From contig JAZNBF010000014.1 in NCBI GenBank assembly GCA_045586905.1, positions 15,834 to 79,833 of the forward strand: a stretch of DNA of 64,000 nt, written 5' to 3'. This document shows positions 1 to 64,000 of this stretch, in pieces (the stretch's first letter is position 1; each line of letters begins with the position of its first letter). This DNA is from Clostridia bacterium. GTDB lineage: Bacteria > Bacillota > Clostridia > UMGS1810. The translations under genes were made by a program, and so were the position numbers. The notes beneath the pieces were generated by a model. The model had not been told where the DNA came from. It saw only the letters and a list, made by a program, of their open reading frames with translations, and ran no database searches.

Positions 1-677
1 GAAACAGGGCCCTTTATGAGTTCGTGGACAATCGTCTTTTCGAGGCTGTTGTCGGTCATGGTGGCTTTTCGGGTTTCGGAGAAAAGTCTTCTGCCATCGC
101 CATCGGTGAAGTAAAGCGTTATAAATTTTTCTGTCTGGGTTCCCACACCTGAGGGTGAGTCGGTTATGATGCTGTCATTGCCCATTGGCTGAACTATATC
201 GCCTTTGCCCGAAAGGGTTTTCATTTCTTCACCATTGACATAAAACTTTACTTTGCGTATGTTTTCAAACTGACAAAGCGTGCAGATGATGGAATAGCGG
301 GCAAGTAATTCGTCGGAAGCAAAAACCGTATCGGACTTTTTCTGATAAAAGTTGCCGCCAAGATCAATATTTACTGTGCCATATTCGGTTTTGGACTGAG
401 AAAAGCCTCTTAAGGTTACTCCCTTTGGAATTATTCTTGAGTGTTCGGCAGAGGTGGGCCCGTCGAGGAGCCTTTCCATAACTGCATGTACAAGTGTTTT
501 GGTGGTTGAAAAATCTCTTTGAGGTATGTAAACTGTTTCTGTGACAAGAGCATCGCGGGCAGAATTGACAAAATAAAGCTCAACTGCGCTTTGTCCCGAC
601 AAATTGTCAGCCGAGCATCCGCAAAGGCTTAAAACGACAACAAGAAAAATGCTGATAAATCTTATAGCTTTCATCAT
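1..677 (-). CDS. gerM: GerM-domain lipoprotein (3' end runs off the window start)
   Basis: Absent from the ORF track because it is open at the window edge. My minus-strand translation from ATG 677/674 gives MMKAIRFISIFLVVVLSLCGCSADN..., a signal peptide plus lipobox. Two GerMN-like modules follow, each with an L..L..GP motif (VMERLLDGPTS, IVHELIKGPV). The start overlaps the stop of the upstream kinase gene (ATGATGA). Confidence 0.7.
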   Translation of the reverse strand, partial: MMKAIRFISIFLVVVLSLCGCSADNLSGQSAVELYFVNSARDALVTETVYIPQRDFSTTKTLVHAVMERLLDGPTSAEHSRIIPKGVTLRGFSQSKTEYGTVNIDLGGNFYQKKSDTVFASDELLARYSIICTLCQFENIRKVKFYVNGEEMKTLSGKGDIVQPMGNDSIITDSPSGVGTQTEKFITLYFTDGDGRRLFSETRKATMTDNSLEKTIVHELIKGPV

Positions 678-2212
678 TCTTCCTCCTCACTGTCAGAGAT
701 GTCGTGCGCATCGGGAATAATAATTTTGAAGGTGGAACCGTTGCCCGGTTCACTTTCAACCTCTATTGTGCCATTATGATATTGAATGGCAGACATTGCA
801 ATTGCAAGGCCAAGACCTGTGCCGCCGGTGGCTCGGTCTCTCGCTTTGTCGACACGGTAGAAACGGTCGAAGATTTTGTCGATGTCTTCTTTGGCAATGC
901 CAAGTCCCGTGTCACGAACTTCAATTATGACATTTCCATCTTCTCTTGACATGGCAACGAGCACATAGCCATCGGTGTCGGTGTATTTTATGGCGTTGTC
1001 GACAATATTGTATATGCCCTGCCAGAGCACATCCTTATTGGCAAGGAGAAGTATCTCACCGGGTGTGCTGAACACCAGGGTTATGCCTGCTTTTTTGGCA
1101 AGTGGCTGGAGGTTGCGCTCTATGCCCGAGGCTATGTCATTGAGACTGATAAGTTCCATTTTTTTGCTTGCATTTGAGCCTTGCACATCCATCTTTGTAA
1201 TGTACAGAAGCTTATTGACAATTCGGTTGAGACGGTCTATTTCGTTATTCATATCGGTCATGAACTCGCGGACATAGTCAGCCGAAATGTTTGGTGTCTG
1301 GAGAATCGAATCTGCCATGAGCTTTATAGAACTGAGAGGCGTTTTGAGTTCGTGGGAAGCATCCGACACAAACTGCACTCTCTGCTGTTCGAGCATGAGA
1401 ACCTTGTCACTCATAAGGTTGAAAGCCTCACCAAGATGAGATATTTCATCGTGTCCCGAGATATCAAGTTTTTCGTCGAGAATACCGTCATCACTCATCG
1501 AGGTTATCTTTGAGGTAAAGTCAACTATACGCTTTGAGATGAGGCCCGCAGCAACATAAATTACTATGCCGACCAGAAGAAGAATCATAATGATAAGAAA
1601 CAGCATCTCTGTCATGATAGCGTCTATGAAGACAGAGGTTGACTCGGGAATATATATAATATTAATAACACCTATCACTTCGCCCTGAGGATTTAAAATC
1701 GGAGAGGTGGCGTCTAAAGTGACGGTGTTTTCTGAATTGGTGTAGTTTGTAAAGCCTTCGGTACCATTTATAGCTCTGACAACCGAAGGACGCACCTGTG
1801 CAGTGCCTAAAATATTGCGATTGTTCTGAGAATCATAAAGCACTGTCATATCCTGCCCCATCATCATGACTCTCATTTCGGAATCGAGTCCGATTTCGCC
1901 GATAAAACGCTCAAAACCGTCTTTGTCGAGCACACCGGTTTCTGAATCGATATAGTCGCCGGCAAAGCTTGCAACAACACTCGCCATGGTGGTGGCGCTG
2001 ACTTTTTCGTCGGCATACAGATGATTTTTCATGGCATCGGTGATGTAGTAGCTGAAAAACAAGAGCGTTATGAGCATTATAAAGAAATATGTAAAAACCA
2101 GCTTTGTGCTTATTCGGTTAAGTCTGCCGAAATGGCGTTTAGTTTTCGTTAAAATAGTAACCAGCTCCCCACTTAGTAAGCAGATATTTGGGTTCTGCAG
2201 CATTTGGCTCAA
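674..2212 (-). CDS. Sensor histidine kinase (HAMP-HisKA-HATPase)
   Basis: 512-aa ORF with two TM segments flanking an extracytoplasmic domain. H-box SHELKTPLSSI; N/G boxes DNAIKYT, DTGLGI, GGTGLGLAI. The listed ATG overlaps the regulator gene by 74 nt, so the true start is uncertain. Confidence 0.9.
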   Translation of the reverse strand: MSQMLQNPNICLLSGELVTILTKTKRHFGRLNRISTKLVFTYFFIMLITLLFFSYYITDAMKNHLYADEKVSATTMASVVASFAGDYIDSETGVLDKDGFERFIGEIGLDSEMRVMMMGQDMTVLYDSQNNRNILGTAQVRPSVVRAINGTEGFTNYTNSENTVTLDATSPILNPQGEVIGVINIIYIPESTSVFIDAIMTEMLFLIIMILLLVGIVIYVAAGLISKRIVDFTSKITSMSDDGILDEKLDISGHDEISHLGEAFNLMSDKVLMLEQQRVQFVSDASHELKTPLSSIKLMADSILQTPNISADYVREFMTDMNNEIDRLNRIVNKLLYITKMDVQGSNASKKMELISLNDIASGIERNLQPLAKKAGITLVFSTPGEILLLANKDVLWQGIYNIVDNAIKYTDTDGYVLVAMSREDGNVIIEVRDTGLGIAKEDIDKIFDRFYRVDKARDRATGGTGLGLAIAMSAIQYHNGTIEVESEPGNGSTFKIIIPDAHDISDSEEEE

Positions 2213-2822
2213 TCTTTTCGCGAAGTCTTCTTATGTGCACATCAACAGTTCGTGCATCGCCGGGGTAGTCATAGCCCCAGATGAGATCGAGCAAATTGTC
2301 ACGGCTGTATACTCTGCCGGGATTGGAAACCAAAAGGTCGCAAAGATCAAACTCTTTGGAAGTCAGATCGGTTGTTACACCGTTAATTGTTATTTTCCTT
2401 TGATTGTAGTCAAGCTCTACGGAGCCTATTCTTACCTTTGTGCGATCTCCCTTGGGAGCTATGGGAGTGACTCTGCGCATTATTGCCTTGACACGCGCTT
2501 TGAGTTCGAGAATATTGAAAGGTTTTGTTATGTAGTCGTCGGCGCCATATTCGAGGCCGAGAATTTTGTCCATGTCTTCAGTTTTGGCTGTGAGCATGAT
2601 GATCGGAACATTGGAAAACTCCCTCACCTTCTGGCAGACCGAAAGTCCGTCGAGTTTTGGGAGCATAAGATCGAGAATTATAAGGTCTAAATTTTTATCA
2701 CGGGAAAGACGCAGTGCCTCTTCGCCATCATATGCACTTTCAACCTCATAGCCTTCCTGCTCGAAGTTGAACTTCATACCTTTTACAAGAAGCTTTTCGT
2801 CGTCTACAATCAATATTTTCAT
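2139..2822 (-). CDS. OmpR/PhoB-family response regulator
   Basis: 227 aa. Receiver domain (MKILIVDDE..., DLIILDLMLP phospho-Asp motif) plus a winged-helix output domain (...VHIRRLREKIE...LLTKWGAGYYF). Confidence 0.93.
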   Translation of the reverse strand: MKILIVDDEKLLVKGMKFNFEQEGYEVESAYDGEEALRLSRDKNLDLIILDLMLPKLDGLSVCQKVREFSNVPIIMLTAKTEDMDKILGLEYGADDYITKPFNILELKARVKAIMRRVTPIAPKGDRTKVRIGSVELDYNQRKITINGVTTDLTSKEFDLCDLLVSNPGRVYSRDNLLDLIWGYDYPGDARTVDVHIRRLREKIEPNAAEPKYLLTKWGAGYYFNEN

Positions 2823-2827
2823 ATAAA

Positions 2828-3391
2828 TTAACCTCCGACTTTTATTAAATCCTTAATCTTGTCATACCTGCTATTGCCAAATCCCTTAATATTTTTTATT
2901 TCTTCTGTGGTTTTAAAACCGTCATTTACCTTACGGTAGTTGATGATATCAAGAGCCAGTGCCTCACCTACACCGGGAAGCGATGTGAGTTCCGACAGTG
3001 TTGCTGTGTTTATGTTGCATCTGTTATCACTGCCAAAAGAGTGAGAAAGCTTTGGTTTATAATCGTGACCTTGTGATTTTGCCACAGTAACGGTGCATGG
3101 CACGGTCATTAGCTGAGCCAGATTTACACTTTTCGGATCACCATCTTTTGTGAGACCGTCTGCCATGTATATTACATCGTGAAGCGGGGTACCCAGAGGC
3201 ACAGAATATTTCCCGGGTGATTTGACCTCACCTTTTAATTCTATGATAATCTCCTCTTCGGATGCGCGACCGGTACCGGTGATGCTGATTGGCTTGTCAC
3301 TTTCATGCTGTGAAAGATACATGCCCGTAAACATCATTGCAAAAAAGACAATCACACACAAAATCATGCTAAGAGCTGTTTTCAGTTTCAT
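2828..3391 (-). CDS. comEA: ComEA-family helix-hairpin-helix DNA-binding protein
   Basis: 187 aa with an N-terminal TM, an SLBB-like middle and a C-terminal tandem HhH (NINTATLSELTSLPGVGEALALDIINYR...IKGFGNSRYDKIKDLI). Confidence 0.85.
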   Translation of the reverse strand: MKLKTALSMILCVIVFFAMMFTGMYLSQHESDKPISITGTGRASEEEIIIELKGEVKSPGKYSVPLGTPLHDVIYMADGLTKDGDPKSVNLAQLMTVPCTVTVAKSQGHDYKPKLSHSFGSDNRCNINTATLSELTSLPGVGEALALDIINYRKVNDGFKTTEEIKNIKGFGNSRYDKIKDLIKVGG

Positions 3392-3394
3392 GAT

Positions 3395-4492
3395 TTATTC
3401 AAGGAAATCTTTTAATTTTTTGCTTCTGCTGGGATGACGGAGTTTGCGAAGAGCCTTGGCTTCAATCTGACGAATTCTCTCACGGGTAACCTTGAATTCT
3501 CTGCCTACCTCTTCAAGAGTTCTCGCTCTGCCATCATCAAGACCGAAGCGCAGTCTGAGAACTTTTGCTTCTCTTGGTGTGAGGGTATCTAATACACTAA
3601 TGAGCTGCTCTTTGAGGAGCATAAATGCTGCCATTTCAGACGGAGCAGGAGCATCGGAATCGGGTATGAAATCTCCAAGGATGCTGTCTTCCTCTTCGCC
3701 GATAGGTGTTTCGAGAGAAACCGGCTCCTGTGCGATTTTCATGATTTCACGAACTCTGTCTTCGCTCATGTTCATTTCTCTTGCTATTTCATCGACCAAC
3801 GGTTCGCGGCCATATTCCTGAAGTAGCTGACGAGACACTCTTATGAGCTTGTTGATGGTTTCAACCATGTGAACAGGGATACGGATTGTACGGGCCTGAT
3901 CGGCTATGGCACGGGTGATTGCCTGACGAATCCACCATGTAGCATAGGTACTGAACTTATAGCCCTTGGTGTAGTCAAACTTTTCTACTGCTTTGATAAG
4001 ACCGAGGTTACCTTCCTGAATAAGATCGAGGAAAAGCATGCCTCTGCCAACATAACGCTTTGCTATGCTTACTACAAGACGGAGATTGGCTTCGGCAAGA
4101 CGCTTTTTGGCCTGCTCGTCGCCCTCCTGCATTTTTTCGGCGAGATCTTTTTCTTCGTCACTTGAAAGAAGAGGTACTTTACCGATTTCTTTAAGATACA
4201 TTCTTACAGGATCATCAAGGCCGATGCCCTCGGGAACGGAAATGTCGATTTCCTCCTCGGGCGAAGACTGAATTTCAGCAAGTTCCTTATCGAAGTCTTC
4301 AACAAGCTCAATGCCTTTGGCTTCGATGGTTTCGTAAACCTTTTCGATTTGCTTTACATTGAGGTCGATCTCCTCTAAGGTGTCCATTATTTCCTTATAG
4401 GAAAGAACACCTTTCTGTTTGCCTGTTTCTATAAGTTTTTTAATGATAAGGTTTTTCTGTTCGGATGACATTTCCTGATTGTTTGTGCTCAT
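3395..4492 (-). CDS. rpoD: Primary RNA polymerase sigma factor RpoD/SigA
   Basis: 365 aa. Regions 2-4 are unmistakable ([59 protein letters not shown]). It follows dnaG, as in the Firmicute dnaG-sigA operon. Confidence 0.97.
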
Positions 4493-4507
4493 GTCAATAC
4501 CCCTTTC

Positions 4508-6262
4508 TTATCTTTTGTTATTGATAATATTATTAAACTCTTCCAACGAAAGTTTACCCTCCTCAAAGAGCTTTATTGCTCTCTCGTTGTCTGATTTTTG
4601 TTTGATCTGATTTATGTAATCGGCCACTGCTCTGTCGTTGTCTTCCGACAAAACATCGAGTGCAAGGATGCCTGAAACCAGGTTGATATCTTCTTTTGTG
4701 TCAAACCCCGACAAAAGTGACGACTGCGACACCGGTTCGCCTTTTTCATGACACTCTTTTATGTAGTCGAGTATTTTTTTGTGTATCGGATTTTCGAACA
4801 GGGCGTCGGTCACCTGATCTTTGTATTTGACAAAAACGCGGGCGTCATAAAAAAGCGTGCCTATTAAAAGCGATCTCGTTCTTTCGAGATATTGGTTGTC
4901 ATCATTTGCCTGAGCGCCCTTACCCACAACATTTATATAGTCAGCATTGCCTGTCGGGTTTGAGACGGATTGTGCTCTTTTAAGACCTGTCTGGGATATA
5001 ACAGACGATGGCTGAACTCCGGTGAGAGCAGAAATCATATTGGCATATACATCGAGTTCTACGGTGGAAGATACGAGGCTGAGATATTCTGCCATGGAAG
5101 AGATAAAGCCTATTTTTCCGTCGGAGAGCTTCAGGTTGTATTGTTCCCCAAAATATTCTATTAAATACTCCATGTCTCTTTTTCGTGATGAAAGCAGAGA
5201 ATTGAACCTGTCAACACCGTATTCTTTGATGAATTCATCGGGATCTTTACGCGCTTTGAGGTCTAAAACTGTGATTTTGACATTTGGAAAAGCTCTCAGA
5301 ATGGTGATGGCTCTGCAGGTCGCCTTTCGCCCTGCCGCATCACTGTCGAAGCAGATAACAACCTCTTCAAAATAGCGCGAAAGCTGTTTTGCCTGATCCT
5401 GAGTAAAGGATGTGCCAAGAGGTGCAACGGTGTTTGTGTAGCCATAGCTCATGAGCGAGATTGCATCCATACAACCTTCACACAGTATGCAGAATTTTTC
5501 TTTTGATTTGCGGGCAATGTTTAAACCGTACAAATTTTTCTGTTTGCTGAAAACAGGAGTTTCGCGTGTGTTGATGTATTTTGGGAGAGAATTGTCAAGT
5601 ACTCTTGCGCTGAAGCCTATGACATTTGAATTGGCATCGAAGATGGTGATGGTGAGACGGTTGCGAAAGAAGTCGTAATATCGGCCGCTGTCGTGCTTCT
5701 GAATAAGGCCTGCGTCGAATATGTCGGATTCGGTGTAGCCTTTTGATTTGAGATGGTCGAAAAGGCTTGTCCACGAATCGGGAGCATAGCCAAGCCAGAA
5801 AGCCTTGACAACAGATGCAGATATCTGACGTTTTTTGAAATAGTCTATTATGACGGGACTCGTCTTTACATTGGAATAGAAAAACTCGGCAGCGTCCCGG
5901 TTTATGGCGTGGAGCAGTTCTGCCTTTTCTTTGCGCTTTTGTTGCTTGTCGGCATCGAAGCTATTGACCTCGGGGAGCTGAATATTTGCTCTGGCGGCAA
6001 GCTTCTGGACAGCTTCGACAAAAGAAAGATTGTCATTTTTCATAACAAAGCCTATAACATCGCCGCCCTCGCCACAGCCGAAGCATTTGAATATGCCACG
6101 TTTGGAAGAAACTGAAAACGAGGGGGTTTTTTCGTTGTGAAAAGGACAGAGGCCTATGTAGGAGGCTCCTGATTTTTTTAGTGGTACAGTCTGAGAGACA
6201 ACATCATATATATCGTTTTTGTCGGCTATTTCACGGATTATATAGTCGGGAAATACACTCAT
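4508..6262 (-). CDS. dnaG: DNA primase DnaG
   Basis: Zinc-finger motif CPFHNEKTPSFSVS...FKCFGCGEGGD and a TOPRIM region (ILCEGCMDAISL, FDSDAAG). I prefer ATG 6262, which sits 7 nt after the AAGGTGG SD, over the track's GTG 6274, which lies inside the SD. Confidence 0.95.
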   Translation of the reverse strand: MSVFPDYIIREIADKNDIYDVVSQTVPLKKSGASYIGLCPFHNEKTPSFSVSSKRGIFKCFGCGEGGDVIGFVMKNDNLSFVEAVQKLAARANIQLPEVNSFDADKQQKRKEKAELLHAINRDAAEFFYSNVKTSPVIIDYFKKRQISASVVKAFWLGYAPDSWTSLFDHLKSKGYTESDIFDAGLIQKHDSGRYYDFFRNRLTITIFDANSNVIGFSARVLDNSLPKYINTRETPVFSKQKNLYGLNIARKSKEKFCILCEGCMDAISLMSYGYTNTVAPLGTSFTQDQAKQLSRYFEEVVICFDSDAAGRKATCRAITILRAFPNVKITVLDLKARKDPDEFIKEYGVDRFNSLLSSRKRDMEYLIEYFGEQYNLKLSDGKIGFISSMAEYLSLVSSTVELDVYANMISALTGVQPSSVISQTGLKRAQSVSNPTGNADYINVVGKGAQANDDNQYLERTRSLLIGTLFYDARVFVKYKDQVTDALFENPIHKKILDYIKECHEKGEPVSQSSLLSGFDTKEDINLVSGILALDVLSEDNDRAVADYINQIKQKSDNERAIKLFEEGKLSLEEFNNIINNKR

Positions 6263-6347
6263 TTTCTGCACCACCTTTCGTTTTTATTCATATATAAATA
6301 ATTCGACAAATTATGCAAAAATCCTTTTTGGGCAAGGTGATTTTGAT

Positions 6348-7334
6348 TTATTTTGCACCCGAAAAAAGATCACTGTATACATTTATGCAGTAATTGTCTG
6401 TCATGCCTGCTATATAGTCGCAAATTACCGTATGGATATCATACTTCTTTAAGAGGAGCTTATATTCTTCGGGAAGTTTGTCTCTGTGGGAAAGAAGATA
6501 TTTATATATTTTTTCTATTATAATGAGTGAGTGTTCATCTCTGTCACGCATTTTATTGTATACATTTTTAAACATAAAATCACGAAGAGACATCATATAG
6601 TCTTCTGTCTCACGGGACATAGAAACCGTGCCGCTTTCAAGACTCTGATACACAAGGTCTGTTATGAGATAGTCAATTCGTTCAGAATTGGTGTGGCCTA
6701 AAGTTTCGAGCAAATGATGAGGGATGTCAGATGAGTTTATTACTCCCGCTCTTACTGCATCGTCGATGTCGTGATTTATGTATGCTATACGGTCGGCAAA
6801 TTTTACTATGACACCTTCCTGCGTGCATGCTATATTATCTCCCGTATGATTGACAATACCGTCGCGAACCTCATAGGTGAGATTCATACCCTCACCGTTG
6901 CGTTCAAGTATATCAACAACTCTCAGGCTCTGCTTATAATGCTTAAATCCGTGCGGTGAAAGCGCATCGAGAGCCCTTTCTCCCGAATGCCCGAAAGGAG
7001 TGTGGCCGAGGTCGTGGCCAAGAGAAATTGCCTCGCATAAATCTTCATTGAGGCTGAGCGCACGGGCTATTGTGCGCGCAATCTGAGACACCTCCAAAGT
7101 GTGAGTGAGACGGGTACGGTGGTGGTCATTATCAAGAGAAATGAAAACCTGGGTTTTATGTTTTAATCGGCGAAAAGCTTTGGAATGAATTATACGGTCA
7201 CGGTCGCGGGCAAAAGCCGTGCGAAGCGGGCATTTTTCTTCCAGTATCATTCTGCCTTTTGTGTTTGCTGAAAGAGTTGCCTTGTCTGAAAGCATCAGTT
7301 TTTCGAGTTGTTCCCTTTTTTCGCGAATGTTCAT
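6348..7334 (-). CDS. dgt: dGTP triphosphohydrolase-like HD-domain protein
   Basis: 328 aa with HD-domain motifs RLTHTLEVSQIAR and GHDLGHTPFGH. It sits upstream of dnaG, as is common in Clostridia. Confidence 0.88.
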   Translation of the reverse strand: MNIREKREQLEKLMLSDKATLSANTKGRMILEEKCPLRTAFARDRDRIIHSKAFRRLKHKTQVFISLDNDHHRTRLTHTLEVSQIARTIARALSLNEDLCEAISLGHDLGHTPFGHSGERALDALSPHGFKHYKQSLRVVDILERNGEGMNLTYEVRDGIVNHTGDNIACTQEGVIVKFADRIAYINHDIDDAVRAGVINSSDIPHHLLETLGHTNSERIDYLITDLVYQSLESGTVSMSRETEDYMMSLRDFMFKNVYNKMRDRDEHSLIIIEKIYKYLLSHRDKLPEEYKLLLKKYDIHTVICDYIAGMTDNYCINVYSDLFSGAK

Positions 7335-7346
7335 TCAAAGTACCCC

Positions 7347-7925
7347 TTATCTGTTTTTTGTGAGTTCTTCATATAATCTTTGGGCAGCAAGATGCGCACG
7401 CGAAATGGCAAACTCGTCGGAGCGTGCATCTTTCTGGGCACATACGCCCATGTGGCCTGCACCACCTGTCGATGACGGACCTACGATTGTCATCCCGTCT
7501 ACAAGCATGCAGTCGTGAATGGCATCAACGGTTTTTTCCTGGCCACCGTATTTGGAAGCACCACAGGAAATTGCAAGACCAAGCTTGCCGAGAAGTGCGC
7601 TGTTTGCCCTCAGGTCACGTGTCTTATCGAAAATGCATTTGAGCTGTGCACTCATTGTGCCGAAATATACAGGGCTTGCAAAAATTATTGCATCGGCATT
7701 TTTCATTGCATCAAAAAGAGAGGTGAGCTTTTTGCCATAGCATATCTTTGCACATGGCGAGGTGCAGGATATGCAAAAAGGATGAGCGCAGTCGGAAACT
7801 GCCTCATGTGCACTGAAAACCTCTGTCTCACAGCCTTTTTCCCTGAGGTCGTTCAAAACAGTGTTTATAAGGAAGGCACAGTTGCCGTCTTTGTTGTGAC
7901 TGCCGTTTACAGCAATTATTTTCAT
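7347..7925 (-). CDS. Flavodoxin-like / NADPH-dependent FMN reductase family protein (iron-sulfur flavoprotein-like)
   Basis: 192 aa. N-terminus MKIIAVNGSHNKDGN is typical of the FMN_red / flavodoxin-like fold, with a Cys-rich insert (CAHPFCISCTSPCAKIC). Confidence 0.7.
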   Translation of the reverse strand: MKIIAVNGSHNKDGNCAFLINTVLNDLREKGCETEVFSAHEAVSDCAHPFCISCTSPCAKICYGKKLTSLFDAMKNADAIIFASPVYFGTMSAQLKCIFDKTRDLRANSALLGKLGLAISCGASKYGGQEKTVDAIHDCMLVDGMTIVGPSSTGGAGHMGVCAQKDARSDEFAISRAHLAAQRLYEELTKNR

Positions 7926-7986
7926 TATATGTACCCTCTTTCAATATTCTTTTTAAATTTATTAAAATTCTACTTAATATATACTA

Positions 7987-8026
7987 CAAAAAAAAGGGAA
8001 TTCCTTTTTTACAAAAGGAATTCCCC
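7987..8026 (-). terminator. Rho-independent terminator after the 3' half of the split gene
   Basis: A 9-bp GC-containing stem (GGGAATTCC 7996-8004 / GGAATTCCC 8017-8025) is followed on the minus strand by T8. There is also a T-run on the plus side, so it is bidirectional. Confidence 0.8.
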
Positions 8027-8031
8027 GTTTT

Positions 8032-8415
8032 TTATCTGCAACCGCAGTCGCCTATTGTGGTTTCAAGACTATCGAAGTGACATTTTTCGGGTGGGAAAAA
8101 TTCATCAACCGGGAAGCTTAATCTGTCGAAAAGCTCACAGGGGTTGTTGTCGATTGACTGAATGCAATCACCCTGAGGGATACAGAAATCGATAACAGGG
8201 ATGCAAAGCTCTACCTTGCGGGTGAGACGGACAATGGTGAAAAGACCGATTGTGACATATACCTTTTTGCCATCGGTTGTATCGACCAAAATGTCGTCAA
8301 ACACACACGAGATGTCTTCGGGAACAGATGACACATCCATTTCACCGCAACAGCAGCATGAGTTATCAGTTGCGTCTACAACTCTTGTTGCAAGACAGAT
8401 GGGGTCTACAACTTC
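8032..8415 (-). CDS. 3' half of a split Cys-rich gene (no start codon of its own at the junction)
   Basis: The track ORF 8032..8340 (102 aa) is open for a further 35 codons upstream. Host-derived reading from the crossover core is EVVDPICLATRVVDATDNSCCCCGE-MDVSS...DCGCR*. It continues in frame from the 5' half at 17333 once 8414-17322 is removed. Confidence 0.75.
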   Translation of the reverse strand, partial: EVVDPICLATRVVDATDNSCCCCGEMDVSSVPEDISCVFDDILVDTTDGKKVYVTIGLFTIVRLTRKVELCIPVIDFCIPQGDCIQSIDNNPCELFDRLSFPVDEFFPPEKCHFDSLETTIGDCGCR

Positions 8416-8427
8416 TGTTTGTGACAG
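8402..8427. repeat. Left junction (attL-like) of the intervening element
   Basis: GGGTCTACAACT-TC-TGTTTGTGACAG. The 10-nt run TCTGTTTGTG (8414-8423) is identical to 17323-17332. The right arm matches the right-junction dyad at 10/12 positions. Confidence 0.7.
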
Positions 8428-9266
8428 CTTTTTTCGCGTTGCTTTTCAAGCGTGAGTTGAGCTTTATCGAAGGTTCTTTTTGATATTATGGCAAGCTGGG
8501 GCAAGTGATGGACATAGTTTTCCTCAATGGGCAAAACCCTTCTTGTGCTTTCCATAAAATCGACCGTCTCGCTTTTGTTGTTGACGAGAATACCACAGTA
8601 TATGGGGTTTGACAAAATCCGTCTGATAGTTTTGGCATTCCATTGTTTGCCAAACTTTGTAGGTGTATTTTTTTCGTTAAGATGGGCGGCAATTTTCCGA
8701 AGTCCCATGTCGGATTTTGTGTAGAGGGAAAAAATCTTTTTTACAACTTTGCTCTCGACTTTATTCACACAAAGTGAGTATGTACCTGTTTTATCGTAAC
8801 CATATATGAGCGGCGGCGTTCTTCCCTTGCCTGCCGAAACCTTTTTGCCGAAAATTATTCTTTTTGATAAGTTGTAGGACTCTTCCTGCGCAATGGCAGC
8901 AAACATTGTGAGGGCAAATTCGGACTCTCCTAAAGTGTCCATGTTGCACGAGAGAAATCTCACATCGATGCCTCTTGATTTGAGTGTTCGTATGCCTACA
9001 AGAAAATCTACCGTGTTGCGCGCAAAGCGGCTGATGTCCTTAACAACGAGCATATCGAAAGTATGATTTTTGCTTTCATCAAGCATTGAAGAAAAAGCCT
9101 CACGGTTTTTAAGAGCTTTGCCGCTGATGCCTCGGTCGGCATAGATTTTAACAAGGTTATAATTGTATTTTTTTGCATATTCTTCGAAGAAAGCTTTTTG
9201 ATTTTCGAGTGATGACAATTGCTTTTCGCTTTTGGTTGACACTCTGCAATAAGCAGCGATATTCAT
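8406..9266 (-). CDS. Serine recombinase (resolvase catalytic domain plus 'recombinase' domain; no zinc-ribbon/coiled-coil)
   Basis: 286 aa with nucleophile motif AAYCRVSTKS and E-helix AIAQEESYNLSKRI. Recombinase-domain signatures are WNAKTIRRILSNPIYCG and LAIISKRTFDKAQ. The ORF reads across the crossover core and stops 5 nt beyond it. Confidence 0.9.
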   Translation of the reverse strand: MNIAAYCRVSTKSEKQLSSLENQKAFFEEYAKKYNYNLVKIYADRGISGKALKNREAFSSMLDESKNHTFDMLVVKDISRFARNTVDFLVGIRTLKSRGIDVRFLSCNMDTLGESEFALTMFAAIAQEESYNLSKRIIFGKKVSAGKGRTPPLIYGYDKTGTYSLCVNKVESKVVKKIFSLYTKSDMGLRKIAAHLNEKNTPTKFGKQWNAKTIRRILSNPIYCGILVNNKSETVDFMESTRRVLPIEENYVHHLPQLAIISKRTFDKAQLTLEKQREKSCHKQKL

Positions 9267-9303
9267 AAAAAAACCTCCTTGCTACAAGTGTATGCAAAGG
9301 AGG
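9267..9303 (-). terminator. Intrinsic terminator after the 397-aa SLH gene; its 3' arm is the recombinase Shine-Dalgarno
   Basis: Minus strand reads CCTCCTTTGC-atacacttgta-GCAAGGAGG-TTTTTTT-ATG. This is a 9-bp stem with one bulge. The U-run serves as the spacer between the SD and the recombinase ATG (9266). Confidence 0.65.
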
Positions 9304-9321
9304 TTTTAAGTTTCTTAAATG

Positions 9322-10515
9322 TTAAGGAATAAGAGTTGTGGGATCTTTTATACCAAACATTATCTCCAAAAGGAAATCTACATCATCGAGTGACATTTCA
9401 GGGTGTGTGGCAAGCTTTGAATAGAAAGCAGACTGAGCTTCTTCATCAAGAGCTTCGTATTTGGATTTTGCAAGTTGAACATCGGAACGGTATGTGTTTT
9501 TTACATAATTTTCAACATAAATCCACTCGCCATCAGCTGCATCGGCAAGAGTTTTCTGAATGGTACCAGCAACAACTTCGCCATCTACCTCGCCGCCTCT
9601 TACGATGTTTAATATGTTACGCTCTACATCACTTAATCTCAAAGTGGAACTGGTGATGACGCCAAGAAGCTTGTTGAGTTTTTCGACAACCAAAGCCTGT
9701 TTTGCGGAGTCAAACTGAGGAGTATCGGGCTCGTCAGGAGTGCTCGGTGTACTCGGAGTGCTTGGTGTACTCGGAGTGCTCGGTGTACTTGGTGTGCTTG
9801 AACCGCCACCGGAGCTTCCGCCACCGGAGTTTCCGCCACCGGAGTTTCCGCCACCACTGAAGCTGCCACCACCAATACTAGCACCTCCGCCAAAGCTTAC
9901 GCCGGGAGTTGTTGTGCTATCCTGAACAAAGTTGGCAAGGAGCAATGAAAGCTCACCTCTTGTCATGTTCTCTGTTGCTCTGAATGTGTTGTTGGCTTCC
10001 AAAGATATCAATCGGTTTGATATTACAGTTTTAACATCATTTTCTGCCCATGCAGAAACGGGATCGGATATTGCTATGTTGCCACCAAGATTGTAAAGTC
10101 CATTTACTCTTACAACTATCGCGCAAGCCTGTTCACGGGTAACCGGAGAATCGCCACGGAAGGTGCCATCTTCAAAGCCATTGATATAGCCGGCTTTTTT
10201 AGCAATTTTCACATGGCTGTAATACCACTTGTCTTCTGTCACATCGGAAAATACTAGAGTGTCCGGCACGGTGTATTTTTTGATGTTATTTATCATCTTA
10301 CAAAGTTCGGCTCTGGAAACACTTCGCTGAGGGGCAAAGGTGCCATCACCATTGCCATTTATTATGCCTGCATTTGCAAGCTTATATATTGCTTTGCCTA
10401 CCGTGGTTGAAGCATCAACATCGGTGAAGGAGATTTTTGTGTCGGCCAAAACGGGAACAATACTGTATGTGGCAATTAATATTACTGCCAAAAAAACTGA
10501 TAGAAACTTTTTCAT
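9322..10515 (-). CDS. Secreted S-layer-homology (3x SLH) protein with Gly/Ser and PST linker
   Basis: 397 aa with a signal peptide (MKKFLSVFLAVILIATYSIVPVLA) and three SLH modules (FTDVD..., FSDVTEDKWYY..., ISDPVSAWAEN...). These are followed by a GGGNSGGGSS run and a (PST)6 run, then a C-terminal domain of unknown function. Confidence 0.85.
   Translation of the reverse strand: MKKFLSVFLAVILIATYSIVPVLADTKISFTDVDASTTVGKAIYKLANAGIINGNGDGTFAPQRSVSRAELCKMINNIKKYTVPDTLVFSDVTEDKWYYSHVKIAKKAGYINGFEDGTFRGDSPVTREQACAIVVRVNGLYNLGGNIAISDPVSAWAENDVKTVISNRLISLEANNTFRATENMTRGELSLLLANFVQDSTTTPGVSFGGGASIGGGSFSGGGNSGGGNSGGGSSGGGSSTPSTPSTPSTPSTPSTPSTPDEPDTPQFDSAKQALVVEKLNKLLGVITSSTLRLSDVERNILNIVRGGEVDGEVVAGTIQKTLADAADGEWIYVENYVKNTYRSDVQLAKSKYEALDEEAQSAFYSKLATHPEMSLDDVDFLLEIMFGIKDPTTLIP
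9737..9799 (-). repeat. Tandem 9-nt (18-nt) coding repeat encoding (PST)n
   Basis: Seven units: ggagtgctc ggtgtactc ggagtgctt ggtgtactc ggagtgctc ggtgtactt ggtgtgctt. They lie inside the 397-aa SLH gene. Confidence 0.9.
9803..9850 (-). repeat. Tandem 15-nt coding repeat encoding the GGNSG-type linker
   Basis: ccgccaccggagctt / ccgccaccggagttt / ccgccaccggagttt, directly adjacent to the PST repeat. Confidence 0.85.
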
Positions 10516-10540
10516 TTTGTCACCTTTTCTTTCTTTGATA

Positions 10541-10572
10541 ATAATAGGCAGAAATTACTTTCTGCCTATTAT
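10541..10572 (-). terminator. 14-bp hairpin downstream of the giant SLH gene (attenuator/terminator candidate)
   Basis: ATAATAGGCAGAAA-ttac-TTTCTGCCTATTAT is a perfect stem, but it has only a weak U-tract on the minus strand. Confidence 0.45.
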
Positions 10573-10583
10573 TTCGCAGTGTC

Positions 10584-13500
10584 TTATTCAACTATTGCAC
10601 GGCTTACAACCACTTTGTTTGAGCCGGCTATAATTTCATATGTGTTACCGTCATCCTTTCTGGAAACCGTAATCTCTTTGCCCTGAACTGTCAAGGTGTA
10701 GGTGTCGGTATTTTTGCGTTCTACTCTTATTGTTTTACCTTTGATGGTTACCTCGTAGGTGTCTTGATCAATCTGAGTAATTCTGTCGATGCTGTCTAAG
10801 CCATCAAACTTGTTGACAATAAGATTGTAGCCTCTGCCAATGAGATTGAATGCTTCGTCGGTTGTGATGTTGATTGATTCGAATGCTTTGTTTACGCCTT
10901 TGCGAAGTTTTGCATAGTCATCGGAAGCATAATCCCTGTTGAATGAGCTTTGTTCGTACCAATCGAGGATTTTGTCTACTTTATCACCGAATTTTTCTTT
11001 AATCTTTTTCTCAACTGCTTTTACAATGTTATTGTCAAGCTTGTCGGGGAGAGCGCCTGTGTCGGCATAGTCACCAACCATATCGGCAATGATATTTGCA
11101 TATTTCACAAAGAGGTCTTCGTAGTCGAGAACAAGCTGGTCAAACTCGTCTTTCGAAAGCTCTTCCGTGTACCATTTCATTGCATCATCGCCAACAAGTG
11201 CTATTGCAACGAGGAGATTGTAGTAATCGGTGTAATCTTTGATTGCATAGCCTGTGCCAACACCTGTGTTTGTGTCGAAAACACATTCAACACTTGTGAG
11301 ACGGACAAGCTCTCTGAGGTACTGATTTTCTCTGTAATAATAGTTGCGTGTAGCTTTTTCGTCCAGAAGTTCTGCAAAACGATCACGGAATACTGCATAT
11401 ACATCGTCCACAAGGTTGATGATGAAATTGAGACCTGTGGAAATGTAAGCTGTTTGACCGTTTGCATTGGCCTGTTTGCCCTCTTCGATGTCTAAGAGGA
11501 GCTCATTGTAGGCTCTTGTGTAGATAGCTTCAAGCTTTGCTCTCGGATAGATTTTGAAAACTTGACTTGGAACCTTGGCAATGAGATCGTCGAAGGTGTA
11601 GTCTTTAACCTGCATTTCAAATGCTGTAAGAATGAAGCTGTTGTCTGATGCGATTTCAAATTCATCATCGCTTACAAGCTGATGTATCATAGTGTCGAGT
11701 ACATCACGATATCTTGACTCAATGATTTCATCGATGATATCGTCGAGCTGATCTGTTTCTCTGAGATGCTCTATTGCATGATCAACATATTCTTCAAAAT
11801 CGGAAAGGTCGCCTTTGTCAACAAAATAGTCAACAGCTTCGTTAATTATTGCTTCACGCTTGTCGGCATCATTATCGAAGAGATAGAGAACAAGCTCAAT
11901 GATAAACTGTTTGGTGTTTAAACTGTCAATGTTTGCAGGACAATAGCCAAATTCATCTTCAACTATTTCTTCGATATTGTCGTTGATGTAGTCTTCGATA
12001 TGACCGTCGATTTCTTCCTCTGTCATACCAAAAGCAAGAAGTTCAGCTTTTATCTCATCATATGTCATAGGATCAAGAACTGCTTTTGCATACTGAACAA
12101 TAAAGTCCATAGCATTTTCTTCGATTGGATCCGTAAACACAATGCCTGAATATTCTGCGATATATTCATTACGCTTTGTGGTGCTTGTTCTGATTTCATC
12201 TTCTACATCAGCTAAAATATGATGTTCAATTTCAGCAAAGAGGCTGTTCATGTCGGTGTAGCCAAGTTCGTGGGCAAGGTTATCATCGATTGTAACAGAT
12301 GAGTTTACCTTGTGCTTTACAACATCAATTACAAGGTCGAATGCATTTTGAGGAACAGCTGCATAGTTTGCATAGGTTATGCCTGCATGCTCTGCAATCT
12401 GTTCTACAAGGAATGTGTCGGCCGGATCTGCAACTCTTTCTTTGGCATCTTCCAGTGCATATTCTTTTGCTTTTCCGAGAATATCGATAGCTGTGTAGCC
12501 GAGTTTTTCCAAAGCATATTCGGAATCATTTTCAAAATAGATTTCTACAAAGCGTGCCATAAGCTCTCTCGGAGTAGATGGCAGGTCATCTGCTTTTTCG
12601 AATTCATCAAATGATGCTGCTTTTACATATGCATCAACCTTTGCCGCATCATCTAAGGATGCACTGAAGTTTGCAAAGAAGTTATCTATTTCACTTTGTG
12701 TCATAGAGGAGAAATCTTCGCCTGTCATAAGCTCAAGTTCTTCATAGTCGCCGCTTGTCTGTGCATCTGATACAACCTTTGTGAGAATCATTTTGAAGAG
12801 GTCGAGAGATGTGGCGGTGTCGGGAACTGATGACTGACCGATAAATTCCTGCAAAACATCGCCATATGCTGATTTTGACGTGTCTCTGATGTCTGTTGCT
12901 ATGATATCACCAAGCTCGTCGACAGCGGCATCGAGCATTGCTGCGCTGTCTACATAGCCTGCAAAATCAGCGAGTTCTTCATATGACATTGTTTGGATAG
13001 AATTGTCGATAAAATCGATGATTATAGAAACGGTTGAAGCAGGTTTAACTTCTGCGTAGGTATAGCCTGAGAAGTCGGTTGTGGAAACAACATGATTGAA
13101 GAAATCGGGATTGTCAAGATCGTCGACGAGAACTGTCAGGATATCATCCTTGCGGGCGTCAAACAGAGCCTGCAAATCGGCATATCCAAGTTCTACTGCG
13201 ATTTCATCAGGTGTCATTGCTTCAAAATGAGACTTAACAACATCGACAATCAAATCGGTTGTAGAAAGTCCGGATGATGGCTTCTGTATATCTTCGAACG
13301 GTGTGCCACGGAAATTATAGTGAACAACATCATCGAAGAAACCATCAGAAGACACCAGATTGTCGGTAATGTATTTTACAAGACGCTTTTTAACATTTGC
13401 TTTGAATGTGGGGTCCGTGTTAATGAGGTCTTTGGTCCATTTGATGATGGTGGGTGTAGCTGCGGAGGTAAGATCTTCATCTGTTACCGTTACATTGTAG

Positions 13501-16301
13501 CCTATAAAATCTGCAAATGCTGTCTTGATAAGGTCAGGATCGTCAAGACTTGTTTCGCATATATCTCTTATCATATCGAGCGCAGTGGCATCGGAGGAGA
13601 TTGCTCTGTCTATTGCTTCTTTAAAGAGGCTCTTGATTTCGGAAACATCGTCAGGATTTGAAGAATTTGCCATTCTTTCAAAATATTCGAAGATGGCGTC
13701 TTTGAGTTCATCATTGTCGCTGAGTGATTCTTTTGCGTTGTCTACAATGTATTCTTCAAGCTCTTCCTTGCCGATGATATCGGCAAATCTTACGAAAACT
13801 TCAAAAGGAAGAATGTTGTTGTTTGCATCTATTATGCCTTTTTCGCGAAGCTTTGAAAGTGCCTTGTTTCCACCTTTCTCTATCTGCTCCTGGAGACTTT
13901 GCTGAAGAGGTGTGGTGCTTGCGGAGAATGAATCCCAAATGAAGTTTTTGAAGGTATCCATTGCTCTTGTTCCTGTAACGGTTCTGTTTCCGGAACCGTC
14001 AACAGTGACAACAGTAGGCTCGTAATATCTTGCAAAGGTAAATCCTGTGCCGATCTTATCGACATAGGCATATATGCTGAGCTGAGGAGATCTTTCTTCA
14101 ACTGTGAGTACGCCCGAAGAATCTACGATTGTGTCAGTAACCAAAGTGGTTGAAGTGAATTTTTCCCATTTGTTTGTTTCGGGATTGTAGTACCAGCCAA
14201 ATTTCACTTTGTGTGTATATTCATTACCTACATATACGGGTGACACACTTGCAGTCTCCCTGTAACCTTCCTGCTCATAGAGTAAAAGGCCATCAAACAC
14301 ACTCTGGGGAACAGATGTGTTTTCGGGGACTATGTGTTCTCCCACCTGACTTCCCAAAGACATGAAGCGTACTGTGTAAAGTGGTGTTGTTTGCCATACA
14401 GCAGTAAATACCCAACCACCCTGTGGATCATAATCTATGATGGTGACATCCTCGCCACCGTTATAAAGATGGCCATTGCAGCTCCATCCAAGGAATACAT
14501 CGTATCCGTTTTCCACCTTGTCGGACTCCGGAAGAGTTATGGTTGAACCATAGGGAGTGGTAGCTACCGGAGGAGTATATCCGAGGATAAATGAACCACC
14601 ATTTGAGAAGTTATATGAAATGTTTATGGAATTTCTTGTATAGTACAATTTGAGAACAAGAGCATTGCCAGCCAAAACAGTGCCGCTTGATTTGCTCAAA
14701 TCAGGATCGGGATTGTAGGTGAAACCTGTAAAATAAGGAGGAACAACGCTGACGGAATCACCTATGTTTTTACCACTTATTGTTGCAGAAGATGTACATA
14801 CATAATCTGAAGCATCAGATGGCACACCACCTATTCTGAGCTGATAATACTCTATTGTGTAGTCAGCGGGGATAGCGGTTTTGTTGTAATAAAGCTTGAG
14901 AACGAGTGTTCCGTTTTTATTTACAACACCTGTTTTTACCTGAGATGCGTGAGAACCGTTATAGTAATAGCCATCTATATCTGTGGTAAGAGGTGCTGCT
15001 TCAACGGTTGCATTGAGAACATCTTTTTTAGTTTGTGTTTTTGAAGAGTCTCTAAGATACTCCACAGGATTTGCACCGTTTTGGAAATAGTGTTCAATCT
15101 TGTATGTATACACTGCAACGAAATCATTTGATGAGTTTACGGTTATTGTGTCACCGGGATTTTTTATTGCACCATATCTGTCACGCCATCCTGCAAAGCC
15201 GGGATAGTTTGTCATATTGGGAGTGGGAAGAGTATAGGTGTTGCCTTTTTTTACTTTATCTGACTTAGACACACCTGCACCCGAAACATTTATAAGATAA
15301 GTTACAGGAGATGATGATGAAGAACTGCCGCCTGTGGAAATGCTGTAATTATCGCCTTTGTATGTTGCCTGTGTAATTTCCTTTATATTTTTAAAAACAT
15401 CTTCCGATTTGTAGTTGTCAAAATGAACTACACCGTTGACGTCTTTAACTACGATGTTTTCGCCCACTGTTGTATTTACAAGTCTTACTGAATCTTCACC
15501 GCCTCGGCAAAGAATGCGGCCTTTTACAGTAACATTTTCAAATACAACGGAGCCAAAGCCCACACCATCACCTATGATGAGGTCGCCCTCTATTGTTACA
15601 TCGCGGAGTATTACACCTGATGCACGGATAATGACTGAGTCAAGACCTGCTTTGGTGTATGTCCCTGAGCTGACATAGTAGGTTTTGATGATGTTGTGCA
15701 TAAGCTGAGCAAATTCCTCACGGGTTATGTATGAGTGAGGGTTGAGATTGGCATTTTCATCACCGTTTATGTAGCCCTTTTGAGAAAGAATTGCAGCATA
15801 AGGCTTTGCCCAGGAGGAGATTGCTCCCGAGTCGGGATGAGCCGAAAGAGCAGAATAGTCGGAAGTTTCTAAAACAAGTGCTCTGGCAATAACTGCAAAA
15901 ACTTCTTCTCTTGTGATGGGATCGTTTGGTCGCATTGTGCCTGTGCCATCACCCTGGAAAGTCTGCATGTTTACAGCTTTGGCAATTTCAGTATAGAACC
16001 AGTCTTTTGGTGATACATCACTAAAAGATGAGATATCGGCCATTTTCGTGGCACCAAATGCACGGTTGATAACCGTTGCCAGTTCGGCACGTGTAAGATT
16101 GCCGGTTGGTTCGATAGTGGTGGTGGTTCGGCCTCTAAGAAGCCCGTTTGCCACAGCCGCTCTCATAGCTTCAGCTGACCATCCGGTAGGGAAATCGGTA
16201 AAGCCTGAAGTGTTGGCTGCAAACGCTTGCAAACACGTTGGCAAAACCATGGTAAAGCTCAGAATAATTGCAAGAGCTTTTTTTATAAAACTTTTTTTCA
16301 T
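10584..16301 (-). CDS. Giant (1905 aa) SLH-anchored surface protein
   Basis: It has a signal peptide and three N-terminal SLH modules, then a beta-helix-like segment. A Listeria/Bacteroides-type repeat follows (GFAGWRDRYGAIKNPGDTITV), then two MucBP-like beta modules (YKIEHYFQN..., YTIEYYQLR...). After that comes about 1200 aa of acidic helical repeats and three short C-terminal beta repeats. Confidence 0.9.
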   Translation of the reverse strand: MKKSFIKKALAIILSFTMVLPTCLQAFAANTSGFTDFPTGWSAEAMRAAVANGLLRGRTTTTIEPTGNLTRAELATVINRAFGATKMADISSFSDVSPKDWFYTEIAKAVNMQTFQGDGTGTMRPNDPITREEVFAVIARALVLETSDYSALSAHPDSGAISSWAKPYAAILSQKGYINGDENANLNPHSYITREEFAQLMHNIIKTYYVSSGTYTKAGLDSVIIRASGVILRDVTIEGDLIIGDGVGFGSVVFENVTVKGRILCRGGEDSVRLVNTTVGENIVVKDVNGVVHFDNYKSEDVFKNIKEITQATYKGDNYSISTGGSSSSSSPVTYLINVSGAGVSKSDKVKKGNTYTLPTPNMTNYPGFAGWRDRYGAIKNPGDTITVNSSNDFVAVYTYKIEHYFQNGANPVEYLRDSSKTQTKKDVLNATVEAAPLTTDIDGYYYNGSHASQVKTGVVNKNGTLVLKLYYNKTAIPADYTIEYYQLRIGGVPSDASDYVCTSSATISGKNIGDSVSVVPPYFTGFTYNPDPDLSKSSGTVLAGNALVLKLYYTRNSINISYNFSNGGSFILGYTPPVATTPYGSTITLPESDKVENGYDVFLGWSCNGHLYNGGEDVTIIDYDPQGGWVFTAVWQTTPLYTVRFMSLGSQVGEHIVPENTSVPQSVFDGLLLYEQEGYRETASVSPVYVGNEYTHKVKFGWYYNPETNKWEKFTSTTLVTDTIVDSSGVLTVEERSPQLSIYAYVDKIGTGFTFARYYEPTVVTVDGSGNRTVTGTRAMDTFKNFIWDSFSASTTPLQQSLQEQIEKGGNKALSKLREKGIIDANNNILPFEVFVRFADIIGKEELEEYIVDNAKESLSDNDELKDAIFEYFERMANSSNPDDVSEIKSLFKEAIDRAISSDATALDMIRDICETSLDDPDLIKTAFADFIGYNVTVTDEDLTSAATPTIIKWTKDLINTDPTFKANVKKRLVKYITDNLVSSDGFFDDVVHYNFRGTPFEDIQKPSSGLSTTDLIVDVVKSHFEAMTPDEIAVELGYADLQALFDARKDDILTVLVDDLDNPDFFNHVVSTTDFSGYTYAEVKPASTVSIIIDFIDNSIQTMSYEELADFAGYVDSAAMLDAAVDELGDIIATDIRDTSKSAYGDVLQEFIGQSSVPDTATSLDLFKMILTKVVSDAQTSGDYEELELMTGEDFSSMTQSEIDNFFANFSASLDDAAKVDAYVKAASFDEFEKADDLPSTPRELMARFVEIYFENDSEYALEKLGYTAIDILGKAKEYALEDAKERVADPADTFLVEQIAEHAGITYANYAAVPQNAFDLVIDVVKHKVNSSVTIDDNLAHELGYTDMNSLFAEIEHHILADVEDEIRTSTTKRNEYIAEYSGIVFTDPIEENAMDFIVQYAKAVLDPMTYDEIKAELLAFGMTEEEIDGHIEDYINDNIEEIVEDEFGYCPANIDSLNTKQFIIELVLYLFDNDADKREAIINEAVDYFVDKGDLSDFEEYVDHAIEHLRETDQLDDIIDEIIESRYRDVLDTMIHQLVSDDEFEIASDNSFILTAFEMQVKDYTFDDLIAKVPSQVFKIYPRAKLEAIYTRAYNELLLDIEEGKQANANGQTAYISTGLNFIINLVDDVYAVFRDRFAELLDEKATRNYYYRENQYLRELVRLTSVECVFDTNTGVGTGYAIKDYTDYYNLLVAIALVGDDAMKWYTEELSKDEFDQLVLDYEDLFVKYANIIADMVGDYADTGALPDKLDNNIVKAVEKKIKEKFGDKVDKILDWYEQSSFNRDYASDDYAKLRKGVNKAFESINITTDEAFNLIGRGYNLIVNKFDGLDSIDRITQIDQDTYEVTIKGKTIRVERKNTDTYTLTVQGKEITVSRKDDGNTYEIIAGSNKVVVSRAIVE

Positions 16302-16328
16302 TGTACTTCCTCCCAGTGCTATATTTGA

Positions 16329-17159
16329 TTAGGTTATTAAACTTAGGTAGTGTGCTTTTTTGAGACTTTTTTCGTTTTGATACGAGGAGCGGATCTGATC
16401 GACAAGTCCCGTGCTTTCTCCTGCATCTTTCAAAAGACCTGTCAGTTTGGAAAGTAATTTGTCAATCTGATCATCACAGTCTCTCTCTAAAGCTGCTGCT
16501 TTTGGATATACCTCGGCAAGCAAAGACTTTTTCTTTGCGGACCTTTGTTCTTTTGTCATATTACGCCACAATGCCTTATACTCTGAAAAGGCCTGATTAT
16601 ATATGACATCAAGCTGACCGACAAAGTTGGCTTTTATAACATAAACCTGAGCTATGCATGCCGATATTTCACTGCTGTTGTCAGGTTTGGAGCTATCTTC
16701 TTCTGAATCGCCTTTGTTTGTTGTTTCTTCGGATTGTGTCGCGTTCTGGTTTGACGCAGCTTCCTGCTTTAGTTGGTTTGCGGTTTCGGCATCTACCTTT
16801 TCACCGCTTTCGACAATTGTTATATTTTTGTCTTCACCAAGCTCAAGCTCTGTACCGAACATTTTTTCAATTGTTGTTTGTTCGGTTATAAGGCTCACGA
16901 GTTCGCTATCGTCGATCACACCTTTTTTGTGAAGTTCTTCTTCAAGCGGTTTTGACGGTCTGACGTTGTATTTCGAATTTTCCTCAAGATAGGTTCCTAC
17001 CTCTTCGGAATTTTCACTCATGAGAGCATCGATGTCGGAGTCGGAATATTTAACCCAGTAATACAGTGCCTTTATGTTTCCAAACTGCCACCAGACAAGG
17101 CAGGCACAAAGGGAAAATATAACGATAATTGATATTAAAATTTTATGTGTTTTTTTCAT
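16329..17159 (-). CDS. Membrane-anchored protein of unknown function (first gene of the cargo operon)
   Basis: MKKTHKILISIIVIFSLCACLVWW is an N-terminal anchor, followed by an acidic low-complexity middle and a helical C-terminus. The track start at 17180 would add MCGDCLE; I prefer ATG 17159. Confidence 0.65.
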   Translation of the reverse strand: MKKTHKILISIIVIFSLCACLVWWQFGNIKALYYWVKYSDSDIDALMSENSEEVGTYLEENSKYNVRPSKPLEEELHKKGVIDDSELVSLITEQTTIEKMFGTELELGEDKNITIVESGEKVDAETANQLKQEAASNQNATQSEETTNKGDSEEDSSKPDNSSEISACIAQVYVIKANFVGQLDVIYNQAFSEYKALWRNMTKEQRSAKKKSLLAEVYPKAAALERDCDDQIDKLLSKLTGLLKDAGESTGLVDQIRSSYQNEKSLKKAHYLSLIT

Positions 17160-17233
17160 TTCTAAGCAATCACCACACATATGTTTTTATACTTATGGGC
17201 ACAATAACCCATAATTAAAACTATACATATTAC

Positions 17234-17262
17234 ATTCTATACTTTTATTCATCTTTTGTCAA
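17234..17262 (-). promoter_or_regulatory. SigmaA-type promoter for the element's cargo operon
   Basis: Minus strand reads TTGACA (17262-17257), a 17-nt spacer, then TAGAAT (17239-17234). It lies about 75 nt upstream of ATG 17159, just inside the right end of the element. Confidence 0.5.
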
Positions 17263-17777
17263 GTGAAACCGAAGATTTTAGCATGCCAAAAAAAGACAAA
17301 TATTGCACAGGTGGCACAAACATCTGTTTGTGCCACAGGAAGATTGTTTTTCTGCCAGAGCTGAATGTCGGCTGCTTCTTCTTTATATTTGGAACTGAAG
17401 GTTTTTGCATTGCCTTCTGAACCGAAAAGAATAACCTTTTTGTCATAGCTTGCAATACCCTCTACCTGAGTAGGTCTGCCAAGACCTGTGAAGACATCAA
17501 GTGTTATGCGAATGAAAATTTTGAGATCGACGCTATAATAGCCTCTGTTGAATGCCACAGGCTCAACATCGGAATAGATCCATATGATTTCTGCTTTCCG
17601 GCATCTTACGCTTGTTGACCTGTCTAAAAGGCTCTGCCCACACTCAGTGAGATATACTCTTAAGTTTTCTATGCATTCTTTATCACGGCACGAGTCATAT
17701 ACTTTTTTGGTCTGTATACATACTTCATTACCACAGTTAGCGTTGTTTGAGTTACAGGAATTTACCCTATCGCTCAT
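17259..17777 (-). CDS. 5' half of the split Cys-rich gene (151 native codons plus 21 read-through codons from the element)
   Basis: MSDRVNSCNSNNANCGNEVCIQTKKVYDSCRDKECIENLRVY...LPVAQT, then the junk tail DVCATCAIFVFFWHAKIFGFT*. A strong SD (GGAGG) lies 8 nt upstream of ATG 17777. Confidence 0.75.
   Translation of the reverse strand: MSDRVNSCNSNNANCGNEVCIQTKKVYDSCRDKECIENLRVYLTECGQSLLDRSTSVRCRKAEIIWIYSDVEPVAFNRGYYSVDLKIFIRITLDVFTGLGRPTQVEGIASYDKKVILFGSEGNAKTFSSKYKEEAADIQLWQKNNLPVAQTDVCATCAIFVFFWHAKIFGFT
17311..17336. repeat. Right junction (attR-like): perfect 12-2-12 dyad
   Basis: GTGGCACAAACA-TC-TGTTTGTGCCAC is a perfect 26-bp palindrome around a central TC. It contains the 10-nt repeat TCTGTTTGTG (17323-17332). 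Confidence 0.75.
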
Positions 17778-17830
17778 AATATAACCTCCGATTCAGATTT
17801 AAATTTAGGCTTTTTTGCCTAATTTATTAG

Positions 17831-17858
17831 TATAATATGAGCGAAACCGTTATTTTGT
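17831..17858 (-). promoter_or_regulatory. SigmaK-like (mother-cell type) promoter candidate upstream of the split gene
   Basis: Minus strand reads cACa, a 17-nt spacer, then CATATTATA. This fits the Bacillus sigmaK pattern AC-N16/17-CATAnnnTA. It sits about 55 nt upstream of ATG 17777. Confidence 0.35.
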
Positions 17859-17906
17859 GATAACGAAGTACTGATTTTGGAAACATGAAAAACCGGAGGC
17901 TTAAAG

Positions 17907-18380
17907 ATGAAAAAATCAAAAAGGGTGTCCGAATCTTACACCGAGCATGTTCAGATTCTGTCGCAGGCAAGTCTTAACGGATACAAAAGACTTTTTGGTG
18001 GAAAGCTTATGGAGTGGATTGACATTGTGGCAGCAGTAGTGGCAAGAAGGCACTCGGGGTGTAATGTGACAACGGTATCGGTGGATAGTCTCATTTTCAA
18101 AAAACCCGCCTATGCCAATGACACCATAACCATCAACGGATTTATTACCTATGCAGGAAAAACATCGATGGAAATTTGCGTTAAAACTTATCTTGAAAAT
18201 CTTGACGGAAGCCGGGAAGAAATCAACACTGCTTTTCTGGTTATGGTGGCAATTGACGAAAACGAAAAACCTGTGGAGGTGCCCACTCTTATAGCAGAAA
18301 GTGAAACCGACAAAGCAAATTTTGAAGCGGCAAAAAGAAGAAGAGAACTCAGAAAGCTAAGAGAAAATGAAAATTTTTAA
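17907..18380 (+). CDS. Acyl-CoA thioesterase (hotdog fold, YciA/BFIT-like)
   Basis: 157 aa. The layout (...NGYKRLFGGKLMEWIDIVAAVVARRHSG..VTTVSVDSLIFKKPA...) is typical of acyl-CoA hydrolases. Confidence 0.8.
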   Translation: MKKSKRVSESYTEHVQILSQASLNGYKRLFGGKLMEWIDIVAAVVARRHSGCNVTTVSVDSLIFKKPAYANDTITINGFITYAGKTSMEICVKTYLENLDGSREEINTAFLVMVAIDENEKPVEVPTLIAESETDKANFEAAKRRRELRKLRENENF

Positions 18381-19387
18381 AAATCTAAAAACATTGCAAC
18401 AACAAGCTCTGCCATGGATTTTGAAAGATTTGTTTTATTCTTTATAGCCTGTTTTGCCCTTTCTGTGTCGATGTAGTCACTGCCCGATATTCTGCCAAAG
18501 CTGAAAAGCCCGTATCCGTAGCGGTCGTCCCGGCCAAAGCCGCTGAGGTCTTCTGTGTAGATGTTTAACAGAAGACGGATTTCATCGGGAGTGAGGAAAC
18601 GGTTGTAACGCATTCGTCCCTTTGATTGCAAAATGGCAACAGCACCTGTTATTATGGGAGTGGCCATGGATGTGCCGCTGAGGGTTGCATAGGTGTTGTT
18701 TTTATAGGTGGAGTAGATGTCGATGCCTGCGGCAGATATCTCAGCGCTGGGGCCCCGTGAACTGAAGCTTGCTATGTGCTTGCCGCAGTCAACTGCCGAA
18801 ACAGCAATGGTCTCATTAAAGCTTGCAGGATAACCCATGGCGCCCTCTCCCTTTTCGCCTTCGTTGCCTGCCGCACAAATCATGGTTATGCCATTTTTGC
18901 GTGCAAGCTTCACAAGAGCGGCATAACGCCCCGATGAAAAAGATGACGAAAACGACATGTTTATAACGCTGACTCTGCACTTTATGAGCCACAGTATACT
19001 TTTTTCTATCGCCTGATAGTCGGTTTTTCCATGGGTGTCGAAAGCTTTGCAGATGTACAGTTCTGACAAGGGAGCAACTCCAACCACGCCGATGCCATTT
19101 TTCTCGGCAGCTACGATTCCTGCCACATGGGTGCCATGTCCGTTGGTGTCTTCTATATCATAAATTCCGGTGCCCGAAAAAGAAATACCGTCTTTAATGC
19201 GCTCTTTAAGATCGGGATGGGTGGTGTCGATGCCTGTGTCTATTATTCCCACTCTTATGCCCTCTCCCATTGTCTCCTTCCATTCGAGAGGAGCGCCGAC
19301 CATTCTGACTCCATAGTCGACAACCTCCTCACCAGATCCTTTGTCTGAACTTATGAAGGTGTATTCACTTATTTTAAAATTTTTCAT
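18377..19387 (-). CDS. Subtilisin-family (S8) serine protease, apparently intracellular
   Basis: 336 aa. Catalytic triad motifs are GIIDTGID, HGTHVAG and GTSMATP. There is no signal peptide. Confidence 0.9.
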   Translation of the reverse strand: MKNFKISEYTFISSDKGSGEEVVDYGVRMVGAPLEWKETMGEGIRVGIIDTGIDTTHPDLKERIKDGISFSGTGIYDIEDTNGHGTHVAGIVAAEKNGIGVVGVAPLSELYICKAFDTHGKTDYQAIEKSILWLIKCRVSVINMSFSSSFSSGRYAALVKLARKNGITMICAAGNEGEKGEGAMGYPASFNETIAVSAVDCGKHIASFSSRGPSAEISAAGIDIYSTYKNNTYATLSGTSMATPIITGAVAILQSKGRMRYNRFLTPDEIRLLLNIYTEDLSGFGRDDRYGYGLFSFGRISGSDYIDTERAKQAIKNKTNLSKSMAELVVAMFLDF

Positions 19388-19643
19388 ATCACATCTCTCC
19401 AGAGTTTATTTGCTATTATATGAAAAACATTTCATGTTTGACATTGGAGATGAAATTATAAGCTTCATAAAGCAAAACGACTATTAAATAATTAGATAAA
19501 TATTACAAAGACCAAACATAATATTTTGTGACTTTTTTCATATATACAAAAGACATATTTTGTAATATAATTATAACGTATGTGGATTGTTAGGTCTACT
19601 TATCACGATTACTTAAAACACAAAATTACAGGAGATGCTGAAA

Positions 19644-20489
19644 ATGGACACAACTTTATTGGTAATGGCTGCCGGAATGGGTTCCCGTTTTGGCGGGCTG
19701 AAGCAAATTGCTCCCATGGGCAAAAATGGTGAAATCATACTTGACTTTTCAGTATATGATGCAATCAAAGCAGGCTTCAACAAGGCGGTTTTCATCATAA
19801 AAAAAGAAATAGAACACGACTTCAGAGAAGCAGCAGGAAAAAGAATTGAAAAGATGATTGACACAGAATATGTTTTCCAGCAGATTGATTCATCTCTTCC
19901 AAACGGTTTTTCAGTGCCCGACTGCAGAAAGAAACCCTGGGGAACAGGTCACGCTGTTCTTTGCGCAAAAGACGCTGTAAAAACCCCATTTGCAGCAATC
20001 AATGCAGATGACTACTATGGCAGAAATTCATTAAAGCTTGTCCACTCTGCTCTTGTTGGCGGAAGTGAAATCTGTATGGCAGGTTTCAGACTTGGTAACA
20101 CCTTAACCGAAAACGGTACCGTGAGCAGAGGCATTTGTGAAATAGAAAACGGACTTTTGAAATCGGTAACCGAGCACACAGCTCTCGACAAAAACTCACC
20201 CTTCCCCATGGACACCGTTGTTTCCATGAACATGTGGGGATTTAAGCCAACAATATTCGATGAGCTTGAAACAAGATTTGAAGATTTCCTCAAAAATCTT
20301 TCAAACCCTGAAAAAGAAGAGTTTTTCCTTCCTTTTGTTGTGGACGACCTTATTAAAACAAGAAATCAGAAAGTTGACGCCTACATATCTGATGACAAGT
20401 GGTATGGCGTAACATATAAAGAAGATACCCCCTCGGTAAGAGAGGCACTTCAAAAACTTATGGAAGAAGGTTATTACGATGGGATCTAA
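19644..20489 (+). CDS. Sugar-1-phosphate nucleotidyltransferase
   Basis: N-terminal signature LLVMAAGMGSRFGGLKQ. I prefer ATG 19644, 9 nt after the AGGAG SD, over 19635. It overlaps the downstream kinase gene by 11 nt. Confidence 0.8.
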   Translation: MDTTLLVMAAGMGSRFGGLKQIAPMGKNGEIILDFSVYDAIKAGFNKAVFIIKKEIEHDFREAAGKRIEKMIDTEYVFQQIDSSLPNGFSVPDCRKKPWGTGHAVLCAKDAVKTPFAAINADDYYGRNSLKLVHSALVGGSEICMAGFRLGNTLTENGTVSRGICEIENGLLKSVTEHTALDKNSPFPMDTVVSMNMWGFKPTIFDELETRFEDFLKNLSNPEKEEFFLPFVVDDLIKTRNQKVDAYISDDKWYGVTYKEDTPSVREALQKLMEEGYYDGI

Positions 20490-21561
20490 CATAGCCCCAA
20501 TAAACGAAATAATGCATGCTTTTTCAATTAAGTTTGATGTCGACCCTTACGGTGACGGTCATATCAATGACACATATCTTGCAGATGCAAAACCCCGCTA
20601 CATACTTCAGAGAATCAACACAGCTGTTTTCAAAAATCCCCAGAAACTTATGGAGAACATCTGGAATGTTACCGAGCATCTCAGAGGAATAATAGAAAAA
20701 AACGGAGGCAATCCAAACAGAGAAACTCTCACTGTTATAAAAACAAGAGATGACAAGCTGTTTTATGAGGCAAGTGACGGAAAATGTTACAGAGTGTATA
20801 TTTTCATTGACAACACTCTTTCTCTAAACCTCCCCGAAAACCCCACTCAGTTTGAAAACTCTGCAAAGGCTTTCGGTCGTTTTCAAAATATGCTTGCAAG
20901 TTTTGATGCTTCTTCTCTTTATGAGACTATACCCGATTTTCATAACACACCAAAGAGAACCGAAAACCTTAAAGCTGCCTACGAAAAAAATGCTGCAGGC
21001 AGAAAAGATGAGGTTGAGGAGATTTACAACGAATATCTCAAATTTGCAGAGGACTGTGCTGTTATAACAAACGATCTTGAATCGGGTGCTATTCCCAAAC
21101 GAGTTACCCACAATGACACAAAGCTCAACAACGTGTTGTTTGATCCTGTGACACAGGAAGGCGTTTGCGTTATCGACCTCGATACCGTTATGCCGGGTTC
21201 TCTCCTCTTTGACTATGGCGATTCACTCCGTTTTGGTGCTTCTACTGCTGTTGAAGATGAGGCCGACCTTGACAAGGTATGGTTTGACCTTGAATATTTT
21301 GAAAGCTACACAAGAGGTTTCCTCTCCGAGCTCAAAGAAACAATCACAAAGCGCGAGGTTGAGCTTATGCCACTCGCTGCACTCACCATGACATATGAAT
21401 GCGGCATACGCTTCCTCACTGACTATCTCGACGGTGACACATACTTCAAAATTCACTATCCTGATCAGAACCTTGTGAGAGCTAAAAACCATCTCAAGCT
21501 TTGTCAGGACATTTTCTCAAAGCTTGGCGACATGAAAAAAATAGTTGAAAAATACATGTAA
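20479..21561 (+). CDS. nahK: N-acetylhexosamine 1-kinase-like (NahK/APH-fold) anomeric sugar kinase
   Basis: 360 aa and collinear with Bifidobacterium NahK as I remember it (PYGDGHINDTYL, ILQRINT..F, RVTHNDTKLNNVLFD, VIDLDTVMPGSLLFDYGDSLRFGAST, YPDQNLVRAK). Confidence 0.8.
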   Translation: MGSNIAPINEIMHAFSIKFDVDPYGDGHINDTYLADAKPRYILQRINTAVFKNPQKLMENIWNVTEHLRGIIEKNGGNPNRETLTVIKTRDDKLFYEASDGKCYRVYIFIDNTLSLNLPENPTQFENSAKAFGRFQNMLASFDASSLYETIPDFHNTPKRTENLKAAYEKNAAGRKDEVEEIYNEYLKFAEDCAVITNDLESGAIPKRVTHNDTKLNNVLFDPVTQEGVCVIDLDTVMPGSLLFDYGDSLRFGASTAVEDEADLDKVWFDLEYFESYTRGFLSELKETITKREVELMPLAALTMTYECGIRFLTDYLDGDTYFKIHYPDQNLVRAKNHLKLCQDIFSKLGDMKKIVEKYM

Positions 21562-21601
21562 TCTGACATAAGTTTAATTTGTCTGAAACCATTTTTCGAC
21601 A

Positions 21602-21631
21602 GTATACAAATCAAAGCCTTCGGGAAAGATT
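21602..21631 (+). promoter_or_regulatory. Forespore (sigmaF/sigmaG)-type promoter candidate for sigG
   Basis: GTATA (21602-21606), a 16-nt spacer, then GGAAAGATT. This resembles GYATA-N15/16-GGnnAnAHT. It overlaps a 12-bp hairpin (GAAAGATTTTAT/ATAAAATCTTTC). Confidence 0.3.
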
Positions 21632-21668
21632 TTATTGCAGACATAAAATCTTTCTCGGAGGTTTTTTT

Positions 21669-22439
21669 ATGATAAACAAGGTAGAAATTTGCGGTGTGAA
21701 CACGTCTAAACTTCCGGTGCTTTCAAACGACGAAAAGCTCAGACTTTTTGACAGGATAAAAAAAGGTGACAAGGAAGCAAGAGAAGAATTTATAAGCGGT
21801 AATTTAAGGCTTGTGCTTTCTGTTATACAAAAATTTTCAGGACGTGGCGAAAATGCCGACGACCTTTTTCAGGTGGGTTGCATCGGGCTTATAAAATCTG
21901 TGGATAATTTTGATCTTTCACAAAATGTAAAGTTTTCCACTTATGCAGTACCGATGATTATTGGTGAGATAAGAAGATATCTGCGTGACAATAACTCCAT
22001 AAGAGTGAGCAGATCGCTGAGAGATACAGCCTACAAGGCACTGGGAGCAAAAGAAAGACTTATGGCCAGAAACGAGACAGAGCCTACCATTGACGAAATT
22101 GCAAAAGAGCTTGGCATGGAAAAGGAAGACATTGTGTTTGCTCTTGATGCAATACAGGAGCCTGTGTCGCTTTTTGAACCTGTGTATAATGACGGAAATG
22201 ATGCAATTTTTGTGATGGATCAGCTGAGCGACGAAAAAAGTCTTGACGAGAACTGGCTTGAAGAAATATCACTTAAAGAAGCAATGAAAAAACTCGGCGA
22301 CCGTGAAAAGCACATTATCAATCTCAGATTTTACAAAGGCAGAACTCAGATGGAAGTGGCAAAGGAGCTCGGAATAAGTCAGGCACAGGTTTCGAGGCTT
22401 GAAAAAACAGCACTAAAATCGATGAAGAAAAACATGTGA
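21669..22439 (+). CDS. sigG: Sporulation sigma factor SigG
   Basis: The N-terminus MINKVEICGVNTSKLPVLSNDE... and the segment NLRLVLSVIQKFSGRGENADDLFQVGCIGLIKSVDNFDLSQNVKFSTYAVPMIIGEIRRYLRDNNSIRVSRSL are near-identical to B. subtilis SigG. GGAGG lies 8 nt upstream. The track ORF start (21579) is an upstream extension. Confidence 0.93.
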   Translation: MINKVEICGVNTSKLPVLSNDEKLRLFDRIKKGDKEAREEFISGNLRLVLSVIQKFSGRGENADDLFQVGCIGLIKSVDNFDLSQNVKFSTYAVPMIIGEIRRYLRDNNSIRVSRSLRDTAYKALGAKERLMARNETEPTIDEIAKELGMEKEDIVFALDAIQEPVSLFEPVYNDGNDAIFVMDQLSDEKSLDENWLEEISLKEAMKKLGDREKHIINLRFYKGRTQMEVAKELGISQAQVSRLEKTALKSMKKNM

Positions 22440-22513
22440 TGACAAAATAAACCAAAACAAATCATGAATTTCAATTAAAAAAAACACATATGCACAATAT
22501 TGCCCAGTGGTTG

Positions 22514-22543
22514 TTGACTAAAACCCCCTTTGCATGTTATACT
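22514..22543 (+). promoter_or_regulatory. SigmaA-type promoter for the purF-like gene
   Basis: TTGACT (22514-22519), an 18-nt spacer, then TATACT (22538-22543), about 40 nt upstream of ATG 22582. Confidence 0.5.
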
Positions 22544-22581
22544 CTTAATATATTACAATACTAACAACGGAGGTATATATA

Positions 22582-24006
22582 ATGGGTGGTTTTTTTGGAG
22601 CTGTGTGTCGCCATGATGCAGTGACAGATGTTTTTTTCGGGACAGATTATCACTCTCATCTTGGAACAAGACGCGCAGGTATGGCAGCGTATGACACTGA
22701 AAAAGGACTGCAAAGAGAAATTCACAATATAGAAAATTCACCATTCAGAACAAAGTTTGACGATGTTGGTGAAAACATGAAAGGTCATGCTGCTATTGGA
22801 TGTATCAGCGACTATGACCCCCAGCCTCTTACGATAAAATCAAGTCTGGGTACATATGCAATATGCGTTATAGGAAGAATCAACAATTCCGACCAGATAA
22901 TTGATCAGTATCTGTCTTTTACTCACGGTCACTTCAATGCCATGACCGGTGGCATTATAAATGCAACAGAAATTGTGGCTGCACTTATAGGTCAGAAGAG
23001 CAGTTTTGAAGACGGAATACGTTTTGCTCAGGAAACCATTGACGGTACAGCTTCAATTCTCATTTTAAAAGATGACGGTACTATAATTGCCGCCCGTGAC
23101 AGACTTGGCAGACTGCCTGTGATCATTGGCAAATGTGAAGACGGAATGTGCGTGACTTTTGAATCGTTTGCAGCTCACAAGCTTGGCTATGAGATAGAAA
23201 AAGAACTTGGCCCCGGAGAGATTGTTCAGCTTACAAAAGATGAGCTTACAGTGCTTAAAGAGCCTCTGGAGAAGATGAAGATTTGCGCATTTTTGTGGTC
23301 GTATTATGGTTATCCCACCTCTTCATATGAAGGAATCAATGTCGAGGTTATGCGCAACAGAAACGGTGAAATAATGGCAAAAAATGATATGGCATGCAAA
23401 AACGCCGAGGATATCGATTATGTTGGCGGTGTGCCCGATTCGGGAACTCCACACGCCATTGGATATGCAAACGGATGTCACATTCCTTTTGCCCGTCCTT
23501 TTATAAAATACACACCCACCTGGGCAAGAAGCTTCACCCCTACTCATCAGAACGAAAGAAACAGAATTGCAAAGATGAAACAGATTGCTGTGCACGATCT
23601 TATAGAAGACAAGAACCTTCTTTTTGTTGATGACTCGATAGTGCGAGGTACTCAGCTAAAAGAGACTGTTGATTTTCTTTATGACAACGGTGCAAAATCG
23701 GTGCACATGCGCTCAGCTTGTCCTCCCATTATGTATGCCTGCAAATATCTGAATTTTTCAAGAAGCAACAATGAAATGGACCTTGTTACAAGAAAAACAA
23801 TAATGGAGCTTGAAGGTGAAGAAGGCTTTAAGTATATTGATGAGTATAGTGACAGTTCTACCGAAAGAGGTAAAAAGCTGAGAGAGGCTATATGCGAGAA
23901 TCTTAATTTCAAATCGCTGGAATTTCAGACCGTAGACGGCATTGTGGAAGCGATTGGCATTGACAAATGCAAGCTCTGCACATACTGCTGGAATGGAAAA
24001 GAATAA
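22582..24006 (+). CDS. Amidophosphoribosyltransferase-like protein (PurF family) lacking the N-terminal Cys nucleophile
   Basis: 474 aa with an Ntn-type glutamine amidotransferase fold followed by a PRTase motif (LLFVDDSIVRGTQ). The N-terminus is MGGFFG rather than MCG. Confidence 0.8.
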   Translation: MGGFFGAVCRHDAVTDVFFGTDYHSHLGTRRAGMAAYDTEKGLQREIHNIENSPFRTKFDDVGENMKGHAAIGCISDYDPQPLTIKSSLGTYAICVIGRINNSDQIIDQYLSFTHGHFNAMTGGIINATEIVAALIGQKSSFEDGIRFAQETIDGTASILILKDDGTIIAARDRLGRLPVIIGKCEDGMCVTFESFAAHKLGYEIEKELGPGEIVQLTKDELTVLKEPLEKMKICAFLWSYYGYPTSSYEGINVEVMRNRNGEIMAKNDMACKNAEDIDYVGGVPDSGTPHAIGYANGCHIPFARPFIKYTPTWARSFTPTHQNERNRIAKMKQIAVHDLIEDKNLLFVDDSIVRGTQLKETVDFLYDNGAKSVHMRSACPPIMYACKYLNFSRSNNEMDLVTRKTIMELEGEEGFKYIDEYSDSSTERGKKLREAICENLNFKSLEFQTVDGIVEAIGIDKCKLCTYCWNGKE

Positions 24007-24025
24007 GTGGTTGATACTCAACCAC

Positions 24026-24110
24026 AATGAAATGCCTTTGGCATGAATTGAAATCAAAGATTTCATGAATTGAGCCTTGTGGCTCATGAATTGCACCTTA
24101 GGTGCATTCA
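24026..24110 (+). repeat. Phased array of four short hairpins joined by a conserved CATGAATTG linker
   Basis: Stems are ATGCC/GGCAT (24032-44), TGAAATC/GATTTCA (24049-65), TGAGCC/GGCTCA (24071-86) and TGCACC/GGTGCA (24092-106). CATGAATTG occurs at 24042, 24064 and 24085, giving a 21-22 nt period. An 8-bp hairpin at 24007-24025 precedes the array. Confidence 0.8.
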
Positions 24111-24141
24111 AAAACAATTTGTTTTATGTACCATGTCCAAA

Positions 24142-24174
24142 AGACAGAAACAATTTTGTTTCTGTCTTTTTTTT
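24142..24174 (+). terminator. Rho-independent terminator (purF-like gene / hairpin array)
   Basis: AGACAGAAAC-aatttt-GTTTCTGTCT followed by T8. Confidence 0.8.
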
Positions 24175-24189
24175 GTCGAAATGTTTTTG

Positions 24190-24218
24190 TTGCATTTTCC
24201 TGATTAAAATGCTATACT
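24190..24218 (+). promoter_or_regulatory. SigmaA-type promoter of the sRNA candidate
   Basis: TTGCAT (24190-24195), a 17-nt spacer, then TATACT (24213-24218). Confidence 0.5.
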
Positions 24219-24224
24219 TAAATA

Positions 24225-24398
24225 GCCAAACACAATTAAATATTTTATTGCATATTATAAAGCATATATTTTTACTTTGGTAAAAATACAGGCTCTGCTT
24301 TTGCATGCTTTATAGTAGGCAATTTGATTGTGTTTGGCGACATATCGGGGCTATGTATTTTTCGAGTGTGTAGCTCCGAGTGAGCTGCACACTTTTTT
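24225..24398 (+). ncRNA. Candidate structured small RNA (about 175 nt) with its own promoter and terminator
   Basis: Four nested helices can be drawn. They are GCCAAACACAAT/ATTGTGTTTGGC (24225-36/24327-38), ATTGC/GCAAT (24247-51/24319-23), TATAAAGCAT/ATGCTTTATA (24256-65/24305-14) and TTTTTAC/GTAAAAA (24269-75/24280-86). An intrinsic terminator follows (GTGTGTAGCTC-cgagt-GAGCTGCACAC-T6, 24366-24398). I cannot assign it to an RNA family. Confidence 0.45.
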
Positions 24399-24556
24399 AT
24401 AACATAGGAAATTGCGCGAGACAGTGCGCAATTTTGCTTGTTTCAAAAAAGATTTCCTTTTTGCCCCCAAGAGTGGGGGCAGGGGGTTGATGATTGAAAA
24501 TCTTTTTTATTTCCGGAAAAATAAAGAGTAGAATTTTTATTGAAAGAGGTGAAACC

Positions 24557-24688
24557 ATGGAAAACTACAAGAAATTATATTATGAACTTTTTAATAAAAT
24601 TACAGATATAATCGAAGAATTAAAGCAAATACAAATAGATGTTGAAGAAAAATTTATTTGTGATAAAAATAAAAGGGCAAAAAATTAA
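24557..24688 (+). CDS. Small (43 aa) helical protein of unknown function
   Basis: MENYKKLYYELFNKITDIIEELKQIQIDVEEKFICDKNKRAKN, with SD AGAGGTG 6 nt upstream. The Y..LF..ITD.IEEL pattern resembles small hypothetical proteins I recall from gut Firmicutes. The track ORF start (24494) is an extension. Confidence 0.45.
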   Translation: MENYKKLYYELFNKITDIIEELKQIQIDVEEKFICDKNKRAKN

Positions 24689-24710
24689 AGTTACCTGATA
24701 AAGCATCAGA

Positions 24711-24785
24711 GCAAAGCGTTTCCTCGTAGGAATCTTGCATTTTTGCGAAGCAAAAAGCACCAATTCCGAAGAGGAAATGCTTTGC
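24711..24785 (+). other. Long nested hairpin (15-bp outer stem) downstream of the small ORF
   Basis: GCAAAGCGTTTCCTC (24711-25) pairs with GAGGAAATGCTTTGC (24771-85) with one G.U pair. Inner helices are GGAAT/ATTCC and TTTTTGC-gaa-GCAAAAA. Confidence 0.6.
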
Positions 24786-24804
24786 GACTAAAGAGGTTAA
24801 AAAG

Positions 24805-24836
24805 AAAAACATCGTCTTGTTTCAGACGATGTTTTT
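24805..24836. terminator. Bidirectional intrinsic terminator (dnaJ operon end / small ORF end)
   Basis: AAAAACATCGTCT-tgtttc-AGACGATGTTTTT is a 13-bp stem flanked by A and T runs. Confidence 0.75.
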
Positions 24837-24868
24837 CTGCATATATAATAATATTTTTACATCCCTTA

Positions 24869-26044
24869 TTATTTTTTGTCAAAAAAGTCTTTCATCTTAT
24901 CAGCAAAGCTCTTACGCTGTTTATAGTTATTTTCACCGCTTGCTTTAGCAAATTCGGCTATAATTTCCTTTTGCTCGGAAGAAAGATTTTTGGGAACTTC
25001 CACTGTGAGCTTTATGAGCATGTCGCCTCTCACACCACTTCTGACATGGGGTATGCCCTTGCCTTTCATGCGGACAACGGTTGAAGGTTGTGTGCCTTCG
25101 GGCACTGTGTAGGTCATTTTGCCGAGCTCATATTTTTTGTCGGGATCTAAAATTGGAATCTCGATGTCGGCACCAAGTGTTGCCTGAACAAAAGTGATGG
25201 GGACCTCTAAGTTGACATCATAGCCTGTGCGTGTGAAAATGCTATGGCGTTTGATGGAAACTGTTACTAAAAGATCGCCCGAGGGACCACCCTTTGTGCC
25301 TGCATTGCCAAGACCACGGTAGCTCACCGTCTCGCCCGAATTTATGCCGGCAGGAATGTCGACCTCAATATTTTTGGCTCTCTTTACCTTGCCCTTGCCA
25401 TTGCATTTCGGACAGGGGTTTTTGATGATAGAGCCTTCACCACGACAATGGGGACAGGTCTGGGTGTTTATCATCTGACCAAACATGGTGTTCTGAACAC
25501 TCTTTATCTGACCTGAGCCACCACAGTGCTGACAGGTTGTTTTGTCTGATGAAGATTTGGCACCGGTGCCCTTGCATTCTTCGCAATCTTCGATAACATA
25601 TATCTTAAGCTGTTTTTTTACGCCAAATGCCGCCTCTTCAAAGGAAAGAAGCACCCTTTCTTCGATGTCGGAGCCTTTGCGGGGACCGTTGCGGCGACGC
25701 TGAGAACCACCAAAGCCTCCGCCAAACATGGAGCCGAAAATGTCGCCAAGGTCATCGAAGCCCATGCCGCCAAAGCCGCCAAAGCCTCCTCCGCCCGGGC
25801 CACCGCCATAGTTTGGGTCAACACCGGCAAAACCAAACTGATCGTAGTTGGCTTTTTTCTGAGGATCGCTGAGCACTTCATAGGCTTCGCCTATTTCTTT
25901 GAATTTTACCTCTGCTTCCTTATCTCCGGGGTTAACATCGGGGTGATATTTTTTTGCAAGACGTCTGTATGATTTTTTAATTTCATCGTCCGTGGCGCCC
26001 TTCTGGACGCCAAGGACTTCGTAATAATCTCTTTTATCTGCCAT
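24869..26044 (-). CDS. dnaJ: Chaperone DnaJ
   Basis: J-domain (DYYEVLGV..., KYHPDVN), a G/F-rich linker and four CxxCxGxG zinc motifs. Confidence 0.97.
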
Positions 26045-26064
26045 GATTCTTTGTCTCTACTTTA

Positions 26065-27894
26065 TTATTTGTTGTCATCATCCACTACGGTGTAGTCACC
26101 GTCATAGGTGTTACCCTGACCTGCATCTGTGCCGGGAGCAGCACCTGCATCACCCTGAGGGTTAGCCTGCTGATACATTTTGGATGAAATATCATAGAAT
26201 TTCTGCTGAAGTGCATCGGAAGCAGTTTTGATTGCTTCGGTGTCGGTGCCCTCTAAGGCTTTTTTGACATCGGCAATTTTTGCTTCTACATCGGCTTTGT
26301 CGCCTGCGTCGAGCTTGTCACCAAAATCGTTCATAGCTTTTTCGCACTGATAGCAGAGAGAATCGGCATTGTTGCGTGCATCGATTTCTTCTTTGCGCTT
26401 TCTGTCTTCTTCGGCAAACTGCTCTGCTTCTTTGACAGCCTTGTCGATGTCTTCATCGGTAAGGTTGGTGCTTGCAGTGATGGTGATGTCCTGAACATTG
26501 CCTGTTGCCATATCTTTGGCAGATACCTTAACGATACCGTTGGCATCGATGTCGAAGCTTACTTCGATCTGAGGTACACCACGGGGAGCAGGAGCAATGC
26601 CTGTGAGGCTGAATCTGCCGAGGGTTTTATTGTAGGCTGCCATTTCTCTTTCGCCCTGAAGAATATGAATTTCAACAGAGGTCTGATTGTCGGCAGCAGT
26701 TGAGAATACCTGAGTTTTCTTGGCAGGAATGGTAGTATTTCTTTCGATGAGCTTTGTGCATACGCCACCGAGGGTTTCGATGCCGAGTGAAAGAGGAGTT
26801 ACATCGAGAAGTACGATGTCTTTAACATCACCTGCAAGTACACCACCCTGAATAGCTGCACCCATTGCAACACATTCGTCGGGGTTGATGCCCTTGTGGG
26901 GTTCTTTGCCTGTGAAGGCTTTGACAGCTTCCTGAACTGCGGGAATACGTGAAGAACCACCAACGAGTAAAACCTTGTGGATATCGGAAGCAGAAAGACC
27001 TGCATCCTGAAGAGCTCTGCGGGTGGGTTCCATTGTTTTTTCTACGAGGTCGGCTGTGAGCTCGTCGAATTTACTTCTTGAAAGTGTAACGTCGAGGTGT
27101 TTGGGGCCTGTTGCATCAGCTGTGATAAAGGGAAGGTTGATGTTTGATGTGGTAACGCCTGAGAGCTCAATTTTGGCTTTTTCAGCGGCTTCTTTAAGAC
27201 GCTGCATAGCGATTTTGTCAACTGAGAGATCGATGTTGTTTTCTTTTTTGAATTCTTCAATGAGATAGTTCATAATCTTCTCGTCGAAATCGTCACCACC
27301 AAGGCGTGTGTTACCCCCTGTGGCTAAAACTTCAAATACACCATCGCCGATTTCGAGGATGGATACATCGAATGTACCACCACCAAGGTCATATACCATG
27401 ATTTTCTGGTCGGTGTCTTTGTCCATGCCATAGGCAAGAGCTGCAGCTGTGGGCTCGTTTATGATACGAAGAACCTCAAGACCTGCAATTTTGCCTGCGT
27501 CTTTTGTTGCCTGACGCTGTGAGTCACTGAAATATGCAGGAACTGTGATAACAGCCTGAGTTACAGTTTCGCCAAGATAGCTTTCGGCATCTGCTTTGAG
27601 CTTGGAAAGCACCATTGCGGAGATTTCCTGAGGTGTGTATTTTTTGTCGTCTATTTCAACTCTGCGGTCTGTGCCCATGTCTCTCTTGATGGATATGATA
27701 GTTTTTTCGGGGTTGGTGATTGCCTGTCTTTTAGCAACCTGACCGATAAGTCTTTCACCTGTTTTGGTGAATGCTACAACAGAAGGAGTGGTTCTTGCGC
27801 CTTCTGCATTGGCGATAACAACGGGTTCGCCACCCTCCATAACTGATACACAAGAGTTTGTTGTACCAAGGTCGATACCTATGATTTTTGCCAT
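26065..27894 (-). CDS. dnaK: Chaperone DnaK (Hsp70)
   Basis: [26 protein letters not shown] and [10 protein letters not shown] motifs; 609 aa. Confidence 0.98.
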
Positions 27895-27923
27895 GATTTA
27901 TTCCTCCATTATATAGTCTTGAT

Positions 27924-28460
27924 TTAGTTTGCTACCTTTACCATGCTGTATCTGATTACTTTGTCATGGTAGGTGTAGCCTTTCTGAAATTCTTCAACAA
28001 TGATGTTTTCGCCATAGGCATCATCGTCTATGTGCATAACTGCGTTGTGAAGCTCGGGGTTAAATTCTTTCCCTACTGCTTCTACGGGTGTTACACCAAG
28101 CTTTGAAAAAGCATCTTTTGTCTGATTGAAAATCATTTCCATGCCCTTGTAGAACTCGGTGTCTTTGCTTTCGTCATCAAACGATGCCATAGCTCTTTCG
28201 AAGTTGTCGAGCACAGGTAAAAGTGATGTAACAGCATCGCCTACGCTGTCTTTGTAGATGGCTTCTTTTTCTCTCTGAGTTCGCTTTTTGAAGTTGTCAT
28301 ATTCTGCCAGAGTGCGAAGATATTTGTCATTGAGCTCGTCGAGCTTTGCCTGAAGCTGAGCTTTTTCGTTTGTTTTGGAGCTTTTTGCCTTTTTGGCAGA
28401 AGCTTCTTTTTTTGTTTCTTCCGTTTTTACTTCTTCTGCTTCGGATTTATTTTTGATCAA
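27924..28460 (-). CDS. grpE: Nucleotide exchange factor GrpE
   Basis: 178 aa. Coiled N-terminus, then the GrpE core (YLRTLAEYDNFKKRTQRE...FNPELHNAVMH...). It lies between hrcA and dnaK. Confidence 0.95.
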   Translation of the reverse strand: MIKNKSEAEEVKTEETKKEASAKKAKSSKTNEKAQLQAKLDELNDKYLRTLAEYDNFKKRTQREKEAIYKDSVGDAVTSLLPVLDNFERAMASFDDESKDTEFYKGMEMIFNQTKDAFSKLGVTPVEAVGKEFNPELHNAVMHIDDDAYGENIIVEEFQKGYTYHDKVIRYSMVKVAN

Positions 28461-29503
28461 GAGTTTTCATCTCCTTTACTGTCATTTATTATGTCGTTTA
28501 TACAAGCTGTCAGATAGTCGACAGTTGATATAACCTTTGCATAGTCCATGCGGGTGGGACCTATGATGGCAAGCTTACCCTTAAGTCCTCCACCGAGGGA
28601 ATAGTTGGAAACAACAAGGCTGATGTCCTTGTCTTTTAAGACGGGATTCTCATCACCTATGATGACCGAGGTGCTGTCGCCCGTTTCGGAAAGAAGGTTT
28701 TTGAGCATCTGACTGTTGCCTTTTTTAAGGAAGTTCAAAAAGTTCTTTGTGCGATCGATGTCGTTGAATTCGGGATGTTTGAATATGTTGGTGGTGCCAT
28801 TGAGCACAACATCGACATTTTCTGCCTCATCTGCCAGATCAACCAGAAACTCGAAAACGGGATCGATGAGCTCGTCTTCGACAGGGATGAGAGGCTTTTC
28901 TTTTGCAAGCATTATTGGATCAAAATCTCTTGCATCATAGTGAGAAAAACGGTGACTCAGATAATTTGAAAGTTTATCGAGTACATCGGGAGAATATGCC
29001 CTTGATGTGCGAATGGTACGGTTTTTGACAGAGCCATCACTTGCAACAACCAGAGCAACAAAACTTTTTTCATCGACTGCTATGAGCTTGATGTTGGTTA
29101 CAAAAAGAGCCGATGATGTGGGTGTGGTGTAGATGGCGGCATAGTCGGTGAGAGCAGAGATTACATCGGATATGCTGTCGATGGAATTACGCATTTCGAT
29201 GTATTTTCGTCTGAGTGCTGTGCTTATCTGATTGATTTCTGCCATGGAGAGCCTGTATTCGCTCATGAGCTGATCGACATACACTCTGTATCCAAGATAT
29301 GACGGAACCCTGCCTGCCGAGGTGTGTGGCTTTTCCAGATAGCCAGCTTCCTCAAGTGATGCCATTTCGTTGCGAATGGTGGCAGAGCTTACGCCGAGGT
29401 CATAATTCTGAAGAATGTGAGATGAGCCGACAGGCTCTGCAGAAGCAATGTAGTCGTCAATTATGGCACGAAGAATTTTTTTCTTTCTGTCACTGAGTTC
29501 CAT
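28457..29503 (-). CDS. hrcA: Heat-inducible transcription repressor HrcA
   Basis: 348 aa. N-terminal winged helix (RKKKILRAIIDDYIASAEPVGS) and a CIRCE operator directly upstream. Confidence 0.95.
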   Translation of the reverse strand: MELSDRKKKILRAIIDDYIASAEPVGSSHILQNYDLGVSSATIRNEMASLEEAGYLEKPHTSAGRVPSYLGYRVYVDQLMSEYRLSMAEINQISTALRRKYIEMRNSIDSISDVISALTDYAAIYTTPTSSALFVTNIKLIAVDEKSFVALVVASDGSVKNRTIRTSRAYSPDVLDKLSNYLSHRFSHYDARDFDPIMLAKEKPLIPVEDELIDPVFEFLVDLADEAENVDVVLNGTTNIFKHPEFNDIDRTKNFLNFLKKGNSQMLKNLLSETGDSTSVIIGDENPVLKDKDISLVVSNYSLGGGLKGKLAIIGPTRMDYAKVISTVDYLTACINDIINDSKGDENS

Positions 29504-29521
29504 ATTACACCTCCTGCAAAT

Positions 29522-29548
29522 TTAGCACTCGAATCTTCCGAGTGCTAA
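29522..29548. promoter_or_regulatory. CIRCE operator (HrcA binding site)
   Basis: TTAGCACTC-N9-GAGTGCTAA is a perfect match to the consensus. It lies 19 nt upstream of the hrcA ATG. Confidence 0.95.
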
Positions 29549-29552
29549 AAAT

Positions 29553-29581
29553 AAGATACCACTATTTGTCATATTTGTCAA
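29553..29581 (-). promoter_or_regulatory. SigmaA promoter of the hrcA-grpE-dnaK-dnaJ operon
   Basis: Minus strand reads TTGACA (29581-29576), a 17-nt spacer, then TATCTT (29558-29553). CIRCE follows immediately downstream. Confidence 0.6.
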
Positions 29582-29613
29582 TACAAACTGCTAAATTTAT
29601 ATATTTTTCACAA

Positions 29614-30723
29614 TCACACAAAATCACAAAGGATTGTGTTTGACACATAATATGCCCTCTCTGCTAAAATGTATCTGTCGCCACAGTCTTTAAGCATGCC
29701 ATTGGAAAGATGCTTTTGCATTGCCTCGGGGAAAGCATCTGTAATTGAAATGCCAAACCGTCTTTCAAATTCTTTTTTTACAGCACCTATGGATGTGAGG
29801 CGAAGTGAGAGAAACATAAATTCGCTCATTTCATCTTTTTTGCTTAAAACCTGAACATCTGTTTTTTCAAAAGCTTCTATATATAAGCTGAAATCACTTG
29901 TGTTTGTGTAGCGCGTGTTTTTGTAAAGTGACGATGCTGATGCGCCAAGGCCTATATATTCACTTCCAAGCCAGTATTTAAGGTTATGCTTCGATTCATA
30001 GCACGGGAGTGAAAAATTGGACAGTTCATACTGGGCATAGCCTGCATCTTTAAGAGTGGCACATATGACATCGTACATGTCGGCATATTCATCGTCGGTT
30101 TTTTCACCTATCTCACCTTTTGAAAGCATTGCATCAAACGGAGTGCCTTCTTCTATTTTGAGGCCATAGCATGAAATGTGTTCGGGATGGAGGGCTGTTA
30201 TTTTATTTATGCTCTCTGTGAGAGTTTCCATTGTCTGACCGGGCAGAGCATACATAAGGTCGAGGCTTATGTTGGAAAATCCTGCCTCTCTTAATATGGA
30301 AAAGCTCTTTTCGATGTCGGAAGAAGAGTGAAGTCTGCCAAGAGTTTTGAGCTCTGAGTCGACGAACGACTGTGCACCGAGGCTTATTCTGTTGATGCCG
30401 AGAGAATAAAGCTCTTTTGCTTTTTCTTTCGTGATGGTGCAAGGGTTTGCCTCGAGGGTTATCTCGGCTTTTGATGAAATGGTGAAATTGGACCTTATCG
30501 TTTTGAGTATGTCATCTATGGATGACAAGTCCAGAAGTGACGGTGTGCCACCTCCAAAATACACTGTATCGGCAAAAACAGCATCATCCTTGTAGGATGA
30601 TGCTTCGCTTTTCAGTGCTTTTACATATTCTCCCACGCGGGAGAGTTTGTCGGGAAATGAACAGAAATCGCAATAATTACACTTTTTTATGCAAAAAGGA
30701 ATGTGAACATATATACCTTTCAT
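29614..30723 (-). CDS. hemW: Radical SAM heme chaperone HemW (HemN-like, oxygen-independent coproporphyrinogen oxidase family)
   Basis: CxxxCxxC motif (CIKKCNYCDFC), 369 aa. It sits upstream of hrcA, as in Bacillus. Confidence 0.88.
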   Translation of the reverse strand: MKGIYVHIPFCIKKCNYCDFCSFPDKLSRVGEYVKALKSEASSYKDDAVFADTVYFGGGTPSLLDLSSIDDILKTIRSNFTISSKAEITLEANPCTITKEKAKELYSLGINRISLGAQSFVDSELKTLGRLHSSSDIEKSFSILREAGFSNISLDLMYALPGQTMETLTESINKITALHPEHISCYGLKIEEGTPFDAMLSKGEIGEKTDDEYADMYDVICATLKDAGYAQYELSNFSLPCYESKHNLKYWLGSEYIGLGASASSLYKNTRYTNTSDFSLYIEAFEKTDVQVLSKKDEMSEFMFLSLRLTSIGAVKKEFERRFGISITDAFPEAMQKHLSNGMLKDCGDRYILAERAYYVSNTILCDFV

Positions 30724-30748
30724 ATTAAAACTCCTTTAGAAATGTGTG

Positions 30749-31534
30749 TTATTTAAAAAGAAGATTATATGCATTGTTATAGAGTATGTTTTCGTTTTCT
30801 TCGTCGGTGAGACCGAGAGAGAGAAACTTTTCGATGCCCTCGGCATGACGCTCTATGGGATAGTCGGTGCCAAAGAGGATTTTGTCGGTGCCGTGGTTTC
30901 TCATCATTTTTACCGCTCTATCCTTGGGAAGTTTACGGTCGGTGCTGGAGCAGTCCATGTATATGTCTTTGCCGACGAGGAGTTCTTCTGCCTCGTCCCA
31001 CTTGAGATGTCCGCCAAGGTGGGCGCCGATGACAATAATTCCCGGGAAATCATTTAAAACTTTGAGAAGTCGGTGAGCAGAGGAGTAGTCATATTTGACA
31101 TCGCCCATGTGAAAAAGAATGGGAAGTTTTTCGGCACGGATGATATCGTAGGCAGGATACATACGTCTGTCATCTATATTGAAAAACTGGAAATCGGGGT
31201 GAAGCTTGATGCCTTTTAAGCCAAGGCTTTTGATGCGGAGAATCTCTTTTTCAAAATCGGTGTAGTCGGGGTGAAGAGTGCCAAAGCCTGCAACAGAGTC
31301 GGAAAGGTGGGAAGAGGTGGCATCGTTGACAGTTTCTACCTGAGATGCTTTGAGGGCAGAGGAATGAATGACTATTTTTTCGACTCCTGCCTCGGAGGCG
31401 CTTTGGGTGAGGTCTTCGATGGTGCCCTTTCCGTGCATGTCGTAGTTATAGTAGGTGCCAACATGTTCCACTGCATTGGGAGCAAGCTTTGAAGGCCAGA
31501 TGTGAGTGTGGATGTCTATTATTTTGTGTTGCAT
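30749..31534 (-). CDS. Amidohydrolase-2 family (TIM-barrel metal-dependent hydrolase/decarboxylase) protein
   Basis: N-terminal IIDIHTHIWP metal-binding motif and later HLGG. I prefer ATG 31534, after a CAGGTGA SD, over the track's GTG 31543. Confidence 0.75.
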   Translation of the reverse strand: MQHKIIDIHTHIWPSKLAPNAVEHVGTYYNYDMHGKGTIEDLTQSASEAGVEKIVIHSSALKASQVETVNDATSSHLSDSVAGFGTLHPDYTDFEKEILRIKSLGLKGIKLHPDFQFFNIDDRRMYPAYDIIRAEKLPILFHMGDVKYDYSSAHRLLKVLNDFPGIIVIGAHLGGHLKWDEAEELLVGKDIYMDCSSTDRKLPKDRAVKMMRNHGTDKILFGTDYPIERHAEGIEKFLSLGLTDEENENILYNNAYNLLFK

Positions 31535-31603
31535 TATTATCACCTGGATTTTGCAGAATTTAAAACCAATGCGAATAGCCGGTGGCTATCCGCATTGTAT
31601 TTT

Positions 31604-32392
31604 TCAGAGTCCTAAAAGTTTTTTTGCATTGAGAGAGAATATCTGTTCTTTCTCTTTGTCGGAAAGAAGCGGATCAAACTCCAGTGCTCCGACATAGGCA
31701 CCAAGAGTACAGGTGGGATAGTCGGAACCGAAAAGGAGACGGTCGATGCCCATCTTATCTATCATGGTGCGAAGTGAACCGTAGTGTGGTGTGCCATAGC
31801 CTGAAATGTCGAGATAGTAATTTTCATACTTTTTGGCACGCTCTATCTGACGGGTAACATCGGCATAGAAGCCAGGATGAGCACCCACGAAAATCATATC
31901 GGGATGAAGGCTTACCATAGTGTCCATTGCATCGTCATTGTAGCAATGAAAATTGCAGATGTAGCCAAGCTTTGCCGCTTCATCAAGAATTGGGTTAAAG
32001 CCCTCTTCGTCATAGTTTTTCCAACCGTAACAGCCCGGCAAAAGCTCACCTATGAGTTTTACTCCCTGAGTTTTCATAAAATGAAGTTCCTCGATTGACT
32101 CGTCAATATAATATGGATGAATATGAATGCCAGGGATGTAGAAATCACCGTAGTGCTTATCTCTTATCTCAAGTGCAGTGCGATTATCTGCTTTGCATTT
32201 TTCCCAGCCTTTGAGCTTGCAATCGGCACTTAGTGACAAAACAGAGCCACAGATGGTGGAAATGTTGTAATGTCTGAAATGCTCTCTTGTGTAGTCAAGA
32301 TCCATTCTTTCGTTGACAGAATCGAAGCAACAAATGTTGTTTTCGCTTTTTATGAAAGGATGTGTATGAAAATCTATAATTTCAAAACCCAT
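31604..32392 (-). CDS. Amidohydrolase-2 family protein (paralog A)
   Basis: MGFEIIDFHTHPF...; 262 aa from ATG 32392, since the track GTG 32401 lies inside the SD GAGGTG. It is collinear with the next gene. Confidence 0.75.
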   Translation of the reverse strand: MGFEIIDFHTHPFIKSENNICCFDSVNERMDLDYTREHFRHYNISTICGSVLSLSADCKLKGWEKCKADNRTALEIRDKHYGDFYIPGIHIHPYYIDESIEELHFMKTQGVKLIGELLPGCYGWKNYDEEGFNPILDEAAKLGYICNFHCYNDDAMDTMVSLHPDMIFVGAHPGFYADVTRQIERAKKYENYYLDISGYGTPHYGSLRTMIDKMGIDRLLFGSDYPTCTLGAYVGALEFDPLLSDKEKEQIFSLNAKKLLGL

Positions 32393-32402
32393 AAAATTCA
32401 CC

Positions 32403-33191
32403 TCATTTTATGCCTAAGATGGTCTTTGCGTTAAGGCTGCAGATTTTTTCTCTTTCGGTGTCGGTAAGGTCGGGGTCCAAAAGAACTGCGCCCATTACAA
32501 TCTGAGGATTGCAAAATGGATAGCCTGAGCCGAAAAGAATACGGTCGGCACCGACTTTGTCGATGGTGTGACGGAGCATACCATGACGGAAGGAAGCATA
32601 GCCACCCGAAAGGTCGATGTAGTAGTTTTCGTTTTTCATCATTCTTTCGATGTGTTTTTGCACTCCTGCGGGTTCTCCTGTTTTGGAGATAACGCATATG
32701 ACATCTTTACGGATATTTGCAAATTCATCGAGCATATCGTGAGAAAAAGCTTGCAGACTCATAACCATCCCGAGCTTTGCAGCTTCTTCCATGAGGGTGA
32801 TAAAGCCCTCGGAGGTGTAGCCATCGAACTTATAGTCGACAGGAGAAAGCTCACCAATGAGATTGACGCCGAAGGAATGCATAAGCTTCATTTCGTTTAT
32901 CGACTCATCAATGAAGTCGGGGTGAATATGGAAACCGGGTATGTAGAAATCGCCATAGATATCTTTAAGTTCCAGAGCTGTGCGATTGCACCTGCGGGCT
33001 TTGTCCCACTCGGTCTCCCCTTCGGGAGTGTCGGGCTCGACAACTGAGCCGCAGATGGTGGAAATGCCTACGCTCTCATACATTTCTTTGGTTTTTTCTA
33101 CACTCATCTCCACATGTGATTTATACAGAGAGATGTTGTTTTTGGGTTCTATGAAAGGGTGTGTGTTAAAATCGATAATTTCAAAACTCAT
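32403..33191 (-). CDS. Amidohydrolase-2 family protein (paralog B)
   Basis: MSFEIIDFNTHPF...; 262 aa. It shares blocks with paralog A (TICGSV, CNRTALE, DFYIPG.HIHP..IDESI.E, LIGEL, NYY.D.SG, DR.LFGS.YP, FSLNAK/CSLNAK). Confidence 0.75.
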   Translation of the reverse strand: MSFEIIDFNTHPFIEPKNNISLYKSHVEMSVEKTKEMYESVGISTICGSVVEPDTPEGETEWDKARRCNRTALELKDIYGDFYIPGFHIHPDFIDESINEMKLMHSFGVNLIGELSPVDYKFDGYTSEGFITLMEEAAKLGMVMSLQAFSHDMLDEFANIRKDVICVISKTGEPAGVQKHIERMMKNENYYIDLSGGYASFRHGMLRHTIDKVGADRILFGSGYPFCNPQIVMGAVLLDPDLTDTEREKICSLNAKTILGIK

Positions 33192-33214
33192 AAGTCACCT
33201 CGCGGATCATTCAA

Positions 33215-33745
33215 TCAGAATTCGAAACCTGCACGTATTGCTTTCATATTGTTCTCCAAAAGTTCGGGTTTGCCCTGTGGAACGAGCTTTGCAATAGCAG
33301 CTTCGAGCTGTTCCCATGTGAACATCTGAGTTTCTTTGATGAGTTTACCCACCATAATCATGTTGGCAAGTTTGGGAAGTCCCATATCGTTTGCCATCTG
33401 AGTTGCAGGAATGGGGAAAGCGTCTACATCGTCTCTTTCACAATCTCTTGAAATGAGAGAAGAATCCATGAAAATTTTACCGCCGGGGAGAACGGTTTTC
33501 TCGAATTTGTCGAGTGAAGGACCGTTCATAACAACGATTGCACCGGGTTCGGGGATGATGGGAGAAGCGACATCTTCATCGGACACGATAACGCTGCAGC
33601 TTGCTGTGCCGCCACGCATTTCGGGACCGTAGGAAGGAAGATGAGAAACATTTTTGCCCTCATTCATGCCTGCATATGCAACGACTTTGCCTGCAAAGAG
33701 AATACCCTGACCACCAAAGCCTGCGAATATTGTTTCGTAAGTCAT
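33215..33745 (-). CDS. 2-oxoacid:ferredoxin oxidoreductase, gamma subunit
   Basis: MTYETIFAGFGGQGILFAGK... is a typical gamma-subunit N-terminus. ATG 33745 lies 2 nt after the beta-subunit stop. The track ORF (to 33820) is an extension. Confidence 0.88.
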   Translation of the reverse strand: MTYETIFAGFGGQGILFAGKVVAYAGMNEGKNVSHLPSYGPEMRGGTASCSVIVSDEDVASPIIPEPGAIVVMNGPSLDKFEKTVLPGGKIFMDSSLISRDCERDDVDAFPIPATQMANDMGLPKLANMIMVGKLIKETQMFTWEQLEAAIAKLVPQGKPELLENNMKAIRAGFEF

Positions 33746-33747
33746 AA

Positions 33748-34497
33748 TTATTTTTCCTCCTTTGTAATGTCTTTGTATACACCGAGAGGATAGTGAGGAA
33801 GCATATTTTCTCTCATCCATTCAAAAGATTCCTGAGGTGACATACCCCAGTTTGTAGGACAAGTTGATACAACCTCGATAAGTGAAAAGCCTTTGCCGTC
33901 AATCTGAGCCTGGAAAGCTTTTTTGATGGCAGCTTTTGCCTGTTTTATGTGAGGAACAGTGTCGACAGTAACTCTTTCGATGTAGGCAGGACCGTCGAGG
34001 GTTGAAAGCATTTCGCTCACTCTGATGGGGTTACCCTGAGTTTTGGGATCTCTTCCGTAAGGAGAGGTCTGGGTTACCTGACCTGCTAAGGTGGTGGGAG
34101 CCATCTGACCGCCTGTCATGCCATAGATTGCATTGTTGATAAAGATAGTGGTAACATTTTCGCCACGGGCTGCAACATGAACAGTCTCAGCAGTACCGAT
34201 GGCTGCAAGGTCACCGTCGCCCTGATAGGTGAATACTATCTTGTCGGGACGTGCACGCTTGATACCTGTGGCAACAGCAGGTGCTCTGCCATGGGCAGCT
34301 TCCTGCATATCACATTCGAAATAGTTGTAGGCAAAAACGGAGCAACCAACAGGTGCTACACCTATTGTGTCGCCTTCGATGCCGAGTTCGTCTATTACTT
34401 CTGCAATAAGGCGATGAACTATACCGTGGGGGCAACCGGGGCAATAGTGAAAAGATACATCGCTTAATGCATGAGGTCTTTTAAATACTTTTTCCAT
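33748..34497 (-). CDS. 2-oxoacid:ferredoxin oxidoreductase, beta (TPP-binding) subunit
   Basis: 249 aa with CPGCPHG and a GDGD TPP motif (TYQGDGDLAAIG). Confidence 0.9.
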   Translation of the reverse strand: MEKVFKRPHALSDVSFHYCPGCPHGIVHRLIAEVIDELGIEGDTIGVAPVGCSVFAYNYFECDMQEAAHGRAPAVATGIKRARPDKIVFTYQGDGDLAAIGTAETVHVAARGENVTTIFINNAIYGMTGGQMAPTTLAGQVTQTSPYGRDPKTQGNPIRVSEMLSTLDGPAYIERVTVDTVPHIKQAKAAIKKAFQAQIDGKGFSLIEVVSTCPTNWGMSPQESFEWMRENMLPHYPLGVYKDITKEEK

Positions 34498-35561
34498 TAT
34501 TTTGCACCTCCAAGCTCAATGATTTTGGAAAGGATTTCATTTGGAGTGGGCACGATGCCGCCTGTTCTGCCGAAAAATTCTACTTCGGCTCTGCCATTGA
34601 CTGCAAGGCGTACATCTTCTACCATCTGACCAAGGCTCATCTCAACTGTGAGGAATTTCTTTGCGCCGCCCTTTACAGCTTTTTCGAAAGCTTCGGTGGG
34701 GAAAGGCCACAGAGTGATGGGACGGATTATGCCAACCTTAAGGCCCTGCTCTCTTGCTTTTGCCATAGCGGTTTTTGCAATACGGGCAGTTGTACCGTAG
34801 GCTACTAAAACGATGTCGGCATCTTCGATACCGTCGGCCTCGTAGCGAACTTCATTTTTGATGATTTCATCATAGCGTTTCTGTCTTTCAAGAACAAGAT
34901 CTTCAAGCTCTTTTGCTTCGATAAAGAGTGAGTTGATTACATTTTTCTTTCTTTTCATGCCTGTGCCTGAGGTTGCCCATTCTTTTTCGGGGAGCTCAGT
35001 TGCATCGGCATCTTTAAATTCAACGGGCTCCATCATCTGACCGAGCATACCGTCGCCCATGATCATAACGGGGCATCTGTATTTATCGCCAATGTCGAAG
35101 GCATCGGAGGTGAGGTCTACCATTTCCTGAATGGAGCTTGGAGCGAGAACCACAAGATGATAGTCACCGTGACCGCCGCCCTTGGTTGCCTGGAAATAGT
35201 CGGACTGAGCAGGCTGAATGCCGCCAAGGCCCGGACCACCACGAACAATGTTTACAATTACGCAAGGAACATCGGCACCTGCGATATAGGAGATGCCTTC
35301 CTGTTTTAAGCTTATGCCTGGGGAAGATGAGCTTGTCATTACTCTGACACCTGCGCCACCTGCACCATATACCATATTAATAGCAGAAACTTCACTTTCT
35401 GCCTGTAAGAATGTGCCACCGATTTTGGGCATTTTCTTTGCCATGTAAGCACTAACCTCTGTCTGAGGTGTGATAGGGTAGCCGAAGAAATGACGACAGC
35501 CGGCTCTTATTGCAGCTTCTGCCAAAGCTTCGTTACCTTTCATTAAAACTTTATTTCCCAT
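34497..35561 (-). CDS. 2-oxoacid:ferredoxin oxidoreductase, alpha subunit
   Basis: 354 aa. MKGNEALAEAAIRAGCRHFFGYPITPQTE is a typical alpha-subunit start. There is a 1-nt overlap with the beta subunit. Confidence 0.9.
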   Translation of the reverse strand: MGNKVLMKGNEALAEAAIRAGCRHFFGYPITPQTEVSAYMAKKMPKIGGTFLQAESEVSAINMVYGAGGAGVRVMTSSSSPGISLKQEGISYIAGADVPCVIVNIVRGGPGLGGIQPAQSDYFQATKGGGHGDYHLVVLAPSSIQEMVDLTSDAFDIGDKYRCPVMIMGDGMLGQMMEPVEFKDADATELPEKEWATSGTGMKRKKNVINSLFIEAKELEDLVLERQKRYDEIIKNEVRYEADGIEDADIVLVAYGTTARIAKTAMAKAREQGLKVGIIRPITLWPFPTEAFEKAVKGGAKKFLTVEMSLGQMVEDVRLAVNGRAEVEFFGRTGGIVPTPNEILSKIIELGGAK

Positions 35562-35585
35562 GATTTGAACCTCCTTTGGGGTGAA

Positions 35586-35792
35586 TTATCTTTCTACTTC
35601 GATTACGACATCAGGACACATGGTCGCACAGAAAGCACAGCCTATGCATTTGTCCATTTCGATTACTGTGGCAGGGTGAAACCCTTTTGCGTTGATTCTG
35701 TCTTTTGCCATTGTGACAATCTTTTTGGGACAAGCGTCAACACAAAGACCACAGCCTTTACATCTGTCTTCGTTAAAAGTTACTTTTGCCAT
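35586..35792 (-). CDS. 2-oxoacid:ferredoxin oxidoreductase, delta subunit (2x[4Fe-4S] ferredoxin)
   Basis: 68 aa with two CxxCxxCxxxCP motifs (CKGCGLCVDACP, CIGCAFCATMCP). Confidence 0.9.
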   Translation of the reverse strand: MAKVTFNEDRCKGCGLCVDACPKKIVTMAKDRINAKGFHPATVIEMDKCIGCAFCATMCPDVVIEVER

Positions 35793-35859
35793 ATTAAAAG
35801 CCTCCTTTGAGAGAATGTTGATTTATTTATCCGTAACCAAACAGATTGGTTATGGCTAT

Positions 35860-36540
35860 TTATGCAAGTGCATCAAATGGCAGATGCATAAAAAGTTTCA
35901 GGGGGAACCTCGTCTCTTCCGAAACACCTTTGAGCTTTGCAAGAACTTCGGGTGTTGCGCTGACATGTTTTACGGGGACACCAAGTTTTTGACTAACATC
36001 GTCTATAAGTTCAAACGAACCTTCGAAATCGTCGGCGCTTGAGAGATAGGAAAGGTTGGTGTTGTTGACAAGGGCTGTAATTTTACACCTTGAAGATGCC
36101 TCAATTTCGTATGCAAGCTTTAGGATGGATTCTGCATCCTGTGTGTCGGGCCTTTTGGCGTTTATGACGAAAAACATTTCGTAGTCTTCGTCTTTGATGT
36201 AGGGATAGTACTGACCGAGAGCAATTGCGCCCTCTTCATCGCCGCCCACATCGAGCACCGCAGGGGTGGATTTGTCGGCAAAGACGGAGAATATGTCGCT
36301 GGGGAGTGAGGGCAGGTCGAGATTGGTGCATGCATACTCGGGTGCGATGACCTTTATACCGTTGTCTTTCAAAACTCCTGAAGCATCGTTTGTGCGGAAA
36401 TATGGATTTACTATGTCCATGTCGCAGATAGTGGCAGAGCCGAAGACCTCTTTGAGCCTGAGCGCATAGTTGATGGCAAATTCGGTTTTGCCGCTGCCAT
36501 AGTGGCCTGTGATTATATTTAATCTTTTCATATACATCAT
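35860..36540 (-). CDS. P-loop NTPase of unknown function (MinD/ParA/CooC-like)
   Basis: Walker A GHYGSGKT, 226 aa. It overlaps the upstream RseC-like gene by 4 nt. Confidence 0.7.
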   Translation of the reverse strand: MMYMKRLNIITGHYGSGKTEFAINYALRLKEVFGSATICDMDIVNPYFRTNDASGVLKDNGIKVIAPEYACTNLDLPSLPSDIFSVFADKSTPAVLDVGGDEEGAIALGQYYPYIKDEDYEMFFVINAKRPDTQDAESILKLAYEIEASSRCKITALVNNTNLSYLSSADDFEGSFELIDDVSQKLGVPVKHVSATPEVLAKLKGVSEETRFPLKLFMHLPFDALA

Positions 36541-36953
36541 TCCTTAATAACTGAAACTATGACATTTTGCATTTTCACTGAGCGATTGGTCTTTTTTATG
36601 ACCAGCACCCACAGAGCTATCATAGCTGCAAACATAACAGCTGTGGCAAAAGCTGAAAAGGAAAGCACTTCGCAAAGGACAGATGCAAAGAGCATAAGAA
36701 ACACGGGGAGAATGTATACACAAAGTGCGATGGTTAAAATCTTGGAGCTTTGAGCCTCGATGATAACCTTATCGCCAATTTTTGCGCCTATCGGGTTGGA
36801 AACCGTGGTCTTATATTCGGGTGCTGTGCACGAAGAACACTCGGTGCAATCGTGTGAGCAGGCAGAGGTTTTGCGAATGAGAACGGTAGCAAAAGCTTCT
36901 GAAACACTGACCACTGTACCCTGCCCCGTCATACAATCCACCTCACCTATCAT
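36537..36953 (-). CDS. RseC/MucC-family (SoxR-reducing-system component) membrane protein
   Basis: 138 aa. Cys-rich soluble N-domain (CSHDCTECSSC) followed by two TM helices, which is the RseC architecture. Confidence 0.7.
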   Translation of the reverse strand: MIGEVDCMTGQGTVVSVSEAFATVLIRKTSACSHDCTECSSCTAPEYKTTVSNPIGAKIGDKVIIEAQSSKILTIALCVYILPVFLMLFASVLCEVLSFSAFATAVMFAAMIALWVLVIKKTNRSVKMQNVIVSVIKE

Positions 36954-37048
36954 AGTTTACAGTATATTATATCAAAAACGACAAAATAATTCAATAGGTA
37001 ACAGCTTTAAAAATACACAAAAATCGTGTTTTTTTAAGCTTTGTTTTA

Positions 37049-37088
37049 TAAAAAAAACCAAGCCAAATATATTTTTGACTTGGTTTTA
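37049..37088 (-). terminator. Rho-independent terminator after ybaK
   Basis: Minus strand reads AAACCAAGTCAAA-aatatat-TTTGGCTTGGTTT followed by T8. Confidence 0.75.
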
Positions 37089-37091
37089 GCT

Positions 37092-37562
37092 TTATCTTGT
37101 TATATCAGAGGGTGTACCTTCTGTGAATGCCAGAAGCTCTTTTACATCCAAAAGAAGCTGGCACCCCTTTATGCCTGCACTGACGGTTATTTTCTCAAGA
37201 CCGAGACACGATGCGCAAAAATATGTTGGAAATTTCTTTTTCATGCCAATGGGAGAACAGCCACCTCTGATGTAGCCGGTGAGGGCAAGAAGGTCTTTGA
37301 CATGGACCATTTCTATCTTTTTGTTGCCGCTCACACTTGCCGCTTTTTTGAGGTCTATCTCCTTATCGACAGGTATGCACATAACGAGGGGGCCGGTTTT
37401 GTCGCCTTTGGCAACCAGGGTTTTAAATACCATGGCAAAATCAAGACCCACAGACTGAGCAATTGTGGTGCCCGAAAGGTCGTTTTCGTCTACGGTGTAT
37501 TCAAGAGGTGTGTATGAGATTTTTGCCTTGTCCAGCTGTCTCATTGCATTTGTCTTTTGCAT
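37092..37562 (-). CDS. ybaK: Cys-tRNA(Pro)/Cys-tRNA(Cys) deacylase YbaK
   Basis: 156 aa. N-terminus NAMRQLDKAKISY and core FKTLV.KGDK...GYIRGGCSPIG are typical of YbaK. Confidence 0.88.
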   Translation of the reverse strand: MQKTNAMRQLDKAKISYTPLEYTVDENDLSGTTIAQSVGLDFAMVFKTLVAKGDKTGPLVMCIPVDKEIDLKKAASVSGNKKIEMVHVKDLLALTGYIRGGCSPIGMKKKFPTYFCASCLGLEKITVSAGIKGCQLLLDVKELLAFTEGTPSDITR

Positions 37563-37572
37563 ATTATCACCA

Positions 37573-38397
37573 TCAGATATTTTCTATAACATCGGAAAGG
37601 GCATCGAGCCAATCACCATCAAAGAGCTCTATCATGCCTGCATCGGCACCCTGAGCCACCTTGGGATTTATGGGAAGACGGCTGATGGAGGAAATGTCAT
37701 GTTCTCTGGCAACATCTTCGATATGGCTTTCGCCGAAAATGCTGTGTTTTTTGCCACAGTCGGAGCACTCAAAATAGGACATGTTCTCAACAATGCCGAG
37801 AATGGGAACATTCATGAGCTTTGCCATTTTAACAGCTTTGGCAACTATCATGGATACAAGCTCCTGAGGTGAGGTGACGATGACTATACCGTCTACGGGG
37901 ATGGACTGGAACACTGTGAGAGGTACGTCACCTGTGCCGGGAGGCATATCGATGAACATGTAGTCACAATCCCAGATAACATCTGTCCAGAATTGCTTTA
38001 CTGTGCCACCGATAACAGGGCCACGCCATACAACAGGATCGGTATCGTTTTCTAAAAGAAGGTTGATGCTCATAATGTCTATGCCTGTTTTGGAAGAAAC
38101 GGGCAAAAGTCCAAATTCATTTGCCGTGGCTTTTTGATTTATGCCAAAGGCTTTGGGAATGGACGGACCTGTAACATCGGCATCTAAGATGCCTGTTTTA
38201 TAGCCTTTGCGTCTCATAAGAACTGAAAGCATTGAGGTTACCATAGATTTGCCCACGCCGCCTTTGCCGCTGACGATGCCTATGGTTTTACCTATGCGGC
38301 TCATTTCGTGAGGAGCTTCAATAAGGCTCTGGGGTTTTTCTTTTGAACTGCAATTTGCAGAGCAGGTGTCACAGTTGTGAGTGCACTGTTCGCTCAT
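37573..38397 (-). CDS. Mrp/NBP35/ApbC-family Fe-S cluster carrier ATPase
   Basis: Deviant Walker A SGKGGVGKS, a CxxC motif (FECSDCGKK) and a Cys-rich N-terminus (CTHNCDTCSANC). Confidence 0.9.
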   Translation of the reverse strand: MSEQCTHNCDTCSANCSSKEKPQSLIEAPHEMSRIGKTIGIVSGKGGVGKSMVTSMLSVLMRRKGYKTGILDADVTGPSIPKAFGINQKATANEFGLLPVSSKTGIDIMSINLLLENDTDPVVWRGPVIGGTVKQFWTDVIWDCDYMFIDMPPGTGDVPLTVFQSIPVDGIVIVTSPQELVSMIVAKAVKMAKLMNVPILGIVENMSYFECSDCGKKHSIFGESHIEDVAREHDISSISRLPINPKVAQGADAGMIELFDGDWLDALSDVIENI

Positions 38398-38479
38398 ATT
38401 TAAACATCCTTTCTATGTTAAAGATAATATATGCTTTGAATATTTTATCACAAACGCCAAAATTTATCAAGGGGCAAAG

Positions 38480-38521
38480 AAAAATAAAAATGCAGAGAAA
38501 GTAATACGGGCTTTCTCTGCA
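38480..38521 (-). terminator. Rho-independent terminator after the sigma/anti-sigma operon
   Basis: TGCAGAGAAAG/CTTTCTCTGCA is an 11-bp stem, followed on the minus strand by a TTTTTATTTTT tract. Confidence 0.7.
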
Positions 38522-38597
38522 CTAATATTGGAAATCACCGAGAAAAAATCTCAATGATTGACTTTAATATTATTTCGCGCACAAATTAAAATATACA

Positions 38598-39182
38598 TTA
38601 TTTCAAAAGCTTTTGTAAAATTTCTTTTTCGGTGGCTTTATCATCTGACGATATGACTATGTGTATTCCGTCAAGTTCGGCACAGGTCGCTTCGGGCAAA
38701 ACAGAAGAAAGATCGGTGACTTTGGAAATTGTTATCTGAGATGGAGTGTCCTTACTTGGATAGGATATGAAAAGAGAAAGAGGATCGGCATAGCTGTCGT
38801 CTGCCACATCGGCACCGGACTTATCGGGTGTGATTTCAAAAATACGGTTTAGAATTTCACCATAATATTCACTGTTTCTAGATGCATCGTCAGAGAGTGG
38901 AGCCTCGATTTGTCTGACCATTTGAGGTGTGGATGAAATATCTGCTTCGGATGGAGTGTTTTCCGGTGAAGATGAATGGTTGAGGTGATTGTATGAAACA
39001 AATACTGCGACAACTAAAACAAAGCAGACTGCAAAAGATGCCAGAGTGCGACCATAGGAAAAATGCTTGAAAAAGCTTTTTTCCTTTTTACATTCGCCAT
39101 TGAGGATGCTGTGAAGAAGAGCTCTGTCGCCATGAATTTCGTCGGTCATTTCTTTGTAGGCGTCTTTAAATTTCATAATCAT
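38598..39182 (-). CDS. Putative anti-sigma factor (single-pass membrane protein)
   Basis: MIMKFKDAYKEMTDEIHGDRALL... is a cytoplasmic helix, followed by one TM (LASFAVCFVLVVAVFVSY) and an extracytoplasmic domain. It overlaps the end of the ECF sigma gene and has an SD GGAGGGAGG. Confidence 0.6.
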   Translation of the reverse strand: MIMKFKDAYKEMTDEIHGDRALLHSILNGECKKEKSFFKHFSYGRTLASFAVCFVLVVAVFVSYNHLNHSSSPENTPSEADISSTPQMVRQIEAPLSDDASRNSEYYGEILNRIFEITPDKSGADVADDSYADPLSLFISYPSKDTPSQITISKVTDLSSVLPEATCAELDGIHIVISSDDKATEKEILQKLLK

Positions 39183-39657
39183 ACCTCCCTCCAAGTATTT
39201 CTTTGAGTTTTTGTCTTCCTCTGAAAAGTCGGGATTTGACGGTGCTCTCATTCATTCCCAGAATTTTTGAAATCTGAGCAATTGAAAGATCTTCATAGTA
39301 ATGAAGATGGATGATATCAGAATATTTCGGAGAAAGCTTCTGAACCTTGTCAAAAAGGTCGCTTTTCTCGGGTGAGGTAAAGACAATCTCTTCTGAGAGG
39401 GGAACGGTTTTTTTGTGCCATGACGAAGTAAAGTGGCTCTTGCACTCATTGACACTGACTCTGATAAGCCAGGCTTTTATGTGTTCTTCGGACTCAAACA
39501 CCTTGTCAGTTTTTATGTATTTCAGAAAAACATTCTGACACACATCTTCTGCAGTGTGTTTGTCTTTTGTGTGAGAAAGTGCAAGACGGTAGACCATATC
39601 AAAATATTTTTCTGTCATTTCTTTTTTGAAGGAATCTGTATGATATGGCTTTGTCAT
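39166..39657 (-). CDS. ECF-type RNA polymerase sigma-70 family factor
   Basis: Region 2 (AEDVCQNVFLKYIK...IKAWLIRVSVNECK) and region 4 HTH (LSIAQISKILGMNESTVKSRLFRGRQKLK). ATG 39657 follows a GAGGAG SD. Confidence 0.85.
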   Translation of the reverse strand: MTKPYHTDSFKKEMTEKYFDMVYRLALSHTKDKHTAEDVCQNVFLKYIKTDKVFESEEHIKAWLIRVSVNECKSHFTSSWHKKTVPLSEEIVFTSPEKSDLFDKVQKLSPKYSDIIHLHYYEDLSIAQISKILGMNESTVKSRLFRGRQKLKEILGGRYDYEI

Positions 39658-39728
39658 GAAAAATTCTCCTCTCAAATATAATACAAACAAAAGGGAGTAA
39701 AGGTTGCAAAAAAATAAAACTTCAGATG

Positions 39729-40238
39729 TTATCTGCTTTTATAGATGTTTCTGTTTTGCAAAAAACGGATTGAATACTTAGCACAAATGCCTGTGAAAAG
39801 TCCTGTGACAAGAGAAAAAATGAGCATAACGAGAAAATAATATGCAACACTTATCTGAGATGTAACTGCCACTGCCACAATAATCTGACCAAGGCTATGG
39901 AAAATAGCTCCAATCATGCTCACTGCCCAGATTTGACTACGATCTAAAAATCCGGATGCCAAAGACATGGCCAAAAAGCACATCATGCCTCCGCCAAGAC
40001 TGAAAAAGAAAGACATGACTTGTCCAAAAAGCAAAAATGACAGCAATATGCGAAGCATAAGCACACAAAAGGCTTCTTTTTTGCCGAGGATGTACATGGC
40101 AACCAGCACTATAACATTGGAAAGACCAAGCTTGACGCCGGGGATGGGTACAATTGGGGATATGAGCATTTCAAGGGCATATATGCCAAGTGCAAGGCAT
40201 GAAAATAATGCAATGAGCACAGTTTTTCTTGCGTTCAT
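39729..40238 (-). CDS. Gx transporter family / heptaprenyl-diphosphate-synthase-component-I-like membrane protein
   Basis: About 170 aa and polytopic (PIPGVKLGLSNVIVLVAMYILG...). It has the usual pairing with a NusG_II-domain gene. ATG 40238 is preferred over the track's 40304. Confidence 0.65.
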   Translation of the reverse strand: MNARKTVLIALFSCLALGIYALEMLISPIVPIPGVKLGLSNVIVLVAMYILGKKEAFCVLMLRILLSFLLFGQVMSFFFSLGGGMMCFLAMSLASGFLDRSQIWAVSMIGAIFHSLGQIIVAVAVTSQISVAYYFLVMLIFSLVTGLFTGICAKYSIRFLQNRNIYKSR

Positions 40239-40245
40239 CTTTGCG

Positions 40246-40614
40246 TCACGCCCCCGTGGTAAGATCGACATCGCTGTCGTCGTCGGTGAGTTTGACCACA
40301 ACATTATTTGGCAGACAAACTATTGGACGGGCACCACTTTGAACAGCACCCTGCTTTATGCAGAGTTTGTCGGGACAATCGGCTTCGATGATGGAAATCT
40401 GCCCTTTTTCGACAAAGACCACATTGCCTGAAAGCTCAATGGAGTATGGAGATGAAACGGTAGAAAGGTCAATTTTATGAATGAGCTTTCCGTCTTCAAA
40501 AATGCAGGCATATTTTTTGGGCACATCCTGAGAATTCAAATATACAATGCCTGCCGCTGCTGCAATTGCCGCAACTGAGAAACATGTTGCCAGGATTTTG
40601 GTGGATTTTTTCAT
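40246..40614 (-). CDS. NusG domain II-containing membrane-anchored protein
   Basis: 122 aa with an N-terminal anchor, then IEADCPDKLCIKQG...IVCLPNNVVV, typical of the NusG_II (DUF1312) family. Confidence 0.65.
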   Translation of the reverse strand: MKKSTKILATCFSVAAIAAAAGIVYLNSQDVPKKYACIFEDGKLIHKIDLSTVSSPYSIELSGNVVFVEKGQISIIEADCPDKLCIKQGAVQSGARPIVCLPNNVVVKLTDDDSDVDLTTGA

Positions 40615-41594
40615 TATAATTCAGCTCCGTTTTCAAGAAATTCAGCATATTGATTTATAACATTCATAAGACTGTCATAGCTTTCAGCTTTGCACACCTC
40701 GTTGCGCACTGTGCTGCTGCCATGCATGCCTTTGGTATACCACGCCACATGCTTTCGTGCCTCTCTCACACCTCTTGACTCTCCTTTGAGAGAACAAAGA
40801 AGGGAAATCTGCTCTTTCATAACCTCAAGGCGCTCGGTGTTTGTGGGGTTGGTTATGACATTGCCATGTTCTAAAAGCTCTTTTATCTGGGTGAATAAGA
40901 AAGGATTGCCCTGAGCACCACGTGCAAGCATTATCGCATCGCATCCGGTCTCAGAAAGCATGGATGCAGCATCTTCGGCAGTGTAGATGTCACCATTGCC
41001 GATGACGGGAATGGATACTGCCTTTTTTGCCGCGGCAATTACGCTTCTGTCTGCTTTGCCGCTATAATACATTGCCGCAGTGCGACCGTGCACTGCTATG
41101 GCAGATGCACCGTTTTCTTCTATTATGCGGCAAAGAGCGGGCACATCGATGTATTCTTTTATGCCGCATCTGATTTTACAGGTGACCGGCACAGATACAC
41201 TAGATGCTGTTGCATCGACAATGCGCGCGATAAGGTCAAAATCTCTGAGCAGTGAGCTTCCGTCACCGTTGGATGTCACCTTGGGGGCAGGACAGCCCAT
41301 GTTTATGTCGATTATTCTGGCGCCATAAGCCTCCACCTTTTTGGCACTTTCTGCCATGATGGAAGGATCGCTGCCAAAAATCTGAACTGCAAGCGGCTGC
41401 TCGTCGGCACACGACTGCATGAGGCCATAGGTCTTTTTGTCATTGAAAGACAGTGCCTTGGCACTTACCATTTCGGAATAGACAAGACCTGCTCCCCATT
41501 TTTTGCATATGAGGCGGAATGAAAGATCGGTTATGCCTGCCATGGGAGCAAGGAATATGTTGTTGTCGCAAGTTACATTACCTATTTTTATCAT
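40614..41594 (-). CDS. dusB: tRNA-dihydrouridine synthase DusB
   Basis: 326 aa (LAPMAGITD, VQIFGSDP, IDINMGCP, TCKIR, AIAVHGRT). Confidence 0.92.
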   Translation of the reverse strand: MIKIGNVTCDNNIFLAPMAGITDLSFRLICKKWGAGLVYSEMVSAKALSFNDKKTYGLMQSCADEQPLAVQIFGSDPSIMAESAKKVEAYGARIIDINMGCPAPKVTSNGDGSSLLRDFDLIARIVDATASSVSVPVTCKIRCGIKEYIDVPALCRIIEENGASAIAVHGRTAAMYYSGKADRSVIAAAKKAVSIPVIGNGDIYTAEDAASMLSETGCDAIMLARGAQGNPFLFTQIKELLEHGNVITNPTNTERLEVMKEQISLLCSLKGESRGVREARKHVAWYTKGMHGSSTVRNEVCKAESYDSLMNVINQYAEFLENGAEL

Positions 41595-41644
41595 AACGAT
41601 ATATATTATTCCTCCGGGTGTGTGAGTGTGTGGAAAAGTAATAA

Positions 41645-41674
41645 GGCGGATTGACCTATACGAGTCAATCCGCC
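41645..41674 (-). terminator. Hairpin downstream of nrdR (weak terminator)
   Basis: GGCGGATTGAC/GTCAATCCGCC is an 11-bp stem. The U-tract on the minus strand is poor. Confidence 0.45.
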
Positions 41675-41679
41675 ATCAG

Positions 41680-42135
41680 TTATTTTGAATGGATAAGTGA
41701 TGAAAGCTCTTCCATAAATGATTTTACATCTCTGAATTCGCGATAAACAGATGCAAAACGAACATATGCAATGTCGTTTATGCCTTTGAGTTTATCCATT
41801 ACGAGCTCACCAATCTCGGTAGATGTAACCTCGCGGTCTAAAGAATTGTTGAGAACACTCTCAATTTCCAAAACCATATTTTCAATTTGCGCAAAGCTTA
41901 CGGGAGTTTTCTCACAAGCTCTGAGAATACCATTTAACAGTTTTTCTCTGTTGTACACCTGTCGCTTTCCGTCTTTTTTGATTATTACGAGAGGTACAGA
42001 TTCAATCTGCTCATAAGTAGTAAAACGCTTTTCGCATTTCAGACACTCTCTGCGGCGACGGATGGATGCTCCGTCATCGATAGGTCTTGAATCGATTACC
42101 TTACTTTCGAGATAGTCACAATACGGACATTTCAT
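41680..42135 (-). CDS. nrdR: Transcriptional repressor NrdR
   Basis: MKCPYC...CLKC zinc ribbon plus an ATP-cone; 151 aa. Confidence 0.95.
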
Positions 42136-42203
42136 TTGCTTTATCCTCCCATTTTGGAAAAATCAAAACACATTACGCACCGGCAATAGTTTTGGTTAAA
42201 CAA

Positions 42204-42234
42204 ATATGCTGTACATATTGCATATACAGCATAT
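42204..42234 (-). terminator. Hairpin downstream of ftsZ
   Basis: ATATGCTGTA/TACAGCATAT is a 10-bp stem. ATTTGTTT follows on the minus strand. Confidence 0.5.
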
Positions 42235-42249
42235 TTTACAGGTTAAATA

Positions 42250-43308
42250 TTAGTCTCTGTTAAGAAAATCGGGGATTTCAAAACCACCAACATCTGCGTA
42301 TCCTTCATCAGATGAAAGTGACATAATGCCTGATTTTGATGATGCATCTTCAAAGCCGGTAGCCACAACAGTGATAACGATTTCATCACCGAGGGATTCA
42401 TCGATAGATGTACCGAAGATGATGTTTGCATCGGCATCAACAAGCTGATGAACAAGCTCGGAAGCCTGCTCGATTTCCATAAGACCGAGGTCGGATGAGC
42501 CTGCAACATTGAGCACAACTTTCTTTGCACCGTCGATTGTTGTTTCGAGAAGAGGACTGTAAATAGCATCTTTTACTGCTTCTTCAGCTCTGTTGTCACC
42601 GGAAGCACGACCTATGCCGATGTGGGCAACGCCTGTGTTTCTCATAACTGCAGAGATATCTGCAAAGTCAAGGTTGATGTAGCCGGGGCTTGTGATAAGG
42701 TCGGAAATACCTTTTACGCCCTGACTGAGTATTTTATCGGCGAGTCTGAAAGCATCTTTCATGGATGTCTTTCTGTCGCAAATATCGAGAAGCTTATTGT
42801 TTGGAATAACAATTAAAGCATCTACGCAATCTTTAAGAACTTCTATACCCTTTTCGGCGCGTTCCATTCTCTGTTTGCCTTCGAAAGCAAAGGGTTTGGT
42901 AACAACACCTACGGTGAGTACGCCCATCTCTTTTGCAATAGCGGCAACTGTGGGTGCTGCACCTGTACCGGTGCCACCACCCATACCTGCTGTAACAAAT
43001 ACCATGTTGGCATCAGCGAGTGCCTGCTTGATTTCGTCACGGCTCTCTTCGGCAGCTTTCTGTCCGATTTCGGGGTTGGCACCTGCACCAAGACCTCTGG
43101 TGAGCTTTTCGCCGATCTGAATTTTTCCGTTTGCTTTGGAAGCACGGTCACCAAAAAGGACCTGCTTATCTGTATTGATTGCTATAAATTCAACACCTGA
43201 AAGTCCGTCTTCTATCATACGGTCGAGAGCATTGTTACCGCCACCACCGACGCCGACAACTTTCATGTTGGCTCCTACTATTTCTCTTTGGTTATCAAAT
43301 TCAATCAC
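42250..43308 (-). CDS. ftsZ: Cell division GTPase FtsZ
   Basis: Tubulin signature [10 protein letters not shown] and N-terminus [12 protein letters not shown]. Confidence 0.98.
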
Positions 43309-43434
43309 GATTGTACCTCCTATAACCCATTATAATAAGTAATTATATCACACTATTTCAAATAATGCTATACTTTTTTTGGATTTTTTTAATTTTGTGT
43401 AATTTTAACAATTTGAAATTCAGACTTTTACATC

Positions 43435-44223
43435 TTACGACATTCTGCTTGTCACGTTATCGGTGTCGGCAAGTTCGATGACACCGCCGCTTTGATTGTC
43501 GGGGAGTTCGGGAATTATGGCTTTGAGATAGGCTATTTTATATTCGATATTGTCGCCATCTTCTTCACCGTCTATGCCCATGTTGACCAGTGTGTCGGTG
43601 GAAAGAGTCATACGGATGTTGGTAAGGTCTGTAAGGTCGATGCTTTTCACATCGTCAAGCATACCACCGAGCTTGAGCTCTGTGAGGATGCGTGAAATAA
43701 GAGACGAAAGGGATTTTGCATTGTCGGCATCGATTTTCATGTATTGACCGAGTTCCGACTCAGAAAGCTGCACACCAAGTATAACGGGAGCATCCGTCTT
43801 GAGAGGCGATGCAGTGACAATAACCTTGCCGGTTTCATCTACTGCTGTGTAGGTGCCTTTTTCTTTTATGTAGGCACATTCTATTTTTTCATCTACCTCT
43901 ATTGTCACGGTGGAAGGCAGGCTTCTGACGATTTTTACAGAATCTATCTTGCCAAGCTTTTTGATGTTATTCTGTGCTTTTCCGTCGTTGATTTTAAAAA
44001 GGTTGTCGCCTTCCCTGATGCCTGAACGATTTATTATTTCTGATGCTTCAAATTTGATGTTTCCGGAAACATTGATTGTTTTTATTTTGAATATCGGTGA
44101 CATAAGAAGGAGAAGAACAACAACCAAAAAAAGACAAAGTATGCCTGCAATGCGGGCACGCTTAACTGTTGTCTTGTAGGGGGGTTTTTTTCTTTTTGAA
44201 ACACCCTTTTCCTTTTGTGTCAT
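43435..44223 (-). CDS. ftsQ: Cell division protein FtsQ/DivIB (POTRA domain)
   Basis: 262 aa with a basic N-terminus, one TM and a POTRA domain (IKTINVSGNIKFEASEII). It lies between murA and ftsZ. Confidence 0.85.
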   Translation of the reverse strand: MTQKEKGVSKRKKPPYKTTVKRARIAGILCLFLVVVLLLLMSPIFKIKTINVSGNIKFEASEIINRSGIREGDNLFKINDGKAQNNIKKLGKIDSVKIVRSLPSTVTIEVDEKIECAYIKEKGTYTAVDETGKVIVTASPLKTDAPVILGVQLSESELGQYMKIDADNAKSLSSLISRILTELKLGGMLDDVKSIDLTDLTNIRMTLSTDTLVNMGIDGEEDGDNIEYKIAYLKAIIPELPDNQSGGVIELADTDNVTSRMS

Positions 44224-44226
44224 TAT

Positions 44227-45480
44227 TTAATCAACCCTTTCTATTTTTGCTCCCAGTCTTTTTAAATCACTGCAAAGACTTTCATAGCCTCTGTCGATAT
44301 AGTGAATCTGAGAAAGATGAGTTATGCCTTCTGCTCCAAGTGCTGCCACCGTCAGTGAAGCACCGGCACGCAGGTCTTGAGCGTCAACAGATGTACCACG
44401 AAGGCCCAAAACCCCCCTCACGAGAGCAGTGCGGCCTGACAGTTCAATGTCGGCGCCCATTTTTACCAGTCTTTCACAGTGGGAGAGTCTGTTTTCAAAC
44501 ATTTTTTCGCGCACAGAGCCAAAGCCATATGCTGTTGCCATTGATGATATAACAAGAGGCTGACAATCGGTGGGGAAATCAGGATATGGTCCGGTGGATA
44601 CATGGGGAAGGTTTATTAAGCGATTGGTTTTTTCAATATAAAACCCGTTTTTGTGAGGGTTAACCACGAGTCCCATACGCCTGTATTTTGCCAGAACCTG
44701 AGACAATAAAGATGGTGAAATGCCATTAACATCGACACTGCCCCCTGCGCATGACACTGCGGAAACATAGGTTGCCGCAACTATACGGTCGGGGATTACA
44801 ACTACTTCGCCACTTCGGGGATGACGGGTGCCTTTTATGTGTATTTCACTTGTACCGTCACCTTTTACACACACCCCTATTGAACGGAGGTAGTCGGCAA
44901 GGTTCTGAATTTCAGGCTCTCTTGCAGCATTGGTTATTATGGTAGTCAGCGGAGAGAGCGATGTTGCAAGCATTATGTTTTCGGTGGCTCCCACCGACGG
45001 GAAATCGAGATTTATCTTGCATGGAATTATGTGACGTGATGTGCATAATATACCATCAGGTCTGAAAGAAACATCTGCACCAAGCGCCTTAAAGGCTTTC
45101 AGGTGAAGGTCTATGGGACGCTTGCCGATTGAGCAGCCTCCGCTGCCTGAAATGAACGCTCTGCCCGTACGTGCCAGAAGAGCACCTGCAAAGAGGCATG
45201 AGCTGCGCGTCTCATTCATACAGGAGAAAGGAATATCTCTTTTGGAAATGTTGGACGAATCAACTGTCAGGGTTCTGCCTTTTCTTTCCACCTTGCACCC
45301 GAGAAATTCAAGTATATTTATTATGCTTTCCACATCGGAAAGATGGGGGAAATTATGTATTGTACTTTTGCCGCCATTGAGGATGGTTGCGGCAAGAATT
45401 GGAAGAACGGCATTTTTGCAGCCGTGAACACATATGCTCCCGTGGAGCGGTGTGCCACCTTCAATTTTGTAATGGCTCAT
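44227..45480 (-). CDS. murA: UDP-N-acetylglucosamine 1-carboxyvinyltransferase (MurA paralog inside the dcw cluster)
   Basis: 417 aa (GCKNAVLPILAA, active-site region GGCSIGKRPIDLHL, C-terminal YIDRGYE). Confidence 0.92.
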   Translation of the reverse strand: MSHYKIEGGTPLHGSICVHGCKNAVLPILAATILNGGKSTIHNFPHLSDVESIINILEFLGCKVERKGRTLTVDSSNISKRDIPFSCMNETRSSCLFAGALLARTGRAFISGSGGCSIGKRPIDLHLKAFKALGADVSFRPDGILCTSRHIIPCKINLDFPSVGATENIMLATSLSPLTTIITNAAREPEIQNLADYLRSIGVCVKGDGTSEIHIKGTRHPRSGEVVVIPDRIVAATYVSAVSCAGGSVDVNGISPSLLSQVLAKYRRMGLVVNPHKNGFYIEKTNRLINLPHVSTGPYPDFPTDCQPLVISSMATAYGFGSVREKMFENRLSHCERLVKMGADIELSGRTALVRGVLGLRGTSVDAQDLRAGASLTVAALGAEGITHLSQIHYIDRGYESLCSDLKRLGAKIERVD

Positions 45481-45560
45481 ATGAGCACCTCCGAGCAGTA
45501 ATAGAAGAATTATCTTATATTATGCACGGAGCGCCTGTTGTGTTACGGTATATAGATAGT

Positions 45561-45614
45561 GTAAGCTCCGCAATTGGATGGTAGATAGGTAGGAAGTAGG
45601 ATTGCGGAGCTTAC
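45561..45614. repeat. 14-bp inverted repeat with a 26-nt loop downstream of murG
   Basis: GTAAGCTCCGCAAT (45561-74) / ATTGCGGAGCTTAC (45601-14). There is no U-tract, so the function is unclear. Confidence 0.5.
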
Positions 45615-45626
45615 AGGGAGTAAATG

Positions 45627-46724
45627 CTAAATTAATTCCAGTATTTTTTTGTATATGATATCAAGTGCATCAACACAGCCGAGAAGTGATGACTGATGCT
45701 TCATTTTTTTCATTGCCTCATCATCGAAAAGGACCGAGTCGAGTGCACTTTTGAGCGAAGACAGATTGAAATCTTTTTCTAAAATTGTTATAGCGCCGCC
45801 ACGGTCTGAAATAGCACGGGCGTTGTGCTCCTGATGATTGTTTGTAACATTTGGCGACGGAACAAATACTGCGGGCTTTGCAAGCGCGCTGAGTTCAGAC
45901 ACCGTGATGGCACCTGAGCGGCAAACTGCTATGTCTGCTGCATTCATCGCCTCGTTCATGTTGTGAATATAGGGAACGATATCGGCATGAGGAGAGATGG
46001 GAATTTTCATTTCCCCTGCTTTTTTCATGACAGATTCATAGTTTCTTTCACCTGTTGCAAAAATAACTTTTATGCGGTCGTTTTCTGTCAGAGAACTGAT
46101 ATATTCAAGAGCCACCCTGTTTATGGTGTCGGCTCCGAGACTGCCTCCAAAAATGAGAACGAGCTTTTCATCACCCACACCCATTGCCTTGCGCGCCTCG
46201 CTCGTGGAAGTGGTAAGGATTTCGGGACGAATGGGATTGCCCGTAAAAAGAATATTTCGGGCATCTTTAAGATATTTGCGGCTGTCTTCAAAGCTTATGG
46301 CAGTAACAGTCGATTTTCTGGAAAGCATGTTGATTGCTTTGCCGGGAAAAACATTTTGCTCGTGAATTATGGTCGGAATATTCATGGAATTTGCCGCCAT
46401 GACACTCGGGGCGCAGACATATCCGCCTGTGCCTATGACAATGTCGGGGCAAAAGCTTTTTATTATTTTTTTGCATTTACTTTTTGCAGTGATGAGATTG
46501 CAAAAAGATTTGATGTTGGCAAGTGTCAGCTTTTTGGAAAGGCCTTGCACACTTACATATTCGATATTGTAGCCGGCCTTTGGCACAAGTGTGCTTTCGA
46601 GGCCGCGGGGAGTACCGATGAAGAGAAATTCAGCATCGGGATTTTTGGATTTTATATGGTCAGCAATGGCAAGTGCAGGATTGATGTGGCCTGCAGTGCC
46701 GCCGCCTGAAAGAAGAACTTTCAT
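45627..46724 (-). CDS. murG: Lipid II synthase MurG
   Basis: GGTAGHINPALAI and the C-terminal glycosyltransferase-28 region; 365 aa. Confidence 0.95.
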   Translation of the reverse strand: MKVLLSGGGTAGHINPALAIADHIKSKNPDAEFLFIGTPRGLESTLVPKAGYNIEYVSVQGLSKKLTLANIKSFCNLITAKSKCKKIIKSFCPDIVIGTGGYVCAPSVMAANSMNIPTIIHEQNVFPGKAINMLSRKSTVTAISFEDSRKYLKDARNILFTGNPIRPEILTTSTSEARKAMGVGDEKLVLIFGGSLGADTINRVALEYISSLTENDRIKVIFATGERNYESVMKKAGEMKIPISPHADIVPYIHNMNEAMNAADIAVCRSGAITVSELSALAKPAVFVPSPNVTNNHQEHNARAISDRGGAITILEKDFNLSSLKSALDSVLFDDEAMKKMKHQSSLLGCVDALDIIYKKILELI

Positions 46725-46741
46725 TTTTCTTTCCTCCGTCG

Positions 46742-47860
46742 TCAGAGTTCACATTCTCTCGAAACAGATAAAACCACGCCCATCTGGGCAAGGATGAACA
46801 CAAGTGATGTGCCGCCATAGCTGAAAAACGGCAAGGGCATGCCCGTGGCAGGCATTGATGAGGTTACAACAGCAATGTTGAGAATAACCTGAACTGCTAT
46901 GAGTCCGATTATGCCAAGCACAGTGAGCTTTGAAAAACGGTCGGGTGCGTTACATGCGATTTTTATACCCTTCCATAAAAGAAGCACAAACAAAAGTATC
47001 ATAAGAGCAGCACCGATAAAACCGAGTTCTTCGCATATGACCGAAAAAACAAAATCGTTTTGTGCCTCTGGGAGATAGAGATATTTTTGTCGGCTCTGAC
47101 CAAGTCCCAATCCGAAAAAGCCGCCACTTCCTATGGCATAAAGAGACTGAACTATCTGATAGCCTTCTGCCTGTTTGTATTTGAAAGGATCGAGAAATGC
47201 TAAAAATCGGTCGGTACGATATTCGGCGCTGAAAATTGCTATGGCAAGTACTGCCACAGCGGGCAAACCTATTGCAAGAAAATGACCGAGCTTTGCCCCT
47301 GCTGCCCACAGTATAAGAAAACCTGTGAGAGCAATTACAACTGCGCCGCTGAGGTGAGGTTCGATGAATACCAGAAGTGCCATAAAACCGATGATGCATA
47401 CATATGGTAAAAACCCTTTGGCAAAGGTTTTGAGTGCTTCGCCATTGATGGAAAGACTGCGTGCAAGAAAAGCTATTATGGCAAACTTGGCCACCTCAGA
47501 GGGCTGAAAGCTCACTGCTCCAAAGCCAAGCCATCTTTTTGCACCCTTTGCCTCTATACCTACAAGGGGAACCAAAACCAGCATGATTATGGTTATGACC
47601 ATGAGATGAAGTGCATATTTGTAAATTGTTTTATAGGAAATGCGGGAAATCAGAAGCATGGTAATTACACCTATGATTGCCCACGCGAACTGTCTTTTTA
47701 TGAAGTAGTAGGCATCGCCGAACTGATAGTGAGCTGATGCACTGCTTGCACTAAAAACCATAATAAGGCCATAGCAAAGAAGAATCAGCACTACTGCCAG
47801 AAATGAATAGTCCATTTTCTTTTGTGGTTTTAAGCTAAAATGAATCTGCTTTGTGCCCAA
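46742..47860 (-). CDS. ftsW: SEDS-family peptidoglycan polymerase FtsW/SpoVE
   Basis: 372 aa and polytopic (QPSE..K, PEAQNDFVF, GLIGLIAVQ, MPATGMPLPFFSYGGTS). TTG start 6 nt after AGGAGGAG. Confidence 0.92.
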   Translation of the reverse strand: MGTKQIHFSLKPQKKMDYSFLAVVLILLCYGLIMVFSASSASAHYQFGDAYYFIKRQFAWAIIGVITMLLISRISYKTIYKYALHLMVITIIMLVLVPLVGIEAKGAKRWLGFGAVSFQPSEVAKFAIIAFLARSLSINGEALKTFAKGFLPYVCIIGFMALLVFIEPHLSGAVVIALTGFLILWAAGAKLGHFLAIGLPAVAVLAIAIFSAEYRTDRFLAFLDPFKYKQAEGYQIVQSLYAIGSGGFFGLGLGQSRQKYLYLPEAQNDFVFSVICEELGFIGAALMILLFVLLLWKGIKIACNAPDRFSKLTVLGIIGLIAVQVILNIAVVTSSMPATGMPLPFFSYGGTSLVFILAQMGVVLSVSRECEL

Positions 47861-47881
47861 TCTGGTCTCCTCCTGTCAATT

Positions 47882-48841
47882 TTATACGGTGGCAAAATAT
47901 GCCAGAGCACACAGTGCTATTGTAACAAGTGATGCAACAGCCACAATGCGCACCTCGCTCCATCCACACATTTCAAAATGATGATGAACGGGGCTCATTT
48001 TAAACACCCTCTTGCCTGTTCTTTTGAACCAGAAAACCTGGATTATTACAGAAAGTGTTTCAAAAACATATACACCACCTGCAACGATAAGTATCAGCGG
48101 ATTTTTCATGAGAAGTGCATTGGAACACACGAGGCCTCCGAGGAAAAGCGAGCCTGTGTCACCCATGAAAATTCTGGCAGGATGACGGTTGAAAACCAGA
48201 AATCCCAAAAGAGATGCAAGAGCAATCACATTGACACATGCGATGTCTCTCATTCCCATACGGTATGCCAAAATGGCAAAAAAGATGCATACAACTGAGG
48301 TTACAGATGTAGCAAGACCGTCGACACCGTCGGTAAGATTGACACTGTTTGTGGTGCCAATCAAAACAAAAAGTGCAAGGGGAATGTATAGATACGAAAA
48401 ATCAATGTATGTTTTGAAAAAAGGAATAAATACTTTTGTGTCGATAAGCCTTAGGTGGTAAAGAGAGATGTATATAAAAAGGATTGAAAACAAAAGCTGG
48501 AGCAGAAATTTCTGCTTTTCTGTGAGCCCAAGATTGCGTTTTTTCACAACCTTGATGTAGTCATCGATGAAACCAACCAAACCGAACGACAAGGCAAAAA
48601 GAACCAGTGAAACAGCAAAAGTTGTGCGGACAAAAAGAAGTGTGCACACGAGTATGGGCAAAATAAAGATTACTCCGCCCATGGTGGGAGTGCCGCTTTT
48701 TTTCTTGTGCCAGTCGGGACCGATTTCTCTTATTTCCTGTCCGAATTTGAGACGGTGAAAAAGCGGAATCAGAAACGGTGCCGAAACCACTGCAATCACA
48801 AATGCTATTACTGCTGAAACAATCATTATGTTGTTAGTCAT
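47882..48841 (-). CDS. mraY: Phospho-N-acetylmuramoyl-pentapeptide transferase MraY
   Basis: 319 aa (KKSGTPTMGG, NLTDGVDGLA, GDTGSL, VHHHFE). Confidence 0.96.
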   Translation of the reverse strand: MTNNIMIVSAVIAFVIAVVSAPFLIPLFHRLKFGQEIREIGPDWHKKKSGTPTMGGVIFILPILVCTLLFVRTTFAVSLVLFALSFGLVGFIDDYIKVVKKRNLGLTEKQKFLLQLLFSILFIYISLYHLRLIDTKVFIPFFKTYIDFSYLYIPLALFVLIGTTNSVNLTDGVDGLATSVTSVVCIFFAILAYRMGMRDIACVNVIALASLLGFLVFNRHPARIFMGDTGSLFLGGLVCSNALLMKNPLILIVAGGVYVFETLSVIIQVFWFKRTGKRVFKMSPVHHHFEMCGWSEVRIVAVASLVTIALCALAYFATV

Positions 48842-48862
48842 ATTACATCACCTTAAGTGTTT

Positions 48863-50218
48863 TTATATGAGTTTTTCTGCTATACACTCCATCTTCATGC
48901 ATCGGGAGCCTTTTATGAGAAGAGCATCATCTTTCTCTATAAAATCGTTTAAAAATTCTGCTGCCAGAGGAGATGTGGCAAAATGATAGTGCTGACTGCA
49001 TTTTGCCTCTTTTGCTATATGCAAAGAGTTTGTACCCACAGTTATGAGAACATCTACACCCGAGCTTTCCATAGCTTTGCCGACACTCGAGTGAAGTTCC
49101 TCGGATTTGTCTCCAAGCTCTGCTATATCACCGAGCACAGCAATTTTGCGATTTGCTTTGACATTGCAGAGAACCTTCAGCGCTGCTATCGCAGACTGAG
49201 GACTTGAATTGTAGCAGTCGTTTATGAGCTTATAGCCATTGACTGAGATTATATTTTGTCTTATGCCTTCTGCTCTGTAAAGCGCAAGACCGTCGGAGAT
49301 TTGTGCGTGGCTGAGGCCGAGCATTCTGCCGAGAGCTATTGCCGAAAGAGCATTGTATACATTGTGAGTGCCTGCGAGGTTTATGGAATATGCCTCTGAG
49401 TCCACCTTAAAGGTGCATCCTGTTTCGTCTGTGGAAATATCGGTTGCAACGTAGTCGCAATCTTTGTTGTTTATGCCAACATAGCAAACATTAAATGAAG
49501 TAAGTGAATTTTTCAGAGAGAGAAGATATGGATCATCACCGTTTAAAATGACTTTTCCGCCTTCTTTGAGACCGGAAAAAATTTCACTTTTTGCTTTGAG
49601 AATACCCTCCTGTGAACCTAAAAATTCAATGTGGGAGGTGCCGATGTTGGTTATGATGGCAAAATCGGGCAAAGCGCACTGCGACAAAACTTCTATTTCG
49701 CCAAAATTTGACATACCCATTTCTATAACTGCTATTTCATGCTCTTCGGAAAGGCCAAAAAGTGTAAGCGGAACGCCGATGTTGTTGTTGAAATTGCCTT
49801 TAGTGAAGTGGGTGTTGTATTTACGTGAAAGAACCGATGCCACAAGCTCCTTGGTTGTGGTTTTGCCCACGCTTCCCGTGAGAGCTATCACAGGAATGTT
49901 GAATCTCTGACGATAAAAAGAAGCTATGCTCACAAGAGCTTTGGAAGTGTCTTCCACGCGTATGGCAAACGGACAATCGAAAAAGCTTACATCTTCTGAA
50001 AATATATAGCCTCCGACACCCGCCGAGCAAACATCGGGCAGAAAGGAATGTCCGTCGAAACGTTCACCCTTAAGGGGTATAAAAAGTGCATCTTCCCTCA
50101 CAGTGCGGCTGTCACAGCTTATAGCAGAAATTTCTGCATCTCCGTCGCCGAATACAATGGTGCCGCCTGTGGCAAGGGCAATATCTGAAGCTTTAATGGT
50201 GCGTATTGGATATAACAT
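48863..50218 (-). CDS. murF: UDP-MurNAc-tripeptide--D-Ala-D-Ala ligase MurF
   Basis: 451 aa, P-loop TGSVGKTTTKE, Mur ligase layout. Confidence 0.93.
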   Translation of the reverse strand: MLYPIRTIKASDIALATGGTIVFGDGDAEISAISCDSRTVREDALFIPLKGERFDGHSFLPDVCSAGVGGYIFSEDVSFFDCPFAIRVEDTSKALVSIASFYRQRFNIPVIALTGSVGKTTTKELVASVLSRKYNTHFTKGNFNNNIGVPLTLFGLSEEHEIAVIEMGMSNFGEIEVLSQCALPDFAIITNIGTSHIEFLGSQEGILKAKSEIFSGLKEGGKVILNGDDPYLLSLKNSLTSFNVCYVGINNKDCDYVATDISTDETGCTFKVDSEAYSINLAGTHNVYNALSAIALGRMLGLSHAQISDGLALYRAEGIRQNIISVNGYKLINDCYNSSPQSAIAALKVLCNVKANRKIAVLGDIAELGDKSEELHSSVGKAMESSGVDVLITVGTNSLHIAKEAKCSQHYHFATSPLAAEFLNDFIEKDDALLIKGSRCMKMECIAEKLI

Positions 50219-50280
50219 ATATATGACCTCTCACATACAGAACCGGAAGATGTAAAACACACATCTTTACATGTGTCGGA

Positions 50281-51717
50281 TTATTTTCTTTCGGCCAAAA
50301 TCTCTCTGACTACTTCTCTTTCGTCAAAATGTATGGTGCCTGAATTGAGTATCTGATAGGTTTCGTGACCTTTGCCTGCCAGAACTATGCAGTCGCCCTC
50401 CCTGGCATTGTCGAGAGCGTATTTTATGGCTTCGCGCCGGTTTTCTATAACAACATAGGGGCAATCGGTTTTTTTGACGCCTTCTTCAACCATGGCAATT
50501 ATTTTCAGGGGTTCTTCTGTGCGCGGATTGTCACTTGTTACAACACAAAAATCTGCCATTTTGCCGGCTATCTCGCCCATGATAGGACGTTTTGTGTTGT
50601 CACGGTCTCCGCCGCAACCAAACACTATAACAACTCTGCCCTTTGCAAAACCTTTTACTGCCGAGAGGATGTTTTCTATACCGTCGGGAGTGTGGGCATA
50701 GTCTATTATAACTGTATAGTCGGTGAGTGTGGGAACAACCTCTGCCCTGCCTTTTACACCGATGGCAGTTTTCAGCGAGGCTGATATTTTTTCATCATCT
50801 ATCTTAAGAGCTTTGGCTATGCCTATGGCACAGAGTGCATTGTACACCGAAAACTCGCCGGGAATACCGAGATAAAAAGGAGCAGCGCAAAGCTTAAAGC
50901 TGACGCCATCGGACAAAAGAGATATGTTGTCGGCAAAGAGAGAGGCATCTTTGTTTTGTGTGGAATAAGACAGGCACTTTAAAGAGCATTTTTCAATCAT
51001 TTCTTTGCCGAAAGCATCATCGGCATTTATTACTGCAACATCAGAAATTTCCATAAGCTTATATTTTGCATTTGCATAGTTTTGCATTGTTTTGTGGAAA
51101 TCGAGATGATCCTGAGTGAGATTTGTAAAAGCTCCCACTGCATAGTGGCAACCGTACACTCTGTCAAGCTCAAGTGCGTGGGATGAGACCTCCATAACGC
51201 AAAAGTCAACATTCTCATCTGCCATATCGGCAAAAATAGCCTGGAGCTCTATGGAATGAGGGGTTGTTCTTCCTGTTTCTGTAACACGGTCGCCAATCAT
51301 ATTCTGATTGGTGCCGATGAGCCCCACCTTGTAGCCACACTGCTCAAGGATGTGTTTTACAAGATAGGTGACTGTGGTCTTGCCATTTGTGCCTGTTATG
51401 CCTATGAGTCTGAATTTTTTTGACGGATGGCCATAGAAAGCTGAAGAAACTTCTGCTTCTGACCTGCGGCTGTTTTTGACAATTATCTGAGGAACACAAA
51501 GCCCCGGTGTGCTTTCTTCGCACACAACTGCCGATGCTCCGTTTTCAACAGCTTTTTTGATATATTTGTGACCATCGGTCTGAAATCCGCGAACTGCCAC
51601 AAAAAGCGTGCCTTGTGTACATTCACGGGAATCGTTGGTGACGGAAGTTATTTCGGGATTATCAGTTCCGATTATTTCTGTTATTGGTAAGCTTTTCAGT
51701 ATTTCGTTCAACTTCAA
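50281..51717 (-). CDS. murE: UDP-MurNAc-L-Ala-D-Glu--2,6-diaminopimelate (or Lys) ligase MurE
   Basis: 478 aa, GITGTNGKTT, DYAHTPD and a C-terminal DNPR motif. Confidence 0.93.
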   Translation of the reverse strand: MKLNEILKSLPITEIIGTDNPEITSVTNDSRECTQGTLFVAVRGFQTDGHKYIKKAVENGASAVVCEESTPGLCVPQIIVKNSRRSEAEVSSAFYGHPSKKFRLIGITGTNGKTTVTYLVKHILEQCGYKVGLIGTNQNMIGDRVTETGRTTPHSIELQAIFADMADENVDFCVMEVSSHALELDRVYGCHYAVGAFTNLTQDHLDFHKTMQNYANAKYKLMEISDVAVINADDAFGKEMIEKCSLKCLSYSTQNKDASLFADNISLLSDGVSFKLCAAPFYLGIPGEFSVYNALCAIGIAKALKIDDEKISASLKTAIGVKGRAEVVPTLTDYTVIIDYAHTPDGIENILSAVKGFAKGRVVIVFGCGGDRDNTKRPIMGEIAGKMADFCVVTSDNPRTEEPLKIIAMVEEGVKKTDCPYVVIENRREAIKYALDNAREGDCIVLAGKGHETYQILNSGTIHFDEREVVREILAERK

Positions 51718-51737
51718 GGCAAATGCATCTCCTTTAT

Positions 51738-53906
51738 TTAGTGAACATTTGTGGTGTAGTTGTATTCTACTGTTACAACACTTCCACGGGGAACCTCTGT
51801 GCCTGCTGGAGGATCTTGTGTGCCAACAAGTACAGATGTGCTGACAGTGTTGGAACCGTTAACCTTCATGTTGAGGCCCGTGTTTATCAGGAGCTGATTG
51901 GCATCGGACGCAAAGTAACCGTGAAGATCGGGTACTACAACATAATCGTCTTCTGTTTCTTCAGTGTACATGATGACAAGTGCATTATTTCCAAGCGCAG
52001 TGCCCGCAACCGGACTCTGTGACACGATTTTGTCGCCTTCGCCGATAATGGTATATTTGAGGCCTGATTCGCCCACGAGTGACTTTGCCTCGTCGAGTGT
52101 CTTGCCCGAAAGATTGGGAACGAAATTGTATTCCTGAGTGCTGTCGCTTTCAATTTGCAGATGGATGAGTACATCTGCCATAATTTCCTTGAATGTGGGA
52201 GCAGCAATCTGACCACCCATATAAGAACTTCCCATTGGCTCGTCGAGCATTACAAGACAGATGACTTCGGGATCGTTGGCAGGGGCAAAGCCCACAAATG
52301 AAGCAACATATTTCCCGTTTCCACGGGGAGTCTTTTCACTGGTGCCCGTTTTGCCTGCTATGTGATAGCCTTCTATGTAGGCGTTTTTGCTGGTACCTTC
52401 TGCTGCTACGCCTTCGAGAATCTGACACACTGTGTCGGCAGTTTCTTTGCTTATTACCTGCCTTGTGGTTTGTGTGCCGAAATTTTTTATGACATTGCCA
52501 TCATCGTCGACCAATGATTTGATGAGATGCGGTTTAACCATGGTGCCATCATTGGTTATTGCCGAATAGGCAGTGATGAGCTGAAGAGGTGTTACAGTGA
52601 AGCCCTGTCCGAATGATGCTGTGGCAAGCTCTGCCTCGTTGAATCGATCCATAGAATGAAACAGACCGTCAGCCTCACCGGGAAGGTCAAAGCCTGTGGC
52701 TTTTCCAAAGCCGAAAGCTTTGTAATATTTATAGAATTTTGTTGCGCCGAGTCTTGAACCTATTGACATGAACACGGGGTTGCAGGAGTTGTAGACACCC
52801 TGAACAAAGGTCTCGGTGCCATGACCTTCGGTTTTCCAGCAACCGATATTGTAATTTGCCACACGGACTGAACCTGTGCAAACGAAATTTTCGCCAAGGC
52901 TTACAAGATTTTCTTCAAGCGCCATTGCGGCTACCATCGCTTTGAATGTGGAACCGGGCTCATAGGAGTCGACCACTGCTTTGTTACGCCATTGACGGTT
53001 GAGAGCATCGGAGGTTTTTTGCTGACGTTCCTTATCGTCTTCTATCGCTTTTATCTGTTCTCTGAGCTCCTCGTCAACTATGGTGTAGGCATTGTTAAGA
53101 TCGAATGTGGGATAGGTTGCCATTGCAAGTATCTCACCCGTTTTTGCACCCATAATGATGCAGGATGCACCGTTTGTTACATTATAGTTTTCTACTGCTT
53201 TTTTTAAAGCATCTTCTGCTTTTCGCTGAATAATCTCATCGAGAGTGAGCACAACGTTTACACCGTTTTCGGGATCGACATATTTTTCATATTCGTAAGG
53301 CATGTTGGTGCCTGCGGCATTCTGAGCAGTAATGATTTTGCCCGGAAGGCCTTTGAGATAGTTCTCATATATCATTTCTATTCCCGCAAGGCCCTGACTG
53401 TCTTCACCGACAAAGCCTATGACATGAGAAGCCAGTGAACCACCCGGATAGTATCTTTTGAAGTCTTCAACCAGAATTACACCAGGCAGTTTCTTTTCTT
53501 TTATTTTTGCCGCCTGATCTCTGTCTATTCTTTTTTTGATAATTTCATATTTTGAGTCGCGTGCAAGATATGAATATACCTTGTCCTTGTCCATGCCGAG
53601 AATTGATGCGAGCTCCGTTGCAACCTCATTGGTTTTGCCAACCTCGCGAATTGCCGAGGGGTTTACCGTAACTGTCTCGGCAGAAGAACTCTGGGCAAGC
53701 ACCTTTAAATTTCTGTCGTATATTGTGCCTCTTTTGGAGGTTATGGCCATATCTTTGGTTTGTTGCATTGCAGCTTCACGGCTGTATTGTTTGCCGTCTA
53801 TGGCCTGTATCCAGGCAACTCTTACAAGAAGCAGTGCAAGTAGCGCAACTGCCCCTATCAGTATTGTTATGATTCTGTGTTGAATGCTGGTGCCTGTTTT
53901 TTTCAT
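51738..53906 (-). CDS. Class B penicillin-binding protein (FtsI/SpoVD type) with two PASTA domains
   Basis: SxxK (GSTFK), SxN (SCN) and KTG (KTGTS) motifs plus two C-terminal PASTA repeats. I prefer ATG 53906 (MKKTGTS...) over the track's 53981. Confidence 0.92.
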   Translation of the reverse strand: MKKTGTSIQHRIITILIGAVALLALLLVRVAWIQAIDGKQYSREAAMQQTKDMAITSKRGTIYDRNLKVLAQSSSAETVTVNPSAIREVGKTNEVATELASILGMDKDKVYSYLARDSKYEIIKKRIDRDQAAKIKEKKLPGVILVEDFKRYYPGGSLASHVIGFVGEDSQGLAGIEMIYENYLKGLPGKIITAQNAAGTNMPYEYEKYVDPENGVNVVLTLDEIIQRKAEDALKKAVENYNVTNGASCIIMGAKTGEILAMATYPTFDLNNAYTIVDEELREQIKAIEDDKERQQKTSDALNRQWRNKAVVDSYEPGSTFKAMVAAMALEENLVSLGENFVCTGSVRVANYNIGCWKTEGHGTETFVQGVYNSCNPVFMSIGSRLGATKFYKYYKAFGFGKATGFDLPGEADGLFHSMDRFNEAELATASFGQGFTVTPLQLITAYSAITNDGTMVKPHLIKSLVDDDGNVIKNFGTQTTRQVISKETADTVCQILEGVAAEGTSKNAYIEGYHIAGKTGTSEKTPRGNGKYVASFVGFAPANDPEVICLVMLDEPMGSSYMGGQIAAPTFKEIMADVLIHLQIESDSTQEYNFVPNLSGKTLDEAKSLVGESGLKYTIIGEGDKIVSQSPVAGTALGNNALVIMYTEETEDDYVVVPDLHGYFASDANQLLINTGLNMKVNGSNTVSTSVLVGTQDPPAGTEVPRGSVVTVEYNYTTNVH

Positions 53907-54059
53907 GAAAAATGCCCCTTTTTGTTGTGAGAGTGGCAAAAAATCTGTTAGCCCCGAAAGGCAAGCACCCAAATCGGCCAAAAAATATTTTGTCCTTATT
54001 GGGCAGTATAGCCGTCGGGGAAATTCCGACGGCTTCGTTTACTTTAGTATATTTATATT

Positions 54060-54554
54060 TTATCCTATATATGTCAAGAACGATTTTAAGCTTATTATCA
54101 TTCTTTCGACAAAGCCCATGCCTGAGCCTTCCTCAACAAAGGTCTCGGTATAGTCATTTTGCACTACATTGACATACACATTCTGATAGCTTTCAGGTCT
54201 TTGCATGCCAAACTGGGTTTTCGCCTTTGTTTCAACAGCATTAAGGTCAACACCCGATGCGACGTCAAACGAAAGCTGAGCATTACGCATTTTTAAATCT
54301 TCAAGTTCATCCATCGACTGACTGTATGTTGCCGATGCCTGAAGCAGAACCACATTGAGAAACAGGAAAGTCACTGCAACAACAAAAGCTGCGCTGATAG
54401 CCACAATAATTTTCTTTCGGTTGGCAGTTTTTTGCTTTATCTGTTTTTGCGCTTTCTCCTCTTGCTTTTTGCGCATATCGGAGGTGTAGGAATAATATTC
54501 TTCAATTTTATAAGCAGATGTGCCTTCGTAATATACGCTAGCCAAACGGTTCAC
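54060..54554 (-). CDS. ftsL: Cell division protein FtsL-like
   Basis: 164 aa with a basic N-region, one TM and a coiled coil (MDELEDLKMRNAQL). It sits in the canonical position between rsmH and the PBP gene. Confidence 0.75.
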   Translation of the reverse strand: MNRLASVYYEGTSAYKIEEYYSYTSDMRKKQEEKAQKQIKQKTANRKKIIVAISAAFVVAVTFLFLNVVLLQASATYSQSMDELEDLKMRNAQLSFDVASGVDLNAVETKAKTQFGMQRPESYQNVYVNVVQNDYTETFVEEGSGMGFVERMIISLKSFLTYIG

Positions 54555-54558
54555 CCCA

Positions 54559-55491
54559 TCATAGTTTCTCTATTATTCTTAATTTTGCACTTTTTGATCT
54601 TTTGTTACAGGCAAGCTCTTCTTCGCTTGGAAGAATGGGCTTCGATGTTATTATTTTGCCACGCGGTTTGTTGCCGCAAACGCAAATCGGAAAATCTTTA
54701 GGGCATGTACACCCTTTTGCAAAAGAAGCAAAAGTTTGCTTCACTATGCGATCTTCGAGAGAATGGAAAGTTATCACACACAATCTGCCACAAGGCCCGA
54801 GCGAATCGAAGAAATCGGAAAGAGCAGTTTTCAGTGGCTCAAGCTCGTTGTTGACTTCAATGCGGATTGCCTGAAAAACTCTCTTGGCAGGATGTGAGCC
54901 CTTTTGACGAAGCTTTTCGGGAATTGCTTTTTTGATGATGTCAACCAGTTCGAGCGTGGTTGATATGGGAGATGTGAGACGGGTTTCGCAAATGAGTTCT
55001 GCCACCCTTTTTGAATATCTTTCTTCTCCGTAAGAATAGAAAATCTCAGTCAGCTTTTCTTTGGAATATGTGTTGACCACATCGTATGCACTGAAAGAAT
55101 CGCTTTTGTTCATGCGCATGTCAAGCGGTGCATCTTCCATATATGAAAAACCTCTCTCGGCACAATCGAGCTGATATGACGAAACGCCTAGGTCAATAAG
55201 CACTCCATCTACCGAAGATATGCCAAGCTCAGAAAGGATATTTTTTATTTCTGTATAGTTTGAATGAACATATGTGACATTTGAAAACGAAGAAAGCCTT
55301 TCACCAGCAGCCTTTAATGCGTCTTTATCTCTGTCGATACCGATGAGTGCGCCACTGCCTGAGAGGCGCGAAGCAATCTCAAAGCTATGCCCACCGCCGC
55401 CCAGAGTAGCGTCAACATATGTGCCGCCACTCTTCAAGGCAAGGCCTTCCACAGCCTCGGTGAGAAGGACAGAAACGTGCTTGAATTGCAT
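54559..55491 (-). CDS. rsmH: 16S rRNA (cytosine1402-N4)-methyltransferase RsmH
   Basis: HVSVLL.E, DATLGGGGHS, ITFHSLEDR. Confidence 0.96.
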   Translation of the reverse strand: MQFKHVSVLLTEAVEGLALKSGGTYVDATLGGGGHSFEIASRLSGSGALIGIDRDKDALKAAGERLSSFSNVTYVHSNYTEIKNILSELGISSVDGVLIDLGVSSYQLDCAERGFSYMEDAPLDMRMNKSDSFSAYDVVNTYSKEKLTEIFYSYGEERYSKRVAELICETRLTSPISTTLELVDIIKKAIPEKLRQKGSHPAKRVFQAIRIEVNNELEPLKTALSDFFDSLGPCGRLCVITFHSLEDRIVKQTFASFAKGCTCPKDFPICVCGNKPRGKIITSKPILPSEEELACNKRSKSAKLRIIEKL

Positions 55492-55543
55492 GGACGATTC
55501 TCCCCTTTTGTAAGGATTGTATGTAAGAAAATGAAAAAGTCTG

Positions 55544-55975
55544 TTAAATCATGATGCCGAGTTCACAAAGATTTTCGGCGAGCTCATCTGTGTCGATAGA
55601 GCTGATGTGGCTGTTCCACTCGTCGCTGCTCCATATTTCGAGCTTGTTACCGTTGCCGATGATTGTGATGTCTTTGGAAAGCTTTGCAGCCTCTTTCAGC
55701 GGCTGAGGAATTAAAACTCTGCCCTGCTTGTCTGTTTCACATTCAACTGCACTGGCAAGAAAGAATCTTGAAAAGTTACGCGAGTTTTTGTTGGAAAGAG
55801 GAAGTGTGCTCAATTTTTCGTAGAACTTCTGCCATTCATCAGGGGCATAAACGAGGAGATTGTTATCGAGTCCTCTTGTGATAACAAAGCTATCACCAAG
55901 AGCAGCTCTGAATTTAGCAGGCATAATAACTCTGCCTTTTACATCTAAGGTGTGCTGATATTCTCCACTAAACAA
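55544..55975 (-). CDS. mraZ: Transcriptional regulator MraZ
   Basis: LFSGEYQHTLDVKGRVIMPAKFR... contains two SpoVT/AbrB-like halves. I propose TTG 55975 as the start (SD GGAAGTGAG, 4 nt spacer). The track ATG 56029 would place the MraZ boxes inside the ORF. Confidence 0.88.
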   Translation of the reverse strand: MFSGEYQHTLDVKGRVIMPAKFRAALGDSFVITRGLDNNLLVYAPDEWQKFYEKLSTLPLSNKNSRNFSRFFLASAVECETDKQGRVLIPQPLKEAAKLSKDITIIGNGNKLEIWSSDEWNSHISSIDTDELAENLCELGIMI

Positions 55976-56014
55976 AAAACTCACTTCCTTTCTTATGGAA
56001 ACCAACGGAAAATT

Positions 56015-56050
56015 ACCACTATTTACCATTTGGCACCACTTTCTACCACT
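56015..56050 (-). promoter_or_regulatory. MraZ operator: four GTGGT-type boxes with 10-bp phasing
   Basis: Minus strand reads AGTGGTagaa AGTGGTgcca AATGGTaaat AGTGGTaatt. It lies immediately downstream of the -10 of the dcw promoter. Confidence 0.65.
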
Positions 56051-56058
56051 TTTCTATG

Positions 56059-56087
56059 ATTATAAACTATTTTTTGGGATTTTGCAA
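56059..56087 (-). promoter_or_regulatory. SigmaA promoter of the dcw cluster (Pmra)
   Basis: Minus strand reads TTGCAA (56087-56082), a 17-nt spacer, then TATAAT (56064-56059). Confidence 0.65.
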
Positions 56088-56096
56088 TAGATTTTC

Positions 56097-56135
56097 AAAA
56101 AAAAAAGCCCGTTTTTCGTCAATAACGGGCTTTTT
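56097..56135. terminator. Bidirectional intrinsic terminator (second of two after the SBP gene)
   Basis: A10-AGCCCGTT-tttcgtcaat-AACGGGCT-T5. Confidence 0.7.
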
Positions 56136-56147
56136 AGAAAATTTCGT

Positions 56148-56187
56148 TAAAAATGCACAAAACTCGTTTTGGGTTTTGTGCATTTTT
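56148..56187. terminator. Bidirectional intrinsic terminator (first after the SBP gene)
   Basis: AAAAA-ATGCACAAAAC-tcgttttgg-GTTTTGTGCAT-TTTT. Confidence 0.7.
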
Positions 56188-56270
56188 ACCTGCTTGCGTT
56201 TTTTGTTTTTATGATTATGTTTCATCTTTTTATTTTATGAAATCATTTTTTGCGGGAATTGATTTGAAAA

Positions 56271-57830
56271 TCAATTTTTCTTTTCAAAATACAAATCCTC
56301 AAATCCATAATACAGATTTGACAAATTCGGAGTGAGACTACCACTTACTCTTTTTGAAACATATACCTCACCTCTGGTGAAATACAAAGAAATCTGAAAT
56401 GCGTTTTCAGCATAGTACTTTTTAAAGTTTTCCAAAGCTACAAGTCTGTTTTCCTTGCCCGACATGCGATTGAGATTGGACACAAGTGTAGCAAGCTCGG
56501 TTGTGGCAAAGGAACACACATTTTCGCTGCTTCTGCTCTCTCCAAACATAAACTCGAGATTGGACGCATTGTCGATGTTAACCTCTCCGATGTAGAGGTC
56601 ATATTCACAACTTGCAACCTTGCCGAGATACACCTCAAAGGGTTGCGGATTGAGTACTGTTTTATAGCCTGCTATGTCGAACTGCTGTTTCAAAGAAAGC
56701 GCAAGTCTTTTTTTTGTTTTGCTGTCGGAATTATAAAGAAGGACCAGCTCCGAAGGTTTTTCTGTAACTTTCTCATCATCTTTGGATGGTACATCTTCAG
56801 GTTCGTCGCCTTCTGTTTCGGACGGTTTTTCGTCGAAATAAACTCCGTCTCTCACCGGGAATTTTGCGGGAGTGGCACGCCCGAGCATTATGTCTTCACA
56901 CAGCTTGTCACGGTTTACCACAGATACAAAATCTGCACGTTCCTCCTTTGTATCGAAAGCTGCAACAGCAGTGTTCAAACCAATGAAGGTGAGTCTGTTC
57001 TGAGGTGTGTCAAACACGTTATAGAGATTGGAAATGAGACTAAGTTCGGCAGGGTTTTTCCACGAAAGAGCAAATATGTCGGTTGTGCCTGCATCGAATG
57101 CGGAAATTACAGTTTCCTCGTCGGACAGGATTTCTATGTCTATCTTGTCGATGTGAGGTCTTTTCTTTGGATTGTGCCATGATTTGTTGGCTTTGAGATA
57201 GATGTTCTTGTGCTCGGCGATGCTGTCATAGACATACATGCCCGTGCCAACGGGGACAAAATCAGCTGACGGTGTGACAAATGCATCATATTCAAGACCG
57301 GATGGCAAAATGGGGAAATCGAGCACGTTTACAAAATCGGCAACAGGTCTTTTGAGATTTATAATCACGGTGTCGGCAGAAGGAGCATCAAGCGAGGCAA
57401 TTGCATCTGTAACAGCAGTATAGCGACCTCCATAGTTCGAAATATAGGAAAGAGTGGCCACCACATCTTCTGACGAAAACATTTTGCCGCTATGGAACTT
57501 AACTCCGCCTTTAAGCTTTATGGTGTAGGTTGTGTTGTCTCCGGATGCCACATACTCCGATGCCAGAACAGGTTTTGCACTGAGGTCGGGCATGGTGACA
57601 AAAAGACCTTCGTACACAAGTGAAAGAAAATCGGCAATTGATGAGTGAGAGGTCACGAGGGGATTGAGAGTGTCGATGGGAACGGTGCCCATTTTTATGG
57701 TGCCACCGTTTTTATGAGAATCAGATGATGAACCTTCGTTTGAGACACTCGCTGTTTTGTTTGTGGAACAAGAACACAAAAAGACGACCAAAAACAAGAT
57801 GAGAGAGATTATTCTTATTCTTTTGCTCAT
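56271..57830 (-). CDS. Family-5 (peptide/nickel-type) ABC substrate-binding lipoprotein, orphan
   Basis: 519 aa with a signal peptide and lipobox (LVVFLCSCS) and an SBP_bac_5-like layout. No permease or ATPase genes lie nearby. Confidence 0.75.
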   Translation of the reverse strand: MSKRIRIISLILFLVVFLCSCSTNKTASVSNEGSSSDSHKNGGTIKMGTVPIDTLNPLVTSHSSIADFLSLVYEGLFVTMPDLSAKPVLASEYVASGDNTTYTIKLKGGVKFHSGKMFSSEDVVATLSYISNYGGRYTAVTDAIASLDAPSADTVIINLKRPVADFVNVLDFPILPSGLEYDAFVTPSADFVPVGTGMYVYDSIAEHKNIYLKANKSWHNPKKRPHIDKIDIEILSDEETVISAFDAGTTDIFALSWKNPAELSLISNLYNVFDTPQNRLTFIGLNTAVAAFDTKEERADFVSVVNRDKLCEDIMLGRATPAKFPVRDGVYFDEKPSETEGDEPEDVPSKDDEKVTEKPSELVLLYNSDSKTKKRLALSLKQQFDIAGYKTVLNPQPFEVYLGKVASCEYDLYIGEVNIDNASNLEFMFGESRSSENVCSFATTELATLVSNLNRMSGKENRLVALENFKKYYAENAFQISLYFTRGEVYVSKRVSGSLTPNLSNLYYGFEDLYFEKKN

Positions 57831-57846
57831 ATTTCATCTATCCTTT

Positions 57847-58620
57847 TTAAACAACATTGATTCTTTTGATTTTTGTACAGAGATTGGTGTTTTCATCTAT
57901 TGTAAACACAGCACCGCAAAGCGCAGCTCTGGAGTATGCATATTCAAATTTTTGTGAATAACCTTTTATAAACCTCGAAAGAATTATCTCTTTCTTTACG
58001 CCAAGCACAGAGTCGAGAGCACCCGTCATGCCAAGATCGGTGATATAGCCCATTCCCGATGGGGTAACTGTTTCATCGGCTGTCTGAACATGGGTGTGGG
58101 TGCCAAAAAGAACAGCAGCACGGGAGTCGAGGTGATATTTCATGGCAAGCTTTTCACTTGTGGCTTCGGCATGAAAATCAACAACAAAAAAGTCGCACTT
58201 GTCTTTTAAAGCCTCCATCTCACGATTTACTGCTTCAAACGGGCAATCGAGTGAAATGCCTATGTCCACTCTGCCCATTATATTTATTATACCGATTTTT
58301 TTGCCCTTGACACTCACAACACCGGAGCCTTTGCCGGGATTAGACGCATGAAAATTGGCAGGTCTTATGATGTTTGGCTCATTTTCAAACAGGTTAATCA
58401 CATCTTTTTTGCCATAGGTGTGATTGCCCATGGTGAAAAAGTCGACGCCTGCATCGGTGAGCTCGTCATAGTCGCGAAGGCTTATGCCTGTGCCTGATGC
58501 GTTTTCGGCATTTGCTATGCAAAAATCTATGTCTTCCTGCTCACGAATGCCGCGAAGAACAAGAGAAGTATGTTCTATGCCGCACTGCGCAAAAATGTCA
58601 CCTATTGCCAATATATTCAC
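57847..58620 (-). CDS. ymdB: YmdB-family metallophosphoesterase (2',3'-cyclic-nucleotide phosphodiesterase)
   Basis: MNILAIGDI..., GNHT and GTHTHV motifs. It lies directly downstream of rny, as in B. subtilis. GTG start after AAGGAG. Confidence 0.9.
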   Translation of the reverse strand: MNILAIGDIFAQCGIEHTSLVLRGIREQEDIDFCIANAENASGTGISLRDYDELTDAGVDFFTMGNHTYGKKDVINLFENEPNIIRPANFHASNPGKGSGVVSVKGKKIGIINIMGRVDIGISLDCPFEAVNREMEALKDKCDFFVVDFHAEATSEKLAMKYHLDSRAAVLFGTHTHVQTADETVTPSGMGYITDLGMTGALDSVLGVKKEIILSRFIKGYSQKFEYAYSRAALCGAVFTIDENTNLCTKIKRINVV

Positions 58621-58658
58621 CGTTTATGCTCCTTTACCTTTTTTCTGATAACAGAGAA

Positions 58659-58678
58659 GCGGGCTATGAAGCCCGCTC
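58659..58678 (-). terminator. GC-rich hairpin between rny and ymdB (attenuator/processing site candidate)
   Basis: AGCGGGCT-atga-AGCCCGCT with no U-tract. Confidence 0.35.
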
Positions 58679-58712
58679 CTTCTAAGCAAATAAATAATCT
58701 GCTCAAGTCTTA

Positions 58713-60263
58713 TTATTTAGCATAATCAACAGAACGAGTTTCCCTTATAACATTTACTTTGATTTGTCCGGGATATTCAAGCTCGTTTTCAATTTTCTTA
58801 ACGATGTCACGTGCAATGAGGATTGTGTCTTCATCTTTGACATCTTCAGGTTTAACCATGATTCTGACTTCTCTGCCTGCCTGAATAGCAAATGATTTTT
58901 CTACTCCGTCAAATGAATTTGCAATTTCTTCAAGCTTTTCGAGACGTTTTATGTATGTTTCAAGATTTTCTCTTCTTGCACCGGGTCTTGCTGCGCTGAT
59001 GGCATCACAAGCCTGTACTATGCAAGCGATAACTGTTTGTGCTTCAACATCACCGTGGTGCGATGCAATTGCATGAATAACATCATTGGACTCACGGTAT
59101 TTTTTGGCGAGATCTACACCGATATCAACATGGGAACCTTCGATTTCATGATCGACAGATTTACCTATGTCGTGGAGAAGGCCGGCTCTTTTTGCAACCT
59201 TAACATCGACACCAAGTTCGGCTGCCATAATGCCTGCAAGGTGAGCCACTTCGGTGGAATGTTTGAGCACATTCTGACCATAGCTTGTGCGGTAACGCAT
59301 TCTTCCCAAGAGTTTAACAAGCTCGGGATGCAAACCGTGTACCCCCGTTTCGAAGGTGGCCTGTTCGCCCTCCTGTTTGATGATGGCTTCGATTTCTTTT
59401 TTGGATTTTTCGACGGTTTCTTCAATCCTTGCCGGATGAATTCGTCCGTCGGAGATGAGTTTTTCAAGAGACATTCTTGCTATTTCTCTCTTGATCGGAT
59501 CAAATCCTGACAATACAACTGCTTCGGGAGTATCGTCAATAATTAAATCTATACCGGTTAATGTTTCGAGGGTTCTGATGTTTCTGCCCTCTCTGCCGAT
59601 AATTCGTCCTTTCATTTCATCATTTGGCAAAGCTACAACCGATACGGTTGTTTCAGCCACATGATCGGCAGCGCACTTCTGAATTGCTGCGCTGATAATG
59701 TTTCTTGCTTTTTTGTCGGCTTCTTCTTTGGCCTGAGCTTCAAGGTCTTTGACCATGATTGCTGTTTCATGCCTGATTTCTGCTTCGACATTTTTGAGAA
59801 GGAAAGATTTTGCTTCTTCTACGGACAGTCCGGAGATTCTCTCTAAAATTTCGAGCTGCGCACTTTTTACCTTGGCAGCTTCTTCGTTGAGAGCTTCGGC
59901 TTCTTTTATCTTTTTATTGAGAATTTCGTCTTTTTTCTCAAGCGCTTCTGACTTTTTATCAAGAGACTCTTCCTTTTGCTGGATTCGTCTTTCCTGGCGA
60001 CTTATCTCGCTGCGTCTTTCTTTGAGTTCTCTTTCGAATTCATTTCTGTTTTTGTGAATTTCGTCTTTTGCTTCAATTAAAGCTTCTTTCTTTTTGGTTT
60101 CGGCGGTTTTTTTGGCTTCGGCAATTATAGCATTAGCCTTTTTTTCTGCTCCGCCGATTTTAGCTTCAGCTATCTTTTTTCTATAAACAAAACCGATTGC
60201 AAAACCGACAATGATTGCTAAGGCAGCTGAAACTATCGTGATTATTAAGTCCATCTGTATCAA
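58713..60263 (-). CDS. rny: Ribonuclease Y
   Basis: 516 aa with an N-terminal TM, a long coiled coil, a KH domain ([12 protein letters not shown]) and an HD domain ([10 protein letters not shown]...LLHDIGK). Confidence 0.97.
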
Positions 60264-60443
60264 CTCCTTTCTATATTAACTTTTCAAACTTCAGGTGCAA
60301 AATGCACCTTCAAACACACAGATATAAAAAGAGATTGCACGACTCCCCTTATATCAAAAATCTAAAACATACATACATATATATTCTATAACAAAACAAT
60401 TTACATGTCAATACAAAATTTAATGGAACAAAGAAAACTATTA

Positions 60444-60480
60444 CAAAACAAAAACCGCATAATGAAAATTCACTATGCGG
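60444..60480 (-). terminator. Rho-independent terminator after the MBL-fold gene
   Basis: Minus strand reads CCGCATA-gtgaattttcat-TATGCGG-TTTTTGTTTTG. Confidence 0.65.
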
Positions 60481-60485
60481 AGTTT

Positions 60486-61265
60486 TTATAAAATTGTTAT
60501 CCCGTCTTTTTGTGCCACTTTCAGAATTACATCTTTTCCAACTGTAAAACCGTTTGAACCGAGCATGTCACTGACTGTGTTGTAGGCTAATGACGGAGTG
60601 TTGTTCTTATCGCTGAGATGGCCGAGCATAATTTTCTTTGTGCCCCATATTGCCAGTTGAGTTGCAAGCCAGGCGCATTTGTCATTGGAAAGATGGCCTT
60701 TGTCTGATAAAATCCTTTTCTTTAAAAGATAAGGATAAGGACCTGATTTCAGCATGCCGACATCGTGATTTGCCTCTATGAGCACAGCTTCACAGTTTGA
60801 AAGAGCTGAAAGCAGTGGTTTGGTAATCGTGCCCGTATCGGTGGCTATGCCATATTTTTTGCCTTCCGATTCGATAACATAACCAACAGGAGCCAGAGAG
60901 TCATGAGATGTAGGGAAAGCTTTTATTCTCATGGAACCGACAGAAAACTCCACACCCTCGCACACAGTGTGCAATGCAGTGGCAGCATGTGGCGCATTTG
61001 CCGCTATGAGCCTGAGCACAGGAGCATTTGCATATACACCGGTGCAATACTTTTTGCACAAAAAGTTGACTCCTGAAGTATGGTCACTGTGCTCATGTGT
61101 TATGAGCACTGCATCTACTTCGGAAGGATCGGTGTTTATTTCCGAAAGAGCATTTTTTATTCTGGTCATACTGACACCGGCATCGACAAGGATTTTTGTG
61201 TCATCATTGGCAACGAGAATACAATTGCCCGAGCTTGAGCTGAATAAGGTGATGAGATTAGTCAT
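60486..61265 (-). CDS. MBL-fold metallo-hydrolase (YycJ/WalJ-like)
   Basis: HxHxDH motif (ITHEHSDHTSG), 259 aa. It overlaps the murA end by 8 nt. Confidence 0.85.
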   Translation of the reverse strand: MTNLITLFSSSSGNCILVANDDTKILVDAGVSMTRIKNALSEINTDPSEVDAVLITHEHSDHTSGVNFLCKKYCTGVYANAPVLRLIAANAPHAATALHTVCEGVEFSVGSMRIKAFPTSHDSLAPVGYVIESEGKKYGIATDTGTITKPLLSALSNCEAVLIEANHDVGMLKSGPYPYLLKKRILSDKGHLSNDKCAWLATQLAIWGTKKIMLGHLSDKNNTPSLAYNTVSDMLGSNGFTVGKDVILKVAQKDGITIL

Positions 61266-62517
61266 CTATACGTTTAATTTCTGCACCGAGACCTGCAAGC
61301 TTGTCTATTATGTGCTCGTAGCCCCTGTCGATGTGACGGAGCTCACAAATCTTAGACTCGCCTTTGCATGCAAGGGCTGCAATTACCATAGCGGCGCCTG
61401 CTCTGAGGTCTGTTGCACGGACTTCAGCCGGTGAAAAAGGCTTGCCGCCTTCGACTATCGCAGATGAACCGTCGACACAAATCTCGGCCCCCATCTTTTT
61501 AAGCTCGGTTATGTATTGGAATCGTGAATCCCAGACACTTTCAGTTACAGTGCTTTGACCGTCTACCGTTGACAAAAGCACAACCATCTGAGGCTGCATG
61601 TCGGTCGGGAAGCCGGGATAAGGCAAAGTTTTGAGTTTTATGGGACGAAGTTCGGAGCCTGATGCATCGATTCTTATATCTTCATCGTGTTCTTCAACCT
61701 TTACCCCCATTTCCACAAATTTGGCAGTTATGCAGTCGAGGTGCTTGGGTATGATATTTTTAATAAGGACATTGCCCCTTGTGGCAACAGCAGCTACCAT
61801 GTAGGTGCCTGCTTCTATCTGGTCGGGAATGATGGAATATGTGCCACCCGAAAGAGCTTCGACACCAACTATTTTGATCACGTCGGTACCTGCTCCACGT
61901 ATGTTTGCTCCCATTGAATTTAAAAAGTTGGCAAGGTCAACTACATGAGGTTCCTTTGCGCAGTTTTCAAGCACAGTTTTGCCGGGAGCAAGAGTTGCCG
62001 CTAAGATAGCGTTGATGGTAGCGCCAACGCTGACAACATCAAAATAGACATTGCCGCCGGAGAGAGAGGTTGCATCTATATTAACAAAAGTGTCGTCAAT
62101 ATCGACTTTGCATCCCAGATTTTCAAAGCTCTTGAGATGCTGGTCTATGGGACGGGTGTCGAAATTGCAGCCACCCGGAGGCGGAACATGGGCTTCGTCA
62201 CATCTGCCTATGAGCGCACCCATAAGGTAGTATGATGCACGCATCTTTGCCGCAAACTCAGGTTCCACAGTGCAGGTGGACAGACAGCTTGCGTCTATAA
62301 CGACAGTGTTATAGTCGGGTTTGGAAACATCTGCGCCCAAAGCCCTTATTATATTAAGAATGCTATCGACATCGCTTATGTCGGGAACATTTTCTATTAC
62401 ACATTTGCCTTCCACTAAAATTGTGGCAGGGATTATAGCCACAGCGGCATTTTTGGCACCACTGATATGCACCTCTCCGTGCAAGGGTTTGCCACCGTTT
62501 ATCAGAAATTTATCCAC
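61258..62517 (-). CDS. murA: UDP-N-acetylglucosamine 1-carboxyvinyltransferase MurA (second copy)
   Basis: 419 aa (ISGAKNAAVAIIPA, PPGGCNFDTRPIDQHL, HIDRGYEHI). Confidence 0.93.
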   Translation of the reverse strand: MDKFLINGGKPLHGEVHISGAKNAAVAIIPATILVEGKCVIENVPDISDVDSILNIIRALGADVSKPDYNTVVIDASCLSTCTVEPEFAAKMRASYYLMGALIGRCDEAHVPPPGGCNFDTRPIDQHLKSFENLGCKVDIDDTFVNIDATSLSGGNVYFDVVSVGATINAILAATLAPGKTVLENCAKEPHVVDLANFLNSMGANIRGAGTDVIKIVGVEALSGGTYSIIPDQIEAGTYMVAAVATRGNVLIKNIIPKHLDCITAKFVEMGVKVEEHDEDIRIDASGSELRPIKLKTLPYPGFPTDMQPQMVVLLSTVDGQSTVTESVWDSRFQYITELKKMGAEICVDGSSAIVEGGKPFSPAEVRATDLRAGAAMVIAALACKGESKICELRHIDRGYEHIIDKLAGLGAEIKRIDD

Positions 62518-62562
62518 TTTTGAGCCCCCTTGAAATTTGGTATCTGACTATTTTATATCAGG

Positions 62563-63291
62563 TCAGGCTTCTTCCCAGTTGTGATAAATATTCTGTACGT
62601 CGTCGTTGTCTTCTAAGTGTTCAATGAGTTTTTCCATCATGAGAATGTCGTGCTCATCGGAGAGAGTGATGGTATTTTGAGGAATCATCTCAAGTTCTGC
62701 CGAAGCAAAAGCATAACCCTTTGCCTCAAGAGCATCTCTTACATCTCTGAAAGTGTCGGGCGATGTGGAAATTTCGTAGAATTCATCCTCGGAGGCAAAA
62801 TCGTCGGCACCTGCATCAAGAGCATCCATGGTGAGTTCGTCTTCATCGACGGAGTCTGCTTTATTTATGATGATTATACCCTTCTGATCGAACATCCAGG
62901 CAACTGAACCTGATGTGCCGAGATTGCCGCCGAATTTGTCGAAATAGTGGCGGAGATCACCTGCAGTTCTGTTGCGGTTGTCTGTGAGGGTTTCGACAAT
63001 AAAAGCAACACCACTCGGGCCATAGCCTTCGTAGCTGATGTTTTCGTAGTTGTCTATGTTCTGTTCGCCTGCGGCTTTTTTGATAACACGGGCAATATTG
63101 TCGTTTGGCATATTGAAAGAACGAGCTTTGGCAATGGCATCTTTGAGTCTGCCGTTAACTTCAGGATCAGGGCCGCCGGACTTTGCTGCAACAGCGATTT
63201 CTCTGCCCATTTTTGTGAAGATTTTTGCCTTCTGAGCATCGGATTTTTCTTTTTTATGTTTGATATTGTTCCATTTGGAATGGCCTGACAT
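62563..63291 (-). CDS. yebC: YebC/PmpR-family DNA-binding regulator
   Basis: [27 protein letters not shown]... is the diagnostic N-terminus; 242 aa. Confidence 0.95.
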
Positions 63292-63404
63292 ATCATAACC
63301 TCCATTTATTCTGATAGTAATATTACATTAAATCACACATCACATATTATAGCTTAAACAGATGTGCCTTGTCAATGGCTTTTGGCGAGAAATAGGTATT
63401 TAAA

Positions 63405-63433
63405 ACAAAAAAGCGCCTGCAAAAAGCAGGCAC
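63405..63433 (-). terminator. Rho-independent terminator after tRNA-Arg
   Basis: Minus strand reads GTGCCTGC-ttttt-GCAGGCGC-TTTTTTG. Confidence 0.7.
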
Positions 63434-63439
63434 CTTAAG

Positions 63440-63513
63440 TACGCTTGATGCGATTCGAACGCACGGCCTTCAGAGTCGGAGTCTGACGCTCTATCCAACT
63501 GAGCTACAAGCGC
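63440..63513 (-). tRNA. tRNA-Arg (anticodon CCG)
   Basis: It folds by hand as follows: acceptor GCGCTTG/CAAGCGT, D arm GCTC-AGTTGGATA-GAGC, anticodon arm TCAGA-CTCCGAC-TCTGA, variable loop AGGCC and T arm GTGCG-TTCGAAT-CGCAT, with discriminator A. It is 74 nt and the CCA end is not encoded. Confidence 0.88.
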
Positions 63514-63584
63514 ATGTATTTTGGGACAAACAACACAGAAGATGCCTCAAACTGATGTTTTTGGCATCTTTTGGCTTGTTGATT

Positions 63585-64000
63585 TTAAATAATTATCTTT
63601 TTTACCTCGGAAAATATCTCTTCGGAAATGTCCTCTATTGTGCGAATTCCGTTTGCATTTGCACAATGTATGGTTGTCCAATTGTATTTTTCTGCCACAA
63701 AAACTGCATTGGCATAGGATGCGTCAAGATAGCTTTCGTTGCGTTCGTGAATATCTTTTACTTCGGAGTTGTCTATCTTATTGGCTCTTTTTGCCATAAG
63801 CGCTCTCGCATGCGCCGGCGGCATATCGAGAAAAATCACAAGATCGGGTTTTGGCAGAGAAAGTTTATTGTATTCAAGGTCATAGAGCCAGTCGAGGAAA
63901 TCGCTTTTTTCTTCTGACTCGCTGATTTTTGACGCCTGATGCACCATGTTTGATGTGGTGTATCGGTCAGCAATGATAATGCTGCCATTTGCAAAAAGCT
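63585..64000 (-). CDS. Thymidylate/deoxynucleoside kinase-like protein (5' end beyond the window)
   Basis: The frame is open to the window edge: ...LFANGSIIIADRYTTSNMVHQASKI...DIHERNESYL.... The DRY..S and D..E.. patterns resemble the dTMP-kinase fold. The P-loop would lie outside the window. Confidence 0.5.
   Translation of the reverse strand, partial: LFANGSIIIADRYTTSNMVHQASKISESEEKSDFLDWLYDLEYNKLSLPKPDLVIFLDMPPAHARALMAKRANKIDNSEVKDIHERNESYLDASYANAVFVAEKYNWTTIHCANANGIRTIEDISEEIFSEVKKIII

Follow-up and report, generated by a model that had tools for sequence, protein, structure and literature searches.

Organization of the locus

The window, by which is meant the whole 64-kb stretch of DNA analyzed, carries on its minus strand a cysteine-rich gene whose two halves are separated by an element of 8,909 bp (Table 1). 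The 5' ORF (17777..17259) encodes 172 aa, comprising 151 codons of the gene and a read-through tail of 21 unrelated codons, DVCATCAIFVFFWHAKIFGFT, which runs into the insert and ends at a stop at 17259. The 3' frame is open from 8445, behind a TGA at 8448-8446, and stops at 8034-8032, with no start codon at the junction. Deleting in silico the 8,909 bp between the GA dinucleotides at 17324-17323 and 8415-8414 fuses the halves in frame at codon 151/152. The fused ORF (17777..17323 plus 8413..8032) has 837 nt and encodes 278 aa with 20 Cys and the junction-spanning peptide NNLPVAQTEVVDPICLATR. An earlier sequence-only reading of this DNA had proposed such a fusion to a 278-aa Cys-rich protein; the in silico result confirms it, together with the coordinates, the open frame from 8445, the missing start codon of the 3' half and the terminator behind it.

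Table 1. Features of the split gene and its intervening element, in the direction of transcription.
Feature	Position	Strand	Basis or remark
Sigma-K-type promoter of split gene, AC-N17-CATATTATA	17831..17858	-	Motif conserved among homolog loci
csxA-family gene, 5' half, codons 1-151	17325..17777	-	ORF, homolog alignment, pN/pS
Upstream recombination site: host B arm, GA, element P' arm	17310..17337	-	Crossover GA 17324-17323
Sigma-70-like promoter, TTGACA-17-TAGAAT, 11/12 matches	17234..17262	-	Consensus match only
Cargo gene 1, 283 aa, hydrophobic N-terminal stretch, no curated family	16329..17180	-	
Cargo gene 2, 1,905 aa, three N-terminal SLH domains	10584..16301	-	Pfam SLH, E 6e-28
Cargo gene 3, 397 aa, three SLH domains, Gly-rich and PST repeats	9322..10515	-	Pfam SLH, E 6e-35
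Hairpin then T-run between SLH gene and recombinase gene	9267..9307	-	Folding energy
Short serine recombinase, 286 aa, Resolvase catalytic and Recombinase domains	8406..9266	-	Pfam
Downstream recombination site: element P arm, GA, host B' arm	8401..8428	-	Crossover GA 8415-8414
csxA-family gene, 3' half, codons 152-278 and stop codon	8032..8415	-	ORF, homolog alignment, pN/pS
Intrinsic terminator of split gene, 14-bp stem then T-run	7995..8026	-	

The element has a GC content of 0.415, against 0.430 for the window, and no replication or transfer genes. Its sigma-70-like promoter lies just inside the upstream end, 5' of the cargo genes. Cargo gene 1 has homologs in SIG434, L083 and L084, and its product, with a hydrophobic N-terminus judged by eye, is read as membrane-anchored. 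Giant SLH proteins occupy the position of cargo gene 2 at several related loci (L003, L083, L084/L086, L093-L095 and L097), and a 435-aa SLH protein is found there in L096; cargo gene 3 contains tandem repeats at 9737-9870. Related elements span 4.4-12 kb, with one truncated recombinase each and no conserved second gene. Across the family the cargo is almost always SLH-domain cell-surface proteins, and not phage genes.

The interrupted gene

A homolog search with the joined 278-aa sequence gave 2,590 homologs at E<=1e-3. The best 120 of these are 265-315 aa long with 89-100% query coverage, and more than 2,500 uninterrupted homologs align without a break over residues 151/152, where E152, P156 and L159 are invariant. 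The homologs being continuous there, the proposal that the two same-strand ORFs are halves of one gene is borne out. No excision product, whether fused gene or circle junction, was seen; among database proteins the nearest fused one has just 74% identity. Proteins of the CsxA family are expected to have a SPOCS/DUF3794 fold and to form a disulfide-linked lattice on the spore. For the target, the local Pfam copy gave no match, and its AlphaFold model (mean pLDDT 67.5, long beta-strands) had no fold match in the PDB at E<0.01.

Comparison with CsxA of Clostridium sporogenes (G9F2G0) gave a BLASTP match of E 5e-8 with 25% identity over 256 aa, and an hhalign probability of 96.4% (E 1e-9, 231 columns, CsxA residues 5-258). 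By sequence comparison, then, the product of the split gene is a distant homolog of CsxA over nearly its full length. CsxA is an exosporium basal-layer protein of C. sporogenes that is assembled by the mother cell (PMC7333573; bioRxiv 10.64898/2026.09.03.749163), and the homology supports the coat- or exosporium-like character previously suggested for the Cys-rich protein.

Of the 61 homolog loci, 52 carry the motif AC-N16-17-CATAnnnT[AG], against a background of 0.013 per 150 nt; it lies 32-76 nt 5' of the ATG, mostly at 39-55 nt. This sigma-K-type promoter and the CsxA homology together mark the gene that the element interrupts as a predicted mother-cell sporulation gene. The host belongs to a lineage whose nearest named relatives are Oscillospiraceae MAGs; that it is a spore former, as had been supposed, is backed by sigG at 21579-22439, which scores over both NCBIfam cut-offs.

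Recombination sites

The 64-kb window contains the 10-mer CACAAACAGA (minus strand) at 8414-8423, at 17323-17332 and nowhere else. The sequence-only reading had noted it at both junctions, where it indeed lies, but it is not a repeat shared across loci, as the junction pairs of related loci have nothing but the GA dinucleotide in common. The identity over 10 nt reflects the likeness of the host half-site GGCACAAACA to the element half-site GTCACAAACA, and a direct repeat left by target duplication was rejected on these grounds. The upstream site is a near-perfect palindrome, GGCACAAACA-GA-TGTTTGTGCC, within an inverted repeat whose arms, 17294-17322 and 17325-17353, are 2 nt apart, and the downstream site reads GCTGTCACAAACA-GA-AGTTGTAGACCCC. 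Similarity between the P and P' arms is limited to inverted repeats of 13 bp, as would fit binding by the recombinase domain alone. At the sites of the long-recombinase relatives L084/L086, an outer conserved motif is present.

A short serine recombinase

Only two Pfam families match the recombinase, PF00239 (E 9e-32) and PF07508 (E 4e-24, residues 170-275). Of the domains that define large serine recombinases it therefore has the catalytic domain and PF07508, and not the zinc ribbon with its embedded coiled coil, since the Pfam search finds no PF13408. The gene had been described as abutting the left junction; a serine recombinase does lie there, but its ORF crosses the junction, and its last two codons and stop codon are thus host DNA. 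The protein's match to the CcrB profile (542 positions) runs from 9 to 286 and that to the XisF profile (465 positions) from 2 to 282; on the 545-aa SPbeta SprA it aligns to residues 63-296. Of a protein type that measures about 500 aa, it represents only the N-terminal 286 aa, ending near residue 296 of SprA. Circularization of the element would extend the ORF by only 24 unrelated codons, and a tblastn search of the whole 64-kb window turned up no remnant of a zinc ribbon (all E > 0.1). Since the ORF ends at 286 with no such remnant, the recombinase is a truncated derivative of large serine recombinases and a non-canonical member of that group. A small serine recombinase (about 180-200 aa with a simple C-terminal HTH) was considered and rejected in view of the 286-aa length, the large-type Recombinase domain and the large relatives.

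The truncation is shared. Among the closest cluster representatives, 95 of 120 are short (251-323 aa), and the short forms make up a lineage of 93 clusters, nearly all outside the clade of long forms. The closest full-length relatives are large serine recombinases of 480-500 aa with 55-61% identity. Residues R8, S10, D77, R80 and R83 are invariant in one alignment, S10 being only nearly invariant among 41 sequences.

In full-length large serine recombinases, the zinc-ribbon/coiled-coil domain blocks recombination of attL with attR and docks directionality factors. Lacking this domain, the short recombinase is expected to need no directionality factor. By tblastx, the window and L081 elements share the recombinase only and thus no conserved directionality factor, and none encoded by the element was found in this comparison; a small, fast-evolving one may be present. 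To our knowledge, activity has never been demonstrated for a large serine recombinase missing the whole zinc-ribbon domain.

The hairpin 5' of the recombinase gene has a folding energy of -18.7 kcal/mol (z -4.5), and its 3' arm includes the recombinase Shine-Dalgarno AGGAGG. A matching hairpin occurs in L003 (-21.5 kcal/mol, z -5.4). This predicted RBS-sequestering structure is confined to close relatives, and elements farther removed do not conserve it. Upstream of the recombinase, no convincing candidate for a sporulation-type promoter was detected.

Distribution and selection

The same codon is the point of interruption in at least 15 other loci, among them L072/L003, L081-L087 and L093-L097; six of the loci are GTDB species representatives. 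Furthermore, 11 N-halves ending at residues 150-160 occur among the best 150 representatives of 50%-identity clusters. At L084/L086 and L087 the elements at this codon have full-length recombinase relatives, and such relatives also adjoin halves of a csxA-family gene on IMG/VR viral contigs. Split loci are interspersed with close relatives that have no interruption (L006, 81% identity), which means that gains or losses have taken place. The identities of recombinase and host gene co-vary (r 0.64), and the same cargo is retained across species whose recombinases are only 55-77% identical.

Between split lineages, pN was 0.075-0.19 and pS 0.69-0.94 for the 5' half, 0.09-0.25 and 0.63-0.81 for the 3' half, and 0.16-0.21 and 0.76-0.87 for the recombinase, with synonymous sites saturated. 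Strong purifying selection on both halves and the recombinase indicates that the gene is still used; this selection, as measured between species, could in part be older than independent insertions. At all nine split loci examined, the 3' half begins with EVVDPI and is intact over 124-129 codons. No internal start codon is conserved among the nine, the residue aligned to the first Met of the 3' half in the window being M, V or T, and EVVDPI lies 5' of any possible start codon. The 21-codon tail of the 5' half in the window has no counterpart at other split loci.

Interpretation and alternatives

Skin-type developmental excision offers the best explanation of the locus, its timing being what we infer. 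The insert is probably a gene-intervening element of the skin/gin type in a sigma-K-controlled spore-envelope gene of the CsxA family, excised in the mother cell. A skin-like intervening element was also the proposal of the sequence-only reading. It finds support in the split architecture, the in-frame reconstitution, the recombinase at the junction and the spore-forming host, and further in the sigma-K-type promoter at 52/61 loci, the CsxA homology, the same-codon splits and the purifying selection. A serine recombinase is accompanied by flanking sites between which recombination in silico restores the frame precisely.

In the proposed mechanism, vegetative cells and the forespore (germ-line) chromosome carry the integrated 8,909-bp element and hence the split gene seen in the window, and the cargo, one membrane and two SLH proteins, would be transcribed from the element's own sigma-70-like promoter. 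The 286-aa recombinase would be made in the terminally differentiating mother cell, where it would bind the four similar 13-bp half-sites that were mapped, cut at the central GA and exchange strands. An 8.9-kb circle with a near-palindromic attP would be released and the intact 278-aa ORF restored, as the in silico product shows. Sigma-K RNA polymerase would then transcribe the restored gene, and its protein would enter the spore surface. The reaction would be made irreversible by its intramolecular bias and because the mother cell dies.

The alternative that survives best, though it is unlikely, is an integrative mobile element of the ordinary kind, or else a switch that turns the gene on and off reversibly. 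It would enter and leave the csxA-family gene in vegetative cells without a link to sporulation, and would be kept since the cell can do without this gene or profits from on/off variation of its spore surface. The predicted direction-neutrality of the short recombinase, the interleaved uninterrupted relatives (L006), the viral contigs with same-gene halves and the lack of a recognizable sporulation promoter for the recombinase would all be in keeping with it. If, however, the recombinase were direction-neutral and active in the germ line, an element with neither replication nor transfer genes would soon be lost, whereas this one co-diverges with its host, has host GC and keeps its cargo across species. 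The interrupted gene, moreover, is a predicted mother-cell gene under a sigma-K-type promoter, in line with all proven cases of this architecture (PMC5595907, PMC4191935, PMC10747680).

Somewhat less probable again is that the short recombinase is insufficient alone and needs a second factor from elsewhere in the genome, be it a full-length large serine recombinase, a separate zinc-ribbon protein or a host DNA-bending protein. Loss of the zinc ribbon is loss of a DNA-binding domain, coiled-coil deletion weakens dimerization about 100-fold, and elements with full-length relatives do occur at the same codon; against this, no zinc-ribbon remnant was detected in the window, the att sites of the short type have no outer motif for a zinc-ribbon domain to read, and the short forms make up a large lineage of 93 clusters, nearly all apart from the long forms. 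A fossil insertion, with the gene dead or its halves acting as separate proteins and never rejoined, is very improbable: no excision product was seen and the 5' half is a complete ORF with start and stop, but both halves and the recombinase have very low pN/pS at saturated synonymous sites, the nine 3' halves keep EVVDPI ahead of any start, the 5' tail is not found at other split loci, and the catalytic residues are conserved (S10 nearly so).

Developmental excision, if true, would add a structural spore-surface gene of the csxA family to sigK, spsM, spoVFB, spoVR, gerE and yabG as genes rebuilt by excision, and would make such rebuilding common in uncultured gut Clostridia, beyond a few model strains. 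Many of these Clostridia carry the arrangement, which looks like a new and widespread case of an excision-rebuilt gene in spore formation. The recombinase is the more unusual part, being a natural, conserved truncation whose sites are short and palindromic and for which no directionality factor is apparent. The chances seem about even that minimal large serine recombinases of this kind, with neither zinc ribbon nor coiled coil, act as lone developmental excisionases on sites of about 28 bp with no directionality factor, rebuilding an exosporium scaffold gene in the mother cells of many uncultured gut Clostridia and removing a conserved SLH operon from the somatic genome. If so, they would provide a natural test of the coiled-coil model of directionality and possibly compact recombinases for genome engineering. 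The near-constant SLH cargo raises the question of why vegetative cell-surface genes travel co-oriented inside a spore-surface gene.

Comparison with known systems

The target resembles CsxA of C. sporogenes and of group I C. botulinum over almost the full length (PMC4942563, PMC7333573). Both have about 280-300 aa and 20-25 Cys, and share the motifs CIQ.xKV(Y/F)DxCxxKEC, EVV at the junction, ITLGLFxI, VQLxVPAYxxC and (F/Y)PP(E/Q), whereas identity is only 25% and the host here is an uncultured clostridial lineage. We know of no report of csxA being interrupted.

As proposed here, a mother-cell gene is split by a developmentally excised element in the cases of skin in sigK (B. subtilis SpoIVCA; C. 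difficile CD1231/CD1234) and SPbeta in spsM (SprA/SprB), with a serine recombinase gene at the element end and loss of the excised copy with the mother cell. Those elements, of about 15-134 kb, are prophages or what remains of them; their recombinases have the full length of about 500-545 aa, including zinc ribbon and coiled coil, and each is paired with a directionality factor. Their targets are a sigma factor and a polysaccharide synthesis gene, in contrast to a structural envelope protein here. XisF of the fdxN element in Anabaena heterocysts likewise is a serine recombinase that excises a gene-borne element in a terminally differentiated cell, in a different phylum and developmental programme. 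XisF has 465 aa and needs XisH and XisI; the present recombinase matches the NCBIfam XisF model partially (E 1.6e-23, score 83 against a cut-off of 375).

The gin element in gerE of Bacillus cereus ATCC 10987 is, like this one, a non-phage element that interrupts a late mother-cell gene and encodes a serine recombinase, with central-dinucleotide crossover in a short shared sequence and an inverted-repeat attP (PMC5595907). Gin has 28.6 kb and three serine recombinase genes, and its active GirC requires the directionality factor GirX (PMC5595907), whereas the elements described here have 4.4-12 kb, a single truncated recombinase and no conserved second gene, and occur in many species. The yin element in yabG of Clostridium botulinum V73 is clostridial, lies in a sigma-K-controlled coat-related gene and has a serine recombinase at its junction, as here; it is a prophage in one strain only, its recombinase has the zinc ribbon PF13408, and a candidate directionality factor was proposed (PMC10747680).

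The behavior proposed for the short recombinase, factor-free excision, matches that of the LI integrase deprived of its coiled coil, for which PxB and LxR recombination are similarly active. The distinction between attP/attB and attL/attR is thereby abolished, so that excision proceeds without a directionality factor (PMC5499577). That protein is a laboratory construct which retains the zinc-ribbon core and forms products only as a small fraction (PMC5499577), whereas here the whole C-terminal domain is missing, the half-sites have 13 bp, and the recombinases form a natural, conserved and diversified lineage.

The split gene and its product

The sequence-only reading took two same-strand ORFs for halves of one gene interrupted by a skin-like insert, and its description of the halves was reproduced. 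After 151 residues of the gene, the 5' ORF runs on for 21 unrelated codons, and the 3' part has an open frame without a start codon at the junction and is followed by a terminator with a 14-bp stem. The minus-strand 10-mer CACAAACAGA lies in both junctions and occurs exactly twice in the window, and joining the halves gives an in-frame ORF of 837 nt encoding 278 aa with 20 cysteines. The predicted tryptic peptide across the fused junction is NNLPVAQTEVVDPICLATR, while the fused and circle junctions are predicted in silico to be CTTCCTGTGGCACAAACAGAAGTTGTAGACCCCATC and AAAAGCTGTCACAAACAGATGTTTGTGCCACCTGTG, respectively.

Uninterrupted homologs and an empty site in relatives had been anticipated for such a gene, and both were found. 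Searched against 5.8 billion protein clusters, the joined 278 aa gave 2,590 matches at E<=1e-3, in which uninterrupted homologs align straight across the junction. The best 120 of these 2,590 are uninterrupted, 265-315 aa long, with 89-100% query coverage and identity up to 74%, and E152, P156 and L159, directly past the junction, are invariant in the homolog alignments. Empty sites are represented by uninterrupted close relatives among the GTDB species representatives (L006, 81% identity).

Searches against local Pfam and NCBIfam, and against PDB by sequence and by fold, gave no match by which to name the target; some of its homologs carry the precomputed label PF27077. The Clostridium sporogenes CsxA sequence from a supplement of PMC4942563 proved homologous to it from near one end to the other, by BLASTP (E 5e-8) and by hhalign (probability 96.4% and E 1e-9 across 231 columns). 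Common motifs are CIQxxKV(Y/F)DxCxxKEC, EVV at the junction and ITLGLF...VQLxVPAYxxC...PP(E/Q). The target family comprises 1,390 clusters at 50% identity (E<=1e-3). CsxA of C. sporogenes is a cysteine-rich protein of the exosporium basal layer (PMC4942563) that self-assembles in the mother cell into a disulfide-linked exosporium lattice (PMC7333573), and it is reported to be essential for exosporium assembly (bioRxiv 10.64898/2026.09.03.749163).

A sigma-K-type pattern, AC-N16-17-CATAnnnT[A/G], is present in 52/61 homolog loci against a background of 0.013 per 150 nt. It lies 32-76 nt (in most loci 39-55 nt) before the start codon, and the split gene has a match too. This pattern is evidence independent of the CsxA homology. 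The view of the host as a spore former holds, as SigG and SpoVD/SpoVE-like proteins are encoded. The usual pair upstream of sigG is spoIIGA-sigE; here two ORFs (284 and 360 aa), neither matching an NCBIfam model, lie ahead of sigG, and the spoIIGA-sigE pair was not recognised there. Next after the promoter of the split gene lies an acyl-CoA thioesterase gene, and past it a subtilisin-like S8 peptidase gene with weak similarity (E ~1e-10) to CspBA and CspC, germination proteases of the Csp group. In C. sporogenes, csxA has zapA on one side and a U32 peptidase gene on the other (PMC7333573). In related loci L097 and L087, a U32 peptidase gene follows the split gene at a distance of 6-9 kb, with zapA as well in L097; this is a weak hint of a conserved neighbourhood.

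Coordinates of features in the window and in related loci (L-numbers)
Feature	Coordinates	Strand	Remark
Sigma-K-type promoter of split gene	17858-17831	-	pattern match
5' ORF	17777..17259	-	
10-mer, upstream junction	17332-17323	-	
Sigma-70-like promoter before cargo genes	17262-17234	-	consensus match
Two adjacent tandem-repeat arrays	9737-9870		in 397-aa SLH gene
Stable terminator-like hairpin, SLH gene/recombinase gap	9307-9267	-	ends cargo operon
Short recombinase	8406..9266	-	
3' part	frame open from 8445, stop 8034-8032	-	
10-mer, downstream junction	8423-8414	-	
Acyl-CoA thioesterase gene	17907-18380		
S8 peptidase gene	18377-19387	-	
sigG	21579-22439	+	
Region of two plus-strand ORFs and sigG	19635-22439		
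Smallest element	L081:10821-13859		
Elements with full-length recombinase	L084:2095-10580; L086:7799-17095		
Split target homolog	L087:4176-11858		
Long recombinase form	within L098:1160-3314		beside 3' half
Long recombinase form	within L100:2635-4625		beside 5' half
U32 peptidase gene and split gene	L097:10827-20849; L087:11484-19355		

The element family and its cargo

Judged by sequence comparison across loci, the insert is a family and not an accident. In a scan of GTDB species representatives, the match ends at residue 152-157 in six genomes (L072, L081-L085). Of the 150 top-ranked cluster representatives (50% identity), 11 are 5' halves that stop at residues 150-160 and give way to unrelated tails. 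L081, L083 and L084 each have the two halves in a single locus, with inserts of ~4.4, ~8.4 and ~8.5 kb. The SIG434 contig (L072 plus L003) holds an element of ~12 kb and has the synteny of the window (FMN reductase, HD hydrolase, DnaG, RpoD). Five further short recombinases picked from long contigs (L093-L097) have the 3' half directly behind them in 5/5; a metagenome scan with a single recombinase as query gave only 5 loci.

Three genes, co-oriented with the host gene, make up the cargo of the window insert: one for a 283-aa protein whose N-terminus is hydrophobic, and two for proteins of 1,905 and 397 aa with SLH domains. SLH cargo occurs in nearly every element, the exceptions being L087, with an ABC transporter, and L081, the smallest of the family, with an OPT-like transporter and proteins of 115 and 260 aa; no phage genes were seen among the element cargo. 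The tandem repeats have periods of 9/18 and 15/30 and code for linkers, of (PST)n and of Gly-rich, GGNSG-like type. In L094, a rotamase-domain protein adjoins the recombinase.

The hairpin behind the cargo buries the recombinase ribosome-binding site, with the Shine-Dalgarno sequence paired, and in L003 it pairs with the start codon too; it is kept only in the closest relative. Its loop holds CATACACT / CATATATT, similar to the -10 element that mother-cell sigma factors use, and we speculate that the recombinase promoter lies inside the loop. In the search for a sigma-E/sigma-K promoter of the recombinase, CATA-type -10 motifs were present without consistent -35 or spacing.

The short recombinase and its sites

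The recombinase, a protein of 286 aa, consists of a Resolvase and a Recombinase domain alone. Its match in CcrB is to the first 286 of 542 positions and in the SPbeta integrase (545 aa) to residues 63-296, and it thus ends at the zinc-ribbon domain boundary; zinc ribbon and coiled coil are present in the long forms shown in alignment A2. The 120 closest cluster representatives measure 251-323 aa in 95 cases and >330 aa in 25. In a neighbour-joining tree, the long-form clade holds 24 long forms and one short form, and the other 93 short forms fall outside it. At least 58 short forms have the C-terminal tail ...CHKQKL or ...ADTNRS(C/G), two reading frames of the same junction DNA, so these recombinases sit at the same site.

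The ORF terminates in host DNA. An integrase gene of the SSV1/Mx8 type, split by integration and restored on the circle, was ruled out, as no zinc ribbon is gained: the circle junction lengthens the ORF by only 24 unrelated codons in the window and 4 in L081. Nor did tblastn of the window with seven C-terminal halves find a zinc-ribbon remnant or separate gene below E 0.1. A one-off truncation or pseudogene is dismissed by the 95/120 equally short closest clusters, by purifying selection and by the position of the short forms, one excepted, outside the long-form clade.

On the element side, the arms form inverted repeats of 13 bp (GCTGTCACAAACA - GA - TGTTTGTGCCACC in the window, with an 11/13 match), and no conservation was found beyond them. 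The upstream junction is a palindrome with exactly 2 nt separating its arms. The 10-nt identity in the window arises because the host arms resemble the element arms. A target-site duplication was ruled out, since the junction pairs of other loci share only GA.

Full-length relatives of the recombinase measure 483-530 aa, with 52-60% identity. Those in L084 and L086 (485-530 aa) sit in the same codon, on the opposite strand. Their att arms differ from the short-type arms and carry a conserved outer motif, CTTGCAnnATGCT, at 11-23 bp from the site centre, which is where a zinc-ribbon domain would bind. Short-type sites have no such motif; the short sites match the short protein. Cargo in both is as in the window element (membrane protein and SLH proteins), with an AAA_14/DUF4143 ATPase in addition. 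In L087, a target homolog with 40-44% identity to the window gene is split at the same position by an element of ~6.9 kb, and a full-length 501-aa serine recombinase abuts the junction. Three IMG/VR viral contigs have long forms (483-502 aa in L098 and L100) beside parts of a csxA-family gene, which in L099 is a nearby fragment covering target residues 90-171. These sequences suggest that prophage-like relatives use the same csxA-family site. Given the full-length relatives in the same codon and the IMG/VR contigs, the short lineage probably had its origin in mobile-element or viral integrases for which this site was already the target.

No conserved directionality factor was found by tblastx between elements with different cargo (window and L081), which have only the recombinase in common. 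Removal of the coiled coil from LI integrase makes the PxB and LxR reactions equivalent (PMC5499577); by analogy, a recombinase without the zinc-ribbon domain should excise without a cofactor.

Selection on the split gene

Between split lineages, non-synonymous differences are few and synonymous sites are saturated: pS is 0.69-0.94 and pN 0.075-0.19 for the 5' half, 0.63-0.81 and 0.09-0.25 for the 3' half, and 0.76-0.87 and 0.16-0.21 for the recombinase. Each of the nine 3' halves examined is intact and starts with EVVDPI. At the position aligned with the first methionine of the window's 3' half, the nine split loci have M, V or T, so there is no conserved route to translating this half alone. 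Recombinase and host-gene identities co-vary (r 0.64, 36 non-independent pairs), and the GC content of the element matches the host. Taken together, these data argue that the split gene is still used, which would require excision.

Comparison with known systems

The skin-like architecture that had been proposed is the same as that of skin, SPbeta, vfbin, vrin, gin and yin (PMC4191935, PMC5595907, PMC10747680). Literature searches for the element and for accession PF27077 gave no description of the element or of an interrupted csxA. The main contrast with these known elements is the recombinase, which lacks the zinc-ribbon/coiled-coil domain and has no evident directionality factor. The present element also differs from them in its target gene, which belongs to the csxA family, in its host clade and in its conserved, non-phage SLH cargo.

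Follow-up and report, generated by a model that had tools for sequence, protein, structure and literature searches.

Short serine recombinases lacking the zinc-ribbon/coiled-coil module at a split spore-surface-like gene of Clostridia: a candidate class of excision enzymes working without a directionality factor

The zinc-ribbon/coiled-coil module of serine integrases is regarded as essential for DNA binding and for one-way behaviour; in large serine recombinases (LSRs) it reads the outer half of the att sites and enforces directionality. A serine recombinase situated at the edge of a gene-splitting element is familiar from skin (SpoIVCA), SPbeta (SprA/SprB), gin (GirC/GirX) and the skin element of C. 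difficile (CD1231/CD1234), and the locus described here resembles these systems in that respect. The genes which they split are mother-cell sporulation genes, and precise excision restores the open reading frame (ORF) (PMC5595907, PMC4191935, PMC5025042). The recombinases of skin, SPbeta and gin are full-length proteins, which need a small recombination directionality factor (RDF) for excision (PMC5595907, PMC4191935). In our literature searches, the coverage of which was incomplete, gene-intervening elements were found only together with full-length recombinases and RDFs, and neither a natural LSR without a zinc ribbon nor an element in the present host gene was found described.

The locus lies in a 64-kb stretch of clostridial DNA, referred to below as the window. 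Judged from sequence, it is organised like the sporulation gene-intervening elements of the known class that includes skin, SPbeta and gin. However, the enzymes of those three elements comprise about 500 aa (58 kDa in GirC) and carry both a zinc ribbon and a coiled-coil, whereas the recombinase found here has 286 aa and neither module, and it is accompanied by no RDF candidate.

The 286-residue recombinase and its relatives

The recombinase and its domains are located as follows.

8406..9266, minus strand: recombinase gene, 286 aa, with catalytic domain, E-helix and recombinase domain (RD), without zinc ribbon or coiled-coil (ORF, Pfam, AF2 model, structural matches)
8820..9260, minus strand: Resolvase-type catalytic domain, residues 3-149, with the YCRVST nucleophile motif and Ser10 (Pfam PF00239, E 9e-32)
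8442..8759, minus strand: RD, residues 170-275 (PF07508, E 4e-24, model positions 2-101 of 102)

The ORF 8406..9266 of the minus strand, taken from the ORF list of the window, encodes a member of the serine recombinase superfamily. Pfam assigned to its 286 aa a complete Resolvase and a complete Recombinase domain (E 9e-32 and 4e-24), as the sequence-only reading had proposed, and gave no match to Zn_ribbon_recom (PF13408). Residues R8, S10, R80 and R83 are invariant in the alignment of 115 homologues. An AF2 model built on the same 115 homologues (pLDDT 88) displays the catalytic fold, a long E-helix (115-147) and a mixed alpha/beta RD, which is closed by a final helix (263-284) with nothing beyond. 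The protein hence terminates at the last RD helix, and its proposed stop at the boundary between RD and zinc ribbon agrees both with the coverage of the RD profile (2-101 of 102) and with the end of the AF2 model. The LSR hallmark of an RD following the E-helix is present, while the zinc ribbon and its embedded coiled-coil are absent.

The best structural matches of the model were the N-terminal halves of the SPbeta, Bxb1 and phiC31 integrases, the SPbeta integrase complexes being the closest solved structures; the catalytic fold also matched 3g13, 1gdt and 3bvp, and 5cy1 was among the structural matches. In NCBIfam, the CcrA/B/C and XisF models, of 440-560 residues, were matched over the first ~280 positions only, all far below their cut-offs. 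A helix-turn-helix domain of ~40 aa directly after the E-helix is absent according to Pfam, in which matches to HTH_62 and HTH_21 were sub-threshold and fell inside the RD.

A protein search returned 5617 relatives at E <= 1e-10, and the 115 closest clusters (90% identity) were aligned. Ninety-four of them have 277-323 aa (median 286), lack a zinc-ribbon domain and share 56-88% identity with the query, while the other 21 have 454-501 aa. Most of the close homologues are therefore short and end at the same domain, and no frameshift scar was found, which makes the protein one of a natural family rather than a one-off truncation. Database variants of 295-323 aa were considered as possible circle forms and rejected; their extra length stems either from an earlier start codon at the N-terminus or from reading further into host DNA. 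Meanwhile, a scan of species-representative genomes returned 80 loci, 23 of which encode short forms of 276-296 aa; the remainder encode proteins of 421-527 aa or are cut by a contig end.

Neighbour-joining on residues 1-272 placed 22 short forms in one deep clade, sister to a clade of long forms, the two clades together lying nested among further long forms. L065, the one short form outside this clade, shares 56-60% identity with long forms against 48-51% with the short clade, which points to the module having been lost a second time, independently; in tail type, P0243 (293 aa) agrees with L065. On the evidence of these comparisons, the short form is a widespread, conserved family derived from large serine recombinases by loss of the zinc-ribbon/coiled-coil module.

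For the closest pairs of the short clade, dN/dS amounts to 0.07-0.14 (synonymous sites are saturated across the clade), with ~0.05 in the catalytic domain and ~0.18 in the RD. These values bear on two of the options left by the sequence-only reading, namely a naturally minimal class and a decayed remnant. The former gains support from the 94 short clusters, the single deep clade and the dN/dS of ~0.1. The latter, in which an inactive recombinase would sit in an immobilised element and leave the host gene permanently split, could appeal to the loss of a domain that is essential in model LSRs and to the lack of excision products in public metagenome contigs. Purifying selection (dN/dS ~0.1), invariant catalytic residues and a deep, species-rich clade lead us to reject it, and we regard decay as highly improbable.

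The sequence-only reading was incomplete in its context, since it missed full-length relatives (~480-500 aa) at the same host-gene site and, with them, a small upstream ORF that is lost in the short forms. The genes of the long forms are preceded by a conserved ORF of 28-51 aa, often overlapping the recombinase start by 4 nt, which shows a short hydrophobic strand, NP(N/P) or PP(K/S), and a helix ..L..(I/L)L..K, and which belongs to no Pfam family. A profile built from 18 of these ORFs matched 45 long-form loci at the threshold of E<1e-4, most of them outside the profile set; all matches lie on the recombinase strand and nearly all are no more than ~450 nt upstream of the gene. The same profile found no match in any short-form locus, L065 included, or in the window, in line with the earlier remark that the element holds no RDF-like gene. 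Cargo genes apart, no small ORF is conserved in the short-form elements. Being small, placed upstream of the recombinase gene and lost where the zinc-ribbon module is lost, this ORF of the long forms is put forward as a candidate RDF.

Host gene, attachment sites and element

The recombinase gene, at the right end of the intervening element, adjoins the 3' fragment of a host gene, the 5' fragment of which lies at the far end.

8414..17324, minus strand: intervening element, ~8.9 kb from crossover to crossover (repeat, in-silico joining, locus comparison)
17325..17777, minus strand: 5' fragment of the split host gene, Cys-rich, CsxA-like (joining, homologues, dN/dS)
8032..8413, minus strand: 3' fragment of the split host gene (joining, homologues, dN/dS)
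17831..17858, minus strand: sigmaK-type promoter-like motif (AC, 17 nt, CATATTATA) upstream of the host gene (motif, 21 of 24 upstream regions)

Joining the two fragments in silico gives a host ORF of 278 aa, whose uninterrupted homologues of 270-285 aa share up to 74% identity with it over 100% of the length. The crossover sits in an invariant Glu codon, and nearly all recombinase homologues, short or long, are found directly upstream of the 3' fragment of this same host gene, with the identical codon split. In element-bearing genomes both host halves are free of stop codons and evolve at dN/dS 0.03-0.09, and no separate start codon is present for the 3' half. The constraint on both halves, one of them startless, implies that the host gene is still reassembled, and it likewise counts against decay.

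The Cys-rich host protein bears a precomputed Pfam CsxA match in some homologues, flagged as faint, whereas the local Pfam and NCBIfam copies gave no match; an AF2 model of a host homologue (pLDDT 73) gave no PDB match with E below 0.03. In Clostridium sporogenes and C. botulinum, the basal layer of the exosporium is formed by CsxA, a cysteine-rich protein (PMC7333573). The motif AC-N16/17-CATAnnnT[AG] precedes the host start at 21 of 24 loci, one of them that of an uninterrupted Petroclostridium gene, against an expectation of ~0.013 per region. We take this motif to have the form of a sigmaK promoter, following the Bacillus and Clostridioides consensus sequences. The host gene is spore-surface-like and, on its faint CsxA signal and its promoter motif, probably an exosporium gene.

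The two ends of the element share the 10-bp repeat CACAAACAGA, at 8414-8423 and 17323-17332, around which the attachment sites are arranged.

8398..8431, minus strand: attR, with P arm 8416-8431 (element side, in the last recombinase codons), crossover GA 8414-8415 and B' arm 8398-8413 (host side)
17307..17340, minus strand: attL, with B arm 17325-17340 (host side), crossover GA 17323-17324 and P' arm 17307-17322 (element side)

The crossover had been placed across the whole 10-bp core, which is corrected to 2 bp by the comparison of nine short-form elements with both junctions, in which the centre was found by a frame-constrained search (the host frame must be restored). GA is the centre in all nine, and the bases adjoining it differ between attL and attR in several of them, indicating that exchange takes place at the dinucleotide. 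On this comparison the crossover is the GA dinucleotide, and the "10-bp core" is a likeness between B and P arms.

The attP of the window reads GCTGTCACAAACA-GA-TGTTTGTGCCACC. Among the nine short-form elements, the inverted-repeat match of attP is 56-100% at positions 1-16 and falls to 0-11% at 17-20, and the outer zinc-ribbon motifs of a ~50-bp attP (~16-24 per half-site) were not seen. In nine long-form elements, by comparison, the symmetry is weak at 1-6, is strong between ~7 and 23 and includes CCTGCCTA/TAGGCAGG as an outer motif. Positions 1-12 are covered by the recombinase domain, and 16-24 read by the zinc ribbon, in the structure of LI integrase with attP (PMC3783163). Taken with this reach, a symmetry that stops at 16 suggests that the short-form sites have shrunk to what the RD alone could read. 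The maintenance of inverted repeats around GA is a further point against a decayed remnant.

The gene runs through this site, as the sequence-only reading had noted and as the codon coordinates confirm: its tail is C (8424-8426), H (8421-8423), K (8418-8420), Q (8415-8417), K (8412-8414), L (8409-8411) and TAG (8406-8408), so that the last two codons and the stop lie in host DNA. In-silico joining of the element ends also reproduced the predicted change of the tail in the circle form, to ...HKQMFVPPVQYLSFFGMLKSSVSLDKR*. Neither the tail of the integrated form, including the last ~30 residues, nor that of the circle form contains a zinc ribbon, and the tails show no conservation. Across the family, the tails of 32 short-form clusters end ..CHKQK(L) and those of at least 27 end ..DTNRS(C/G), the same DNA being read in another frame, while the remaining clusters mostly stop before the att site; in long forms, too, the recombinase gene ends next to the crossover. 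Reading of the same att DNA in two frames argues that the tail is incidental and no functional, state-dependent C-terminus. The earlier statement that the C-terminus depends on the integration state is thus real as a matter of coding but almost certainly without functional meaning, the tail residues and their circle-form alternative being almost certainly by-products of a P arm located inside the 3' end of the gene.

The interior of the element is occupied by cargo genes and by two putative expression signals.

9322..10515, minus strand: cargo gene, 397-aa SLH-domain protein (ORF, Pfam)
10584..16301, minus strand: cargo gene, 1905-aa SLH-domain protein (ORF, Pfam)
16329..17180, minus strand: cargo gene, 283-aa protein with an N-terminal membrane anchor (ORF, element comparison)
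17234..17262, minus strand: sigma70-like promoter (TTGACA, 17 nt, TAGAAT), inside the left end and before the cargo genes (sequence motif)
9270..9307, minus strand: hairpin pairing the recombinase Shine-Dalgarno sequence and followed by a T-run, whose loop carries CATACACT (9287-9294) (folding, motif)

The hairpin over the recombinase Shine-Dalgarno sequence has a folding energy of -18.7 kcal/mol (z -4.6) and also resembles a terminator of the upstream cargo gene. CATAnnnT is found within 60 nt upstream of the recombinase start at 13 of the 23 short-form loci (~0.08 expected per 60 nt), and at 25-37 nt in 11 of the 23. An Rfam search over the window returned one tRNA only, far from the locus.

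The order of membrane protein, giant SLH protein, second SLH protein and recombinase is kept in eight of the nine short-form elements with both junctions, while the minimal element L065, of 1.55 kb, contains the recombinase as its only gene. Within the short clade, distances between recombinases are correlated with those between host genes (r 0.73, Mantel p ~5e-4), which, together with the conserved cargo order, fits mainly vertical descent, and for an element so inherited an excision-only enzyme would be sufficient. The enzyme could instead be a fully reversible mobile integrase, which inserts as well as excises and spreads its element horizontally into a conserved target. Uninterrupted copies of the host gene do exist in many related hosts, and the P, P' and B half-sites hardly differ, which would allow a direction-blind enzyme to integrate as well. 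The co-variation of distances, the cargo order and the absence of transfer or phage genes from the element all tell against this explanation, which we consider quite unlikely.

Proposed excision mechanism and the question of a partner

The reading which we favour, and hold to be rather likely, is that the short recombinase is a natural, LSR-derived excision enzyme that has lost the zinc-ribbon/coiled-coil module and works without a directionality factor. Dimers would bind the ~34-bp sites through the RD alone and would then synapse attL with attR; strand exchange at the GA dinucleotide would release the element as a circle and restore the 278-aa host ORF. An enzyme without coiled-coils would be blind to the distinction between attP/attB and attL/attR, and since the att types could not be told apart, an RDF is proposed not to be needed. 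Direction would instead come from the geometry of intramolecular deletion and from the timing of recombinase expression, probably in the terminal mother cell. More speculatively, a promoter at CATAnnnT would give rise to a transcript without the anti-Shine-Dalgarno arm of the hairpin. Catalytic activity, RDF independence and mother-cell timing of the short recombinase are what we infer from these comparisons. Searches for excision products with the degenerate attP junction and with the exact attB gave 0 matches each in metagenome contigs, and neither the circle-form recombinase nor the intact host protein of the source species was present in the protein database.

Deletion derivatives of the LI integrase provide an experimental counterpart. 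With its coiled-coil deleted, this integrase excises with all four site pairings (PMC3783163), from which it follows that the module governs selectivity and direction, not chemistry. An engineered LI integrase without the zinc ribbon, on the other hand, is deficient in DNA binding (PMC3783163), and the natural short form would therefore need to have compensated for that loss.

Such compensation might come from a partner elsewhere, be it another LSR, a detached zinc-ribbon/coiled-coil protein or a host DNA-bending factor, which would supply site selection or synapsis and leave catalysis and inner-site binding to the short recombinase. Beyond the poor binding of the zinc-ribbon-less LI integrase (PMC3783163), a precedent of sorts is provided by P0309, which represents another 286-aa lineage without a zinc ribbon (46% identity) and overlaps the gene of a full-length 478-aa LSR in L082-L084; this tandem suggests that partner-dependent short forms may exist. 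The search for partners, moreover, covered the window and ~10 kb on either side of each locus only. Within that range, the zinc-ribbon/coiled-coil portions of nine long homologues served as tblastn queries against the window and all 23 short-form loci and detected no such coding sequence, so that the detached ORF which the sequence-only reading had thought worth looking for was not found there. An extension of a tblastn alignment past the stop codon was spurious, with stops inside it and no real identity. A second serine recombinase is absent from the 64-kb window, the cargo genes are the only genes conserved across short-form elements, and the 1.55-kb element L065 carries its recombinase alone. 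In addition, the symmetry of attP now extends no further than the RD can reach, and the outer motif for a zinc ribbon is gone. Dependence on a partner appears unlikely on this balance.

Extended to the whole family, the excision-enzyme reading becomes a broader claim: an LSR-derived class consisting of catalytic and recombinase domains only, which would use ~34-bp sites without a zinc ribbon, would excise without an RDF, would have arisen on two or more occasions when the module and the small gene were lost together, and would reside in vertically inherited elements gating a spore-surface gene of gut Clostridia. For this claim in its entirety we consider the chances to be evenly balanced. If it is true, the recombinase domain alone can specify a site, and the co-evolved short sites become readable against that domain. 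The coincidence, found twice, of module loss with loss of the putative directionality factor would amount to a natural test of the coiled-coil model of directionality, and compact enzymes of ~290 aa with ~34-bp sites would be on offer for genome engineering. The elements would also constitute a very widespread developmental gene rearrangement in uncultured gut spore-formers, affecting a probable exosporium gene and apparently unnoticed before.

Comparison with known recombination systems

The nearest comparison is with the full-length relatives at the same site. Those represented by L037, L039, L050 and L035 (457-507 aa) have 50-61% identity over the first ~280 residues, and full-length relatives share with the short forms the insertion codon, a gene end within a few bases of the crossover and, for the most part, the GA centre. 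They differ in retaining the zinc ribbon and coiled-coil, in an attP symmetry that extends to ~23 and in the upstream 28-51-aa ORF. Set beside skin, SPbeta and gin, the locus differs in its host gene, which is CsxA-like, and its carriers are uncultured Oscillospiraceae/Clostridia.

The engineered LI (A118-family) integrase without coiled-coil, which excises with any pairing of sites, already exhibits the behaviour proposed here for the short form (PMC3783163). Its zinc-ribbon-less counterpart binds poorly, whereas the natural family persists under selection, with sites that have been reorganised and shifted inwards.

XisF of the Anabaena fdxN element is likewise a serine recombinase, and its excision is developmentally timed in a terminal cell type; the NCBIfam match of the 286-aa protein to the XisF model is partial (E 1.6e-23, model positions 2-282 of ~465 aa, 83 bits against a cut-off of 375).

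Small serine recombinases, such as gamma-delta/Tn3 resolvase and the Hin/Gin invertases, likewise consist of a catalytic domain and one compact DNA-binding domain and act at sites of ~28-34 bp with a central dinucleotide; the structural matches 1gdt and 5cy1 belong to this group. In these resolvases and invertases, direction depends on accessory sites or an enhancer, and DNA is bound by a helix-turn-helix of ~40 aa, in contrast with the RD of ~110 aa in the recombinases described here.

Cargo and promoter-like motifs of the element

The element's cargo and the neighbouring motifs occupy the following window positions.

9322-17180 (-): cargo genes for a membrane-anchored protein, a giant SLH protein and a second SLH protein
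17234-17262 (-): putative sigma70-like promoter (TTGACA, 17 nt, TAGAAT)
17831-17858 (-): host-gene upstream motif AC-N16/17-CATAnnnT[AG], recurring at the corresponding place in 20 further loci

The content and order of the cargo are shared by the window and the related loci L003, L007, L016, L018, L019, L021 and L074 from other genomes. The first protein is membrane-anchored (~280 aa), the second is a giant with an SLH domain (1603-2176 aa; 1905 aa in the window), and the third is another SLH protein (438-605 aa; 397 aa in the window). Giant cell-wall-anchored proteins are carried within an element that itself lies inside a spore-surface-like gene.

The predicted sigma70-like promoter, which is near consensus with 11/12 matches, is located just within the element's left end, upstream of the cargo genes, and overlaps the DNA that would encode the circle-form tail of the recombinase. 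The motif AC-N16/17-CATAnnnT[AG] is conserved ahead of the Cys-rich host gene at a distance of ~55-85 nt for the majority of these loci, among them the uninterrupted gene copy of Petroclostridium (L081).

Hairpin ahead of the recombinase gene

9270-9307 (-): hairpin at the recombinase Shine-Dalgarno

Within this hairpin, the Shine-Dalgarno GGAGG is base-paired to a CCUCC further upstream, and the loop harbors a CATA-type -10-like motif, CATACACT (9287-9294). A T-run follows, so the structure also resembles a terminator of the SLH gene. Such a hairpin is present ahead of the recombinase genes in L001, L003, L004, L006, L011, L018, L020, L021 and L025, where, as in the window, pairing is kept despite stem sequences that vary from locus to locus.

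Long-form and short-form recombinase loci

L037 9849-10004; L041 404-535; L050 6454-6579; L026 1407-1532; ~40 further long-form loci: 28-51-aa upstream ORF
L018 10826-11636, with equivalent positions in L011 and L025: extra DNA between recombinase stop and attR
L065 about 161-1711 (Clostridiales bacterium UBA7011): minimal intervening element, ~1.55 kb
L082 4981-7448, also L083 and L084: P0309 recombinase and full-length LSR gene

The conserved small ORF lies immediately 5' of the full-length recombinase genes, frequently with a 4-nt overlap with their start; it matches no Pfam family, was found in none of the short-form loci, and is a candidate recombination directionality factor.

In L018, L011 and L025, ~0.8-0.95 kb of additional DNA, which may be a small insertion, contains no zinc-ribbon remnant and terminates in a GC-rich hairpin, gtaggggtgacacctgcaggtcacccctac, adjoining the att site.

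The sole content of the L065 element is a 287-aa recombinase, whose nearest relatives are long forms, so the zinc-ribbon module looks to have been lost independently in this lineage. P0309 is a distinct 286-aa recombinase without a zinc ribbon (46% identity), and its gene, preceded by a 63-aa ORF and neighboured by spoIIID and Gate-domain genes, overlaps the start of a 478-aa full-length LSR gene; the pair may constitute a two-recombinase system.

Follow-up and report, generated by a model that had tools for sequence, protein, structure and literature searches.

An intervening element in a putative sporulation gene of a Clostridia bacterium is likely an old serine-recombinase insertion carrying an ordinary envelope operon

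Elements that interrupt sporulation genes are commonly interpreted as prophage remnants tolerated by their hosts, and most of the published ones are prophage-like (PMC5595907, PMC10747680). The 64,000-nucleotide stretch of Clostridia DNA analysed here (the window) holds an element that shows no trace of phage genes, raising the question of what kind of segment it is and what its cargo has to do with its persistence. We consider it likely that positions 8416–17324 form an intervening element of the serine-recombinase type, old and vertically inherited, in a gene referred to here as X, and that its payload is one operon of host envelope genes with its own promoter.

The element is 8.9 kb long, has a GC content like that of its surroundings, and divides a Cys-rich gene for a 278-aa protein into two halves. 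The features that define the split are as follows.

17831–17858, minus strand: sigmaK-type promoter of X, AC-N17-CATATTATA, as read in the sequence
17325–17777, minus strand: X 5′ half; joined with 8415–8032 it gives an open 278-aa frame
17311–17336: right junction (attL in gene orientation), dyad GGCACAAACA-GA-TGTTTGTGCC, with the crossover at the GA, 17324/17323
8402–8427: left junction (attR in gene orientation), core CACAAACA-GA, with the crossover at 8415/8414
8032–8415, minus strand: X 3′ half; in-frame conservation begins with the codon that follows the crossover, and 25 codons precede the first ATG

The halves of X rejoin exactly at the GA core within the dyad, and along its entire length the joined gene shares 74–81% identity with the intact gene in relatives; over 2500 intact homologues match its protein. 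The att sites share a short core within an inverted repeat, the reconstructed attP, GTCACAAACA-GA-TGTTTGTGCCAC, is a near-perfect dyad, and a recombinase gene is located at one end of the element. All split relatives keep the right junction as GGCACAAAnnGA followed directly by TGTTTGTGnCAC, while intact X reads GGCACAAAnnGA followed by AGTTGTAGACCC; dyad and core are conserved among the split relatives. The original prediction had put a promoter just inside the right end, at 17262; the promoter is indeed inside, but the end is the crossover at 17324/17323, and the promoter lies approximately 60 nt within it. A search of positions 7800–18000 against Rfam gave nothing near any gathering score.

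X is a conserved gene and is probably spore-related, as suggested by the consensus of its sigmaK-type promoter and by analogy. The motif tCACA...CATAttAT(A/G) is present upstream of X in nearly all of ∼30 loci, split or intact, from several families. Promoter consensus and analogy are what link X to sporulation, since the joined protein matches nothing in Pfam (E≤1), NCBIfam or PHROGs, and an AF2 model of an intact X homologue (pLDDT 68) gave no fold match in the PDB; PF27077 is a Pfam family attached to some X homologues. SpoIVA is encoded in this genome and was found in 36 of the 41 genomes searched.

ORF calling places four genes between the X halves, all on the minus strand and co-directional with X: 17180/17162–16329, 16301–10584 (1905 aa), 10515–9322 (397 aa) and 9266–8406 (286 aa). 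The intergenic gaps are 27, 68, 55 and ∼140 nt, and there is thus no space for a further conventional gene. The last of the four encodes the recombinase and is described below. The ORFs and the Pfam matches agree with the original description of the remainder as three co-directional genes for a membrane-anchored protein of 277 aa and two SLH proteins of 1905 and 397 aa.

17234–17262, minus strand: sigma-70-type promoter of the operon, TTGACA-17-TAGAAT, scoring 11/12
17193–17214, minus strand: 5′ leader hairpin of the operon, AUGGGUUAUUGUGCCCAU; −10.3 kcal/mol, z −2.0 (weak)
16329–17162, minus strand: membrane-anchored helical protein, 277 aa, first cargo gene; start taken from an alignment of 12 homologues
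10584–16301, minus strand: giant secreted SLH-anchored protein, 1905 aa, with a signal peptide and three SLH repeats at residues ∼32–205
9322–10515, minus strand: secreted SLH protein, 397 aa, with three SLH repeats at residues 27–194, a Gly/PST linker and a 130-aa C-terminal domain

The sigmaA promoter proposed at 17262–17234 is supported as a sigma-70-type site. Among the 32 promoter-like sites of a 10-kb stretch it ranks first, and most related copies of the operon, whether inside or outside the element, have a promoter of the form TTGACA/TTGACT, ∼17 nt, TAnnnT in the corresponding position. The leader motif TATGTATA..TAATTATGGGTT..CCC is kept in the in-element operon copies of the genus. 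We infer from the promoter consensus that the operon is expressed vegetatively, in growing cells.

The first cargo gene (the TM gene) encodes 283 aa when read from 17180 and 277 aa from the conserved MKK start at 17162. An AF2 model of the 277-aa protein (pLDDT 78) has an N-terminal helix at residues 2–38 and long C-terminal helices, with no PDB match at E≤0.001. In relatives the TM gene always precedes the giant SLH gene, and its dN/dS among split genomes is 0.24. Both SLH proteins contain three PF00395 stretches near the N-terminus (E 6e-28 and 6e-35) and match the SLH domain of Bacillus anthracis Sap (PDB 3pyw/6bt4), with which they share the arrangement of a signal peptide and three SLH repeats. 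Unlike the Sap-like S-layer proteins, their parts beyond the SLH repeats have no detectable relative in solved structures or curated families: PDB sequence searches with both proteins matched only SLH domains and low-complexity linkers, and the 1905-aa protein gave no family match beyond SLH. The giant protein ranges from ∼950 to 3669 aa in relatives through gain and loss of repeat domains, and in a near relative (L048, with flanks 84.5% identical in nucleotide sequence) it is 2211 aa long.

X is split at the identical codon in 15 of the 24 other family genomes searched, 11 of them in this genus; it is intact in 7 further genomes, and 2 remained ambiguous. At least nine species of the genus and four other genera have this element with its operon order and promoter preserved, a distribution established by six-frame genome searches, with word-based searches giving 13 matches to the TM protein and 4 to the C-terminal part of the giant protein. 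The order promoter, TM gene, giant SLH gene, small SLH gene, recombinase gene is complete in five genomes (G003, G004, G008, G017 and G019), was assembled from separate contigs in two (G022 and G024), and was read from the N-side contig only in five more (G002, G005, G009, G011 and G013). Trees of X, the recombinase and the TM gene have sub-clades in common, and pairwise identities of the X N-half and of the recombinase are correlated (r=0.84, 66 pairs). As the recombinase and cargo trees follow that of X, the element appears to be old and vertically inherited.

The operon is not confined to the element. It is found outside it in three genomes where X is intact (G006, G016 and G021), in one of which (G006) it lies 1 kb downstream of the intact X, with neither recombinase nor repeats. 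It had been argued beforehand that finding the same genes at this locus in such a form would place the element boundaries elsewhere; the arrangement does exist in G006, although the boundaries in this window are unmoved because they are fixed by the split reading frame. Differing cargo in related elements, asked about beforehand, does occur. In G015 the operon is located elsewhere and the element holds an OPT transporter, PqqD and PPIase instead, and in G005 and G009 the X halves, which lie on different contigs, appear to be at least 35–45 kb apart, separated by ordinary genes (metabolic genes, SbcCD, transporters and regulators) in a segment whose size and orientation are provisional. The site is empty in G001, which has no operon either, showing that the operon can go together with the element.

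The TM-gene tree follows taxonomy whether the operon is inside or outside the element, and a 99%-supported genus clade mixes copies of both kinds; this genome additionally contains ∼30 further SLH loci. The mixed clade, the many other SLH loci and the loss in G001 together mark the cargo as ordinary fast-evolving cell-envelope genes of the bacterial family and not phage or transposon genes. The operon was first viewed as a special passenger, which is not borne out for a lineage-wide host operon that also occurs outside the element (G006, G016, G021 and G015).

The original prediction further saw selection for keeping surface-protein genes in the germ line, which is not indicated, because the operon is lineage-wide and related elements hold other ordinary genes. 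In its full form this explanation, that the element persists for its SLH operon and is advantaged by retention in the spore line and removal from the mother cell, strikes us as rather unlikely, as does its extension to a programme that would strip the terminal cell of vegetative envelope genes. In its favour, at least 12 species from 5 genera have the operon within the element, invariably co-directional with X and with the promoter immediately inside attL. Against it are the copies outside the element, the quite different cargo of the switch in G015, and the tens of kilobases of unrelated genes in the G005/G009 segment. In addition, operon and promoter would be intact on the circle after excision, so that expression of the operon need not stop. 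The identity of the cargo therefore looks incidental to the switch and not selected for it, given that the operon occurs outside the element and that the G015 and G005/G009 segments differ.

The remaining gene and the hairpin before it are as follows.

8406–9266, minus strand: serine recombinase, 286 aa, with Resolvase and Recombinase domains (Pfam, NCBIfam, PHROGs)
9270–9307, minus strand: terminator-like hairpin, its 3′ arm formed by the recombinase Shine-Dalgarno; −18.4 kcal/mol, z −5.0

The recombinase is about half the canonical length of a large serine recombinase, with its stop codon 9 nt beyond the crossover. Zinc ribbon and coiled coil, a module that characterised excision recombinases possess, are absent from the 286-aa protein, and profiles of 540–650 positions match it only to about position 280. 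The short form, at 272–292 aa, spans this genus, where relatives have 284–292 aa, and two others, and occurs in both orientations; the orthologues in G017 and G019 have 530 aa with a zinc ribbon and 450 aa, respectively. The NCBIfam search gave a match to XisF, and no second such recombinase was found in the genome at E≤1e-20. No small-gene candidate for a directionality factor was seen in the element, which is filled by its four genes with gaps of 27–140 nt.

Directly after the hairpin come U7 and then the AUG. Relatives have equivalent hairpins of different sequence before the recombinase, even behind upstream genes that are not SLH genes; MAFFT and RNAalifold gave a poor alignment and a weak consensus, while the single folds are strong. 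The hairpin is predicted to end the operon and to bury the recombinase ribosome-binding site, and transcripts of the operon should for that reason neither enter nor translate the recombinase gene. Candidate sigmaE/sigmaK promoters for the recombinase in the hairpin loop (CATACACT and similar) were rejected because the −35 spacing is inconsistent among relatives, and no mother-cell promoter for this gene was identified with confidence.

A fossil insertion, with a dead, truncated recombinase, a fixed element, an X that is broken or whose halves are separate proteins, and a 'cargo' that is merely the genes between two gene fragments, could account for the missing half of the recombinase, the absent directionality factor and the location of the X halves on separate contigs in several relatives. 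We nonetheless think it doubtful at best. Strong purifying selection acts on both X halves and on the recombinase across ∼10 species (dN/dS among split genomes of 0.05 for the X N-half, 0.09 for the C-half and 0.12 for the recombinase), the 25 codons before the first possible start of the 3′ half are conserved in frame, the att dyad and core are maintained, and the short recombinase has been kept in three genera in either orientation.

Phage structural, packaging, lysis and replication genes are absent from the element in Pfam and PHROG searches, whose matches were to SLH repeats and the recombinase only, and no transposase, tyrosine integrase, relaxase or conjugation gene was found with Pfam, NCBIfam and PHROGs. 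The earlier statement that the element lacks phage, tyrosine-integrase and transposase genes is thus confirmed here and in every related copy examined (∼15 related elements), none of which has phage or transposon genes, and the homology and structure check called for at the time for the three cargo proteins found SLH domains in two of them and no phage homology outside the SLH repeats. A decayed prophage or integrative element, its SLH genes being morons or tail-fibre or endolysin remnants left after loss of phage functions, is very improbable: PHROG tail-protein and endolysin families do match both SLH proteins, the best PHROG of the recombinase is a phage integrase family and published intervening elements are mostly prophage-like, but the SLH-protein matches are confined to the repeats (residues ∼27–205) and to the C-terminal SLH parts of the phage proteins, capsid, portal, terminase, tail, replication and lysis genes occur in none of the ∼15 related elements, and the cargo gene tree follows the host.

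Since the element and the same cargo are inherited with the host across several genera, the element has the appearance of a domesticated piece of chromosome and not of the remains of a virus. Absence of phage genes, co-divergence across at least five genera, host-type envelope cargo and differing sister segments all point to a prolonged domestication that would conserve the switch (att sites and a minimal recombinase) and leave the content free. The cargo itself is ordinary, which is a sobering result.

For such a domesticated element, we envisage that the recombinase would join the two att sites in the terminal mother cell at a late stage of sporulation; excision would restore X and free the operon as a circle, and the spore would retain the integrated copy. 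Purifying selection on both X halves lends indirect support to such excision. The cargo would then be host genes that happen to lie in a segment dispensable to the mother cell, kept by their own use in growing cells, with a penalty on germ-line loss of the element as a side effect. More tentatively, the att-to-att segment may, in this family of gut Clostridia, be a germ-line-only domain of ordinary genes that is deleted from the mother-cell chromosome at each sporulation, where use during growth locks the switch in place and a minimal recombinase acts without a directionality factor. If excision is confirmed, the locus would provide a compact natural bacterial case of a germ-line/soma DNA difference and a recombinase/att pair that may act without accessory factors.

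Developmental excision in a terminally differentiated cell, as envisaged here, is seen in the heterocyst elements of Anabaena/Nostoc (nifD, fdxN and hupL, with XisA, XisF and XisC), which like the present element contain non-phage genes and show vertical inheritance and patchy loss among relatives. XisF is a serine recombinase and requires XisH and XisI. These elements differ in belonging to another phylum and developmental programme and in having cargo other than a surface-protein operon. Among sporulation elements, those of the skin and SPbeta type are 14–134 kb long.

In both skin (sigK; SpoIVCA, or CD1231 with CD1234) and SPbeta (spsM; SprA/SprB) a mother-cell gene is split in frame, as proposed for X, with a serine recombinase gene at one end, and the gene becomes whole again upon excision (PMC5025042, PMC4191935, PMC5499854). 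They are prophages or prophage remnants, whereas the element described here has no phage genes and its excision is one that we infer; they also use full-length recombinases of ∼500 aa and directionality factors, in contrast to a 286-aa protein and no directionality-factor gene.

The gin element in gerE of Bacillus cereus ATCC 10987 (Abe et al. 2017, PMC5595907) is likewise a non-phage element; it interrupts a late mother-cell gene, which X may also be, and has a serine recombinase, att sites with a short core in common that is embedded in an inverted repeat, and cargo devoid of phage genes. Non-phage intervening elements have therefore already been published, and the one described here is not the new kind of passenger that it was first taken for. 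The two differ in several respects (PMC5595907). gin carries 31 genes, including restriction-modification, recJ and three recombinases, where this element has one host-type envelope operon; gin is low in GC, whereas the GC here is that of the surroundings; and gin requires GirX, while here an accessory gene would not fit and the recombinase lacks a zinc ribbon. Furthermore, gin is present in few strains and identical between them, indicating recent transfer, in contrast to co-divergence with hosts across genera.

Two observations concern G006. A 511-aa recombinase on contig C23 was considered a candidate for the end that the G006 operon lacks and rejected, as it belongs to another element beside a subtilase gene. 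The sequence GCACAATTTG upstream of the G006 operon promoter is a possible relic half-site, albeit suggestive only. We also note that the 397-aa SLH gene of the window contains tandem 9-nt and 15-nt coding repeats at 9737–9880.

The interrupted gene occupies the minus strand as two halves, with four further ORFs between them:

17777-17325, minus strand, ORF, 5' half of the split gene
17162 or 17180 to 16329, minus strand, ORF of 277 or 283 aa, membrane-anchored helical protein (TM gene)
16301-10584, minus strand, 1905-aa ORF, giant SLH gene
10515-9322, minus strand, 397-aa ORF, small SLH gene
9266-8406, minus strand, 286-aa ORF, recombinase gene
8415-8032, minus strand, ORF, 3' half of the split gene

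Joining 17325 to 8415 yields an open frame of 278 aa without interruption, and this frame has more than 2500 intact homologues of ∼275–285 aa, the best being 74% identical over its full length. Both element junctions contain CACAAACAGA, and reconstructing the circular junction gives GTCACAAACA-GA-TGTTTGTGCCAC, a near-perfect dyad centred on GA; the element therefore spans 8416–17324 (∼8.9 kb). The intergenic gaps among the four element genes (27, 68, 55 and ∼140 nt) leave no room for another conventional gene, a directionality factor included. The GC content of the element is not distinct from its surroundings.

The original prediction that the cargo contains no phage or transposon genes is borne out: PHROG 'tail protein' and 'endolysin' matches are confined to the SLH repeats, and searches of the cargo with NCBIfam and Pfam found no phage-like or transposon-like families. 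The 1905-aa and 397-aa proteins each have three SLH repeats near the N-terminus, with no Pfam matches found beyond these, and typical N-terminal signal peptides can be read from both sequences; their sole solved-structure match is the SLH domain of the Bacillus anthracis S-layer protein Sap. For the TM gene, aligning 12 homologues places the start at MKK, giving 277 aa. In the AlphaFold model of its product (pLDDT 78) a membrane helix at the N-terminus leads into a helical bundle, and no significant PDB neighbour of the model was found. There are roughly 30 other SLH loci in the host genome, so SLH anchoring is normal envelope biology of this host. We note that tandem 9-nt and 15-nt coding repeats at 9737–9880, unit lengths that preserve the reading frame, encode a (PST)n and GGNSG-type linker in the 397-aa protein.

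Among the sigma-70-type matches in 10 kb, which number 32 against 22.8 ± 5.2 expected from shuffles, TTGACA-17-TAGAAT (17262–17234) ranks first; by itself this is weak evidence. Conservation is the stronger argument that this is the operon's own promoter: the type cTTGAC(A/T), ∼17 nt, TAnnnT recurs at the same position in most related operon copies and is kept across five genera, also in copies outside the element. The predicted promoter stands; it lies ∼60 nt inside the right end and not at it. From the promoter consensus we infer that the operon would be expressed in growing cells. The 5' leader (17193–17232, minus strand) contains TATGTATA..TAATTATGGGTT..CCC and a short hairpin, for which no Rfam match was found; the motif is kept in in-element copies of the genus and is missing from the out-of-element copy of the related genome G006.

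A hairpin at the operon end (9307–9270; −18.4 kcal/mol, z −5) has the recombinase GGAGG as its 3' arm and a U-tract as the spacer to the ATG. In relatives a hairpin of the same form and different sequence precedes the recombinase even behind unrelated upstream genes, and it is therefore part of the recombinase module. It would stop upstream cargo transcripts, whatever the cargo, from expressing the recombinase.

Almost every locus examined, in several families and whether split or intact, retains AC-N17-CATATTATA upstream of the gene (17858–17831 here). This putative promoter motif fits the published sigmaK pattern established for Bacillus. SpoIVA is found in the window's genome and in 36 of the 41 genomes searched. 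The split gene would be a late mother-cell gene rejoined by excision, as are sigK, spsM and gerE (PMC5025042, PMC4191935, PMC5595907); we infer excision, its timing and the functions of the split gene and the three cargo proteins. Comparison of the split genomes gives dN/dS values of 0.05 (5' half of the gene), 0.09 (3' half), 0.12 (recombinase) and 0.24 (TM gene), with many pairs saturated at synonymous sites. In-frame conservation extends to the 25 codons of the 3' half that lie ahead of any start codon. A permanently divided gene would not show this pattern.

Forty related genomes were searched in six frames; these are fragmented assemblies, and several of their elements are combined from two contigs. 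The gene is interrupted at the same codon (residues ∼148–155) in 15 of 24 other family genomes, 11 of them in the same genus; it is intact in seven, and two gave no clear call. Where contigs permit, one layout recurs without exception, namely 5' half, promoter, TM gene, giant SLH, small SLH, recombinase, 3' half:

Complete order: G003 (8.8 kb), G008 (12 kb), G004
Complete order, recombinase inverted and longer: G017 (530 aa, zinc ribbon), G019 (450 aa)
Order combined from separate contigs: G022, G024
Order on the N-side contig only: G002, G005, G009, G011, G013

The split-gene, recombinase and TM trees share the sub-clades (G000, G003, G004, G008), (G002, G013), (G005, G009) and (G017, G019, G022), and pairwise identities of the gene 5' half and the recombinase are correlated (r = 0.84, 66 pairs); element and cargo therefore diverged together with their hosts. 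A near relative (L048, from JGI 3300029305) shares the layout of the window's element, its giant protein being 2211 rather than 1905 aa long. Its DNA identity to 9806–26433 is 84.5% in flanking host genes, 92.3% in the 3' two-thirds of the cargo (the giant's 3' part and the 397-aa gene) and 78–81% in the TM gene and the giant's 5' part, the giant's middle being unaligned. This mosaic suggests allele or recombinational exchange, or domain turnover, within the cargo.

Different cargo at the same att sites, a possibility raised in the original prediction, does occur. In G015 the split gene and junctions are present with a recombinase 71% identical, the element carries OPT transporter, PqqD-like and PPIase genes, and the TM-SLH operon adjoins glutamine synthetase on another contig. 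Cargo genes also occur without a recombinase, the other possibility raised there: in G006 a lactonase gene comes after the intact gene, TM and giant SLH genes come next behind a promoter of the same type, and no recombinase lies nearby. G016 and G021 have an intact gene and the operon elsewhere; G001 has an empty site, and neither operon nor recombinase was found anywhere in this 95%-complete genome. In G005, G007 and G009 the SLH genes and the recombinase are separated by esterase, peptidase, hydrolase, transporter, alcohol dehydrogenase and SbcCD genes. From the 5' half, the contig of G005 continues for another 30 kb, with regulators and metabolic genes, up to a terminal MatE gene that matches one on the G009 recombinase-side contig in length (456 aa) and family, so that the halves are at least 35–45 kb apart there; no phage genes were found in this segment. 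On the gene tree, the split and intact states must have interchanged six times or more, and the TM tree has a genus clade (99% support) mixing in-element and out-of-element copies. The operon has long been one of the host's own, and where it sits with respect to the switch has changed several times. Upstream of the out-of-element promoter in G006 (L033, contig C18, 3380–3440, minus strand), TGCACAATTTGTACATATTGTCA resembles the attL (right-junction) half-site GGCACAAATTGATG...; this may be what is left of an earlier junction, or a coincidence.

That an intervening element can have a non-phage origin was already known from gin of B. cereus (PMC5595907). Our literature search found no intervening elements combined with SLH cargo. 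Cyanobacterial heterocyst elements provide another non-phage precedent. The element described here is distinguished by a minimal payload, a single envelope operon of host type, by deep vertical inheritance with patchy loss, and by att sites and a recombinase that are kept while, in sister species, the content is freely replaced or expanded. The cargo genes are ordinary in themselves; what makes the comparison interesting is its bearing on domestication.

Other recombinase loci were observed. The G017 element (L016, contig C59, 1739–2962 and 3136–4728) has the full-length recombinase (530 aa, zinc ribbon), inverted, and an AAA/DUF4143 ATPase gene that the window's element lacks. Serine recombinases of 510–511 aa, 46–49% identical to that of the element, are present in G006 (L046, C23:12001-31000, 8266–9801) and G019 (L047, C15, 8360–9892), adjoining conserved 159-aa and 422-aa ORFs in two genera and, in G006, an orthologue of the subtilase at 18377–19387 of the window; these loci are probably another site-specific element. 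The spoIVA gene, uninterrupted in the window's genome, is split near residue 400–403 in at least six relatives:

G009:C23:45458-46654 and 78944-79225, spoIVA halves
G026:C10:177926-179122 and 155785-156066, spoIVA halves
G003, G006, G015 and G002, spoIVA halves on separate contigs

Full-length serine recombinases (555–582 aa) lie between or beside these halves (G009:C23:64314-65171, G026:C10:156819-157673, G006:C19:53954-54814), an arrangement that suggests a second intervening-element family, this one in spoIVA.

Follow-up and report, generated by a model that had tools for sequence, protein, structure and literature searches.

Organization of the Locus

The DNA analyzed here, a stretch of 64 kb (the window) from a gut Clostridia bacterium, carries on its minus strand a gene that is divided by an intervening element. 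Listed from the promoter of this host gene to its stop codon, the features of the locus are:

17831-17858, minus strand: sigmaK-like promoter of the host gene (AC, 17-nt spacer, CATATTATA)
17325-17777, minus strand: 5' part of the host gene, codons 1-151 (the ORF fragment runs 17259-17777)
17311-17336, no strand assigned: attR, the junction of the host 5' part and the element, a perfect dyad, GTGGCACAAACA TC TGTTTGTGCCAC
17323-17324, no strand assigned: putative crossover dinucleotide TC in attR (GA on the gene strand), the center of the dyad
8416-17324, minus strand: gene-intervening element of 8,909 bp, with all four of its genes on the minus strand
16329-17180, minus strand: cargo gene for a 283-amino acid (aa) protein with no function assigned, kept in L008, L009, L011, and L012
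10584-16301, minus strand: cargo gene for a 1,905-aa protein with S-layer-homology (SLH) domains, kept in related elements
9322-10515, minus strand: cargo gene for a 397-aa protein with SLH domains, kept in related elements
8406-9266, minus strand: serine recombinase gene, encoding 286 aa with Resolvase and Recombinase domains only (Pfam)
8402-8433, no strand assigned: attL, the junction of the element and the host 3' part, with the core GGGTCTACAACT TC TGTTTGTGACAG at 8402-8427
8414-8415, no strand assigned: putative crossover dinucleotide TC in attL, from sequence comparison
8032-8415, minus strand: 3' part of the host gene, Glu152 to the stop codon (the ORF fragment runs 8032-8340)

Deletion in silico of positions 8416-17324 fuses the two fragments in frame to encode a cysteine-rich protein of 278 aa, and more than 2,500 full-length homologs of the restored protein (about 275-285 aa) align with it with no gap across the junction. 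The junction lies inside a near-invariant stretch, LPxAxxEVVDPI, with the GA of the presumed crossover providing the first two bases of the invariant Glu152 codon. Since the join at TC restores an ORF that aligns gap-free to intact homologs, the two sites are recognized as attR and attL of a gene-intervening element, and the host site that a preliminary description of this DNA had reconstructed from the two junctions proved to be correct. In relatives, the split halves of the host gene are 62-88% identical to those of the window; their N-terminal fragments are in frame up to the junction, their 3' parts each form an intact ORF of 100-141 aa, and the sequenced parts of the halves contain no frame disruption.

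The host protein has no match in Pfam or NCBIfam, PF27077 is listed for some of its homologs, and its AF2 model (pLDDT 61.6) gave no Foldseek match with an E value below 0.01. The AC-17-CATATTATA motif upstream of the gene is kept in three of the related loci (L008, L009, and L022) and fits the sigmaK consensus. SigG is encoded in the window (21579-22439, plus strand) with scores above the NCBIfam curated cut-offs, and the split host gene is probably sporulation-related. Beside the SigG gene lies one for a protein of the APH family (20479-21561, plus strand), the family to which the spore-coat kinase CotS belongs, and a gene for a subtilisin-like S8 protease (18377-19387, minus strand) neighbors the split gene.

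The same element layout was found in L008, L009, and L022, and the cargo proteins, the giant SLH proteins as well as the one of 283 aa, are kept in elements with short recombinases and in those with long ones. In the element-free locus L023, homologs of the 283-aa and giant proteins are encoded (8062-11120) approximately 1.2 kb downstream of the intact host gene; none was found at that place in L026 or L027. These arrangements hint at a functional or historical tie between the cargo and the host gene. A hairpin, AAAACCTCCTTTGC-loop-GCAAGGAGGTTTT, with a T-run after it, lies a short way ahead of the recombinase start codon (9270-9307, minus strand); the Shine-Dalgarno sequence lies inside the 3' arm of the hairpin and its loop has a conserved CATAYA motif resembling a -10 element. 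This structure resembles a terminator serving the gene upstream, and it would hide the ribosome-binding site of the recombinase as well. This hairpin is present in five of seven relatives checked (L007, L008, L009, and L020 among them) and absent from L024 and L025.

Sequence and Rarity of the Junction Sites

The 12-2-12 dyad at 17311-17336 was confirmed on rereading, with its arms complementary at 12/12 positions around a non-palindromic TC. Positions 17311-17322 constitute the element arm of attR, while 17325-17336 form the host arm, coding for Val-Ala-Gln-Thr on the minus strand. At the left junction (8402-8427), the right arm agrees with that of the right junction at 10/12 positions and the left arm at 6/12, as had been claimed. 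Written on the gene strand, the reconstructed attB is GTGGCACAAACA-GA-AGTTGTAGACCC and the reconstructed attP is CTGTCACAAACA-GA-TGTTTGTGCCAC; one arm is the same in both, and the agreement of the two element arms with this host arm is 12/12 and 10/12.

A custom script was used to search the entire 64-kb window for perfect dyads whose arms were 12 nt or longer and whose spacers measured 0-4 nt, with 200 shuffles serving as the control. Four distinct dyads were found, that of attR included, and a 12-nt arm with a 2-nt spacer arose in 0/200 shuffles, for which the longest arm was 11 nt. Within the window, the exact 12-mer arm occurs only as the two arms of the attR dyad and, with up to two mismatches allowed, the attL arm is the sole match located at a junction. 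The junction dyad and its partner are thus confirmed to be beyond chance. The other 12 such matches are scattered through the window, compared to 6.7 +/- 2.8 expected by chance, and a surplus of half-site copies in the window beyond the att sites is not convincing. The remaining three perfect dyads have arms of 13-15 nt and are intergenic, being located after the giant gene (10540-10573), after the host gene (7996-8025), and near 24.1 kb (24139-24170); these are probably intrinsic terminators.

Related Elements and the Crossover Dinucleotide

The 10-bp run TCTGTTTGTG is common to both junctions, at 8414-8423 and 17323-17332, as described previously; with these 10 bp identical, the sequence of this window alone cannot place the crossover. 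Related elements were obtained from look-ups of encoding contigs, the source of most att pairs, together with one genome scan; the recombinase query identified eight loci in the scan of public genomes and five in a metagenome scan, only one of which was close. The same host gene was found to be interrupted at the same GA by 13 elements, nine with short recombinases and four with full-length enzymes (473-485 aa; in one case a contig end intervenes). The bases to the right of GA invariably differ between host and element, and the dyad axis falls on GA in every element. With L009 (jN ...CAAATT GA TGTG... vs. jC ...CAAACA GA AGTA...) and L012 (...AAGTT GA AACTG... vs. ...CAGCG GA GGTCG...), the two sites also disagree directly to the left of GA, so that nothing but GA is identical at the dyad axis. 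The comparison of sequences thus lends good support to the central TC/GA put forward in the preliminary description as the putative point of strand exchange.

These observations bear on two other interpretations of the junctions. Crossover might occur elsewhere within the shared 10 bp, given their identity in this window, or the dyad might function mainly as an RNA hairpin or terminator, as it could fold in the minus-strand transcript. Both are most improbable: host and element never agree to the right of GA and, in L009 and L012, disagree in two bases to its left too; the axis of symmetry remains on GA throughout; the symmetry amounts to only 8/12 in relatives; and there is no T-run immediately after the dyad. 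The palindrome could also have been a conserved part of the uninterrupted gene. Instead, the element-free locus L023 reads ATAGCAAAGATT-GA-AGTTGTGGATCC and hence the palindrome does not belong to the uninterrupted gene.

Across the relatives, recombinase identity and host-gene identity drop together, which suggests that element and host gene have co-diverged vertically. The elements at this one site are architecturally diverse, as the gene arrangements of L012 and L010 differ. Thus, the L012 element (JAJXRJ010000025.1, 8191-16637) carries a full-length recombinase of 485 aa at the same GA, the gene for which is internal and oriented opposite to the host gene, while the recombinase gene of L010 diverges from the junction. 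Two further contigs, L001 and L028, come from JGI sample 3300029305 and look like opposite halves of a single element carried by a close relative, apparently separated where the assembly broke inside the giant, repeat-rich cargo genes.

Length and Symmetry of the Conserved Arms

On the attR side, the 12 N-terminal host fragments of close relatives all continue past the host part with Asp-Val-(Cys/Phe/Ser)-x-Thr (Ile in one), a stretch corresponding to GA plus about 12 nt, beyond which divergence is complete. On the attL side, the element arm is conserved for approximately 18 nt (AAAAGCTGTCACAAACA on the minus strand; nine short-recombinase elements). The majority fraction per column is 0.83-0.94 out to about -18 to -20 and 0.43-0.59 further out, a drop that occurs despite this region being recombinase coding sequence. 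Overall, the conserved element arms span 12-18 nt, as opposed to distinct attP and attB sites of 40-50 bp.

Comparison of the arms within single elements gave 8-12/12 matching positions among the host 5' arm and the two element arms, whereas the host 3' arm, constrained to code for EVVDP, matches the others at only 4-8/12. The att pair of L012, with its long recombinase, is less self-similar (6-7/12). Dyad symmetry at attR is 12/12 in the window, 11/12 in its closest relative (L028), and 8/12 in L008, L009, and L022. The perfect symmetry that had been noted thus holds for the junction in this window, but as a general trait it does not, being lineage-specific. Likewise, the near-identity of three of the four half-sites stands, but it had been called unusual for attB/attP pairs of large serine recombinases; it is instead the expected need of an enzyme with only a recombinase domain.

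A Recombinase Ending at a Domain Boundary

The 286-aa recombinase is comprised of a catalytic domain (PF00239, E = 9e-32, residues 3-149) and a recombinase domain (PF07508, E = 4e-24, residues 170-275), as identified by Pfam. Its catalytic motifs, including YCRVST with S10, are invariant in 36 relatives. With NCBIfam, only the first ~230-290 positions are covered of the CcrA, CcrB, CcrC, and XisF models, which are 442-558 positions long, and coverage of the CcrB, CcrC, and XisF models ends at ~280-286; phmmer aligns the enzyme to residues 63-296 of the 545-aa SPbeta integrase (SprA). The protein therefore ends at the boundary between the recombinase domain (RD) and the zinc-ribbon domain (ZD). 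Its AF2 model has an overall pLDDT of 81.8, with values of 93-97 over most of the recombinase domain and a dip at residues 231-240, and the best Foldseek matches to it are complexes of SPbeta integrase (E about 1e-16), an NTD+RD fragment of phiC31, and Bxb1.

The preliminary description had judged the sites by those of the large serine recombinases. The enzyme is not a complete member of that group, as the protein has the Resolvase and Recombinase domains without the zinc-ribbon/coiled-coil domain; equally, at 286 aa and with PF07508 it differs from the small serine recombinases of ~180-200 aa with a C-terminal helix-turn-helix. A tblastn search using the C-terminal halves of eight long relatives covered the 64-kb window and the DNA up to 10 kb from each short-recombinase locus, and found no zinc-ribbon/coiled-coil coding sequence. 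No description of relatives devoid of the zinc ribbon, or of this element, was found in the literature, and no large serine recombinase, natural or engineered, is known to be active without its entire zinc-ribbon domain.

The recombinase ORF crosses the crossover site (8406-8415), such that its last three codons, the third of them spanning the crossover, run into or lie in host DNA; its stop codon is a TAG within the host sequence GTT GTA GAC. On an excised circle, the ORF would encode 308 aa, an extension of 22 residues. In L020, the recombinase gene terminates at a stop codon of its own, 50 nt ahead of the site, and so the short length is intrinsic and independent of the TAG supplied by the host. 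Two other accounts of the short ORF were considered and rejected. Division of the recombinase gene by its own attP, with a zinc-ribbon half at the other end of the element, is contradicted by a circle ORF of only 308 aa and by the lack of zinc-ribbon sequence in the window; an in-frame fusion to the host 3' part is precluded by a difference of +1 between the two frames.

Short proteins of 277-323 aa dominate the closest matches to the enzyme. Its nearest long relatives are integrases of 473-501 aa with 56-61% identity, relative to which it is ~200 residues shorter at its C-terminus. A neighbor-joining tree groups the short recombinases, with one outlier, into a single contiguous clade of 93 clusters apart from the relatives of 454-501 aa, and in every deeper short subclade examined the members sit in the same host gene. 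Pairwise dN values are 0.18-0.44 with dS saturated, and dN/dS is 0.09-0.21 where it could be estimated; as judged by these substitution rates, the short recombinase is shown to be under purifying selection.

The shortfall of ~200 C-terminal residues raises the question of whether the recombinase is a 3'-truncated remnant, with the element immobile and the host gene permanently inactivated. Exact look-ups in a collection of 15 billion proteins are in keeping with this view, as neither the intact host protein nor the 308-aa circle form of the recombinase was found. Nevertheless, the proposal is very improbable: short genes of the same length persist across lineages with saturated synonymous sites and dN/dS of about 0.1-0.2, both halves of the host gene are open and conserved, and the att arms are conserved far above their flanks. 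None of these features would be expected of decaying DNA.

Proposed Mechanism of Excision

The picture that emerges, and which we regard as probable, is that of a split-gene element with a recombinase devoid of a zinc ribbon which acts on short half-sites, cuts at TC/GA to release a circle, and restores the gene with mother-cell timing. In this scheme, a dimer of the recombinase would bind each site by its half-sites, some 12 bp and at most about 18 bp long, for which the consensus is roughly YTGKCAMAMACA. Both sites would be cut at the central TC/GA prior to strand exchange, with the release of an 8.9-kb circle and restoration of the host gene. The 286-aa protein presumably provides catalysis alone.

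With the integrase of LI, the ZD motif is located at positions 16-24 of attP half-sites and 11-19 of attB half-sites, and the recombinase domain touches the major groove at positions 9-11 (PMC3783163). An enzyme without a zinc-ribbon domain would be expected to use short half-sites that resemble one another, and recombination of attL with attR would not be blocked. The conserved arms of ~12-18 bp fit recognition by the recombinase domain alone, which would also account for the near-identity of the half-sites, and we infer that this domain reads the whole inner half-site.

A different division of labor would leave the att sites as real while deeming the 286-aa protein insufficient; another locus in the genome would then encode the protein that excises the element or helps to do so, either a large serine recombinase of full length or a partner with the zinc-ribbon/coiled-coil domain. 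Full-length relatives of 473-485 aa indeed hit exactly the same GA in L011, L012, and L013, and the serine integrases studied contact the whole 25-bp half-site through RD and ZD (PMC3783163). Such an arrangement is nonetheless unlikely, given that the short gene is under strong purifying selection with all catalytic residues kept, that the arms are conserved over 12-18 nt only, below the reach of a zinc-ribbon domain, and that neither the window nor the DNA up to 10 kb from the short-recombinase loci encodes such a partner.

If the short recombinase does act by itself, excision would proceed without a directionality factor, as the enzyme is without the module that separates attP from attB and blocks attL x attR; control would then reside in when the recombinase is made. 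The integrase of LI without its coiled coil treats PxB and LxR substrates alike, and this IntDeltaCC gave only small amounts of product (PMC5499577). Comparison of four of the elements revealed no conserved small ORF on the sense strand and, hence, no candidate for a directionality factor. The sporulating mother cell is the most likely setting for excision, in view of the sigmaK-like motif and the presence of SigG in the window and by analogy with skin, SPbeta, and gin, each of which is excised in the mother cell (PMC5595907).

Relationship to Known Systems

The geometry of the crossover sites is that of the small serine invertases and resolvases: Hin/hix, Gin/gix, and res site I have sites of ~26-28 bp, with two inverted arms of roughly 12 bp around a 2-bp crossover. 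The small enzymes bind through a helix-turn-helix of about 40-50 aa and depend on accessory sites, or on an enhancer with Fis. In contrast, the enzyme described here has a recombinase domain of ~130 aa, and neither an accessory site nor an enhancer was seen.

A likeness in organization is found with the gene-intervening elements of sporulation, namely skin/SpoIVCA in sigK, SPbeta/SprA-SprB in spsM, gin/GirC-GirX in gerE, and skinCd in C. difficile. As with these, an ORF is interrupted, the element encodes its own serine recombinase next to one junction, and precise joining restores the frame; their att sites too are composed of a short common core with imperfect inverted repeats, gin having a 9-bp core and a 27-bp repeat (PMC5595907). 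Unlike the present enzyme of 286 aa without a zinc-ribbon/coiled-coil domain, their recombinases are full length (58 kDa for GirC), and they need a small directionality factor (SprB, GirX, or CD1234), for which no candidate is present here. The present element is further distinguished by conserved arms of 12-18 bp, by an uncharacterized target gene, and by a cargo of giant SLH-domain proteins rather than phage genes.

The serine integrases (LI/A118, phiC31, Bxb1, and SPbeta) have homologous catalytic and recombinase domains and sites with a dyad around a non-palindromic dinucleotide, as here. What the short enzyme is missing is the domain responsible for the outer half-site, attP/attB identity, and directionality (PMC3783163, PMC5499577), and while the attP and attB of the integrases are distinct, three of the four half-sites of the present pair are nearly alike.

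Implications

Taken further, the data lead to an evolutionary proposal that we put forward tentatively, its chances being slightly under even: a long-lived, monophyletic clade may have lost the whole zinc-ribbon/coiled-coil module and yet still work, as a dedicated excisionase that is free of a directionality factor, acts on sites of ~26-38 bp, and has been domesticated with a cassette of giant surface proteins in one late-sporulation gene. If true, this would represent a natural experiment showing that site-specific recombination needs no more than the catalytic and recombinase domains. Both directionality and site choice in the serine integrases are credited to the zinc-ribbon/coiled-coil module, and a lineage without that module would test the model directly; it would also show how the integrase of a mobile element can become a one-way developmental switch. 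Should the 286-aa enzyme prove active, it would provide a compact recombinase with short sites that would be of interest to genome engineering. For the spore-formers, their list of split genes gains a new member, coding for an uncharacterized cysteine-rich protein with a sigmaK-like promoter, and the carriers of such genes now include uncultured Oscillospiraceae/Clostridia of the gut.
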